DNA from: Ruditapes philippinarum
Lineage: Eukaryota
Reading direction: 5' to 3'
DNA length: 64,000 nucleotides
NCBI RefSeq assembly: GCF_026571515.1
Contig: NW_026852181.1
Coordinates: 62,001-126,000, forward strand
Part shown: in pieces, positions 1 to 64,000 of the stretch
Layout of the letters: every line of letters starts with the position of its first letter
How positions within the stretch are numbered: position 1 is the stretch's first letter
Position numbers and translations under genes: made by a program
Notes under the pieces: generated by a model
Told to the model about the DNA's origin: nothing
Database searches by the model: none
What the model saw: only the letters and a program-made list of their open reading frames with translations

Positions 1-1523
1 TATTTATCAGGCGTGCCACATATTCGCCGATTGTTTTTTATCACAATGACGCTGTAATTTGACACACTCTTCTGTTTTATGCCTTTGAGTGGGTTACTGA
101 TTTACCCGTGAAAATCATATTTGATAATTTCAAAGTAAAAAATATGAACATATAATCTCACACTTTTCATTAGAGACTACTTTTTTTAGATTATCCTCAT
201 GTGGTACCTCAATTTTTTTTCTGATTGCAATTGGGACAATGTAACTGCTGTTTAGAGCAAACCAAAGCTGATTATATCTTAAATGTCAACTGTAATTAAA
301 GAGACAAATCTTACATCAGTGTAATTCATTCAGTTTGTAAATCAGCAAACGTCTCTAACTTTTGTTATTTTATTTTAACAGACTAATATATACATTTCCG
401 TTTCTTGAAGGTTTTGGGGCATATCTAAGTTTCCTACGAGCAATAACTAATGCAATGTGTAAAAGTAATGGTTCATGTATATGTATTATCAAAATCTATT
501 TATTTTTTGTTTATATGCATATGAAGTCAATTTTATATCTGTTTGTATAGTTTTGCTTTTTGCGATTATTTTTTTAAATATGCATGTAAAAAATATATTA
601 TGCCTGACACGAGTTCCTTATTTAATAATATTAGTGTCAGCGAGTTTAAAATAATACATATATTCCCGAAGACTTTGGCGGTCTGTCAAAAATGATTAAA
701 AAAATGCTGCCTGAGCATAAACAGACTCTACAAAGCGTGCATTTCACAAGCTGACCACTAAAACTTTATTCATCAGTTTGATTTATTTTAAGTTCTTTTG
801 TTTTAAAAATATGATTTCTTTGATATTATTACAGGTCGGCATTATTTAGACACCAGGGTTGTGTACAAATTCGAGGATAGTTTACTGCATAAGCGCATTG
901 TGAAACAAACTCTTGAAAGTGTATTGTTTCTTTATGTTATACAGTCGGTATTGTAAAATGTTTTCAATGTGTAGTTACTAAAGGTACGAGTTTATTGCTT
1001 ATTAACAATATAACGTCGACCTTTCTCTTTTATCCTTACATACTGTATTATTCATATATCATCAGATTTTGTTTTATATTTTGATAACAATAATAATGAT
1101 TTATATTTAAATAATCTTTGCATTTGACATGTTTACAGATTATTTACGATATATTTGATATTACAGCAGGCTACAATAGAAACTTTCTCAGAAAACCTTC
1201 ATTACATGATATGTTTTTTTCCCGTAGGTTGCGGCGGGTAGGTTTATATCTTACCTAAAGATTGCAATCTTTATCATCATAGGGATGCAGCAATCAAACT
1301 AATACTTCTTTCGAGTTATATGCATGCACCTTGAACCTACTTAAGTAGTGTGTGATATGTTTAAAGCATAAATATACTATTCTAATAATAAAATCGGAGG
1401 TAAATCTAGTCGTAATTATAGTATCATTATTTTCTAGTAACATATAAAGAATATAAAACAGTTACATCTATAACTTACTGATAGCTTGGTTATCTATATT
1501 AGATATTTTATATGAGAGATGTA

Positions 1524-2225
1524 CGAGGATATATAACAAAATACGTAGACTTTTGCTACAACAACTCCACCTAAATCTATAAAAGTGTGCACACGTACTA
1601 GTTTTAGACAATTAAATAATAATCTTGGTGATTAAAATTTATCTCAGTCGGCTTCATAAATAGACGCTTAACTATATTTAACGTCGTCTGCTTATGCGTT
1701 AATGTCATATTTTGTATTAATATGTTAATTTTGAACGTCATCCGATACGTACTTTAGAATATAGAACTAGTAAACATAAGACATACGCGGACATCACAAG
1801 ATATAAAAAGTGGCACTGGCGCACGAAGAGAATCGTGCAATAATAATGTTATGAGTGCACCTAGGAAAACACCAACACAGACGATGAAAATGTAAAAAGA
1901 TGCTATCATGTCTTCAAATGTAAGCAGATCTCTTATTTTCAAGAGGGACGAATGATATTCGGACGGAAGGGAGTATCTAAAAGACGTCTACTGGGAGAGG
2001 ACGGATACGAATAGTGAACACTTGGATAGTACTAGTAGCGGCAGTGAAGATTCTGATCGAGGCGAACCGTATGTTGACTGTAAGTGACATTTCAAGTAGG
2101 AGTTAGTTGATCCATTCAATTTTGGGAAACCAATGTTCATGCGCGCTGCGTGCCGAGGTCACTAAACGATATAGAAAAAGAACGACGTGTTAAAGTTTAT
2201 CTGGCTTTTCTATGGCAGGGAGACG
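1524..2225 (+). mobile_element. Decayed, 3'-truncated mariner (Tc1/mariner) element with transposase N-terminal remnant
   Basis: Begins TA|CGAGG like mariner TIRs. Broken frames give RAII..LGK/TPTQTMKM*KDA..VSRSLIFK..DGREYLKD (HTH region), VKILIEANRMLTVSDI..IHSIL and ARCVPRSLNDIEKERRV (WVPxxL motif). No DDD domain or 3' TIR found. Confidence 0.8.
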
Positions 2226-5200
2226 TTTTCAACATGGCTCTTGTTTTACAAAACAGCAGCCCCTGTTTGGAAAAGAAAGACTATCGGTCAGAGCCTTTAT
2301 TCCAAAGATTTAGTACAGCGTCAATGTGTTTTATCTCTAAATACTATACATTGTATGCATTTGCTGGAACAGAATTGTACCACCTTTTTCCAGAAACCTC
2401 AAATGGTGGCACATTTGCATTGATAAATTTTGCTGATATCTACAAGAAAATAGACCACCGAAGGTAGCAAAAACAGATTTAAATATACCTTTATAATAAT
2501 AATTTGTACTTTACGAGTATATGCAGTACATTTAAAGTAAAGCAAACAACCCTGAAATGATATATGAATATCTTAACGTTTCTTAGACTGAGACAAAACA
2601 AAAACTCGATTTCTTTATTGTGCTTGATTGTATTTTAACAATTCGCTGTTTACATCTAGGAACATGTAGATTTATTTGATTCAAGCAACTTAATGATCTG
2701 GGGAGTCATAATTCATTTTGCAGTTTTCAAACGTCCCGTATTTTGTATCACTGTTATATATGTCACTTTCAAAATTCCAACAACAGACAATTTTATGTTT
2801 AATAATATTCTGTGTTGGTTTTAAGTATCGTACAGGGGGTATTAAATATTGAAAAAAGCTTAAAATATCGCCTACATGATATTATTTAATATGAAGAAAG
2901 TGAACGTGTCTATACTACCAGACACATATACATGTAAGTGATAACTATGTTATATTTAAATAATCTTTGTTGATAATCATGCAATAGTTTATGTCAGCAT
3001 TAAAATAAGTATGTGCCGAATTGGTAGAATATGATCAGATTAAAATATGTCCCTACTCACAACATCTATATCTAACTATGTCCGTAAATTTAAAAAGATC
3101 TAGGCAAAACCTGTCACATCAGTTAATCATTAAACACTAATATAAATACACTTTAAATATGCTCAAAACCGCCTAACATCCTATATTAATTTAGTATGAA
3201 CAGTGTTAAATATATTCAAAGGATAACTATGCAAAGTAAAATGATGGAAGAAATTACACTTCAAACTCAGATTGGCTGTTTATCTGATACAAACATGGTG
3301 GTTAACAAATCTCAATGTTTGGAATACTCTATCATTTCCAATATGTCTTTTAATCTTTCTTAAAAATCGCTTTAATTTAAAACGTTTATGATAATCTAAC
3401 ACATAATATTAAAATCTTATATGAGTACACGGTAATTAAAACGGAAAGGTTATATACACAATATAAGTAATTTTCTCATTTGACATCGATTAATGACATA
3501 CATCTATTCTATATTCATTTTATGTAATAGTTTAAATACACATTGCGCACCAGAATTTCTCAGCTTAATGATTTATGTTTAAAATTTCGAAAACTGTACA
3601 CCATAAAATAAAAGGATCTTGCGACATTACCATAAAAGCATACTGTTTTTAAAAGCTTAAAAACCTCTTAAATATCTTTAAAATATCTTGAACATTGATA
3701 TTTACATGTATATACATTAATATAAGTTGTTCTCAAATACTTCTCACACAAAGGATTATACAAAATATTGAAAACTTTTTGTCATACATATGGTATTTTC
3801 CAAAGCATTGGTGAAAAAGTTACGACGAATATTTGGATAGCAACACTTAAAGACATATCTCTAAATATTCAAACACCGTCTTTTTAGATAAACAGAATGT
3901 TATATAACTTGCCGTCATATAAACCCATTAACATATGATAAATGTGTAATAACATACAGGTCACCACTGACACAGCTTTATATGTTATAAAAATATTATA
4001 CTACTGTGTAACAGTAATTATAGCTGGAAAGGGGATAGCAATAACCGAAACTATATTTGTAAAATTTTATTCCCGGCACTTTCGATTAGTTTATTTATTT
4101 TATGGGAGCAAATAAATCTTGGAAAATATAGGCAAAAGGCAATAAACTATACAAAAAAAGTATCAGAATCCAAATTTGATACAGAATGAATTAAGTTATG
4201 TTTCAGCAGAGTATTTTGTGGTTTAAGGATTAATCAATATGGTTAAAATATGGTTATGTGAATCGTTAAAAGAGTAGTATCATTTGTATGTTTCCACACT
4301 AAATAAACACTTATCTAGATTTGTACAAAGAGTACATGGATAAAATGTTCACCAAACTCTTATGATGAGATGCATCGTTACCAAAACCATATATGGGTAC
4401 ATATTAGATAAAACGGAAACGTTTATATGTGTTTATAATCGTATATAAAATAAATGTGCATCTACTTTACAGTAATTTTCTCATTTGCAAGAAACTTGTA
4501 CTTATATAGATTCCAAATTCTTGTTTTCTTATTAATTCATAATTTTGAATAAGTGTTTTGAAATGTAAAATTTTCTGCGTTGATGAAATATTACTTATGT
4601 AGTCACTCCCATAACTTAAGATTAGAAGGTAATATTTTATCATTCATTTGAACGTTTGAACGTTTCCAAATAGGACGAAATATAATACTTTACCACCGTC
4701 GTAACTTACGAGTGCATATTTGTAAAGCAGAACGTTTCAGAGTCAAATTTGTAGCAGTATCAGTATAAGTCGATAACATACAAAAAAAACAACAACATCT
4801 AAACATCATAATCGCTATTTTGCACGCAATTGTATCATTTACACTGCCATTTATTTCATTTTTTGTTTGCATTGCTGGCGTAATAGAGAACAAAATATAA
4901 AAAGAATACCGACAAATTATTCAAATCAAAATTATACCAACAATATCCCATGTTTTTATAAGATTTGCTTTACAAAAATCATATGAAGTGTTCAAAAACA
5001 ATCTTAAGTTTGCAAGAAACATTGTAATGATATATGGTTAAGCGAATTTATCAAATTTCACAAAGAATACTATCATCAAAAACTGATTTCTGAGTGTTGA
5101 AAATATTTTGTTTAATTTAGTGATGCTAGCAAAGACTAGTATCTTTAAAGAAACATTTTAAAGTTTACATATTAAAATAATTTCAATGGACAACACTAAT

Positions 5201-5834
5201 GTTCAATTAACGGAATAGGCACATAAATAACCTGGGACTAACGCTTTCTAATGAAAGATCCGGGACAGAATGTTTCGAACTTCGAATGATTCAGAATAAT
5301 GAATTGAGTGTAACTTAACTCATTTTTGTATTAATCTATCCCAGCAATCCTTTTAAAATTAGTTTTGCTTGCAAAACGTGTTTTCTAAATAACAATCGTT
5401 TTGACAGATAGATTGAATTTAAACAGAATATTAATGGATAAAAAAAATTATATTGTTTGGGCACATCTACGCCTTGCCGATTTTATTAAACGTTTTCATT
5501 TTGGATACTCTTATAAAAACTCTCTCAACAGATAAGTAAAACTACAAACCACAGTCCAGATATTTTGATATTTTGTTAGTGTTATAGGTTGTTTATGAGA
5601 TAATATAGCCATAACTAAATCTATATGAGTCTCAGAATTTCCTTCATTATACTATAAGTATATTTCTTTGCATAACATATTTGCATATCTAATCTCTTGA
5701 CTCGCACTCTATCAATGTCAACCGAGTAATGTATATTTGGAACATTCATTTAATCTTTAGCCTCAAACAGTAATTTCTCAATTTATGTTAACTATTTCTA
5801 AATTGTTATTCATATGTTTTCCAAATATAAAAAA

Positions 5835-6003
5835 TTCAAAAACAATGAGGGGTAGAATTCCTATGTATTGCATTCTGCCTTAATGTGGTCTACTTTCAAT
5901 TTGATATCTCACATACTTATTGAGTAACGCTCCGAAAAAAATTTGTGGCACTGACTGACGGAGACTATGACTACATCCCCGCTACCTTTTTGGTGGAGAT
6001 AAT
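5835..6003 (-). mobile_element. Old HINE-like remnant (terminal part), shared with copy B
   Basis: Ends GACTGACGGAGACTATGACTACATCCCCGCTACCTTTTTGGTGGAGATAAT, a hairpin plus short-repeat terminus like the other HINEs. Same sequence at 24241-24408. Confidence 0.45.
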
Positions 6004-7269
6004 TATGTATAAAGCTATGTAAACATATTGTAATTAAAATATTTACATGGGGAACGTATTTTGAGTCGCACAATCTTCTCAAGTTTTAGTCATTTTTCGT
6101 TCGTATTCTTCTTGTTTCGTAATTGACCATTTCTATTTTTCATTTGATGTTATGTCAGATATCTCCATTTCGCTCCAAAGAGTGACAAATGTACCATTAC
6201 AACAATGTTCCGCCTTGCCAATTTCATTTCCCTTAATCAATTTTGATAGACAGCTTCTCTGACTGCTATAATATATTAACTTACTGATAAGATATTAAGA
6301 AGCTGTTTATCTTGTTTTCATATGTTTCTTCAAATTTGGTATCACAAGATAAAATAGTCAACAAAAATGTTTGGTATAGCACACCTCAATGTCAAAGAAT
6401 TACCATGATCAATGTCCACATAGAAATGAGACTGGAATGACATTACTTACATTGTGGTAATACTTGACATTATCTTTCATCCATGGATTCTCAAAATACG
6501 ATCTATTCTGTATTATATTAGACAATTTATTACGTTAAAAATTTTCTCGAAAATGATATTAGTAACGTTGTGCAAATTAACATAAGTGAAGGCGTCTTTA
6601 AAAAAAACATCGCATGGATTTAAGTAAAGTGTTCCATAACAGAAGGTTTTGTAATACAGTAAATAATCATATTAGTAGTATTAAGTATCATACAAACCAC
6701 AAACGTATTATTTGATGAATATTATTTGTAAGAAAGAGGAACATATTATTCAACATGATATAGCGGATGCAGCCCTATAAGTGTCGATACCTAAACAATA
6801 AGATCTCTATTAAATTTAATTTTATAAAAGCATCAAAACCAAACATTGGTTTTTACATTTTGTGTATTTGGAACACTTCAAGATTGTTTCACTTTATATA
6901 GACATATGAATAATTTACTTTAAGGTAGAAACATATACTGTTCACCGTTTAAAGTGTGTTACACAATATTTGTTCAGATATTCCATTTTAATTTGTAAAA
7001 GCAAATTAAACAAAACACTTTTATGTACGAGTAATGATCAAATGTTAACCGACTTGATAGATGATTCACTACCTGTTTGGTGCATTTCGATTTACAGGAT
7101 ACTAAAATATCAACCAGTTAAAAGTTATGCTGTTTATAGCATGTACATAAAAAGCAATCCATCGCACTGTGTATCGTTAACGAGGTCACACGTGTATTGT
7201 CTTTATGGACCTTTTTACTCATACTCGAAGTAGGTCCATGCGTGTTCCACAATAGTATGTATTATATAT

Positions 7270-7500
7270 TTATATATTTATCCTGGAAGCAAAAGTGTAT
7301 AGTTTTGATATAACTTCCAAAGAATCTTTTTGAAGAACATTTTTAAATTACAATTAAAATCCATCCGTCGGTCTTTTTACACATTAAACAATTTGGTCGG
7401 GAATCACAATTTTATAGCTTTGTTAACACTCATCAGCGAGTCTATTTTTAGAATATTATATCAAATTACAACAAACCTCTTTGGCCCGTCCTTAACCAGA
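7270..7500 (+). repeat. Degenerate ~115-bp tandem dimer, also present in copy B (~27675-27930)
   Basis: Blocks TATAG(T/C)TTTG..GA(A/G)TCT.TTTT.AGAA and TTACAA..AAA..GTC recur twice in both paralogues. Confidence 0.45.
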
Positions 7501-9499
7501 TTATACGATTCTTAGATATCCGGATCAATAAACATTAACAAAATATTGAACGGGATAAAATTTAAGAAATTCAATGTTGTTTTTTTGAGTGTCACTGTGT
7601 TTTTATGTTTCTACTTTATCATATTCAGAGCTCTCTGTTCAGGATATCGTCAACAAATTTCAAATGAAGCTCAACTAGAACTACAAAAATGATAACAAAA
7701 ATTCAAATCAGAGTATTCCCACGCTTGTTACAATTTTAATGTTGAGCATTAAATAAAAAAATGTTCATAGAATGCAGGAAAAAGAAACAATAGAAGGAAA
7801 ATTATCGATCGACAAAACACTCAATCAATCGAGGAATCTAAAAGTCTGGTGGTTTAACTGGAGTTCTAAATATTACGTTTATTTTTTTAAAATGCATTTT
7901 TTACTTGACAGCACATTAAATGACAAGAAATTACAATGTAAGATTGTATATGTTTCAAGATTCTAATATATTCATTTTTATAATAATAACATAAGGATAT
8001 TCATGAAATTGAACAGGAATGGTTTAACTGTCGTCTCATATTAAAGAACTACGTGTAGCGTTAATCAACAAAATCACATTTATTTACCAAACGTGTTTAA
8101 TAACATAGATTCACATTATAGATGCTGTATATTATGTGCCTTAGTATCAGAAACGGCATACTGAGCAAACTCAGTTACTTAAATATAAACATATTTCTTT
8201 GACGTATCATACGAAATGAAAATAAAGTACAACACTAAGATGTATGTTTAATTAAATTTTAAAAACAAATAGAAAAACATACGTTTTAAATTTACTACCG
8301 TCTTTGTTCTTTTATTCTTAGATTGCCTCGTTTTTCTATATTAAATAAACGTTGCAGATATTATGTAAGTCAAATAATCTTCAAACGTGAAAAGTCTAAA
8401 CCAGTCGTCGTTACTGACCATTGCTTCGTATCCGATGTTATGTAAGATGTTTCAATTTCGCTTCAAGGAATGGCAAGTTTTCTATTAAGGCAATTTCGCG
8501 ACTTGTCGATTTCATTTGTCAAAGTCAATTGAAATAAACAGCCTTTCTGTCTGTAACCTAGCCTATAAGTTTAACTGTGTTTCTCTAACCGTTTATACTG
8601 GACAGGCATCCTGATCAAAATGTTGTTTTAACAATATATTGCTCACGGCAAATACAAGATTATATTGACAGGGAAATGCAAATAATTGCATTATACATGA
8701 AAAATAAAGTATAATAAATATATATATCACTACATTTATTAGAATTTATTAATGAGAAAAAGTAACAATTATTATGGCATCTACAAGACCAGTATGCATA
8801 GCTAGGCTGTTGCGATTTGGGCGCTAAATAAACAACATATAATAAGTTTTCTTGAATAAAATGCCGAAAACTAAAATCATTTTGCCTAGACGTGAGCACA
8901 CACACGCCAAAGGGACAAGAAAGTATAATACGAATGATACAATTGTCGTTTAGCATTCTTCTCTTGATGAGTAAAATTTTAAAAAGATCCCCTTTAATAA
9001 GTGTACTCCAATCTAAAAAAAAATATTGCTTGAAATAATAGTCCGATATGATAAGTACAAAGTATTGCTGTCATATTTTCGTTTTGAAATATGACCTTGT
9101 ACATTTGCGAACAGACAACACTATAACAGACTTACAATAATTAAAAATGTCATTTTAGTATAGGCAAATAGAACGTTCAGGATTTATTTTGTCAGATTTG
9201 GAGCTTAATATTTCCTTATATTACATCCTTATATCTGTACATATATATTTAGGTTAAAGAACCTATAACTGAGCAATATATTGGTTGGAATAACAAACCA
9301 CTTTAGTTCCAATAAACTGTTGAAAGGTAACGTCAGGAAAACGTTAGTTAATAGGCAATATTTATATTAATAATCACATGTTACAGTATATCATTTACGG
9401 ATGTAAAAGTATATCTTTTACGGATAGTTAAATTATTAATTATTGATTTTATCTTCTCGCCTCAAATGCAAACTTAAATTCCCAAAAAAATAAAAATAT

Positions 9500-9985
9500 G
9501 TAACTGTAACGAATGTAAATACTTCTCTTAATTGCATTTACACTGCCTTGTTTAACAGTAACATGTTGGGGCTAAGAGTGATGTTTGGAGCACAATAGAC
9601 CAGTAGTGCCTCTGCAGCCGACCGTTCCATGGCGGCGTGACTCTTTGTTTCTCAGATGTATGTCTTGTATATTGTAATATGTTAATTGTGGTGACGTTTT
9701 TATTTTTTTTCCTGTTTCTTTTTCTTCTTTTTTTGTTATTATTGTTGTGAATTGTAAGAAAATCCCCTTTTTATCCTTGTCTGCTTTCAAATTGTGTCTC
9801 CTTTCTCAGCCCTCTGGCCCCATCCATTACGTCCGTTTTTTTTCCTTTTAATTGATTGACTTCTTTAATATCCTTTTTGCCCAGTTAAGCTCTTTGCCAG
9901 TGTATTGATGAGTTATGTTGAGGATGTTTCGTTGAATGTCATCCTTCCTTGTTTATCTTGATATTTGTTTGTATTTTTCTTTAAA
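9500..9985 (+). mobile_element. Old copy of repeat family X (Penelope-like non-autonomous, tentative)
   Basis: Reverse complement aligns colinearly with 62154-62700, e.g. ACATGTTGGGGCTAAGAG..GACCGTTCCATGGCGGCG..CTCAGATG, and ends TTCCTTGTTTATCTTGATATTTG. Confidence 0.65.
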
Positions 9986-11100
9986 TTTTCACCAGAGGTA
10001 CAAAAGGTTAAGAAAGTGTATAAAGACTTACAATACCTGTACATAGCTCATACATATTATTAGCGAAATATAATAATATTGATGATTAGTTCGACAAACA
10101 AACCAACACAAAGCTCTTATTGTACAATTATTTCACTTTGTTACGGTCCAATAAAGTAACAGGCAAAAAACAGTAACACATTTTAAACACCTTTACTGTT
10201 TCACTGAATTTAACTACATGCGTTTTCAATAAAAAGTGTGAAACTAAATGAATTTTCTATAACTGCAACGAAATCGATTCATGTGATAAAATTATTTTGG
10301 TCAAGCAAATTACACAGATGCATGTAAAACTGCTAGTGAATAATGTCAATATTAAAATGTAAAACCTTTTCGCAAATTCAGTGTCGTTTGTGCTAATAAA
10401 TCATTATGGTAAAATTGAAACAAAAATCAAGTATTCTATACAATAAAACGTCCCGAATATTTTTTCCCCTTTTCTCCTAAAACTTGCGATATTATTTGTT
10501 TCGTGTGTCAGAGAAACATCCGAATTTACATGTTATATTTTATTTACAACAACAGAAAATCAGAGCATACTCGGAATTTTCAGTTTGTCTATAGGTCTTT
10601 TTTTGGTCTTTTTTATCATGAAATATTACAATTAATTATATATTATTTATGTGCCCTTGCAAAAGAAAAAACTCTTAATATGTTTTAACTTATATGATGT
10701 TCTCTTATCTACAAGGTAATTCATTTGAAACAAATAATGTGGGACATTTTGTTATTAAACTTCTTGATATGATGGTCATGACATTTATGCTTGCAAGGGT
10801 CACAATTTTCCAGTCGTTATTTGTATAATTCCTTAGCTGAATGTATGTATATCCCTTCACTTAACAAAAACTTGATTCCTTTAATTGTATCATCAATCTG
10901 ATACTATCTACACCAAAAAACGACTTGAGACCATTCCCCTAGGTTTAAATGTTTCTATCAATATACAATCAAATGTCTGACCAACACATCTAAGTAATAA
11001 CAAAATCAGATACAAGTCTGACATATTTTCTAATAGTCTTATAGGAACAGTAGACGGACTGTTTCATAGTAAATGATGATATATATTCAAAAGTCTTGCT

Positions 11101-11145
11101 CTCTCTCCCCCCCCCCCCCCCCTCACTCTCTCTCTCTCTTTCTTT
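11101..11145. repeat. (CT)n microsatellite interrupted by a poly-C run
   Basis: Read directly from the sequence. Confidence 0.9.
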
Positions 11146-13960
11146 CATGTTGAAATTCCCTTTCATATTGTTGTTTTATTTGATTGATTTTAGTTATGGT
11201 CGGTAGTAAGTACATGCTTCCACCTGGATCAGACATCACCGGCTGAAGCAGATTTCAATATTAAGACATGTAAATTGTGATGGTTTGAATTTCAATGAAC
11301 TACTATTCATTTTTGAAATATTGATAAAGAGCCAAACCACAAAGTCAAAGCATAGGCACAATGGGTGTGGATTATACACATGTCTATATGGAGAGTCAGG
11401 ACGTCTCTTTGTCTATATATTATTTCTATAATACTAACACCAGCAAAGTTATAACATATTTGCAAAGCATCGATTCTTACAAAAACTGATAGTTCGGTTC
11501 AAACTATCATTAAAATAATAAGCATTTACAGCTGTCTTCTGAATTTTATAATTTACAATCCTGCTTTTTAGATCAACGATCCAATGTAAATATAGAATAA
11601 TAGCTGCAATTATGTTAGATACTGTTTGATTTTGATTATTACCCAAATCCATTCACTTTAACTATCTAGAAAATCTAGCAAATGAAACATGTAACTTTAT
11701 TATCAATCAAAAACATCTTTTGATATTTTTCATTTCCTCACTTCCTAATAAATTCATTACATTTGGACTATACTCCGTTCCGGAATTTAACATTGATCGA
11801 GGAATATCCTAGTTTTCTAGATAACTGTATTGTACATGGAGAATAAAGAAATAAGACCAATTAAAGGGATGGTGTTGGTTGACTACATGTATGTCTTTAT
11901 ATAAAGAAACTTCACATTTTCGAGATCAATGTAGCATTTCATGTAGTTCTTGACCAATAAATTGTAAGCAAACTTCTTATTTTTCCGAGAATAATTATTT
12001 TAATTGTGAAAAATGTCCAACAACTGAAAATTGTTGCAACGCTTTTGCACTCGAATCGGGCTAAAACAGCACAACAATACAATTTCTGAGTATATAGCTT
12101 TACTATATTTTGCATAACTATCCAATCCATGTAAATAGTTGCAATATTATAGTTTTAGGTTTTTGGACCTCAGTGGAGTTCCGTTAACAACAAGTATTGT
12201 CTGCAATACATTAAACAGAAAACATTTAAAAAACTTTAAGACGAAATGTTCATACTCAAAAGACTCAAATGTACGAATATCCAACTTCATGACGTAACTG
12301 CCTAATAAATTGACGCTCATTAATCCTTCATGCTGTCGAATTGCCGTGCTTATGCATATGTTAACGCACGAAAGTTATGCATAACCCTTTTTGTCGCATT
12401 GAAAGTCATTTATCAAAACTTCTGAGAGTAACCGTAATATCTTATTATAGGGCAATCATGGCCTCTTGTTTAATTTCATATATTTCTATCTTATGATTCT
12501 TTTTTCAATTTACAGAGCAAAAAATGGTCGGATAGATTATTGACAACATTAGAAAAAATATATTACGTTTATGTTGCGTTAACGCTCAGATTTGATGATG
12601 TAACACAAGGAAATTGTAAACGAAACTTTAAGATATGCCACTTTATAATTGTTAATATTCATTTCTAGCATGCAAATGGACACATGATATATACTTTGTA
12701 AAATAAATGAGTTTGGACACTTATTTATTACTCGTTTTCAACGGGATACCCATAATCATGCACTAAAGTACCAAATGACTGCAGAAGAAATGGAACGGCT
12801 TATATGAGCAGTTGTTAACAATGTGCCAAGGGAATATTTGTATGATATAACAATTACATTTTAGATAAGCTTCGTCTTGTCATAATTGTATAATGTGTCA
12901 AACTTATATTTATATTATGAACGAGCAACCTTATACAGCTGATGCTATGTCATGATTAATATGACTGATAAAGTTCACTTGGTTATGTTCATTGACTTCG
13001 TCGTACTCTTTAACTATTGCGACAAACCTGGGTTCTAGTATGTCGAATTTAACGTGCTTCTGTTTGAAATATTTTAACGATTTAAGTATTAATGCAAATT
13101 AGACATTTCATAGATTGGTAAATAAAGAATTATACTTGTTCAATGTGTATGTTATTTATAAAGTCACGCTTTTGTTTTTATTTGTTAATTTTGTCCTACT
13201 AATATGAAGCTATCCATATCTAGACGTTAGCCAGTAACAAACTATCTGGAATATAAACAAATTGAAGTCAATAATATTTTCGTCAATAAGCAATTCAAAT
13301 TAACAAACATAACATTTTCTGTTATGAATTTCTATATTCATTTATCGTATAAGGATCAACTGTGTATAATATAAGGTTGCAAAGTATTTCGGTTTGTCTG
13401 ATAGCCAAAAGTCAATTTCAAGCAGCAAAGATCAATACCGATCATCAATTGATATACATAAATTAGGCAATAGCGTGATGTGTCAAATCTTTCCAAGACA
13501 TATATGTCTGTTCCTTGTACGTTAATATTAGGAGATTATGAAATAATACCGGTTAGCATGTTTATTCGATGACTTCTTGTCTGGTATATGTGTATATGTA
13601 GTTCCTTTATACGAAAATAAAATAATAGACAATGCTTGAATGAAAAATCAGATTTTTAGCTTAAAATCTCATATTAATAAAAATTAACTATCTAAAAGAT
13701 ATTATTAAAATTTAAAAATGTAGATTAGATATATAAATATATTATTAATTTGATTTTCTTATTTCCAAATTATATAAGTTTGCCTGTTGGAAGCACATAG
13801 ACTGCTCAGATGGTAGCATGTGCAATATTTCTCATTGTTACGTACAATGGTTAAATGCAGAATGTAGAAGCTTACTGTCATCTATTGCAAAAGGTATTGA
13901 CAAAAGATTAATGAGTCTGGACCATTTCTTTTTGTTTGGCAGTTTTCTTTTACTTTTTTC

Positions 13961-13979
13961 GGGGGGGGGGGGGGGGGGG
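13961..13979. repeat. Poly-G run (19 nt)
   Basis: Read directly from the sequence. Confidence 0.9.
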
Positions 13980-16900
13980 TGAAGGGCAATCGTTTATGTA
14001 TTCAAAGTTTTATTATAATACATAATCAATAACACACATAAGTGTATTTTTAATACAGTGAACATTCTAGGTTACTAAACTAATGTTAAAATTATCATAT
14101 TGCATGAAGTTAAGACATTGAGTAGAAAGCAGTTTGTGAGATGTTACATTTTCATATGATTTCACTTAATTGTCAGTCAATGCGTAATGACTATAAATAA
14201 CGTCCGTTTTACAGAGATCACTTGGCAATGTTCCCTGAATATTTCACTTGTTAATGAACTTCTTATTAAATTTGGTTCCTTTAAATTCTGTTTAGAATGA
14301 ATCACAATGGTCAGCTTAAAGCCACTGAGAATTTGTATTATACCACTACGAAAGACAAAACCTGCCTCAAATTGATAATGAAATAACAGCCTTGACGTAA
14401 TTAGGTTAAATATTTCCCCAATGATTATGATATACATGTTGATTTTTATGTGTAATTTGTAATTCGTAGAATGAAGAAATAATATCATAGCAGTTACAAT
14501 GTCTTTGTCAGAAAACATATGAGTTAATATTTTAAAATAAAGAAAAATCAATGTATTAACTTAAATATGCATGTATCAATAAGAACTTGAAAAACCAAAT
14601 ATAGTCGGCTCAATCCCCACAGATGATGAAGCCAGGAGCAGCGTAATCCAAATGTAAAAATAAGTTTTATATAAAGGTTTAATGAAAATTTTTATTAAAA
14701 TTTTGCAAGTGATAGGAAATTAGTCACATACATATCCCTGCTAGTAAATGAATAGCTTAAACCTTTCATTAATTTAAAACCAAATCAATCAGTTATCCAG
14801 TTATGTCTTTATGCCGTATGATCTGTATCAAATAACATTCTGTAAGGGATACAACTAAAAGAGCAAATGTCATTGTGGTTATATTGAAGCCAACCGGGAA
14901 AATATATATACCGTTCTTCAATCTTAATACGTCTTACGATAAGCTGTTTTCCAAAAAAAATGACTCAGTCATGTATTTTCTTTACATCACATCAAATATG
15001 GTGGTTTTAAATGTTATAGAAAGTTTCCCACAACGGATGTTCTCTTCTGTTTAATTGTCCTACTGTGAATCAAATTAGGCTCAACAGTGGAAAATAATAT
15101 CATTTTAAATCAGAATTTAAATAAAGATTCAGAAATATGGTGCCAGATTCTGGACGATTTACGAGCTCAATAAGATTCGGGAGTTTGAACTTATGCAGTT
15201 TTAAAGACAATCATCAAATTATATTGGAAAGCGATACTTACATCAGCCCAGTTACAATAACAAAGTTTTGATTCGATTTGAACAAAAATATTATGTTAAA
15301 ATGATAACATGACAATATACTTTCTAAGCATCAAAATGCATTAATCTAAAAATCTTAATATTTACATAGCAAAATATCGACCTGCTTTAAATCGTCTTTC
15401 TTTTTGTTTTACCTCAACCACAATTGCTTTTCTTTAAAGTAGATGTATAATTTGTTTTGGTGTCTTATAATTAACAATTATGTAGTGTCATCCTGCATCA
15501 TAAATAATATACTGTATGTCGTGCAGCGTTGTTGAATACTGATAATACAATCTAATATAAATGAATATATTTTTGCAAATGTACGTTACATTAAAAAAGC
15601 GAGTATTGATATTTATAAGCGTTTTAATTTTATTATACTTTTGTGAACCTAGACTTGAACAGATATCTTTAAAGTTTGATTTATGAAAACCTATCATTTG
15701 ATGACAAACCATCGCAATCAATCAAGTAGGACCGCATTTTATTTGGCACTAAACAAAGGCTAAATTAAGCGTTATTCTTCGTGTGCAAAAGAATTTTACC
15801 TATTTCATCGTCACAATGATCATAATATGTGTAATGTTACAAAACTTGTAGTTCAATTCAGTAAATGCAGTACTAAAACAGACTGACAATGTCACAAAGT
15901 TGACGTTTAATGTTGTAATGGTGTCCTCTGGGAAATTTGTACAAAACCATGGTACTAGCCCTTTAATAACTCGTTTAAGATATGGAGACAACAAATGATA
16001 ATACAATGTCTGGCATTTTTATTATACGTACATACAAGCCTGGAAGTAAAACATTGAAAAATACATACATTATTTTGTTAATATTTTTTAGTAAGAAAAT
16101 TTATTAGTTTGAAGAGAAATTTAGGATGGCATAAACTAAGAGTTAAAATTTGGAACGTTTAACGCATATATAAGGCACATTTTTTCATTTCATAAGTATA
16201 AAATGCAAAAGACAATAGTTTGGGTTGACAAAAAACAACAATTGCATGTAGGCCCATCTGAACATACTTTGATATCGTGTTGTTAGCAAAGATGTACCGA
16301 CTAAAACAAAATTATTAAAATGTGGCATTAAAATATTAATTCACAAAGGCTTTACAATAACTTGATCCGCAAGTATGTAAAAAAAACTCTTCAGAAATGA
16401 TGGGATATTCAGCAAATATTAGACTTTTGTCAGCAGAATGTACATCATAATTACAAACATACAAGTAACCGTACATTTCATGCTAAAAAGAAACATTATT
16501 CTACAAAATACTCTAAAATATAGTTAGATAAGAACATTGTGATACATGTAGTGATGTATTGTAGATATAGTTTAAATTATATCATTAGAAGAGAGAAAAT
16601 AAAATAATGATGCATTATATATACCAAGCAAAAGTTCCAAATAGTTCTTTGAAAGATGTTAACTTTATAATTCGAGCAACTAAGAATTTAACTTTTACAC
16701 ACCGTAACACTGACCAAAATTGTTAAACAAATGAGAAATCAAACTTGTTGTATGTATTATTTTCTTTGAATGTGCTTTTGCAAATTTTGCTGTTCCAGTT
16801 TTCAGATTCCTCTTGCATAAAAGCAACACAAAACATAAAATTCTTAAGAATGCCTCAACTGAGACCAGTCGTGAAAGCAAGAGTCATGTGTTGACGGCGG

Positions 16901-17330
16901 GTTAGAATTCATAATCATCGATGGAATTCTTCAAGAATATTAAATCAGTAGAAGACGTAACTTGATCCAATAAAAGCTTATCAATAACTAAAGAAATTGT
17001 GTATATGTTACATTGCCATTTACAACCATTAGACATTTGATGGTCTCAAAGTTTCTTTGTGATAAAATTTCGATCTTTTAATAATATAGACTAACTTTTC
17101 TTTGGCAATATAAATTATTTATCGGTTCTGTTTTAAGATACCATTACAAAATGTGTCTCTTTTCATAAAATACTGAAACTGCCTTTCTGTAACATTATAT
17201 TTGACTCAGTCATCACCTGCTGAGAGCTTTGATTAAACGTCATTAACAGTCATTTTCTCAAAAACATAAATTGTTTTAAAGAAAACAGTTTCAACGTGTA
17301 TAGCATTACAAACATATTTGAGTGTATGCA

Positions 17331-18398
17331 TTTTTATACGCCCGTTTGAAAAACGGGTTGTATTATAGTTTCCCCGCTGGCGGGCTGACGGCGTCCAATA
17401 TTTGTTCGGAGCATATCTCCTACACCTATGAAGTAGTTTTAATGATAATAGAAATGTTCACCACTATGAGAAGCCGTGTCGCGCTCATGAACCAGGCCTC
17501 TAAGTCACAGGTCAGTGTCATACTAAGAGGTCATTGAAAAACTATTGTACGGAGCAAAACTTCTACATAAACAGAAGGATTTTAATATAATTTTTGGTGC
17601 CTTCTTGTTGCCCTACTTGAGTGTGTCGGGGGCCGCGTCCAGTGAACGTTGCCGCTGCCTTGTTGATCTTTATTCTTGGTTTTTTTGCACAAATGTTCAT
17701 TATTGTGAGGCGGAGAGTCGCGTGCAAAAGTTATGTCCCTGCCGCCAAGGTGAAGGTCATACATAGGGGTCAAAGTTCAGATAAAAATATGAAAATGTGT
17801 ATTGGGACCATTTAGTCATCATTTATTGAGGGATTGAAACACAAATGGTCATTCTCATGACTACTGTGTGGAACATGTAATTTAGATTAACATATGCAAG
17901 GTCAAGGTCACTAAAGATGATTGCCAATATCACTAAAGATGATAAAATATAGGGATTTTGTCCAGAACATATGAAGGGAATCTAATGAAACATCATGGAA
18001 ATGGTAACTTCAATGAGAAGCCGTGTCGCACGCATGAACCAGGCCTCTAGGTCAAAGGTCAAGGTCACACTTAGAGGTCATAGAAAAATATTTGTCCGGG
18101 GCAAAGTTTTTACTTGCATAGAAAAATTTCAATATAACTTGGCACAAATGTTTGCTATTGTATAGCAAAATGTCGCACGCAAATTTCATGTCCTTGCGGC
18201 CATAATCAAGGTCACACATAGGGGTCAAAGTTCAGATAAAAATATGAAAATGTGTGTTGTGACCATTCAGTCATCATTTATTGAAGGACTTAAACACAAA
18301 TGATCATTATCATGACTTCCGGTGTGAAACGTATAATTTAGGTTAATATATGCAAGGTTTAGGTCAAAGATGGCCTTTTTTTTAAAAACAAATTTTGA

Positions 18399-18435
<37 letters not shown>

Positions 18436-18730
18436 TTTAAAGGAAATTTCACGTGAAAAATTTTTTCCCAACACAAATATAATTTATACCCTCAGTTTTG
18501 GATAAACTTTTTTTTCCCCCGCTGTGGGAATCAAATGACGTTTTAACCTAAAGGTTTTAAAAATAAGAAATTTAACATTGAAAATTTTCTTTTAAATTTT
18601 TCCCTCAAACCCAAAGGTAAATTAACCAAGAGGTCTTTAAAAAACTTGTCCACAAAATTTATTTTAAAGAAATTTTAATAAATTGACTTTTGCCAAAACT
18701 TATTCGGGGCTCCAAAATTCCCTTCCTGTT
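17331..18730 (+). mobile_element. HINE/Helentron-type non-autonomous element with ~460-bp internal higher-order repeat
   Basis: Starts TTTTTATACGCCCGTTTGAAAAACGGG (T-run plus terminal hairpin). Internal repeats at 17468/18015 and 17750/18208 carry the GGTCAAGGTCAC core. The 3' end lies in low-quality sequence and is approximate. Confidence 0.75.
17597..17685 (+). mobile_element. ~90-bp fragment of repeat family X nested in the HINE
   Basis: Absent from the second internal repeat (18131-18150). Reads GGGGCCGCGTCCAGTGAACG..CCTTGTTGATCTTTATT, similar to 61770-61825. Confidence 0.55.
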
Positions 18731-21620
18731 TTTTATTTTTTTTTAAAACAAATGTATTATGTACGAGAGGCCGGTCAAAACACCCCAAGTAAGTTAATAA
18801 CATAGGGTCAATTACAATTTTTTATAAAAAGTTATTCACCCAAATTATTATTCTGGAAAAGAATAGTCAAACAATATTGTAATATGTATTAAAATTTTCA
18901 ATAGTTATATAATTTTCCAATTTTCACAAAATTGTAAAATAGGAAAACCCAAAACTTAAAGAAAAACCCAAATAAAACAGAAAATTTAATTTAGAGAACT
19001 GTGATTTTTCGTTTAGGAAAATAACCATTATGACTTAAAAAGCAAAGGAATGTTTAAATAACAAAAGTAACAGTTCTTGAACAAACTCATAAACGATTTC
19101 AAAAAAACTGTTAAGGTTTCAGTGCGTAATTACAAAATTTAATAAAAAGGAAGAGGAGAAAAAAAACATTTCGAGTTTAAATAGGAACATAAACATAATT
19201 TACTTTTTCGTAATTTCTAAAAGAGAATTTTTTTAATAAGACCCAATTTAAAGTTAAAATTTTCAGACAAAAAAGTTAAATTACTTGCTTATATGTAAAA
19301 AAACCAAACCACAAAATGCAAAACACAAATTTGGCAATGGTGGAAGCATTTAACCTCATTATGAAAAAATTTAAAATTTTTAAAAACGACCCCACCTTTG
19401 GGCCCAAGCCTTGGTTTAAAAAGTAATAAAAGTTGTTGAATAGGCCAAGAAGGAAATTTTGGGAACAGAACATTTTTAAAAATGCCTTATAAAAATTGGG
19501 GCATCCCTGCCCTTTGATTTTAAGTACCCTTAGCGTTTTTTATGGAAAAACAAATTTACCGGATACAAAAATTAAAAAATCCGCCTGCGTTTTCGGCTTT
19601 AAAAGACTTTTTTCCGTTAATTTTAACAAATTTTTAAAAAATTTTTTAAGATTTAATTTTTGAATAAATTTTAAAAACCGGAATTAAAAAAGAAAAAAAT
19701 TTTTATTTTATCAAAATTTGTTAAGAATTTTAGGAACCTAAACTTGGGCAAGTTATATATAAATTTCGTATTAAAACTTGTATAACTAATACTTTAATTA
19801 GGATAAAACATAATAAATTTCAGTAGCTAATTTTCAAATTAAAACTACACATTTTAAATATCTCGTCAAAGATTTAATATTGAACGTAAAGATCAAAAAT
19901 TTAAATAACCTTAAAGAATACGCAGAAATTAATGAAATTTAAACCAAAATTATTTTATGTCTAAGTCTTTCAAATACATTTGAAAATCAAGTAATTTGGT
20001 AATATTGTATATGGATTCTGAACCCCAAATAAACGAATTTCCGGAATAAAACGATTAGCAATGATATAAAGGAAAATTTTTTAATTTTAATTAAACCCCA
20101 AAGAAAAATTTAAAAATTTTTTCCCTTTAAGTTTTTAAAAAAATTTGGTTATATTTTTCAAATCCCACAAATTGAAAATAAAACCAAATTTAGGTTTAAT
20201 TTAAAATTAAAATCAACCAACAGGCCGGAAATATTTCTTAAAGGTTAATCCCAAATTTAAAGCCTTTTTTAAAAATCTTGAATTTAAAAATAATTTTAAA
20301 ATTTGGTTAAATTTATTATTAAAGCAAAAAATAAATACTACACTTTTTGATTTTTGGGGGATTAATGACATGTATTTTAAACTGTTAAATAACAAAAATT
20401 TTAAATAACTTTTAAATTCAAATTTAAAACAACAAAAGATTTAACATTATTTAAAATTTTTAACATTTCTCAAAATTTAAAACTTAAATTGAAAGAAGAT
20501 TAATAAAAAATAAAATTTAAAAATTTGGGTTTATTGCAAATTTTCCAATAATTGGCCCAAAAAAAACCTTAAATCAATATTGTAAACTGTTTTTTTTATT
20601 AGTAAAAATTTTCCCATTTTAAAAAGTAAACGGGACCCAAAAATTAACAAAAAACCCTTATGAAAGGGAAGAAAAATTTCCATGAACAGCCTATTTTAAA
20701 AAAATCCCTGCAACCATTTATATAAAAGGGGTCCCACCCCCAAAATTTTTTTGCTTTATTAACCACCCTTTCCAATTATTTTTTTTAATTTTTTTATTTT
20801 GGGCAATTTTTTTAAAATTACGGAAAGAAAATTTGTAAGATATCACAATAAATTAAATGATATTTATGGTTTACGAAATGTATAATTTTTTTTGTTAAGC
20901 TGAAATTCAAACAATTCCTTGGGGGAAAGCAACAAAAAGAAAAATCTGAACATCATAATCGCTATTTGACACGCCATTGTATCATTTACACTGCCATTCA
21001 TTTCATTTTTTTTTCGTTTGCATTTCTGACGTAATTGAATGAAAAATACAAAAAAAACAGACACATCATTCCACTGAAAATTTTACTAATTTATCCCATT
21101 TTTTAAATAAGTGTTACAAAATGCATATAAAGTGTTTAAAAATAATCTATATACGCAAGACACATTGTTTACAATACTACATGTTTTAAGCTTATACATC
21201 ATATTTTACAAAGATTAATAAGAAGTGATATCTTAGTGCTTAAGATGTTTTCTTTGTTTGTTTTGTTTGTTTTTTAAGTTAGCAATGTAACCGAGGACTA
21301 ATATCTTAAAAGAAACATGTTAAATGTTAAAGCTTGCCTTAATATTACACTTTCATTGGAAGAAACTAATGTTCAATGACCGGAAATGAAGATCCGAGAT
21401 AAAATGTTTCGAACTTCGAATGTTTTGGAACAAGGATTTAAAAGATACTTTTTAACTTTATGTATTCAACACTTTATTCAAGTAATCCTTTCAAAATTGT
21501 ACTTGCTTGCAAAACTTGTTTTCTTAATATCACAATCGTTCTGACAGATAGATTGGATTTATACAGAATATTTATTAAAATGGTTTAGGCAATTTTATGC
21601 CTTGTTGGTCTTTATTAAAC

Positions 21621-22619
21621 TTTTTATACCCCCGCAAAACAAAGTTGTAACTGGAATCAGCTTGTCCGTCCGGCCGTCCGGCTGTGCGGCCTTCGGGCGT
21701 CCGTCGGGTTTTTTCTTGTCCGCCCCATAACTTAAGAATCCTTTGACCCACAGTCCTCATATTTGGCATGGAGGTTAGTCGTGATTAGAAAATGATTCCT
21801 ATTGATTTTGAGGTCACCAGGTCAAAGGTCAAGGTCACAGGGACTTTGACTTCAAAAAGCTTGTCCGGCCAATAACTTAAAAATCCTAAGACCCACAGTC
21901 TTCATATTTGACATAGAGGTTAGTCAGGATCAGTAGATGATCAGTAGATGATCCCTATTGATTTTGAGGTCACCGGGTCAAAGGTCAAGGACACAGGGGC
22001 CTTGACTTCAAAAAGCTTGTCCGCCCAATCAATTAAGAATCCTTTGACCCACAGTCTTTAAATTTGGCATGGAGGTTACTCTCGATTAGTAAATGACCCC
22101 TATTGATTTTGAGGTCACAGGGGCCTTGACTTTAAAACGCTTGTCCGCCCAATAACTTAAGAATTCTTTGACCCACAGTCTTCATATTTGGCATGGAGGT
22201 TTATCGTGACCATTAGGTGACCCCTATTAATTTTCACTGGGTCAAAGGTCAAGGTCACAAAGCGTGTCCTCTAAATTGCTTAAGAAGGCTTTGGTCAACA
22301 GTCTTCATATTTGGTATTGAGATGGTTTATGATTAGAAGATGACCCTTTTTTATTTTAAGGTGACTATGTCAAAGGTCAAGGTCACAGGGGTTTTACTAT
22401 CATAAGCGTGTCTGCTCAAATGCTTTAGAATGCCTGTCCGCAGTGGATTGGTTTTGACATTTAAACATTTGAAGCATGTAGAAAACATAACTTAGCAATG
22501 CACTGGCTTAGTAACCTCAGATTTTGCAAGGAGGTTGTCTTTGAGCTCTCAATGGTCACTGTTGATGCTGACGAAGTGGTATGTGGGTGTATTCACGCCA
22601 TGACAGTGGCAGTTCTAGC
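21621..22619 (+). mobile_element. HINE/Helentron-type non-autonomous element with ~5 internal monomers of 123-156 bp
   Basis: 5' TTTTTATACCCCCGC, (GTCC)-like short repeat, monomers with GTCAAAGGTCAAGGTCAC, 3' subterminal GTGGGTGTAT then hairpin GCCA..TGGC and CTAG. Empty site in copy A is the T-run at 5493-5496, with no TSD. Confidence 0.85.
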
Positions 22620-23899
22620 TCATTTTGGACACGCTAATTTAGACTCTCTTAGCAGATTAGTTGATCTGTAAACCAGACTGCAGATATTTTGTTAGTCTTA
22701 TAGTTTGTTTATGATACAAAATAGTCAGAACTAGACCTATAAGAGTCTTAGAATTTCCTACATTTCTTTACATATATAACATACTTGCATGTCTAATCTC
22801 TAGAATGTAGACACGCACTTTATCAATGTCAGCCGTATTATCTATATTTGGTACATTCAATTAATCCTTAACCTCAAACTCAAAATTCTTAATTAATGAT
22901 ATATATTACTAAATTGTTATTCATAAGTATTCCAAATATTAATAGAATTGTCACGTACATTAAACACAGCAAAAGTAATTGTGGTTTTGCGTATTTGTTC
23001 TTATGTTTTTTCTCAAGACACACACAATTTAGATGCCAGTTATGTTAAAGTCTGTCGTCTTGACCACTTTACTTGTCACATCAAATACTCACACTAGACA
23101 CTCTAACGTGGATACATACAAACAATGCTTTATAAGCATGGATTTATGATAAATGCTCGAAAGAGTCAAATTGTTGTCAGGTATTCAAAAGTTTTTATAT
23201 GATTATAACATTGTATCTGCTATATTTTTACATATGTTTTTGCAAAGCAGATAGTATAAAAATAGATATTGTTTCGTCCTTTATTATTCTGCTACAAATT
23301 ATTATCTCTGAAGGTACATGAGTTATGGTCGTCGAGACAAACATACTGCAAGAATGCAAGGAAAGAAACATATGCCGGTGAATATCACATCATATTTAAT
23401 GGCTAACTAGTCAATAATTGTTTTATTATATGAATAGGCGAACATTGAAAAACCCACACTATACAGTAAAGCCTTATAAGGAAATACAGAGAAAAAAACG
23501 TTTGCCTGTTTTCATTGAAGCGCTGGAAAAGACGCACCGTAGACAATATGACGTAAGGTGGCCACCCAGTGAACAAGATTTACAAATAGTTCTGTTGACT
23601 ACTGTTCGGGCCAACGCAACAAGATTGCAGATATATTTAGATCGTATAATAATTATCATTTTTTGTACAATGCGCTCGTCCTCATTTGGATATAACCACC
23701 TGTTCATTTTATATTCCATTGGCAAAAACCTTTCGAGTCCGGCTCTCGGCACAAAGAAAAAGCTATGAAAATATAAAGGAAAAAATCTGAAATAATATAT
23801 TGTGTAGAATAAGCATTTCTTTCCACTATATTCTGTAATTGATTCTATTCACATATAAAGATTTAAGTTTATGTATCAATACTTTAAGTTACGTTTCGG

Positions 23900-24408
23900 A
23901 AAAAAATAAAGCACAAAATAATTAAGCGTAGCTAATAACAAAGGCAATAAATAAATTGTAATCTAACATTAAACGAAGTGTTATTATTAGTGCACATTGC
24001 AATCCGCTTGAATATAATCTGTCCATCTATGAAGTTCAACGTTGTTAATTCACATATATCTAGTTATGCTCCGAACAAAACAAATTCCAATGGGAAATAA
24101 CTAAAGAATTATAATACGGTTATCAATTTTTCTGCTATAAACTCATCCTGAATGAGATCTTTCCTCCTATAAAGATTCATATACTTTTTGAGTTATAATT
24201 TGGTCATAAATTAAAACAGAAAAGTAAAAAAGGACAATAATTCAAAAACAATGAGGGGTAAAATTCCTTCGTATTGAATTCTGCCTTAATGTGGTATACT
24301 TTCAATTGGATATCTCAAATACTTATTGAGTTACAGGCCGGAAAAAAATGCAGCACTGACTGATGGAGACTATGACTACATCCCCGCCACCTTTTTGGTG
24401 GAGATAAT
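23900..24408 (-). mobile_element. Old degraded HINE-like element predating the segmental duplication
   Basis: Degenerate monomers (AGTTA(T/C)G..CCG.A.AAAA, GG.AATAA.T) and the same terminus as 5835-6003. Left boundary approximate. Confidence 0.45.
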
Positions 24409-24534
24409 TAGGTATAAAGCTATGTATACATATTCTAATAGAATTATTTACATTGGCATGAATTTAAGGGAACGTATTTTAAGCCACAAAATCTTCTTTA
24501 TTTTAGTCATTAATCGTTCGTAGTATTCTTGTTT

Positions 24535-27046
24535 CGTGATTCCATTTCTATTTTTCATTTGATGTTATGTCAGATATCTCCATTTCGTTCCAAAGAGTGA
24601 CAAATATACCATTTAAGCAATTTTCCGCCCTGCCAATTTCATTTCCCGTAATCAATTTTGATAAACAGCTTCTCTGACTGCTATTGTGTAATATATTAAC
24701 TTACTTATAAGATATAAGGACAGTTTTTATCTTATTTTCATATGTTTTTGTTTTCAAACTTGGTATAATAAAATATAATAGTCAACAAAAATGTTTGGTA
24801 TATCTCGCCTCAATGTCATAGAATAACCATGATCTATATCCACATAGAAGTAAAATTGTACTTTCAGAACAGACTGGAATGACATTACTAAGTCATTGTT
24901 AGGATTACATTGTAAGGATTACATTGTGGTTACATTTGACATAAGCTTTTATCCAAGGAATCTCAAAAAACAATTAGAATACAATCTATTCTGTATCATA
25001 TGAGACAATTTAATTACGCTGAAAAGTTTTTCTCGAAAATGATATTAATTAAGTTGTGCATATTAACATAAGTGAAGGCGTCTGTCAGAAAATACATCAC
25101 ATGGATTAAAGTGAAGTGTTCCATAACCATAAGTAGTATTAAGTATCATACAAACCACAAACAAATTATATAAAAATAGTGTTTGTAAGAAAGAGAAACA
25201 TATGATTCGACATGATATATCTGTATATAGCGGATGTAGCCCTATAATTTTCAATACTTAAACATTAATATCTCTATTAAATTCACATTTAAACAAATAT
25301 TTTATAAGAACATCCACACCAGACATTTGTTCTCACATTTTGTTTATTTGGAACTCTTCAAAATTGTTTCACTTTTATATGGTTATATAGAATAATTAAC
25401 TTTAAGGTAGAAACAGTTTGTTTGACATATACTGTTATACAAGAATGTTAAAAAGGACACTATTTGCAAAAATATTAAAATTGTTAACAATACCGATTGA
25501 AGGTTGATTTGAACAGTGTATTACATAAGAGTTGTTCCGGTATTCCATACAAATTTGAAAAACCAAGTTAAACAAAACACTTTACTAGACAAGTGATGAT
25601 CAAATATTAACCGGAATTTGTAGTTGATTCACTAACTGTTTGATGCATGTATATAAAAGTACACAGAACATAATTTGTAATCAAAATACAAATATATCAA
25701 CAGAAACAAAAAACATAAAAAAAATGTTATGCTTTATATAGCATGTACATATAAAGCAATCCTGCGCACGGTGTATCCTTATATTCGACGTTAACGTGAT
25801 TCCATTTCTATTTTTCATTTGATGTTATGTCAGATATCTCCATTTCGCTCCAAAGAGTGACAAATATACCATTAAAGCAATTTTCAGCCTTGCCAATTTC
25901 ATTTCCCGTAATCAATTTTGATAAACAGCTTCTCTGACTGCTATTGTGTAATATATTAACTTACTTATAAGATATAAAGACAGTTTTTATCTTATTTTCA
26001 TATGTTTTTTTTTCAAACTTGGTATAATAAGATATAATAGTCAACAAAAATGTTTGGTATATCTCGCCTCAATGTCATAGAATAACCATGATCTATATCC
26101 ACATAGAAGTAAAATTGTACTTTCAGAACAGACTGGAATGACATTACTAAGTCATTGTTAGGATTACATTGTAAGGATTACATTGTGGTTACATTTGACA
26201 TAAGCTTTTATCCAAGGAATCTCAAAAAACAATTAGAATACAATCTAATCTGTATCATATGAGACAATTTATTACGCTGAAAAGTTTTTCTCGAAAATGA
26301 TATTAATTAAGTTGTGCATATTAACATAAGTGAAGGCGTCTGTCAGAAAATACATCACATGGATTAAAGTGAAGTGTTCCATAACCATAAGTAGTATTAA
26401 GTATCATACAAACCACAAACAAATTATATAAAAATAGTGTTTGTAAGAAAGAGAAACATATGATTCGACATGATATATCTGTATATAGCGGATGTAGCCC
26501 TATAATTTTCAATACTTAAACATTAATATCTCTATTAAATTCACATTAAACAAATATTTTATAAGAACATCCACACCAGACATTTGTTCTCACATTTTGT
26601 TTATTTGGAACTCTTCAAAATTGTTTCACTTTTATATGGTTATATAGAATAATTAACTTTAAGGTAGAAACATTTTATTTGCCATATACTGTTATACAAG
26701 AATGTTAATAAGGACACTATTTGCAAAAATATTAAAATTGTTAACAATACCGATTGAAGGTTGATTTGAACAGTGTATTACATAAGAGTTGTTCCGGTAT
26801 TCCATACAAATTTGAAAAACCAAGGTAAACAAAACACTTTACTAGTGATGATCAAATATTAGCCGGAATAGGTAGTTGATTCACTAACTGTTTGGTGCAT
26901 GTATATAAAAGTACACAGAACATAATTTGTAATCATAATACAAATATATCAACAGAAACAAAAAACATAAAAAAATGTTATGCTTTATATAGCATGTACA
27001 TATAAAGCAATCCGGCGCACGGTGTATCCTTATAATCGACGTTAAC
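24535..27046 (+). repeat. Near-identical direct tandem duplication, unit ~1260 bp
   Basis: 24541 and 25801 begin with identical sequence; identical spurious ORFs at 25063 and 26321; 2-bp CG microhomology at the junction (25795). Confidence 0.95.
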
Positions 27047-28859
27047 GAGGTCACACGTGTATTGTCTTTATAGACCATTTTACTCATACTCGAAGTAAGC
27101 CCATGTTCCACAGCGAATCCACTGCCTATTTATATCTATGTAGAATTATAATATCTTATAATTATCTGGATGGCAATAATGACTTTCTTTAATGACGCAC
27201 ACTTATGTCCTTTCAACTGTACCATGACTGCTAGAGAACCTGCACCTGCAATGAACGTGTCTTAGAAAATTATTTGGCAGAATGATAATGTATGGTACAT
27301 AGGAATAACTTTTAATACGATTTTGTTACTTTTTCTTACATTGTTAGCAAAAGATGATTACATTTCAACATTTCATAATTACAAAACATTGTAAATGTGT
27401 CCTAGTTGTTACATTAATTTCAACACTAAGTAATCGTTTTGTTAAAATTCAACCGCTACGATCTGATAAATATTATCTTATACGTAACGAAACTTATATA
27501 AATCCTTATAATATATTGAACAATGTTAGTTTTATAATGCGGTGACATTTTGCTATAACGAATGGCGCAACAAAAATGCCAAACGGAACACGAAGCTAGT
27601 TAAGCTGAAATAATAGCTTTGATTATAACAACATAATGATGTTTGTATCACAACATGTGCATTTTTACATGATAACAGCAAATACAATTTATTCGGGAAA
27701 CACAAGTTTATTGTTTTGATATAACTCATCAGCGAATCTATTTTAAGAATACTTCGAAATAACAATTAAAATCCATTGGTTGGTCTTTTAACATATTAAA
27801 CAATTTGGTCGGAACACACAATTTATAGTTTTTGTGCCACTTACATTTGTATCGGCGAGACTATTTTAAGAACATAATAATAATTATCATTTTACAACAA
27901 AACGTCTTAGGTCAGTCTTTTAACATGATATAATTATCCATATCTGTAAATATAAACAAAATATTGATCTGGATACAATTTTAAGAATGTTTTATGTTTG
28001 CGTGTTGTTTTTTCTTTTTTCTATTGTATCACATTTATTTAGAGCTCTCTGTTCAGGACATTGTCAAACAGTTCAACTGATGCTCAACGGGGAATACAAA
28101 AATGACATTCAAATTAGAGTATTCACACGCTTGTAACGATTTTAATGCCGAGCATTAATAAAAACAAACTTTCATAGAATGCAGAAAAAAACCCAGAGGA
28201 AACAATAGAAGGAAAATTCCCGATCGACAAAAACATTTGTTAAGATACTCATTCGTGAAATCTGAAAGACTGGGGGTTTAACTGGAATTCTTAATTATAC
28301 GTTTATTATTGCATGTGCATTTTTTTACAGGACAGCAGCTTACATTGGCAAGACATTACGATCACAAACTTATGAGCAAACGTTAAAATCAACACCGATT
28401 TATTTATTTCATTCTGTCTGTGTATGCCTTAATATCTGAAAAAGTGCATCCTGAGCAAACTCAATAATTTATGAACAGGATTCTTTGACGTTCGATATGA
28501 AATGAAAACAAATTACAAAACCAAGATATGTGTCTTCTTAAAGTCTAAAAACATACCAATTTCTACTGTCTTTGTGTTTTTTTTAAATAGTCTCGTTTAT
28601 ATAATAAACGTTTGAGATAACATTTAAGTAAAATAATCTTCAAACATGAAGGTATAAAGCATTCTGATTGTTATTGCGTCGTAACTGACCATTGCTTTTT
28701 ATCCTACGTTTGTTCCAATTTCGCTCAAAAGAGAGACACATATTCCTTTACGGCAATTTCGCGCCTTGGCGATTTCATTTGCCATAATCAATTGTATTAA
28801 ACAGATTTCCTGTCTGCAACCTAGCTAATTAGTTTAAATATGTATATTTTGTGAAAAAA

Positions 28860-29124
28860 ATTTATGATTACCCGTCATAAAAGAGATAGTAAAAAAAGCT
28901 TGCCAATGTAATATTTCCTTAGTTCAAAAAGGCCAAAATTATGTAAAAAAATTAATGTAAGAGTAATGGGCTTTAGACAGTGAACTTTGATTATGTTCTC
29001 AATAAAGTGTGTGAAATTGTAACATTTCCCTTTTAGTTGTTATGGAAATATTAACGCGCACGCAAAACCTTAGCCAAAGAGTGAGTAGAATAGCTATCCA
29101 TTTTCATCGGAATGTCGAACTAAA
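28860..29124 (-). mobile_element. Short degraded HINE-like element
   Basis: Minus strand starts TTTTAGTTCGACATTCCGATGAAAATGGATAGCTATTCTACTCAC (T-run plus terminal hairpin). Absent from copy A. Confidence 0.45.
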
Positions 29125-32100
29125 ATGTTGGCCGTTTGTTACAGTCCTTTATTATTCATTACAGTTATTTGTTTGAACTTTATTTACATTGAAGTTCAAA
29201 TTTTTATAAAATGTGCACAAAACTGTTACACTTATTTTTGAATTATTACACAATTAATTTAAAGAAAGCACATATACGGATACAGTTTGCCCTTGATGCA
29301 TATCCTATAGGTTAACTGCATACCGTCGACATCATTAATGGACTGGTCAACTAAAATGGCTATTATACATTTAAATAGTTTATTTCGTATATCAGCAGGT
29401 CTTTTCAATTGATATCAGTGCAATGCTGTTAATAATACTGCTGTTTTGTAACGTCAGTTGTCATTGGATATTTGCGACTTTTATTTAACATATTTAAGCA
29501 GATTCTGTAAAAGAAAGACATTTAGCAGGATTTTTATTTCGTAATAAATTATGTTTAAAGGTTATATGACAGTTTATAAAAATTGCGTAATGTCACATGT
29601 AAAAAAAGATTATAACCGTTTATACTTGTCCGAAAACAGTATCAAATTTATTTTACAATATACTACTCACGGCAAATGCAAGAATATATTTATAGGAAAA
29701 TGCAAGAATATATCTCTAACAACTGTGCCCCAATACAATAACCATATGGCTTGTCGAGATGGAACTCAGACATGGTAAGCAAAAGAAATGGCTATCATTA
29801 TTTCTGTTTGAAATATGACCTCGAACATTTGCAAACTGACAACACTATAATATACTTACAATAATAGAAAAATGTCCTTTGAGAATAGCCAAATAGAACG
29901 TTCAGAAAGTATTGTCAGTTTTGGTTATGTTTTCATACAGAGGTTTAAATGGAAACGTCAATGAGACAGGTTCGTGCCATTCCATGAAAGCAGCGTATGA
30001 TCCCAAAGTAAAGGAGTACGTGTGTCCTAAACGAGAAAACTATTTGAACAAATCTTATCGAACTTTCAGGAGATCTCAAATTTATTAAGGAGGCAACATA
30101 CCAGTATGGTTAAACAGTACTGCTTGAATACTGAAATCATTCTCATCATGCTAACCAAAAACTAGTATGAGACATTTAGTTAATCAACTTCTTTACCTGA
30201 TGGTTATGAGATTTTTTGCGTTCGTTGGATAAAATGTTTCATGTCACATTCATTATTGTATGCATGACTTACTTAACCCTTCAAACAGCTATATTAGCCA
30301 AATTAATTTGTATAAAATACAGTTTGAACATCTCGACTGTTATTTACAAAAATCACGGACTTACTACAATTTAAAAGAAGTTCTGCTGCGTGGTTTAAAA
30401 TGTAAACAAAAACGCAGGGTGTAATCTTTGATAATGTCTAACAAAGCTATATATTTGACATTCAAAGGAAAATAAAGTATATTTCGGTCAAATATGATTA
30501 CAAATATGTTTGACTATCGGTTATATGTATAAGTTAGTCGACAATTCCAAGCTTAAAACTGATTTTTGTTAAATTGTCTTACCGCAGACCAGACCGAAAT
30601 ACCGCATAATGTTTTGGGTATTCTTACTGTTGCCCCTACGTTTATCGCTTAAATAATTCATGACTGTCTAAAATATTTACTAGAAATAAAACATAAATAA
30701 AGAATGAAGACTATGATTACAATTTATCAATAAAATAATTATGTGTTATGAATGAATGATTAACGAAAAGAACTGTTTATATGCAATTTCTGTAACTATG
30801 ATAGATGAACAGCAAAATTGGAGCAATCTTGTACTACTTTGAAGAAAAACTTGAATATATTTTAAAAAAAAACCCCCTTTCATTTTTTTAATTTTAAATA
30901 TATTCATTTTTCTAAAAATTTCACGTCATGATGTATCGACACTGTTCCCCTTTCGTTAATTTTTTTTAAAAAGTCGTATTTGTTACCGACTGTTTTTCCT
31001 TACAAATTTATATTAAATTTAAAAACCTTTTCCCTAATATATCATCCATCTGATAATATTACCCCGGGAGTCAAATTTGAACCCATTCCCCTAATTTAAA
31101 TGTGCCCCTTATAAAAAAGTGTCGCCAGACTTTAAAATAATCAAAAATTTGATAAAAGTTGGCTATTTCCCATAGGAACAACGGAGGGAAAAGTAAATCC
31201 CTGGGGATTATACATAAATTTTTTAAACGTCCCTTTTTTTGCCAAATTTTTGTTTTATTTGTTTGTTTACCTGAAATTTATATCTTATTATTTTGCGACA
31301 GTTTTGAAACAATTAAAGGGAAAATTCATGGACGTTTTTTTTCCCAAAGATCTTTTTTTAAATTTTTGCCCAAAAGAATAAGAAATAATCAAAATTTTAT
31401 AGGGTTTTTAAGGTATTTTCAATAATTTCTGTATTTACTGTATATAGTTTGTTATTTAAATTGATATTTTTTTGTTTTTTCATACTTTTGCTTTTTATAA
31501 GTTTTTAAAAAGAATTGTCTGTTTAATGTGGTTTTAAAAAAATGGTTCACTTTTTGTGAAACACCCAGGCCCGTTTAGAACCATACCCTTAAAGTTTTTT
31601 TTTAAGATAAATCCCCACAAAAAAATTATATCATATATTTTTGTTTGAAGAAATGCTAGTTTTATATATGACTTTGCATGGAAAACTAAAAACTATCATA
31701 TGCAAGTTGACCGGTTTTACTTCGGCCGAGTAACTTTTCGTAAAGATACTTCTTGTTTCTCTATACAAACAACGATATTCTCAATGTGTATAATAAAAAC
31801 AGCACAGTTATAACAGTTTTTCGATTTCTTCAAAAAACAAATGGTTCAAGCTGCAGTTCAAACTATCATAGAAACAGACATTTATTTGATAGCAATTACA
31901 GCATGGATCTGAATTATATAACTTACACTAATGCTGTTTAGTTAATGAGATCTTATCAACGATCAAACGTTAATGTAGAATAATAGCGGCAATTATGTGA
32001 GATACTCTTTAGTTTTGATTATTACTCAGATCCATTTACTTTGACTATCTAGAAAATCTAGAAAATAAAACACGTTAAGCAATAATCAATCAAAAGCATC

Positions 32101-34323
32101 ATTCGGAATTTCATTTCCTAAAAAGAAAAAAAAACATTAGGTTTGGACTATATTCCGTTACATTGAACGTGACATCAAAACTGAAAGTTTTTATTCAAAA
32201 AAGGTTATCTTTATTCATCAAATATGATAATTATGCTTCTTGTTGACATGCCAGTGGTCATGTAGGCTATTTGGTCAAGAAATTGGCATTTTCAAAATTC
32301 CAAAAATACAATAAAGACAGGCGTGTGTGGAATTGGTAGTGTGTTCAAGCCGTATGGTCGAATCAAGTGTCTTTTACTTTTAGGCTGATGCATGATTTAC
32401 CGTCCTCAATAAAGTTGGCAACTAATCAAATTCATAGATTAAAATTATTGTTTTGATAATTTTCCTTGAAAATACTTTAGAACGCGCAATTTGCTCTTTT
32501 TAATCTGAACTTGTTTTTGTCTTCTGGGGGCTATGCCCCCACACCCCCTTTTATGGGCCTACAACTTGAAAAAAGCTGGCTACGCCCCTGCATGCTTCTC
32601 CCCACTGACAAATGAAAGGACAATCTGTTTAAACGGAAAAAGAAATCATACCAAAAAGTATTACAATATCCTTTGTGAAACTCAGAGATTATTTTTGAAA
32701 GAAGTAGCAACATCCATATGTAATTCAAACACAAGAGTTTCATTTTAAATAATATGAGAAATCTATATAGGCCAAACATAAACGATTGGGGCAAATGAAA
32801 TAAGTTATTGTATCCAACTTTAGAATATATGTTTTCCTACTTCTACTGTGCAAGCGAAAGCATTAATCCTATTATCAACAATTGTATTTTCAGTTATATG
32901 TTGTGATCATTTGCATTTTTTGCATATCTCTTATACAGCACAGCCAATAATATTATATTATATTTCAATATTATATTCGATTTTAATATTACTTATTCAG
33001 CATAATGTAAGAGTTCGAACTTGTTATCAACAAAGCTGATACAAAAGACATCCATCCTTGCATTGCGAATATATATCCCTATAAAAAGGTTTCAAAGTAC
33101 CAGAGGCGAAAACCATCTCTCATCGACCTTCAATTAAATTTTCTGAACTTTCGCTTGATGTGCTTGTATGTGCAAAAACTTGACAGTAATTGGTATTTCT
33201 TACAAATGAATATGAGTTCAAAGTCATAGAAATTCAGACAGACTTGACAAACCGTTGGTATCTACATTGTATATTTTAGGTTAAAAATAATGTATGATGT
33301 TATAGTCTGTGAAATAAATGTTTCTTTGGAATGAAATTTCTTTACAAATATTAATAATATCCATTATTCTACATTTCATGTTTTTAAAATGTTGAAAGTT
33401 ATGTTATCTTCTCTGGCATTCACATAATGAAGGCCGGGTCGTAATTTGCAAGTAACAATGTCTAACAGAATAATATACCCCGTTTGACATATATAATAAT
33501 CTCTTTAGTATTATGAAATACTATTGAAATAAATGTTCACGGTTGCTCATTGAATTCAATAAGTGTATCTACTGCCAAATATATTGATAACAAGCCCCGC
33601 AAAGAAAAGCTTGTTTCCTTTATAAAAAAATTTTTTCAAATTACAAATGAAAATTAAAAAATTAATCATTTTTATCAGCCATTTTCATTAATTGCTAAAC
33701 AATGGTTTTCAAAAATTATTACTTCCCCTTTTCCTTTTTTTGATTTAAAAAAATTAAAGGGAAATTAAAACGCTTTAAAAAAATTTGTATTAAAAATTTT
33801 GTTAAAATGAAAATTTTTTTCGGCGTCATAAACAACGGGTTCACATAATTAAAATAATTATTTAAAAAATGGGTTTTCCATACAAAAACTAAAGCACAAA
33901 ACGCTATGAATTTTGTCTTCTACGCAGAAAGCATTATTGTTTAAAATCATAGAAAAAAACCCCTTTAACTTGTGTTTTAAAATTTTAATAAATTTTTTTC
34001 GGAGGTGATAAGAAGTCAAATTTTATGTGGGAAATAAAATTCATGTTCTAAGACGTCAAAAAGTTCCCCTTTCCTCGTTTTTATGCGCATGCGTAAGAAA
34101 TGGTTGGTCAAAAATTATGTGCTAGGGGTTAAAATTTGTAGAAAAGTGTGTTTGTTGTTGCGTCTGCTATTAGATTTCCGACCATACCTAAAACAAAAGT
34201 CTGCCCTTATGGCAAGCAAAATTTTTCAACTAAAAAAAGGGAAATTTTTTAAGTTTAGAATTTTAAGTGCAAAGTGGTATTTTTTGGGTATATTAGGTAA
34301 GGGGTCATATAAAATTAACTTTG

Positions 34324-35352
34324 ATGACAAGAAAACGCAAAAAGTCGAAAACATCGCCTGGAGAAGAGAAATTAAATACTTCTAACAAAAGGCGCGAAAA
34401 TAAACAAAGACAAACAAAGGACAACATGGATAACGATAAAGGTCAGAAATTATGCTCAGATAGCTCAGAAAGTGAGATAAATTCTCCGCACACCTCACAG
34501 TATGGTAATACAGGTGTGGGGTATATGAATTCACCTAGCATGAACATAGCGGCTGGCCCATATCAGACCTGGGGATTGATAAATCCGGGACTGATCCAAA
34601 CTCCACAGACACCGTCCAGCCCTTTGGGGGCAATAAGTAGTGATATAGTTTCAGTTCTCTTGCAAAGATTAGACAGCATGGACAGTAAATTAGCCAAATT
34701 AGAAACTATACAAACAAGTGTGAACTCATTGAATTTACGCATTCAAAACATGGATAAAAAAATTAACGATCTCGAAAGAAAAGTTCTCGATATTGAGAGA
34801 AGTCGAGAATTCGACAGCCAAACATTTTCAGAAATAAGTAAACAACAAAAAGGTTTGGATACTTACATGAAAAAAATGGAAAAGTTCGAAAAAGATCATA
34901 AAGAAATGGAAAACGCATTAAAGGCAGAAATAATAGACCTTAAATCCCGCAGTATGCGCGACAATTTACTATTTCATAAGCTACCGGAAGAGAAAGACGA
35001 AAACTGCGAGGAAAAAATTATACATTTCATTCAAGATAAATTGAAGATCGATAACGCCATTGAGACGATACGGCTTCAGAGGGCTCACCGGGTAGGTCCC
35101 TTTAAGGCGGGCAAGATTCGACCGATAGTAGCCAAGTTCACGGAGTTTCACGATCGTGAAAAAGTCCGACGAGCAGCGAAAGAACTAAAAGGATCAAACT
35201 TCGGGATTTCAGAGCAGTTTCCTAAGGAGATCGTGGAGCAGCGAAGGAAACTTATTCCTATCATGCTACAAGCTAGGAAGGATGGCAAAGAGGCTTACCT
35301 CAAAGTTGACAAGCTCTATATAAACAATCAGCTATATCGCGGATCTACATAG
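34324..35352 (+). CDS. LINE ORF1p, L1-type (coiled coil + RRM + CTD), 342 aa
   Basis: Basic N-terminus, heptad-rich region, RSMRDNLLFHKLPE, RAHRVG..RPIVAKF, ISEQFPKEIVEQRRKL and DKLYINN, as in L1 ORF1p/Transposase_22-like proteins. Confidence 0.9.
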   Translation: MTRKRKKSKTSPGEEKLNTSNKRRENKQRQTKDNMDNDKGQKLCSDSSESEINSPHTSQYGNTGVGYMNSPSMNIAAGPYQTWGLINPGLIQTPQTPSSPLGAISSDIVSVLLQRLDSMDSKLAKLETIQTSVNSLNLRIQNMDKKINDLERKVLDIERSREFDSQTFSEISKQQKGLDTYMKKMEKFEKDHKEMENALKAEIIDLKSRSMRDNLLFHKLPEEKDENCEEKIIHFIQDKLKIDNAIETIRLQRAHRVGPFKAGKIRPIVAKFTEFHDREKVRRAAKELKGSNFGISEQFPKEIVEQRRKLIPIMLQARKDGKEAYLKVDKLYINNQLYRGST

Positions 35353-38300
35353 GACTCTTGTGAGAATGTTCTTAAGTGTCTTTCGTGGAACATAGAAGGA
35401 CTAACCCATGAGAAAACAACATCACAAGATTTTTTGAATATTGTGTGTGAGTATGAAATAATATGTCTTAGTGAATCATGGACAAATAAAAACTCCAATA
35501 TTGATATTCACGGTTACTCAAATCCTATTCATTCTTATCGAAAAATTCAACATAGGCGAGCAAAAAGATCGAGTGGTGGTTTAATTGTTTACATTAAGAA
35601 CAATATTCGAAACGGAGTCACATTAATACAAAATACAATAGACTGTATTATCTGGCTAAAGTTAGATAAATATTTTTTCAATATTGAAGACGATTATTAT
35701 ATATGTTTTACTTATATTGCTCCGGAATCTTCTCCGGTTCATAATGTGTATAATGTTGATATTTTCACTCAACTCGAACAAGATATAATTTTTTTTAGTG
35801 ATCGTGGGAAAATATTTTTGTCTGGTGACCTAAATAGTAGAATTAGTAGTAAAGCAGATTTCATTCAATTTGATCGTAATATAGAGGCGAATGACGTAAT
35901 TACCGTCGACACTTTCCTGCCTCGTTCCACGCAAGATAGGTCAACCAATCGTTTTGGGGATAGCTTGCTAGATCTTTGCAAAGCAACCTATCAACGCATT
36001 GTTAACGGTAGATGGCCAGGTGATCGTGGGAATTTTACCTGCGTGACCTACAATGGGGCTAGTGTAGTTGATTATTTATTGACAAGTCAAAATAACTTTG
36101 ACCTCATTGCCAATTTCGCGGTTAAAGAGTTCACTACTTATTCTAACCATGCACCCCTATCTTTCTCTTTTAAAATAAACTCTAAATTTAGTAATGACAG
36201 CTGTAGTTATAAGGAAAAGTCATACTATAAGTTTGATGATAGATACAGGGAATTGTTTACACTCGATTTAACTAATAACATACAGTCTTTATTAAATATC
36301 TTAAATACAGAAATAAGCGGAGACGGAGATTTTGATACGCTTACTTCTATGTTTACGGACTTTCTGTGTACGCACGGCGACAAGTATTTTAAAAGATCAT
36401 CTCACGAAACGTCAAATATCTGTAATCAAGTACGTAAAAAGAATGAAGAATGGTTTGATCATGTATGTCGGACTAAATATGACACATATAAAAAAGCAGT
36501 TACGCAATTTAACCTAACGTTTTCGGATGCGGATAGGGTTTCAATGTATAACGCAAAAAAGGATTATAAATACCAATGCCGAAAATCTAAAAATTCTTTT
36601 AATTATGCACAAGGCCGAAAAATGAACCAATTACGAAAAAAATCTCCCAGGGAATTCTGGAAAACGTTTAAACATAATAAAACAAGTAAATCTGGGGAAA
36701 ATATATCTAATCAAGAATTTAATGACTACTTTAAAAATCTTATGGGCGGGGATGTTCAGTGTGATGATGAAGGATTTGTACGGAATTTGAGGGATTTTGA
36801 TACCGATTTAAATCGACAAGGCAATAATGAGTTGTTGGACTTGCCAATATCTGATGACGAAATTTTTAAAGCAATAAACAAGTTAGGGTCAAATAAATCA
36901 CCTTCAATTGATAATATTTTATATGAGTATTTTAAGGTAGCTGCCCCTCTTCTAGTTAATCCTTTGAATTTATTTTTTAATCAGATTTTAAATTCTGGCA
37001 AGTTCCCTCGTGCTTGGTCCACTGGAGTAATTATACCTATATATAAAAAAGGGAACCAGTCTGATCCAAATAACTACAGGGGCATCGCTATAACCAGTTG
37101 TTTTGCAAAACTATTTACTGTTTTACTAAATGAAAGATTAAAAACATGGGTAGAAGTGAACAACGTTTTAACTGATGCCCAATTTGGCTTTAGGAATAAA
37201 TATAGTACTGTAGATCCTGTTTTTATTTTAAACGCATTAATTCAAAAGCAACTTCTGAACAAAAATAAACTGTACTGTTGTTTTGTAGATTATAAAAAAG
37301 CTTATGACTCTATCGAGAGAAGTAGGCTATGGTATAAATTTATAAAACTAGGAATAGATGGTAAATTTCTGTCGGTATTAAGATCAATGTACAGCGAAGT
37401 GAAACTTTGTGTAAAACATTTAGGGAGCCTATCTGACTTTTTCAAAAGTAATTTAGGTTTGTTCCAAGGAGAAATAACTTCGCCGATTTGCTTCTCTTTA
37501 TTTTTAAATGATATAGAAATGCAATTACAGGAAAATATTGACGCTGGAATAAATATTGATCAAATTGCGATATATTTGCTCCTATTCGCTGATGACGCGG
37601 TAATCGTCTCTGAAACAAGTACGGGGTTACAGAAATCACTAGATAGTTTATATTCTTATTGTTGTAAATGGAACCTTACAGTTAACATAGAAAAAACTAA
37701 AGTTATAGTGTTTAGGAAAGGGGGGAAGTTAAGAAGAAACGACAAATGGTATTATAATAATCATGAAATAGAAATAGTCAAGTCTTTTAATTACCTAGGG
37801 GTTGTATTCTCCAGTGGAGGGTCTTTTATGCAAGCAGCAAACACATTAGCCGGGAAAGGGTTGCGATCTCTACATTCTTTGTGGGCTATTGTTCGTAGTA
37901 TGAAAGTTCCAATAAATATATTGTTTAATCTTTTTGATTCGTATGTACTTTCTGTTTTAAATTATGGTGCAGAGGTATGGGGTTGTATAAATTCAGAGGT
38001 AATAGAAAGAGTACATAAGAAATTTTGTAAATGGATACTAAATGTTAAACAATCTACACATACTCTAGCTCTCTATAGTGAGTTAGGTAGATTTCCACTC
38101 TATATAGAAAGACATGTTAAAATGGTTAAATATTTTCTGATGATTAATACCGTCAAGTCTGAAAATTGCATACTTAAGACGGTTTTACAAGATCAAATCA
38201 AAAGTCTAGAGCTAAACGAATCAATAAAAAATTGGGTCTCATTTATACGCGATATCCTTCAGTCTTCTGGTCTAAGTGAAGTCTGGTTATATCCAGAATC

Positions 38301-38781
38301 CGTTAAAATAAATGTATTTGTTCCGGTCTTGCGTTGTAGGCTTAGAGATATATACATAAGTAATTGGAGAACGGGGTTGCAGATGTCAAGTTCCTTAAAT
38401 ATTTTCCGGGAGATAAAAGATACATTTGAACAGTCAAATTATATCAGACTATTAGAAAATACAAAATTTAGAAACGCACTGGCTAAATTACGTCTCTCAT
38501 CACATAAACTTAACATTGAAGTCGGCCGACACTACAATATTCCGCGCGATGAACGTAAATGTACACTATGTAATTTAAACGACCTAGAGGACGAATTTCA
38601 CTTTGTTTTAAAATGTACAGCTTATGTCGATTTAAGAAGGTTATATATACCCAGATATTATTATACCCACACAAATGTAATTAAGTATATATCATTAATG
38701 CAAAGTAGTAATAAGAAGATCTTAAAAAATTTGGCTCTATATTGTTTTAAAGCTTTCAAATTAAGGGATTCACTATTGTAA
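35353..38781 (+). CDS. LINE ORF2p: APE endonuclease + reverse transcriptase + C-terminal CCHC finger, 1142 open codons with no start ATG
   Basis: APE motifs SWNIEGL, LSESW, GDLNSR, VDY, SNH. RT motifs NYRGI, QFGFR, FVDYKKAYD, QGEITSP, LLFADD, YLG. C-terminal CTLC-x8-H-x4-C. Open from directly after the ORF1 stop. Confidence 0.95.
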   Translation, partial: DSCENVLKCLSWNIEGLTHEKTTSQDFLNIVCEYEIICLSESWTNKNSNIDIHGYSNPIHSYRKIQHRRAKRSSGGLIVYIKNNIRNGVTLIQNTIDCIIWLKLDKYFFNIEDDYYICFTYIAPESSPVHNVYNVDIFTQLEQDIIFFSDRGKIFLSGDLNSRISSKADFIQFDRNIEANDVITVDTFLPRSTQDRSTNRFGDSLLDLCKATYQRIVNGRWPGDRGNFTCVTYNGASVVDYLLTSQNNFDLIANFAVKEFTTYSNHAPLSFSFKINSKFSNDSCSYKEKSYYKFDDRYRELFTLDLTNNIQSLLNILNTEISGDGDFDTLTSMFTDFLCTHGDKYFKRSSHETSNICNQVRKKNEEWFDHVCRTKYDTYKKAVTQFNLTFSDADRVSMYNAKKDYKYQCRKSKNSFNYAQGRKMNQLRKKSPREFWKTFKHNKTSKSGENISNQEFNDYFKNLMGGDVQCDDEGFVRNLRDFDTDLNRQGNNELLDLPISDDEIFKAINKLGSNKSPSIDNILYEYFKVAAPLLVNPLNLFFNQILNSGKFPRAWSTGVIIPIYKKGNQSDPNNYRGIAITSCFAKLFTVLLNERLKTWVEVNNVLTDAQFGFRNKYSTVDPVFILNALIQKQLLNKNKLYCCFVDYKKAYDSIERSRLWYKFIKLGIDGKFLSVLRSMYSEVKLCVKHLGSLSDFFKSNLGLFQGEITSPICFSLFLNDIEMQLQENIDAGINIDQIAIYLLLFADDAVIVSETSTGLQKSLDSLYSYCCKWNLTVNIEKTKVIVFRKGGKLRRNDKWYYNNHEIEIVKSFNYLGVVFSSGGSFMQAANTLAGKGLRSLHSLWAIVRSMKVPINILFNLFDSYVLSVLNYGAEVWGCINSEVIERVHKKFCKWILNVKQSTHTLALYSELGRFPLYIERHVKMVKYFLMINTVKSENCILKTVLQDQIKSLELNESIKNWVSFIRDILQSSGLSEVWLYPESVKINVFVPVLRCRLRDIYISNWRTGLQMSSSLNIFREIKDTFEQSNYIRLLENTKFRNALAKLRLSSHKLNIEVGRHYNIPRDERKCTLCNLNDLEDEFHFVLKCTAYVDLRRLYIPRYYYTHTNVIKYISLMQSSNKKILKNLALYCFKAFKLRDSLL

Positions 38782-39023
38782 TAATATAAATGTCATTCTC
38801 AATCTTATATCATTATTTTTTTTGTTATTTTTTATTCCATGTAAATTTTGAGTATATATAAATATATTTCTTCCTTTGTTACATTCTCACGATATATGTG
38901 TTAAGGAAATAATAATTCATGTATTATATGTAAAATCTTCCATGTCATACCAATATATATATATGTTCTTTTTTCATTGTTAACGACGATGGGCTTGTAA
39001 TGCTTAAGTCAAATAAAATATTT

Positions 39024-39048
39024 GTTCTGTTCTGTTCTGTTCTGTTCT
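39024..39048 (+). repeat. (GTTCT)5 microsatellite forming the LINE 3' tail
   Basis: Read directly; starts just after AATAAA at 39012. Confidence 0.9.
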
Positions 39049-40943
39049 TAATTTTGACCGAACGTGAGATCCAATACATACAAACATAAAATCTGCATTT
39101 CTCTTGTAGATCAGCTTGAACACTTAAAACAAATTGAAAAAGCAAAACATAATTTAGAAATGTATACATAAATAACTTATGATGTCCAATTCGGGAAAGC
39201 GTACTTTAAAAAAAACAATTTTCACCTAATTGTGTTTTCTCTTCAGGTGGGAATATTTAAAATTTTTCTCTTTATTAAACTTAAAAAATTTATGTTTGTC
39301 CTTTCTAAAGAAGTGAAACTTAATTCATTTATTGGGCATAATGTACCTTTGATAAGAAACGTTTGACAGTGTGAGTTTTACAAACCTACATTTTGTAGAC
39401 AGAGCTTCGTGTATAAAATTGTACAGTTCCAGATGCAGATTTGAACTTTAAAATCAGTTGGCCTAGATTTCAACATAATGCCTGTCTTTTACCTATACTT
39501 ATCATCAGTCCTCTGATATTTTGAAGCTTTATATAGGGCAATCATGACCCTCTTGAATAATTCCATATATTTCTATGTTACAATTATTTTTAAATTAGTA
39601 ATGCTTATAGTGTAAGCATTGGTCAGATAGATTATTGACAACATAAGAAAATAATGTTAGTGTTGCGTGAACGCTCTAACTTGATAATGTAACACATGTA
39701 AATTGTACAAAAAAGATGAAACGTCAAAATATGTCACTTCATAATTTTTTAAAATTCATTTCTAGCATGAAAGTTAACACAGATTATAGTAAAATGATAT
39801 TGTTTGCATGCTTGTTTGTAATTCGTTTTCAACCGGGATACCCGTACTCAAGTACTTAAGTACCAAATGACCGCCAATAACTCGGAAAAGCTTATTTGTA
39901 AGATATAACAATTAGATTTTAGATTATCATTGTCGTGTCATAATGATATAATGTGACAAACTCATATTTATATTATGAACAAACAACTTCATACACCTGA
40001 TGCTAAGCTATGATAGATATGTCGGAACATACGATATGGTGCACTTGTCAAAGTTCATTTGCTTTTCGTATCCTATCAATATTTCGACTGAAAAACAGAT
40101 CGTATAATTAACAATCTATGTAAACATTCTTTCAAAATACTTACTTACAAGTACAAAATATTTGTATTGCTACATTTGATAAAAGGAATTGTAACCTAAC
40201 AGCAATATTTAACAATATGAAATAAATGAGCATGTTTGCAGTATTTATTTGCCCTTTGACATATATCAGCAAAGTAGTATATATTTGGGTAATGTTTTGG
40301 TAGTGATCTTCGGTGTATATGAACTCCGTGAAAGTTATAAGAAGAATATCTGATAAGCTATCATAAGAACTCCCTCTTCCGTGGTCATATTTTGTGTTGT
40401 ATATTAAAAAAAAAAATAATACACCAATTAAATCTTTTAAAAGCTTCTTGATATTACTAGAAATCTGGGTTTTATCTTAAAAATACACAGATGTACAGCG
40501 GATGCATTTTTTTCTTTTAAATGTGCACTTTACTTTTACTTAATTAGTACATATTTTAAAAGATTTTTATCTTGAACGAGGAAACATTTGTTTGTCTACA
40601 CTTTATCATTTTGTTTATCTTACACCCATTTTGAATACGAAGTATTGATAGTTTATTGGGTAACATAATTAGATTAATTACAACATGCCTAATGAACGGT
40701 AATAGAAATACTTAAAATGAACTATATTGCGTGTAAATATTTGTATCTTTATTGTAACGTAGAGCGTCTTGAAATGGAAGTTTATGTCATAAAATTAGTT
40801 GAACAATTTGAATTGATGATACACAAACTGCATTAACTAGTACAATCCGATTATATCTTTTATAAATGTTTTAATGCCATTTCAGTCTTTAAGTTTTCTA
40901 TATTTAGCTTAAAGATCCTGTAACTCAATTGTTTATGGTTATA

Positions 40944-42245
40944 CGAGGGTCATTCAATAAATAATGTAACCATCTTAATAACTTTTAAACTTATGATTCG
41001 AATTCCATAAAAATTTACATCACTATGCGTCAATCTATTGTCGATTTTTTCACAAGTTTGATGACGTCATATCATGTGACGTCATCACAGCGTGACGTTA
41101 AATGACGTCACTTAAAGCGTCATGGCCGCGTTCACGTCGCAGGAACAGCGCAGTTACATCAAAATTGAAGTTCAACGTAAGAAAAGCGCAAACAAAGATA
41201 TCCAATGCATTACAGGAAGCTTGCGACACCTATACTCTTTCGTATGTACAAGTTACTAGATGGGTGAAAGAATAAAAGGACGGCAGGGACAGTGTTAAAG
41301 ATAACCATCGACCAGGGAGAAATGTTACAGCTACTGACTCGTATAGTACGGTCCAGGTAAAAAAAGCTTAAATAAAGACAGAAGGATATCGTGTAAAAGA
41401 TTGGCACAGGAACTGGAAATAAGTGTAGGGTCGGTTCATACAATTATTCGAAACCATTTAAAATGCGCAAGGTTTCAGCAAGATGGGTGCAACATCGCTT
41501 GACGTCGGAGCAGGCAGAACGGCGTTTGAAAATCGCTACTAACCATCTTTCACGGTTAAGTAAAGAGGGCAGAGACTTTTATCAAGAATTGTGGCTATTG
41601 ATTAAACTTGGTTAAGATCGTATGAGCCAGAGTTTAAAAGACAATTGGCTAAGTGGCATACTCCTAAATCTCCGAGGCCAGCAAAGTTTAGACATGTACT
41701 GTCAAAACTTAAGATGCTGATGATATTTGCATACGATATCCATGGTGTATTGACAAGTCATAAAGTGCAAAGTAGAAAAATTACCAATGGCAAGTACTAT
41801 GAGGAGTACCTTAAAAACACCTAAAACCAGCGATTCGAAAAAAGCGTCCTGAGCTTTAAGCGGCTATCCAATAATCCTTCATGACAACGCAACGGCACAC
41901 GGTGTAAAGGGGTTGACGTCACTGTTTCAGTCATACGGAAGGGAACTATTAGCTCCCCCACCTTATTCCCTGGATATTAGCCCCTGTCACTATGAATTAT
42001 TTCCCAAGCTGAAAGAAAATATGAGAGGAATACGTAACGACGACCTAGACGAGCTTGAAGTTGCCGTGGTCGAGCAGATGAGCGCGGTTGCCTAGCAACG
42101 GGAATAGAAGACCTGTCGAAGCGCTGGACATCGGTCGTTGACCACAAGGGATATTACTTTGAAGGATTATTATAAGGTAAGAATGATATCTTATGCTATT
42201 AAGAAATTATTTAGTAAGTTTCATTATTTATTGAATGACCCATTG
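40944..42245 (+). mobile_element. Full-length (~1.3 kb) decayed mariner transposon with TA target duplication
   Basis: TIRs CGAGGGTCATTCAATAAATAATGTAAC / GTTTCATTATTTATTGAATGACCCATTG, flanked by TA at 40942-43 and 42246-47. Confidence 0.93.
41122..42175 (+). pseudogene. Mariner transposase pseudogene
   Basis: MAAFTSQEQRSYIKIE..; MRKVSARWVQHRL (WVPHxL); RIVAID*TW (DETW); ILHDNATAH; PPYSLDISPCHY (YSPDLAPxD); KGYYFEG. Several stops and frameshifts. Confidence 0.92.
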
Positions 42246-42347
42246 TATATCATAAATATAATGCTCAAATGAAGTTTATCAATATTGTAAGTTAAAAAAA
42301 AACAACATTATTTGTAAAGATATTACCGAATTTACATTTCATGTTAA

Positions 42348-43939
42348 AGACGTTTTCGGTAGTTTTCTGTGCGCATCGTTATGCGCTTCCAAGAAAGATA
42401 ATCACGGATAATTACTCTTCAAATGAAGGTCAAGTTGAATAATATTTGGATAAGTGTTTAAATTTCGGCTATAAGCAAATAATGAGTAAATAATACAGAA
42501 TAGATATTTCTAAATGTTAAAAAGGAGATCGGTTCAAAAAGATAAAAGGTCGTTTAGACAACATCACATAAAGGATTTCTCCAAGCATAAGTACGACAGC
42601 ATTGATGATAATTCTGCGCGCGTTACCCCACCCACTTGTGGTATAGTGACGAAAGTGCGTCGCGACTTGATTACTGGCAGACAACTGAGCAAAGAAGTTT
42701 AAAATGATATATTTTAAAAGTGTTGAATAAAAAACAAAATTAATATCTCAGAAATGTTCCGAATTTCATTATTTTCTTTGTAAATTTCTGAATACTTGCT
42801 TACTGTTCGGGTATGTTAGTCGAGTGAAAAAAATAATATGGCCCTAGATATGTTTTAAAAAGATATTCAGTATCATATCTACTTAATATAACATCAAAAA
42901 AAAGAGAAGTTTTTATTACAACATGTTTTTGTTGTATATTTGACAATACATTTAGTATAACACTGATATTTCTTAAGAAAGTGTGGTAATTTTGACAGTT
43001 GGCATATGCGGTAACCATGGAAACTGACCGTTTACAAACAACTAACACGTCAACATATATATTTTATTTCTATTTTTGAATCCACTATCAAATGTTACTT
43101 GATATATCAATAATGTAAAAAATTCTATGAAAGAAATTTCTTGATAGCTTTAATTTTTTTACAGAATTCATGTTTATTTTTCTCATTTTTTGTTTAGTTA
43201 AAAAGCATGAAAACTTATTTTTTAAAGAAATATGTTCCAATTATCGTTTGTTTTATACAGAACCCTAAGATAAAGCAAGCTTTGTATAAAATTATGTTTA
43301 TTGTGAGTGTAATAAGCTATTTTATACATTACTATAACACAGTTTGGCTATTTTGACAATTTTGAGATATTCGGTTACCATGGAAACTGCCATTTTTCAA
43401 AAAATCCAACACGCCAACATATATTTTTCTTTTTCTTTTTGAATATGTTATTGTTGTGCTTAAGACTAATAAAAAAAAATATATATATATATTAAATTTT
43501 ACACAACATACAAAAAAATTAGAAAATCCTATGAAACACTTTTTCCAATATCTCTAATTATTCTCAGAATTCATGTTTATTTTTCTCATTTTTTGTTCGG
43601 TTGAGGAACATGGAAAACTCATTTTTTAAAGAAATATGCTCAGATTATCATTTGTTTCATACAGAATCATTAGATAAGATTATCTTTGCATAAAACAATG
43701 CTCGTTGTGTGTTTTAAGCTATCTTATACATTTTCTATTCATTATAACACAGTTAGGCTATTTTGACAGTTTTTAGATATACGGTTACCATGGAAACTGC
43801 CATTTTACAAGAAATCCAACACGTCAACATATATTTTTCTTTTTATTTTTAAATTCTTCATTATATTTTACTCATCATACAAAAAATTTAGAAAATTCTA
43901 TGAAAGGATTAATTTTTCATAAAACTGTAGAAAATGTCT
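42348..43939. mobile_element. Kolobok-type non-autonomous DNA transposon (TTAA TSD, AG..CT termini)
   Basis: TTAA|AGACGTTTTCGGTAGTTTTCTG ... CATAAAACTGTAGAAAATGTCT|TTAA: imperfect 22-bp TIR. No ORF. Confidence 0.75.
42985..43905 (+). repeat. Internal tandem repeat (~2.4 units, periods 363 and 410 bp) inside the Kolobok-type element
   Basis: TTTTGACA..CGGT(A/T)ACCATGGAAACTG..CAACATATAT at ~42990, ~43351 and ~43760. Confidence 0.85.
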
Positions 43940-45877
43940 TTAATAAAGGGAGGTTTTAAAAAATCTATTTTCTATAAAGTTTAAGCCAATTTTTTTCAAA
44001 AAAGAAATGAATGCATATATTTTAATAATTACATATAAAGTGGACAATTTGATAATTGATTCTTTTTGATAATTGATTTGAAATAAGGCTTTATGATTCT
44101 TTTAAGAAATCGACATTTTTATTTGATAATAGAAACAACTACAGATTAAGTTAAAGTTTATATGATTTTTTTAACGTTTATAATATTCATTTTATCATAT
44201 CCAGGTCAAATAAATGACTTTTGTAGGTAGGTTTTATCTTTATGAAAGATCATAACAGCTCATTTATTAGATAATGGACATTTGAAAACAATGAAATATT
44301 CTGGCGGCATACAAATCTTAAACTACATGTTCTAATATCATAATATTCCAATAAAATAAAAGTAAAGACTAATGAACTGACTGTAGACTGTATACATCAA
44401 ATCACCTAAAATCTTTAAAACAATACAGAAATAGGAATTACGAAAAGCGATATTAACGTAGATTTGAATTCTGGATGTTATGTAAGTCTCATGCTAACAC
44501 TGAGATGAATCATTGTATTATATATGTTTAACTTGTATTGACCGATGTGTTAAGGGTGGATACAAAAGGAATTACCTTTATGTTTTAGCTTGGTTGAACG
44601 TATCATTTTATTGAAAAAGTTTTTAAATTATGTTTTGCTTATTTTGGTAATTTTACTTGACAAAATATAATCTGTAATTTGTTTCCTTTTTATATATTGA
44701 TTTCTATATTAACGATATAGATGTAACAAAATCTTTTTCCACTTAAAGTATTTTTGCAAAATTTAAATTACACTTTATATATGTTCAATCATTAAGATTC
44801 ACAAATAAATAATTATACTTGTTCAGTGTGTATTTTATCTATAATCATGTTTTTGTTGTCATTAGTTAGGTTGTCTTTATAGAATAAATCTATCATTACC
44901 TATATATATGTTAGTCATTAACAAACTATCTGGAATATAAACACATTGACAACAAGAATGAATATTTTCTCCAATGAGCAATTCAAATTAACTCACATGA
45001 CATTTTCTGTTCATAATTGTTATATTCATTTGTCACATATTAATCAACTATGTTGAGTTATAAAAAAAGGTTGCAAATCATCTATGTTTGTTAGATAGTC
45101 AGTAGTTTATTACAAGCAAACATTAGATAAATATCGCAGTAGCGTGATGTGTCAAATCGTACCAAGACATATATGTCTGTTCCTTGTAAGTTAATATTAG
45201 GAGATAATGAAATAATACCGGTTGGCATGTGTATTTGATGTATTCTTGTCTGGTATATATATGTTTATTAGTTCTTATGCAAATGTATAGAAAATTCAAT
45301 AATTAACAATGCTTGAATTATATACATATTTTCAGAAATGAGCTTAAAATCACAGATCTAAACTCTATTATCAAAATTTTAACAATATATAATTTGATTT
45401 TGCTCTTTCAAAATTATGTCGGTTTACCATTTGGAAAAAGATAGGCTGCTCAGATGTTAGCATCTGCAACATATCTTATGCCCCTTCAATCCGTTGTGAA
45501 ACTGATATCTTCAATACTAAGATAAAGGGGATATTTGTTTCAGAAGGAAATATTTTACATTTCGTGAATACCGGACGATAATTCTTCATGAATGGCGTAA
45601 CTATTACACAGTGGAATCACACTTTATCCTGACTGATTAACAATGTAATAAATAGCATTTAGGTAAACAAGAAAAGGATAGAGGGTTAATGCACTTTTTT
45701 CGTGTACCTGTATTTTGTATGAAGAAAGTATTGCATTTTATCTCGGTAAATCATCTTTATTATAAAATACATCTTGTTGTGTATATCATGAGCACGAGAT
45801 ATGTATTCACTGATATATTTATAACAGTGACAATATTAATGTAAAGATCTCCGTAGAAATGTTCTTTTGTATATATA

Positions 45878-46071
45878 TTTGTGTTGGGTTTTACCAACAC
45901 GGTAAAAGTCAAATAGCAACTTTCAAGCTTTTCGAGGAATACCTTAAATGCCCTTCTGTGCATAATCACAGCACGAATAGGCACCTGAGTAAAACTACCG
46001 ACGTCCGTAGGCTAGCTCGTGATTCGATCAACAGCGTTTGAAGGCAACGACTTAACCACTCGGCCAATGAC
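45878..46071 (-). mobile_element. Degraded tRNA-derived SINE (MetaSINE-like body, recalled similarity)
   Basis: Minus strand: box A TGGCCGAGTGG, box B-like GATCGAATC, body GCTAGCCTACGGACGTCGGTAGTTTTACTCAGGTGCC..ATGCAC, A-rich end AAAACCCAACACAAATA. Confidence 0.75.
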
Positions 46072-48225
46072 TTTCTTCCTTTGTATTTGGTAAGTATTTG
46101 GTCTAAGTAAGTGATGCTGTTTGTAAAAGCGTTTTACCAATTTTCAATTAACCATTGTGTCTAGCTCTTACTAAAAAATTTCTAAAGTATCAGACTGATG
46201 TTTTATGTTGTTCCACTGGCCGAAAAGAAACACATATAAAAGAATTTCCAATTTCACGAAAATGTTGATATGAAACTGCTTTGTTGCGATATTACTACTG
46301 ATAATAAACAATGTCATACTGTATGTATAAATAAAGCAAATTGAAAGATTTATTACATAACGCATTACTTCCTACTTGCAATAGTATAATGCAAAATGCA
46401 CCAGCTCTCTGTCTTATATTGCTAGGGGTTACTGACAATAGATTACATTTTAGACAGGCCTAACCCAACCGAGTATGGGACCTTTGTTATATTTTGCTGT
46501 TAATCTTAGCTAAAACCTTTCATGTAACAAGTTCTCCAGTTATGTATTTCGTTGATTTATATCAAATAATATACTGTGAGGGATACCAACCCGCGAGTGT
46601 AATGCAATTGTGCGGCGTTATTGTATATTGATGTCAACCGGTGAAATTCGCTTCACGAAATATCTGTCCTTTTATCAATCTAAATTTGTCTTTAGATAGG
46701 CTTTTTTTATAAGAGCATACATTGGCTCAGTCATTTATTTTCTTCAAATCAAACCAGAACACTTACATCAAATGCGGTGGTTTTCCGTTTTATCTTAAGG
46801 TATTTACCACGGATGTTCACTTCCGTTTAATTATCTTACTGTGAATCAAATAAGGCTTAACAGAGGAAAGTAATACACTTTTAAATCAGAATTTAAGTTA
46901 AGATTCAGAAATATGGCGCTAACGCTGGTGCAATAATCTCTAACATAATAGCATAAATAGTGACTGGTGCCAGATTCTGGACGATTTACGAGCTCAATAA
47001 GATTCGGGGGTTTGAAGTTATTGTAATGCAACATCAAGTTGTTTTGGAATACGATGGTTACATTAGCCCAGTTACAATGACAAAGCCTTATAGACTCCAA
47101 TTGATTCGATTTGAAAATAATCATATCGTAATTGATAACATGACAATATACTTTCTTAATATCAACGTGTGCTTATCTGAAATTCGAACCATATACAATG
47201 TACATAGGAAAATATCGATTTGTTTCAAATCGTCTTTCGTATTGTTTTACCTATGTCTGAAAGTAACTGTACATTTTGGTTCGGTGTCTTATAATAAACA
47301 ATTATGTATGGCAGAGTCAAAGATAATATACCGTCTGTCATGTGGTGTTGTGTGATACCGATATATATGGATATATGTTTGCAATTAAAAAAAATGAAAA
47401 ATTCACGACTTTTGATATAAGCATTATATATACTATGCGAACCTAGAATTGTTCAGAAATCTTTAAAGTTTGATTTATGAAAACCTCTGTGAATATCCTA
47501 CCGTAACAAACTAACTGACCAATTTACTAAATATTATTTAATGACAAATCATCGCAAGCAGTCAAGTAGGACCGCATTTTATTAAACACAAAAAAGGACA
47601 AATTAATCACGCGTTCTTCTACGAGTGCAAAAGAATGTTACCTATTTCATCGTTACAATGATCAAAATATGTGTAATGTTACAAAACTTGTACCTCAATT
47701 CAGTAAATGTAATACTAAAACAGACTGACATATCACAAAGTTGACGTTTTATGTTGTAATGATGTCCTCTGGGAAATTTGTACAATTATGGTACTATCCC
47801 TTTAATAACTCGTATAAGATATGGAGACAGCAAATGATAATACAATGTCTGGCATATTTATTATACGTACATACAAAAGCGTGGACAAAATACATTGAAA
47901 AAAAAACATACATTATTCCTAAATACTTTTAAGTAAGAAATGTTATTAGTTTGAATAGGAATTTAGGATGTTATAAACATAAGTTAAAATTTTTAATTTG
48001 GTTAATCATATATTAAGAGCGTTATTTGTATAAACATTATGATGCTATGGTAGTTTCCATGAGTATTAGATGCTAAAGACAATCGTTTGGCTTTGGATAA
48101 AATATCGACATGTACATATCGTGTTTTAAGAAAAGATGTGTCAATTAAAAAAGAAAATGTAAAACGTGACATGTGAAGTATTAATTTACAAAAGCTTAAC
48201 AATAATTTGATTCGTAAGAATTTAC

Positions 48226-49339
48226 AACAAGAGCACCGCTAGGCGGAGCATTATATGCCCGACAATGTTGTTGTTTTTTTAGTAAGGATGAAGCATTTGT
48301 TAGACATTACATAAATTAAATAAAGTATTACCTCCTCCAAATAGCAATCCTCCTATAAAGTTTGAATATTGTGGGCCAAATGGAACTTAAGTTATGCTCT
48401 GGAAACTGTTTTCATTTTTGAGGTAATAGCGATCTTGAACTTTGACCTTGTGACCTCAAAAGCAATAGGGGTGTTCAACCCAATATGGACAATCATCCTA
48501 TGAAGTAATAGTGACCTTGACCTTTGAACTTGTGACCCCAAAATCAATTGGGGTCTTCTACCTAATATGGACAATTATCCTATGAAGTTTGAATATGTGG
48601 GCCATATGGAACTTAAGTTATGCTCCGGAAACTGTTTTCAGTTTTAAAGTAATAGTGAAATGCTCCGGTTTTAAAGTAATAGTGACCTTGACATTTGATC
48701 TTGTGACCCCAAAATCAATAGGGACCTTCTACCCAATATGGACAATAATCCTATGAAGTTTGAATATTGTGGGACAAATAAACCTAAAGTTATGCTCCGG
48801 AAACTGTTTTCAGTTTTAAGGTAAAAGTGACCTTGACCTTCGACCTTGTGACCCAAAATCATTAGGGGTCTTCTACCCAATATGGACAATCATCCTATGA
48901 AGTTTGAATATTATGGGCCACATTGAACTTAAGTTATGCTCCGGAAACTGCTTTCAGTTTTAAAGTAATAATGACCTTGACCTTCGACCGTGTGACCCTC
49001 AATCAATAGGGGTCTTCTACCCAATATGGACAATCATCCTATGAAGTTTGAACACTGTGGGCCGAACGGAACTTAAGTTACGCTCCGGAAACTGTTTTCA
49101 GTTTTTAGGTGATAGTGACCTTGACCTTTTACCTTGTGACACCAAAATCAATAGGGGTCTTCTACCTAATATGAACAATCATCCTATGAAGTTAGAATAT
49201 TGTAGGCCAAAAGGAACTTAAGTTCTGCTCCGGAAACCAAATTGCTAACGGACGGACGGATAGACAGACAGACAGACAGACGGACGGACACCAGGGGGCA
49301 TAACATAATATGCCCAAAAATTTTTCGGGCATATAAAAA
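48226..49339 (-). mobile_element. HINE/Helentron-type element with ~6 monomers of ~145 bp and (GGAC/AGAC)n
   Basis: Minus-strand 5' TTTTTATATGCCCGA plus hairpin; microsatellite 49248-49290; monomers with TGACCTTGACCTT; 3' subTIR TCGGGCATATAA, hairpin GCTCCGC-CTA-GCGGTGC, then CTTGTT. Empty site is the A-run at ~16379-16386 in copy A. Confidence 0.88.
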
Positions 49340-52300
49340 CTATTCTTGAATGATGGAATTTTCAGCAAATATCAGACCAATGTCAGTAGTATGTACATTA
49401 TAATTACAAACATTTTAATATTCGTACATTTCATGTTAAAAAGAAAAGTAAAATTATTCTACAAATGTTTTAGAAATGTAGTTAAATATGATCATTGTGA
49501 CACATTTTACCCCAGATATAATTTCAACTAACTAATAGCATCCAAAGAGAGGAAATGAAATAATGATAAATATATATACTAAGGAAAAGTTCCGAATAGA
49601 TCTTTGAAAGATGCTGGTCTTGTTTTATTCGAACAGCTAAGATTATAACTTTTACAAACCGTAACACTGACTAAAATTGTTAATTAAATTGTTAAACAAC
49701 TGAGAAATCAAACTATGAATTTATCTTCTTTGAACATTCTTTTTGTGCATTTTGCTATTTAAATATTCCGATTCATCCTGCATACATAAGTAACATAAAA
49801 AGTAAAAGTCTTTAAAATCCCTCGAATGAGACCAGACGATTGAGCACAAGCCATGTGCAAGTTGGAAACAGGAATGTCATGACGGCAGATAAAAATTAAT
49901 AATAATCGATGAAATTCTTCACGATAACACAAAAGTTGATAACTAACCACAGCAAAGACAACAATATAAAATTTGTTGTTCTTTATTGTTTTATTTTTAA
50001 TTTACAAGGCATGAAATGTTGCTGTTTTGTCGGGTCTTAATCGAGGCATTCTAAAGACTTTTTACTTGTCTTTTTATGCAACACGTTTGGCAATTCCCAA
50101 TACAATCTTATTTTAGAAGAATTTTAATATGTGAATAGCAAAATGCACAAGAATGAACGCTGCTTTGTAGCTATTGTAAGTATGTAACTTTATATTCTTA
50201 ACTTTAACAATGAAAATGTGATAAACATTTTTCAAAGGTCAAGTTGACACTTGTGCTAACTGTATGTAGTTTACTGTTCATACATCTTAGATGTATATTA
50301 ATGTACCAACACAAACATATACATTGTAAGCTTTAAAGATTAACACATATATCTCATTCACCTGTGTAGTTAATGGTAGAAACTGGTTGTCTTGAAACAT
50401 TTCGTTGCTATTGTTGTGTCGTTTTAAGTGAATTTATACATGAATGCGAGTTCTAAATATATCACATATAACAAAACACATTTCTTCTAAAAAGACATAA
50501 ATGCATTGGGACCATTAATAAGAAATACAGTGACAAACATAACCTTGGAACTGAATAAGCAGAAGACGAACATTGATCCAACAAATGGTTATCAATTACT
50601 AAAGAAAAGGTTTTACGTTACATTTTCATTAACAACCGACAGACATGTGATGGTCTAAAATCGTCTTTATAATAGAATCCCGATCATTTAATAATGTCGA
50701 GTAATGATTCAGTGGTGAAATAACTCCAGAATATGCTTGTCTGTTTGTTTAAAGATATCATTACAAAATATGTCTTTTTCATGGGAAGAATGCATCAAGC
50801 GCTGATACTGCCTTCCGGTAACATTGTATTTGACTCATGTCATCACTTGAAAGCTTTGATTAATACACCGGGAAATGTTACATGATCCGATAAAAAGATG
50901 TTTGTCTTGTTTAGATACTGTAAGCCATCAACGTCATTTCAAGAAGACATTAAATGCATTGAAATTTTTTTATGAAGAAATACAAAGAGTATTGTTTCAG
51001 GAAAACTGAATATTTATCAGTGGAAAACATAACTTGAAACAGCCTTAACTAACTAAGTAAATGTGATAAGCATCAGTGCTATTTACGAAACGAAGATAAT
51101 ACAAATGTTAAACATATTTGGAGCGTTTAAAATGTATAAAGTAATCCATGTCCGCATCAATAGTGTGTTCCTTTTTTCCCAAAGTAACAAGAAGATGGTA
51201 ATTGTTAGAAATTAAGCTAAAATAATGTGTTTATTACATAAATTTACTTTAGTAATATTTAAAGGTTTTAGACCTGATAACATGTTACGGGCTAGCGATA
51301 TAAAACATATATCGAGCCGTTATAATCATTTCAATAATTTCAAAACCACGGGACAGCTAAATATCCTCAAGATTTTAAATTATACCGGCATTTGTTAGTT
51401 ATACATGAATGTCGTGTGTACAAACTCTTATTATATTATAGACATAGTATGAAGCTTTGTCTTGGATACCTGATTCAATTATAATTATATGTGTAGACAA
51501 TTGCAGATTCGTTCGGAAAATGTATTGTCTATTGTTTGTTTGCTTTGATAAAGCTAACCGTTTAAGTAGAGAGGAAACATCATCATTGTTGTTTGCCATG
51601 AATATAGCTATTACACCAGATCTATTGATTCTTTATACAGAATACACAATGCAGTAGCTCAATTTAGATTTTTAGATGAGATATTATATATTTTGACAAC
51701 AAAAACTTAATAATTAATCGTTTAACGAGACTGTTCATTTATTTCACTGCCGTTTACATCCTTTTATACGTATGTTGCTCAATTGCAAATTCTTTTAATA
51801 TTTATTTTGCATTCTATGGATAATAATGCTTAGTGTTGTTTTGATACATTATCATATGTTACTTAATTTTGTGATCATCGATCATTCATAAATTACAACG
51901 GTAATGGTAAAAGGGGATTTTTTTTATGTGATCCTGATTTTAAAAAAAGCAAAAATAAGAATAAATTCATCTTTAAATATTGTTTAACTTGAACTAATTC
52001 TTATTGGCCAGATTTAACGTATTTTGTCTTCTTGACTTTACTTGTGTAAGTCACATGCTACCTTTTCTGAGCGTATTCATATTATTGTTAATTAAATCGA
52101 CAAATCTCAAAACATTTTAAAAAAGGGCATTCTTTTGAGCTATCATATGAAGCTATTCAACCCATCCAAATAACAAATTCATGTAATATTCCTTATTTTT
52201 GTTGGGTTTTTTTAAAACAAAAAAAAAAACCAACAAAAAACCAAACGGTATTTCAATTGTAATCGTATGTAGAGGAGATTAAAATATATCACATCTTGTC

Positions 52301-55300
52301 AGATTGTATCCATTTAAGATATCAAAATGAATGAATTTTGAAAGATGAAATTGATTTTGGCTATATACACATGTATTGAAACATATTACATATTAAGTTA
52401 TCAGTAATTAATCAACTGTTAAATTTTGTCAGTTTCTTGTTATTCAGTCGGATATATAAGGAAGAAAAAGAAACAACATGGACAGATTCAAGCTGTATTG
52501 ATTAATATACCATGGGATTATTTCAGGAAAATTTAAAGACATTCATGTTGTCTTGGTGGTGTCATTTTAGAGATTAATACACAGAAGAGCATGACCAGAC
52601 GGTCAGATAGGTACTCTAAATGACTTAAGGTCTCTAGGGCTTCAGCACATTTGGGTTATTCTTGTAGGAACGACTGTCATCTTCCAACCTATCTTTGACG
52701 AGTGTTATAGTCTATACACAGTTTATGATGAGTTTAGATCTATTCGTTTACCCATCATGGAATGTATAATTTATTCATCATGCTTATTTTAAAGTGATTT
52801 TCACATTATGCTTTATATCACAAATAAACACAATTCATATAAATAAACTGCATTACCTTCTCATTATACGTCATATATAGCATTGCTCCATTATTCTTGA
52901 ACAGAACAACAGTATTGTTTTTCATATATTCTCCTTTTTTTGTCTCGATATTATTTTGTTCAAATTCATCATGTTAATGGTCAGATGACCGATTATGCTT
53001 TATTCTTAAATCCAAACAAGTAAACAATCGAGAAATACATGGTAAAATGTATCAAACACATTCATCGTTTATAACTGATGTTTTTCTATATGATACAATT
53101 AAAAAGATTTTAGAATATTTTATGATAACCATGGTAAACATACCTTGATGATTGTACATACATACCATTTTTATGACTCCATAAAAAATAATGGAGACAC
53201 CTACTAAACATATTTGGAGAGAGTAAATGCTGGTTATAATATTGCATGCTTCGTCAAAATAAAGAACAATTGTAATTCTAAAAACAAAATAACTCAATCA
53301 ATAGTTTAAGGTCTACAAACAAAGTGTTAAATATTTTGTTTCTTTTATTTTAATTTTGTTTTCTGTTATTTGCGAATTATTTTGTTACCTTTGAATCAGA
53401 AATGTATATTAATCCGTCAACTATTTTTCCCTGTAAGTTGACATACTAGTCTACAAGTTATTACGCTCCTTGTTATGAATTGTTTTCGGAACACATTTCT
53501 AGTTTTTGACACATGGTAAAAGTCGTCCGTGTGATGTTACAGTACTAAAACACAAGAGTAAACTACCAATATATGAATGACAAGATATACAATGTTATAT
53601 AATCCAACTTATATTTGCAGTCCGATATTATATGTATTATGAGGATCTGTGATTGCAAAATATTAAATGAAGTTTTCATACGTTTGCTGTATGTAAAAAC
53701 ATAACTGTTTGTGTAGTCTTTAATAAGCTTCAGTGGGTAATTGTAGTATTGTTTCAACTCTTTCCGATTGATCGGATACAAAATATTATCGTTACTTTTG
53801 CGATAGGGTCTAGTTATTTTCATGTGCAAAACATAAAGGGACGGAAATGGAGGGACTGTTCGTGACCTCATTAATGTGTTGATTATACCTTTAAATAGAG
53901 GTAAAATGAAAATGTCCTGTCAAAATCAACCATTACAATGATTAAGTGTTTTTATGGATTTCTTTCATTTAACATTCATTATGCATTAATAAGCACCAAC
54001 TTCCGTATCGAATATCTGATTTATTGTGCCATATTCTCGCCATACTGTGCCATATTACTTTTACGCTTCACTTAAGTATACGATGCTGATGTATTTTAAA
54101 TAAGAACAAAGATTCATACAAGTACAAATGTTGCTGCAATGCAGCAATTGAGAAGCTCCGCGCAAAAAACATGCGCTCATTACAGATACCTTACCAAAGT
54201 ATTCCTATGGTCATGTTATATTCACTGTCCATAATTAAAAAGAGAGGCCAGATATTTAATTTAAAATAGTGCTTTCACTGATGCCTAAGTTGTAAATGTT
54301 ATGTGACATGACTGTACTGTCATGACTGTACTGTGTTCTGTTTGTGTCACTACTGTAGTCAGTAACATAAGATGATAAAAAGATCAAAGTCTGTTTTTTA
54401 TATTATTATAATTGTAACAAATATACAAATACTAACAAAAGGGACTAATATTATAATATAGTAATATTACATGCATTTTTTTTCATGTCAAATTAAAAAA
54501 CAACGGTTTCTTTCAATAGGAATTTTTGTTTGTTATACAGTGTTACATGGTGGTACAGTAATTATAAATATAATAGAAGACTGTTACCTGAATTTTAGGC
54601 AGGTATGAGGAAATTCACTAATATCATGTTCGTGCGAGTCAAAGATATAAAAGCTACTTGACATTGATATATAAAAAGCTATTGTTAATTGATTTATTGG
54701 GAGATCAGTATACTTTTTTTGTTGAATTGCTTTAAAACCATTCATAAAAAAAAACATTACACATCATGTTCAAACTGCAAATCTCAGTTTTCTGTTGTTA
54801 ACAATATCTATCTATTTATAGCCTATGCTTATTGAGGTTCCATCCGCTAGTAAGGGCACAAAATGCAGCTTTCGTTGTCGAGTACGACCTCGGGCATGTC
54901 AACAGTCATGCCTTTAAAGAGTTAAGTGGTTATAATTTATCTACATGCAATACCAATGAAATGTAATCTTACATACTAAAGTCAAAATAATTTCAAAACA
55001 ACCAATATATCAACATGTTATTATTAAACATTTAGTTTCATAAATATAAATGAAGAATAGTTATCAAAAGCAAAATTATTAAAGTCTTTTGCCTGAAATT
55101 TTCTTTATATTGACAAATTCAATCACATATAGTATACTTGATATGCTGTGTGGAAAAGTTATTCAAAATGTAACAAATTATAATTTCTAATTTCATGTAC
55201 TATTAAAAAAGGGAAATTACCAATTTATAACCTAAGTGTCAAAAATTAGAACATTTATTTATATACAGCTATTAATAGCTTTCAAATTCATGTACAACAG

Positions 55301-58300
55301 AACTGCTTTCCGGTTCTCATTCATTAATTATGACATGCTGCGAATCACCGAAGGGGAAACCAATATTATAGAAATCGAAAGGAGTTTTTCAATCCGAATT
55401 AATTTTAAGCTGTAAATCGAAGGGATTAATTGATAAAATCCGGGCCCATGGACAAAAAAAATAGTAAACACAAATAAATTTCGAAAAAAAAAATTCAATG
55501 CATTACAAAGTTTCTTTTTAAAATTTCTGGTACTTTCCCTTGAGATCAATTTGTCATAAATTTGACAGAAATTGGTCTATCCTTACGCTTCTTTTTGAAA
55601 TTTTAGAAGAAAAAAAATCAGACAATTCGGTTGTAAGAAAAAATATGTGCACATATAAATTTAAAAAAAAGTTTTTTGTTGGTCAAACAACGATCATCTG
55701 TGTTGTTAATTAAAATAGTCAAGATGCCAAGCAAATATTTCATAAGCATATTACAGTTTTTATATACAATGTAGCAAAGTAACATTGTTTTGTCTTATCC
55801 TAAAGAGTAATATAGATCCGTGGTGTTTGGTTCCACAATATTCTAAACAAGACACTTATATCTGATCTGTGTCGACCTTGATACGGTTTACGGTTTGGAA
55901 ACATAAGAGCTGTTTAGGAAGAACCAGGAAGATTGTTATACATTTGAATCTGTCGCCTGGCCACTCATTCGGGGATATAATGACAACATGGGTCGACATA
56001 TTTTCAATGGGTTTAATATTGTCATGGAAACATGGGAAGATACGCTCCTGTAATACATGACATAAACAAAACAATATAAATACAAGTACAATGGTTTCCT
56101 GCGGTGAACATTTTACTGATATAAAGATATTTCATTTAACTATTTTCAACATTATTTGGGGGATAAATAAACGTTTGTATCAGGAATATAGTTGACAATT
56201 AAATAAACGATCACTAAAGAAGGTCTTTAGAAACTGGTGACCGTTGAAGACCGGTGAAGGTCGAACATAAAACAATTATTTCTTTGTAAGAACATGATTA
56301 AATAGGCCTACCATTTTATGAATAATTCCGAGCAAAAATAAATAAAGTAAACACACAAGTTTACGCAGAAAATATCTCTATTTATTATGGCAGATGCCAC
56401 TACGAATATTTTAATTTTGTAGATTTTCAGTATAAACAATTTATTGTTTGTAAAATTTGAGATAGATATTATAGAAACATTGATAATTTTCAAACACATC
56501 ATTCAAGTTTTCCACCTTAAACGGAAAAATAATTATAGAAAATTACAAATATCACGTAATAGGTTTTTGTTCTTACTAATTCCCTACAGGTAAATTCGTC
56601 ACGTACCGGCAAACGGTATTTAGCTAGGTTTTCGAAAAGGTCAATTGACCAATCATGTACGGTTTACAGATCACATGCTCCTCCATGTACCGAAAACAGG
56701 TCACGTGCTCCTCCATGCCTACAAAAGTAAAACGCGTACCAATACCCTGCGGTCTCCAGACCGCAGGGAACAATGTCAAAATAGGGGATTAGCAATATAT
56801 ATTCATAATATCAAAGCAATGCACGACAAACATTACATATTATAGTTTCAAATACACATGATTACCTGTAGATATATTTATATATAACTACATAATGGAT
56901 ATTTAATGTTTCAGCACAAAAATGGCTTGTTTACATTTTCAAAGTATGGCGGATATCACTTGATCGAATGTGATTGATTAATATGCTCGTGCGGGGAAAA
57001 TCAATACGTTAGATAGATTACAGGTGTAAAAGGGATAACTATTGGTAAATAGCTAATACAGGTGTACGACTACCAATCTCTAATACAGGTCTACGACTAC
57101 CACTACGCCTACACAAGCTGCTATCTCTATAATTGGTGTTCAGATTTACTATTTGATTGCAATATTATGTTATTATGACTAGTCGTATATTTCTGTATGT
57201 ATCTGAAACAGAATAAACATTAAATTATACAAAAACATACATGTTATAACATAGTTATACATTAACCCTATGACAAATCCAATGAGTATTGTCAATAAAT
57301 CTTATATGTTTCCTTCTGCAAAGGTTTATAAACGGCATTTTAAAAGATTATCTGTAAAAAAGTAACAGATGAGCAATCGATGGAAAAGGCTCAGACAAAC
57401 TCTGGCCCAAACAAAATCTGGTTTTTGGTTAACTTTGTTTATTAGCAGTAGTAAAAACTGTTTGATCCGTCCTTTCCCATCAACGCTGTGTTTAATCTTC
57501 AAAAAATAAGATAATGCAATTAAACGTGATCTTGTAAGAAAACAACTTAATTACATATCGATTTGGTAGCTACCAAAAGATGAATGAAAAATTTATTCTG
57601 ATAAAATCCAAAACATACAAGAAATATGTAGAAACCTGTTTTATCAAAACATTGCACGTTCATCCATCAAATTCATTTATTTAACAGCAACATTTGTATT
57701 TCATGATGCAAAAGTACAGATATAAATAAGTTTTACTATATCCTGCGACAATGGGTGGACAACACATAAATATTTCAACGTATATCATTTACTTTCTATC
57801 ATTACGCCATATCAAAAAAAAAATGTCAAACAAACAGTTAACCATCGTCAATGTTTAAGAAGAAGAAAAACACAAATTTTTATGACATTAATTATACGTT
57901 TTTACAGGGCAAGTGTGTCTTAAGAAACATATCGACACACTTAGTAAAATATTGGCCCGATAGCTAATGCCGTCTTAGTATGCCGGTATCGTCATAAGGA
58001 ACATAACCTTTTTATTGCATTTGCAGCCCTGTAATATCATAATCTTATCAAAATCCATTATTCGGTTTGAGATGTACCCGCTCGACAGTCATAACTCATT
58101 GCTAATGACGTAACAAATTTCACGTGCAGACAGTCTGCCGTTGCTAGAATGCAGGTGCAAAATGACCGAACGTTACATATAACTTTATATGGACTTTTGG
58201 CATTGATATCAGACATTGACACTTGACAATTCTGAGGCAGCATAATGCACTTTCAATGCAATTGTGTTACTATTTATTGTTAAGATATGTAATAATTATT

Positions 58301-59639
58301 AGTGAATTCTAAAAAGGTTGATCTGATCCTTCAATAGCAACGAGAATATTGTAAACACAGAAAATGGCTGACTTTGTTTGACCGGGTTTTTTTCATGAGC
58401 AGGAATGAAAATCTCACTGCCTATGGATTATTCGCAGATGTTTCCGGTAAAATACCTCCGAACTCTGCATATTATGCACATATAGTGTCAATACGTATAC
58501 ACAATAAGAAATATTTAAGATTGAATGTGGTAAATACTCTGTGTTTACCTCTCGCATTTACTCGATATTAATAACCAATACTAGTTACACTAAAAAGCAA
58601 TACTCGTTACACCGGCGAGCAACTCCAACGCAATACTCGGTACACAGAGTATTTATTCTCAAAATGCGCTGTCATCTGAGATTCTATTGTTGATTGAACA
58701 TTTACAACATAAACATTATCATCGTTATCACATTTCACTCGATTCAACTTTTTCCTTTAAGGAAGTATATTCACAAAAACATTAAATTTGACTGATCCGA
58801 GCTCATTTATCACGTGAGCAAAGAGACGAATTTTACCTCCTAATTACATTTCAAATCTATTTCTCAACATTTTTGGGTTTTCAGTATCTAGAGAAATTAT
58901 CGAAGTATTGGTTTTCTATAAAATTGATATAAAACCAATTCAAAATGACTAAATATCGTCCCTGAACTTACCTCAGTCCCCGTCCAAAGTCGCGAAATGG
59001 GATAAAAGTCCTCATAATATCGAGCAATATCCAGGGTACGGTATACCGCAGTGATTTTGTCAAAAGTATAAACTAAATATTTTTGCACTAACATTTTAGT
59101 TTTTGGCTTTTAGCCTGATTTATGCACTTATTCTTTGTCTTATTTTGATTGCATGTCTCTCTTGATGTGTCTGGAAACACATATTTGATTTTACATTCAA
59201 GCCGACACTGTTCAGTCCCCTAGTTATGTTATCCCTTGCCTACCGTTGCGTTATAATTTACAACTGAACCTTTCTACATTAGACACCTACGGCATATTTA
59301 GTAAGTTTTGTTGTTGAGCAACAGTTTTAATGCCTGGGTGGTATTAGTGAATAATTACTGAACTCAAGGCGTTTAATGTAGAACTTGTCAGGTCTTTGAA
59401 TATTTTAATGCTTTACTATTTTCTATGTAATACTTCAAAATGACTGCTCAACAAGAAATAAAAAAAACTTATTGGCATCTTCTTTCGAATGAATGCTAAA
59501 AAATAACGACAGCTGCAGCATTTGAAGAAGTAAATTTATAACAGACAGAATGGATTGAATAATGGAGGATGTAACAAGAGTTGCCAGACAAATATGATAA
59601 ACAAGATCAACAAGGAAAGGCGGCGTTCAATGAACGCAA

Positions 59640-59890
59640 CCTTAACAATCAGGATCTTCATACGAAAAACTACAAGCTAAAAGAAAACACTGTTTGCCTT
59701 GAAAAACAAATATCAAAATTAGCAAAAGAAAATAAAGAACTAACAAAGGAGAATTGCCAGTTGAAGGAAAAGATTTCATCATTGGAGGAGAGTGGTCAAC
59801 AGTTGATGGTGCATCTATGCTGAACATTAAGGTGGAATCAGAGAATTTTCTGAAAAAGCAGCATCACAGATTGCCACATGGAAATAAGAA
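59640..59890 (+). pseudogene. Possible decayed coiled-coil coding fragment of unknown origin
   Basis: KLKENTVCLEKQISKLAKENKELTKENCQLKEKISSLEE shows heptad leucine periodicity. Flanked by a family-X fragment and a HINE. No start or splice context. Confidence 0.3.
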
Positions 59891-60017
59891 CACAAGAAAC
59901 ATGGCAATGCCATGAAACCAGGTTTTCAATAATCACCATTGTAGATAAATATGTTGTATTTGAAATACAAATACAAGCAACAAACAATGTAACTATGTGC
60001 AATGTAAAACATGAATA

Positions 60018-60590
60018 ATGTAGGAGGAATTGCGCACAGAAGAAGTGTTCACTATATATATTCTGTATAAGGAAAAAAAAACAAAGGGCCATAATTAGGT
60101 AAAAAATTATCCAATCACAAAACCCCGACAATATGTGCTAGGGCACTTGATGACAAAGCTTCTGTGAAAGTTTGAACAAAATCCGTTGAGAAATGTAGGA
60201 AGAGTTCAGCACAGAAGAATTTGTTCAATTCTGTATAAGGAAAAAAAACAAAGGGCCATAATAAGGTCAAACATTATCCAATCACAAAACCCTGACAATA
60301 TGCGCCAGGGCACTTGATGACAAAGCTTCTGTGAAAGTTTGGTCAAAATCCGTTGAGAAATGTAGGAGAAGTTGCGCACTGTAGAAATTGTTCACTATAT
60401 ATTCTTTATAATGAAAAAAAACAAAGGGCCATAATTAGGTCAAATATATACCAATTGCAAAACCCTGACAATATGTGTCAGGGCACTTGATGACAAAGCT
60501 TCTGTGAAAGTTTGGTCAAAATCCGTTGAGAAATGTAGGAGGAGTTGCGCACAGAAGAAATTGTTCACTATATATTCTATATAATGAAAA
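60018..60590 (+). repeat. Tandem array, ~3.3 units of ~170 bp
   Basis: ACAAAGGGCCATAAT..GGGCACTTGATGACAAAGCTTCTGTGAAAGTTTG..AATCCGTTGAGAAATGTAGGA occurs three times. Confidence 0.92.
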
Positions 60591-60604
60591 ATAAAATCAT
60601 GTAA

Positions 60605-61042
60605 ACAGGATTTTCAATGTTAATGTCACTGTGACCTTGACCTTGGAGCCAGCCATGCGGAACATGCGTTCTGCACGTCATCTTGATGTGGTAAACATTT
60701 GTCTGAAGTTTCATCAAAATTCTTCAAAGGGTTGAAGAGTTACAGAGCGGACAGGATTTTCAATGTTAATGTCACTGTGACCTTGACCTTGGAGCCAGCC
60801 ATGCGGAACATGCGTTCTGCACGTCATCTTGATGTGGTAAACATTTGTCTGAAGTTTCATCAAAATTCTTCAAAGGGTTGAAGAGTTACAGAGCGGACAG
60901 GATTTTCAATGTTAATGTCACTGTGACCTTGACCTTGGAGCCAGCCATGCGGAACATGCGTTCTGCACGTCATCTTGATGTGGTAAACATTTGTCTGAAG
61001 TTTCATCAAAATTCTTCAAAGGGTTGAAGAGTTACAGAGCGG
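60605..61042 (+). repeat. Tandem array, 3 apparently identical 146-bp units
   Basis: Units start at 60605, 60751 and 60897; identical ORFs 146 bp apart in the track. Confidence 0.95.
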
Positions 61043-61489
61043 ACACAATTTCGTTTGACGCCCGCCCATCCGCCCGCCATACCCCAATCTAATAACCAGG
61101 ATTTTCAAAATTGAAAACCTGGTTAAAAAGGACAATGCCATCATCCCCTCAATTTGAGCTTATCCCTCCAAAACAATGATGATGCCTTACATACAGATGA
61201 CAAAAAAAACAATGATACTTGAATTTCCATACTAAGGACATTAAGAACAAATAGGTTATATGTTTGATTTTTGATTTTCCTATCATATGTGTTCTTGTAT
61301 TTTCTTTAATTCATACTATTCTTATAAATGTGAAATTTCTTTTGAAATAAATTATTGATTACAATTAAAGATTTTTGAATTTACAGCTGTAATTGTGTTC
61401 ATTCTTTGAAATATGTACCAAAGGAAGATCTTAAATGTTTATTTAATGTTTGTACCTTAAACTGTTCTGTTATTTAATATGGTACTTTT

Positions 61490-64000
61490 TAAAATAGAGA
61501 TAAACAGAATCCCTAAAGAAAGCCCAACACGGCAAAATTGACAATGTTGCAGGCTCGGTTTTTAAGCCTATGATTACTTCTTCAAGAACCTTTTTTGTTA
61601 AAACTATAAAACATTTAAACATTTTTAATGAAAAATAAAAATATTGGTTTTTTTGTAATGTATCTATCAAACATGTACTGATGTATGGTTTTGTGCCTTG
61701 TGCCCTGTCCTGTTTTTCTTTGGGGTCCTCCTGGGCTCCTTGCCGCTGGCGCTTGTTGCTGGGTCGGGTGGGGGCTGCGTTCATTGAATGCCGCCTTTCC
61801 TTGTCGATCTTGTTTATCATATTTTTTGGTAATATTTTTTCGTTACAAAACCTTTTTTAATGCTGGCAATTTTAAAAAATCTAGAAACAAAGTGATCCCT
61901 CGGAAGCTTTAATCACAACAAAATTACATGAGAATTGCAGACTCGGTTTGATTGAGTCTGTACATGAGGGATAATGAATAAGTGCAACATCCCTCAAGCC
62001 CACTGGCACCGGCTTGAGCGGTACTTAATTCTCAACACTTAATAGTGCTGGCATCAATGATCCCGAAGGACCAGAAAAATGTAACAACACTGAAGTGAAG
62101 TACGGGGCAACTTTTTTACAGTTGCCACACAGGACTTGATATCTGCTGTTGTGAAATATGATAAACAAGATCATCAAGGAAAGGCGGCGTTCAATGAACG
62201 CAGCCCCCACCCGACCCAGTAACAAGAGCCAGTGGCAGGGAGCCCAGGAGGACCCCAAACAAAAACAGGGAAGGGCACAAGGCAGAGCACGGGCAGGCCT
62301 AAGAATAAGTAATTAGAAACTGATAAGGAACTAAAAGAAAACAAATAAATGATTGAATATTAGGCCCATAAAGTCACTAGGCACAGGGGAAGGGGACACG
62401 AGACCTGGGGAGGGGGGATATAAATAGAAAAATAAAAATAGGGGCAAAGGGGAAGATACTTACCGTAGACGAGAAAACAACAAGAGACAAAAGTGTCACC
62501 GAAACAGTATCAAACAACATAGACAAACATCTGAGGAACACAGATGGGCGCCGCCTTTGGGGAACACAGAGGGGCGCCGCCTTGGAACGGTCAGCAGCAT
62601 AAATACTGCTGGGAGTTTAAACCGGTAAATGGTGCACCAAACCTCGCTCTTAGCCCCACCATGTTCCTATAAACAAGACAGTGTAAATAAAATGACTCCC
62701 CGCCTAGTGAATTTGTTGTTATGGTTACAAAAGGTTAAATAAGTTAAACACTAAAATGATCATGTAGAAACATATAAAAGTAAACCCAATGACAAAAGTA
62801 CTCGATGTCTTAAAGGAAGACAGAGCAACAAGAAAATCACCTACAAGGGCCCGACCAAGCAAGACAGAAGACAAACATTAAGGCAATAAAAATCTGGAAA
62901 CAAAGTGATCCCTCGGAAGCATTAATCACAACAAAATTACATATGATTTGCAGACTCGATTTGATTCAGTCTGTACATGAGGGATAATGAATAAGTGCAA
63001 CATCCCTAACGCCCCCTAGCATCGGCTTGAGAGGTACTCAAGGGCGGTACTCAATTGTCAACTGCTATCAATGATCCCGAAGGACCAGAAAAATATAACA
63101 AGACTGAAGTGAAATACGGGGCAACTTTTAGTGCTGGGGGGGGGGGGGCGTGGACGGTAACTTGCACTTTCCAGTACCGTCCATGAAGAGGCTCAATCAA
63201 ACCGAGCCTGCAACATTTTCAATATTGTCGTGTTTGGCTTTCTTTATGGATTCTGTATTTGCCCTATTTTTACAGCTGCCACACAGCACTTGATACCTGC
63301 TGTTTTGAAGTATAAAAATCTGGAAACAAAGTGATCCCTTGGTCATTTTGCTTTATAATATCATTTGTTATAATATATCGTATTATATTTGTCTATTTGT
63401 CATTCTTCCTACTTATAGTTTGTTTTTAACCACCACTTCAGATGGTCTAGACTTTGCAATATCCCCTTTCTGTTTAAGACCCTGTTTAAAACTAAAGTAT
63501 TGCGTTTTCTCTATCCTTCTGAATGCTGAATTTCAGTCCATCCGCCCATGTTTTTGTAATGATTTAAGGTTACTTTAAACGACAATAAATTTAAGCAACT
63601 GACTTTAGGTGATCTGAAATTTGTTCTAATGACTTCGGGAAGCTTATCACCTGTTCCATTCATTTTAAAAATACCCCTGTAATCTGTCACATGACTTTTT
63701 ATAGTAATTAACTATTAAACGTTTGTCAAAACGCATATTTATAAATTTTGATTGATATTTATTTGTTTAGACCTACCTCCGGAAATGTGTATCTACTATA
63801 CTAAGGATATCTAATGTTTTTGGTAGTATAAAATATGATAAAAAAGATGAACAAGGAAAGGCTCAACATTGAACGCCGCCTTTCCTTGTTGATCTTGTTT
63901 ATCATATTTTCAAAATAGATGAATAAAGAATCCCTAAAGAAAGCCCAACACGGCAAAATTGAAAATGTTGCAGGCTCGGTTTGATTGAGCCTGTTCATGG
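61490..64000. repeat. Rearranged nest of two unclassified repeat families in direct and inverted copies
   Basis: Segment Y at 61875-62115, 62887-63129, 63315-63338. Segment Z at 63130-63270 and inverted at 61490-61570 and 63911-64000. Linker W at 62114-62153 and 63266-63310. Family X at 61683-61826, 62154-62890, 63830-63910. Confidence 0.8.
62154..62890 (-). mobile_element. Longest copy of repeat family X (Penelope-like non-autonomous, tentative)
   Basis: Present between W and Y here but absent from the same junction at 63301-63325. Strong A/T strand skew. One end shared with shorter copies. No coding sequence, so class is inferred. Confidence 0.55.

What the first reader, a model, noticed from the sequence alone, without database searches (positions are those of the whole stretch)
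35341..36351. LINE ORF2 has no start codon and sits in frame behind one TAG: candidate programmed stop-codon readthrough
Seen: ORF1 ends GGA TCT ACA TAG (35350-52). The same frame continues GAC TCT TGT.. = DSCENVLKCLSWNIEGL, the first conserved APE motif, and stays open to 38781. The first in-frame ATG is at 36349, after the whole endonuclease domain (the track's 35434 start is a TTG). Nearby ATGs at 35366 and 35408 are out of frame. Established: gammaretroviruses such as MLV make Gag-Pol by UAG readthrough, whereas well-studied LINEs use reinitiation or overlapping stop-start. Inference: ORF2 is made as a ~1485-aa ORF1-ORF2 fusion by readthrough of UAG-GAC-U. Two overlapping 7-bp stems follow the stop (35366-72/35387-93 and 35378-84/35395-401) and could stimulate it; energies not computed.
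Basis: partly seen in the sequence, partly recalled or inferred. Interest (0 to 1): 0.8.

Follow-up and report, generated by a model that had tools for sequence, protein, structure and literature searches.

The report
Clam retrotransposon reading through a stop
A clam jumping gene has no start signal for its copying enzyme and probably makes it by letting ribosomes slip past one stop codon, a trick known from retroviruses; related elements show the same layout.

Summary
An intact RTE-X-type LINE, probably from Ruditapes philippinarum, has ORF1 ending in one TAG (35350-52). ORF2 follows in frame, with no ATG until codon 333.

The layout is not private. Three other proteins of this family end ORF1 at the same residue. 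A distant relative fetched as DNA (L001; ORF1 33%, ORF2 32% identical) also has a single in-frame TAG followed by G, 13 codons before the endonuclease's first motif Asn, with no ATG before it. Six database proteins run from ORF1 into the endonuclease at about this register. Gene callers start ORF2 at or inside the first strand in 33 of 37 clade members, against 8 of 86 in the sister clade.

UAG-G matches type III readthrough sites. Readthrough giving an ORF1-ORF2 fusion is the best explanation (about 0.68) but is not shown; L1-style AUG-independent reinitiation is the main rival. The proposed pseudoknot is not supported. Readthrough was predicted, untested, for Paramecium LINEs; my searches found no report for animal LINEs.

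The parts
34324..35352 (+). ORF1, 342 aa: basic N-terminus, coiled coil, L1-like RRM and C-terminal domain; ends in TAG
   Evidence: 98% identical to R. philippinarum LOC132751777 over 58% of its length. A profile of 47 relatives weakly matches human L1 ORF1p 2yko (E=0.016), below several coiled-coil chance hits.
35350..35353 (+). Single in-frame UAG followed by G: the candidate readthrough site; it lies where L1 ORF2 has its Met1
   Evidence: Same arrangement in L001:1458-1461. The motif Asn at +13 aligns with residue 14 of the L1 endonuclease chain 2v0s.
35353..35391 (+). 13 codons from the stop to the first motif Asn: 4-residue linker (DSCE), then beta-strand 1
   Evidence: strand 5-13. Same length in L001 and in P0173, P0230, P0235, P0281.
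35356..35429 (+). Possible extended stem-loop 3' of the stop (candidate stimulator; weak support)
   Evidence: -21.7 kcal/mol, z=-2.5 for the 80-nt window only; the other 11 of 12 windows tested have z above -1.3. No common fold with L001.
35353..38781 (+). ORF2, 1142 aa, uninterrupted, with no start codon of its own
35380..36099 (+). APE-type endonuclease domain
   Evidence: Pfam PF03372 E=2e-7, residues 10-249. Best Foldseek hit is the L1 endonuclease 8sp7, E=3.7e-13.
36349..36351 (+). First in-frame ATG of ORF2 (codon 333), downstream of the whole endonuclease
37045..37806 (+). Reverse transcriptase domain, RTE-X type
   Evidence: Pfam PF00078 E=1.7e-32. Six of 6 looked-up published RT sequences sharing the motif LFQGEITSP are labelled RTE-X.
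38560..38616 (+). C-terminal Cys/His motif (CTLC..EDEFHFVLKC), zinc-knuckle-like
   Evidence: read directly from the translation; the zinc-knuckle label is from my own knowledge
39023..39048 (+). 3' tail of (TGTTC)5, the likely end of the element; the 5' end and target-site duplication were not found

Best explanation
This is an intact, probably recently active RTE-X LINE, from a lineage that makes its endonuclease/reverse transcriptase by programmed stop-codon readthrough. Shown: ORF1 ends at one UAG, ORF2 follows in frame without a start codon, and distant relatives keep this geometry. Inferred: most ribosomes stop and release ORF1p (342 aa). A few per cent insert an amino acid at UAG-G, probably helped by an unidentified 3' RNA element, and make a ~1485-aa ORF1p-ORF2p fusion. 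The stop would set the ORF1p:ORF2p ratio, as in gammaretroviral Gag/Gag-Pol. More speculative: the ORF1 coiled coil would carry the enzyme into the ORF1p particle on the element's own RNA. No protease domain was detected, so the fusion would probably stay uncleaved.
For: (1) The stop is fixed in the family: 3 of 3 other cluster proteins end at YRGST. In ten related ORF1 families, 80 of the 81 proteins that reach the C-terminal motif (113 read) end at the family's own position; 0 of 103 members run into the endonuclease motif. (2) The only relative obtained as DNA (L001, 1 of 179 candidate stretches) was selected through ORF1 alone. It has TAG then G, in frame, Asn at +13 and first ATG at codon 86. 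Its ORF1 tail is 19 codons longer, so length changed upstream of the stop but not downstream. (3) Of 341 fetched proteins with a hit, 12 matched both sides of the junction and 6 run continuously through it (P0173, P0230, P0235, P0240, P0281, P0285; 34-70% identical). In 5 of 6 the residue after the stop position is D or E (codon begins with G; background 0.24). In 4 of 6 the stop position holds K, Q, Q or S, one base from TAG (background 0.41). (4) The linker residues D1 and E4 recur across families. (5) Gene callers start ORF2 within 7 residues of the motif Asn or inside the domain in 33 of 37 clade members, against 8 of 86 in the sister clade; several starts are written V or L. (6) Codons +5 to +13 are structural, so a start at AAG +8 or later truncates the fold. 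(7) UAG followed by G defines type III readthrough (PMC3542737, passages). (8) Four of 6 synonymous-capable codons in the first 17 are identical between the window and L001; this window ranks 1 of 261 by a rare-codon score, p=0.09 by count.
Against: No translation was measured. Only two junctions were seen as DNA. The fused proteins are picked out by being in frame, and their source codons are unknown (point mutation, sequencing error, a gene caller reading TAG as Q, or a predicted intron; P0240 is a gene model). P0285 fits only with a one-residue shift, and P0240 has N at the stop position. No conserved stimulator was found: the in-register consensus fold is -1.0 kcal/mol, and similar or lower z-scores occur elsewhere in ORF2. 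Mammalian L1 also has in-frame ORFs, yet uses reinitiation that can be AUG-independent, and no fusion protein was seen in rat (PMC11485995, PMC2241872, passages). Candida Tca2, with one stop between gag and pol, failed a readthrough reporter test (PMC7175516, passage). Four of the 37 clade members (P0007, P0241, P0294, P0352) are called with a start 10-30 residues upstream, which may be a true ATG. In the longer tree the window and L001 do not form an exclusive clade. The Fisher p of 5e-18 ignores relatedness.
Confidence: 0.68

Rival explanations
1. AUG-independent termination-reinitiation, as in mammalian L1 or caliciviruses: the terminating ribosome restarts at or just after the stop on a non-AUG codon and makes a separate ORF2p.
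For: The stop lies exactly where L1 ORF2 has Met1, so a restart at codon +1 gives a complete domain. A fixed stop-to-domain distance fits a tethered restart. L1 ORF2 translation is described as AUG-independent (PMC11485995, passage). Post-termination ribosomes can restart at non-cognate codons in vitro (PMC5972666, passage).
Against: Reinitiation does not need the same frame, a UAG or a +4 G, yet both DNA junctions have all three. No near-cognate codon is shared between them (AAG +8 in the window; AAG +5, ATC +7, GTG +9 in L001). Out-of-frame ATGs just downstream (+14 in the window; +23, +38, +44 in L001) would compete. A lineage using reinitiation would be expected to regain ATG often, as the sister clade apparently has.
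Confidence: 0.19
2. Splicing: TAG|G is a 3' splice acceptor, and an intron removes the end of ORF1 together with the stop.
For: TAG|G fits the YAG|G acceptor consensus in both DNA junctions and would explain the fixed distance to the endonuclease. Several database proteins skip the junction as if spliced (P0238, P0283, P0293, P0335).
Against: L001 has no T in the 21 nt upstream, so no pyrimidine tract. The window's T content (0.29) is average for its 219 YAGG sites. Splicing would not require the TAG to be ORF1's own in-frame stop. The skipping proteins also lose strand 1 of the endonuclease.
Confidence: 0.05
3. A-to-I editing turns UAG into UIG (Trp) in some transcripts.
For: UAG is a preferred ADAR triplet (own knowledge), and a viral precedent is described in PMC3542737 (passage).
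Against: Edited RNA would be copied into TGG daughters, but 0 of 6 continuous fusions have W at the stop position. Only short, interrupted duplexes cover the stop.
Confidence: 0.03
4. A private nonsense mutation, a lost ATG (ATG to ATAG by one inserted base) or a sequencing error in a dead copy.
For: The junction text ACATAGGAC is one base away from ATG GAC (sequence).
Against: Same-family proteins end at the same residue. P0173 and P0230 keep the exact register without an indel. L001 has the same junction. Both ORFs are otherwise intact.
Confidence: 0.02

Closest known systems
RTE-X (RTEX) clade of non-LTR retrotransposons in bivalves (Martelossi et al. 2023, PMC10294476)
   Same: RT motifs match published RTE-X-labelled sequences, including R. 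philippinarum clusters. The ORF1-to-tail span of about 4.7 kb is near the reported mean of 4937 bp. Two ORFs with APE and RT.
   Different: The paper's main text has no occurrence of 'readthrough' or 'read-through'; the ORF1/ORF2 junction was not described in the passages I saw.
Paramecium Group 3 non-LTR retrotransposons (Guerin et al. 2017, PMC5405496)
   Same: ORF1 and ORF2 in one frame with an 'in-frame stop'; the authors suggest read-through.
   Different: A separate ciliate clade with a different genetic code (only UGA stops; own knowledge). The suggestion rests on consensus sequences; no test appears in the passages seen. An independent origin is likely (inference).
Gammaretrovirus (MLV) Gag-Pol and other type III readthrough sites (PMC3542737)
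   Same: UAG followed by G between a structural/RNA-binding ORF and the polymerase ORF.
   Different: No purine-rich 8-nt spacer in the window (GACUCUUG), no compact pseudoknot found, no protease to cut the fusion; a LINE, not a virus.
Mammalian L1 and silkworm SART1 ORF2 translation
   Same: Bicistronic LINE RNA. L1 ORFs are in frame with each other, and the ORF1 is of a similar type.
   Different: L1 has a ~60-nt spacer with two in-frame stops and an ATG. SART1 has an overlapping UAAUG. Here there is no spacer, one stop and no ATG.
Candida albicans Tca2 (LTR retrotransposon)
   Same: One stop between the structural and enzymatic ORFs; readthrough was proposed from sequence.
   Different: An LTR element; a reporter test did not find readthrough (PMC7175516), which is a caution for the present case.

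Membership tests
APE-type LINE | ORF2 with APE endonuclease and RT, no LTRs, simple-repeat or poly(A) 3' tail | tested here: met
   no long terminal repeat
APE-type LINE | Target-site duplication | tested here: inconclusive
   No match of more than 7 nt between the 3' flank and 33001-34323. The 5' end is undefined. The paralogous segment lacks the element but is too diverged to give the edges.
RTE-X clade | RT phylogeny groups with RTEX references | tested here: inconclusive
   No tree with named references could be built. Indirect: 18 published sequences share the window's LFQGEITSP motif; 9 were shown, 6 looked up, and 6 of 6 are labelled RTE-X. By eye the RT resembles RTEX-10_CGi more than Proto2-1.
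RTE-X clade | Full ORF1 present, unlike RTE-BovB | tested here: met
   342-aa ORF1; contrast stated in PMC3905857 (passage)
Type III programmed readthrough | UAG stop with 3'-adjacent G, downstream ORF in frame | tested here: met
   window and L001; definition
Type III programmed readthrough | 3' RNA structure (pseudoknot, extended stem-loop or long-range pairing) | tested here: inconclusive
   Each sequence can fold a stem-loop 3' of the stop (best z -2.5 and -2.2, each the best of 12 windows). No shared fold, no long-range partner standing out from the next-best ones (no shuffled control), no Rfam hit.
Type III programmed readthrough | Measured readthrough above background and a fusion product | not testable with these tools
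   needs a reporter, ribosome profiling or mass spectrometry
Gammaretroviral readthrough signal | Purine-rich 8-nt spacer plus compact H-type pseudoknot | tested here: not met
   The spacer is GACUCUUG in the window. The proposed stems leave a 1-nt loop. Enumerated pseudoknots differ between the two sequences.
Stop-start (SART1-type) reinitiation | ATG overlapping or adjacent to the ORF1 stop | tested here: not met
   No ATG within 60 nt upstream of the stop; the nearest downstream ones are out of frame and open 1-9 codons

The most novel reading that the evidence does not exclude
A broad, old branch of mollusc RTE-X LINEs has independently arrived at the retroviral Gag/Gag-Pol strategy. It uses programmed UAG-G readthrough to make an uncleaved ORF1p-ORF2p fusion that co-assembles with free ORF1p, so the enzyme is tethered to its own RNA by construction. 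It would be the first animal LINE lineage known to me with programmed readthrough, and its many families would be a natural library of readthrough signals.
Probability: 0.55. Interest if true: 0.82.

Novelty: new variant of a known kind. Interest (0 to 1): 0.72.

Why it matters
How LINEs translate ORF2 is a long-standing open question, studied mainly in L1 and SART1, where reinitiation is the answer and a fusion is thought not to form. A lineage with a conserved single-stop junction makes a third route directly testable with a short reporter. If true, it shows that LINE endonuclease/RT can work with ORF1p attached and gives a simple basis for ORF1p:ORF2p ratio and cis preference. It would add a large set of natural readthrough signals. 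It also explains why annotation pipelines truncate these ORF2 proteins or invent introns at the junction.

Tried and rejected
No second copy lies in the window. Searches for full-length natural fusions found none: 0 of 7 hits among 600-2000 aa proteins, and none with an ORF1 domain recognised among 42 ORF2 hits; the tool calls a blank here weak evidence.

The published bivalve LINE library (PMC10294476, supplement 25) is held as only 377,213 characters of a 4.1 MB file, and six motif terms found nothing. Its junctions stayed unchecked and bear directly on the claim. The genome-contig scan gave one locus; viral and metagenome contigs were closed, so further DNA relatives stayed unchecked.

A single-sequence fold of the junction failed (pLDDT 30). 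Alignment A2 misaligned ORF1-only rows and was not used. An IQ-TREE run timed out and FastTree was used instead. A single-sequence PDB search of the endonuclease found nothing. Rfam found nothing.

Rejected ideas: the two-stem pseudoknot; a restart at ATG 35366 followed by a frameshift (9-codon ORF; I saw no slippery heptamer by eye); a shared secondary structure.

Rows left out of counts: of 12 two-sided hits, P0303 is only an N-terminal extension, P0278 has a long linker, and P0238, P0283, P0293 and P0335 skip the junction. For the start-site count, 176 of 384 proteins passed the coverage filter and 25 cluster mates were dropped. Then 21 outside the two clades, 5 long or fused proteins and the 2 stop-to-stop ORFs were not counted.

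Literature: ten searches found no report of readthrough in RTE-X or other animal LINEs. Repbase entries and subscription journals are not covered. PMC11203168, PMC5009743, PMC5753468, PMC4559204, PMC2861651 and PMC3045867 (passages only) gave nothing on this junction.
Full report
Observation. The window holds one LINE with two intact ORFs; there is no second copy. ORF1 starts at ATG 34324 and ends at TAG 35350-52. ORF2 starts at the next base in the same frame and is open for 1142 codons. Its first ATG is codon 333 (36349), and the other 15 ATGs in 35301-36400 are out of frame. Pfam places the endonuclease at residues 10-249 and the RT at 565-818. A model built on 63 sequences (mean pLDDT 93.6) makes residues 5-13 the first beta-strand, and its best structural match is the L1 endonuclease. 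A profile alignment puts the Asn of SWN on residue 14 of the L1 endonuclease chain 2v0s, so the stop sits where L1 has Met1. That this Asn is an active-site residue is my own knowledge.

Identity. ORF1 is 98% identical to a RefSeq protein of Ruditapes philippinarum, so the window is probably from that clam. In the published mollusc RT alignment (PMC10294476, supplements 23 and 19), 18 sequences carry the window's LFQGEITSP motif. Nine were shown, six were looked up, and all six are labelled RTE-X. This is indirect; no tree with named references was possible. The element ends in (TGTTC)5 at 39023-48. It lies in the second copy of an old segmental duplication whose first copy lacks it. The 5' end and target-site duplication were not found.

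The stop is not private. The three other proteins in the window's ORF1 cluster all end at YRGST. Among 108 of 120 ORF1 hits with a recognisable last motif, the commonest tail length (26 proteins) equals the window's. In ten other ORF1 families, 113 proteins were read, 81 reach the last motif and 80 end at the family's own position. None of the 103 non-representative members contains the endonuclease motif. No full-length fusion turned up in the longer-protein search (0 of 7).

The junction is conserved. A scan with an ORF1-only profile returned one DNA locus, L001, a LINE-bearing contig in a bacterial MAG record (1 of 179 candidates). It is 33% identical in ORF1 and 32% in ORF2. Its ORF1 ends GGA TAG and ORF2 follows in frame GGG TGT CCG GAG, with the motif Asn at codon +13 and the first ATG at codon 86. 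Its ORF1 tail is 19 codons longer than the window's, so only the distance downstream of the stop is held fixed. This is the one unbiased independent sample.

Proteins add biased but wider support. Of 341 fetched proteins with a hit, 12 matched both sides of the junction and six run through it. At the stop position they have K (P0173), Q (P0230), Q (P0235), S (P0281, also its cluster mate P0371), N (P0240, a gene model) and V (P0285, which has Q one position later). The next residue is D, D, E, D, D and Q. P0173 and P0230 read DKSESV(I/L)KCLSWN against the window's DSCENVLKCLSWN. Their source codons are unknown.

Lack of a start codon marks a group. In an endonuclease tree of 151 sequences, the 43-member clade holding the window and L001 has support 0.83. 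There, 33 of 37 gene-called ORF2s start within 7 residues of the Asn or inside the domain. In the 87-member sister clade (support 0.70) 8 of 86 do. Several of these starts are written V or L, and one Logan record shows M where its cluster mate shows L, so M in these records does not prove an ATG. In a longer endonuclease-to-RT tree of 65 sequences, three subclades (window, L001, and a third group) have 16 of 18 such starts, against 3 of 37 in the large other group. The window and L001 are not an exclusive clade there, and a five-member group with long leaders lies among them. These counts share ancestry and depend on gene callers. P0007, P0241, P0294 and P0352 may have true ATG starts.

RNA signal. 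UAG plus G is the type III readthrough context, usually with a 3' structure (PMC3542737, passages). Each sequence can fold a stem-loop 3' of the stop (best z -2.5 at 80 nt in the window, -2.2 at 60 nt in L001, each the best of 12 windows). Similar or lower values occur elsewhere in ORF2, and the two share no fold in register. Four of six synonymous-capable codons in the first 17 are identical between them, including the rare TCG. The rare-codon score ranks 1 of 261 windows, but p=0.09 by count. A nucleotide-level signal is suggested, not shown.

Mechanism. Readthrough explains the frame, the single UAG, the +4 G, the conserved linker and the missing start together (about 0.68). AUG-independent reinitiation right after the stop explains the fixed distance but not the frame or the stop identity (about 0.19). 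It has the L1 precedent: in-frame ORFs, AUG independence and no fusion seen in rat (PMC11485995 and PMC2241872, passages). Splicing at TAG|G lacks a pyrimidine tract in L001. Editing predicts W at the junction, seen in 0 of 6. Tca2 shows that a stop-separated layout can fail a readthrough test (PMC7175516, passage). Steps shown: layout and conservation. Steps inferred: readthrough, its efficiency, the fusion's activity and its co-assembly with ORF1p.

Novelty. Readthrough into a polymerase is known from viruses. For LINEs it was suggested from consensus sequences for Paramecium Group 3 elements (PMC5405496, passages and supplement rows), with no test in what I saw. Ten searches found nothing for RTE-X or other animal LINEs. 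Repbase entries, subscription journals and the full bivalve library (held cut) were not visible and may already note the junction. PMC5972666 and PMC3708506 (passages) describe LINE ORF2 translation through reinitiation or 2A peptides only. Verdict: a real, lineage-level feature, probably programmed readthrough; a new variant of a known kind; interest 0.72.

Noticed in passing
window about 4781-17236 versus 20930-50863: An old tandem segmental duplication (68-80% identity). The LINE lies in the second copy, in a gap absent from the first.
   Followed up: partly
window 21715-22419, 48345-49237, 60017-61051: Arrays of 124-173 bp satellite-like units, some related to each other; the 146-bp array at 60605-61045 has identical copies.
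   Followed up: no
window 24535-27047: A recent tandem duplication of about 1.26 kb at 97.8% identity.
   Followed up: no
proteins P0015, P0016, P0020, P0030 and neighbours: A further endonuclease group whose ORF2s are also mostly called from inside the domain; it may share the stop-separated junction.
   Followed up: partly
proteins P0281 and P0371: Two copies with a heavily deleted ORF1 fused to the endonuclease through Ser at the stop position; possibly a derivative that fixed the fusion.
   Followed up: partly
proteins P0278, P0036, P0037, P0038, P0035: A related group with long leaders before the endonuclease; P0278 is an ORF1-endonuclease fusion with a long linker. It may be a single-ORF or differently joined branch.
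   Followed up: no
window 35393-35395 and 35402-35404; L001 1501-1503 and 1510-1512: Both elements have +1-frame stops at +41 and +50 from the junction, closing short out-of-frame ATG ORFs; probably a by-product of the coding motif.
   Followed up: partly
L001 179-685 and 567-1460: The 5' part of L001 ORF1 is split over two frames and ORF2 breaks near 4058, so this copy is probably slightly decayed or mis-assembled.
   Followed up: no
window 34106-34117 and 39049-39059: An imperfect inverted match (GGTCAAAAATTA upstream, TAATTTTGACC right after the tail) flanks the element; its meaning is unknown.
   Followed up: no
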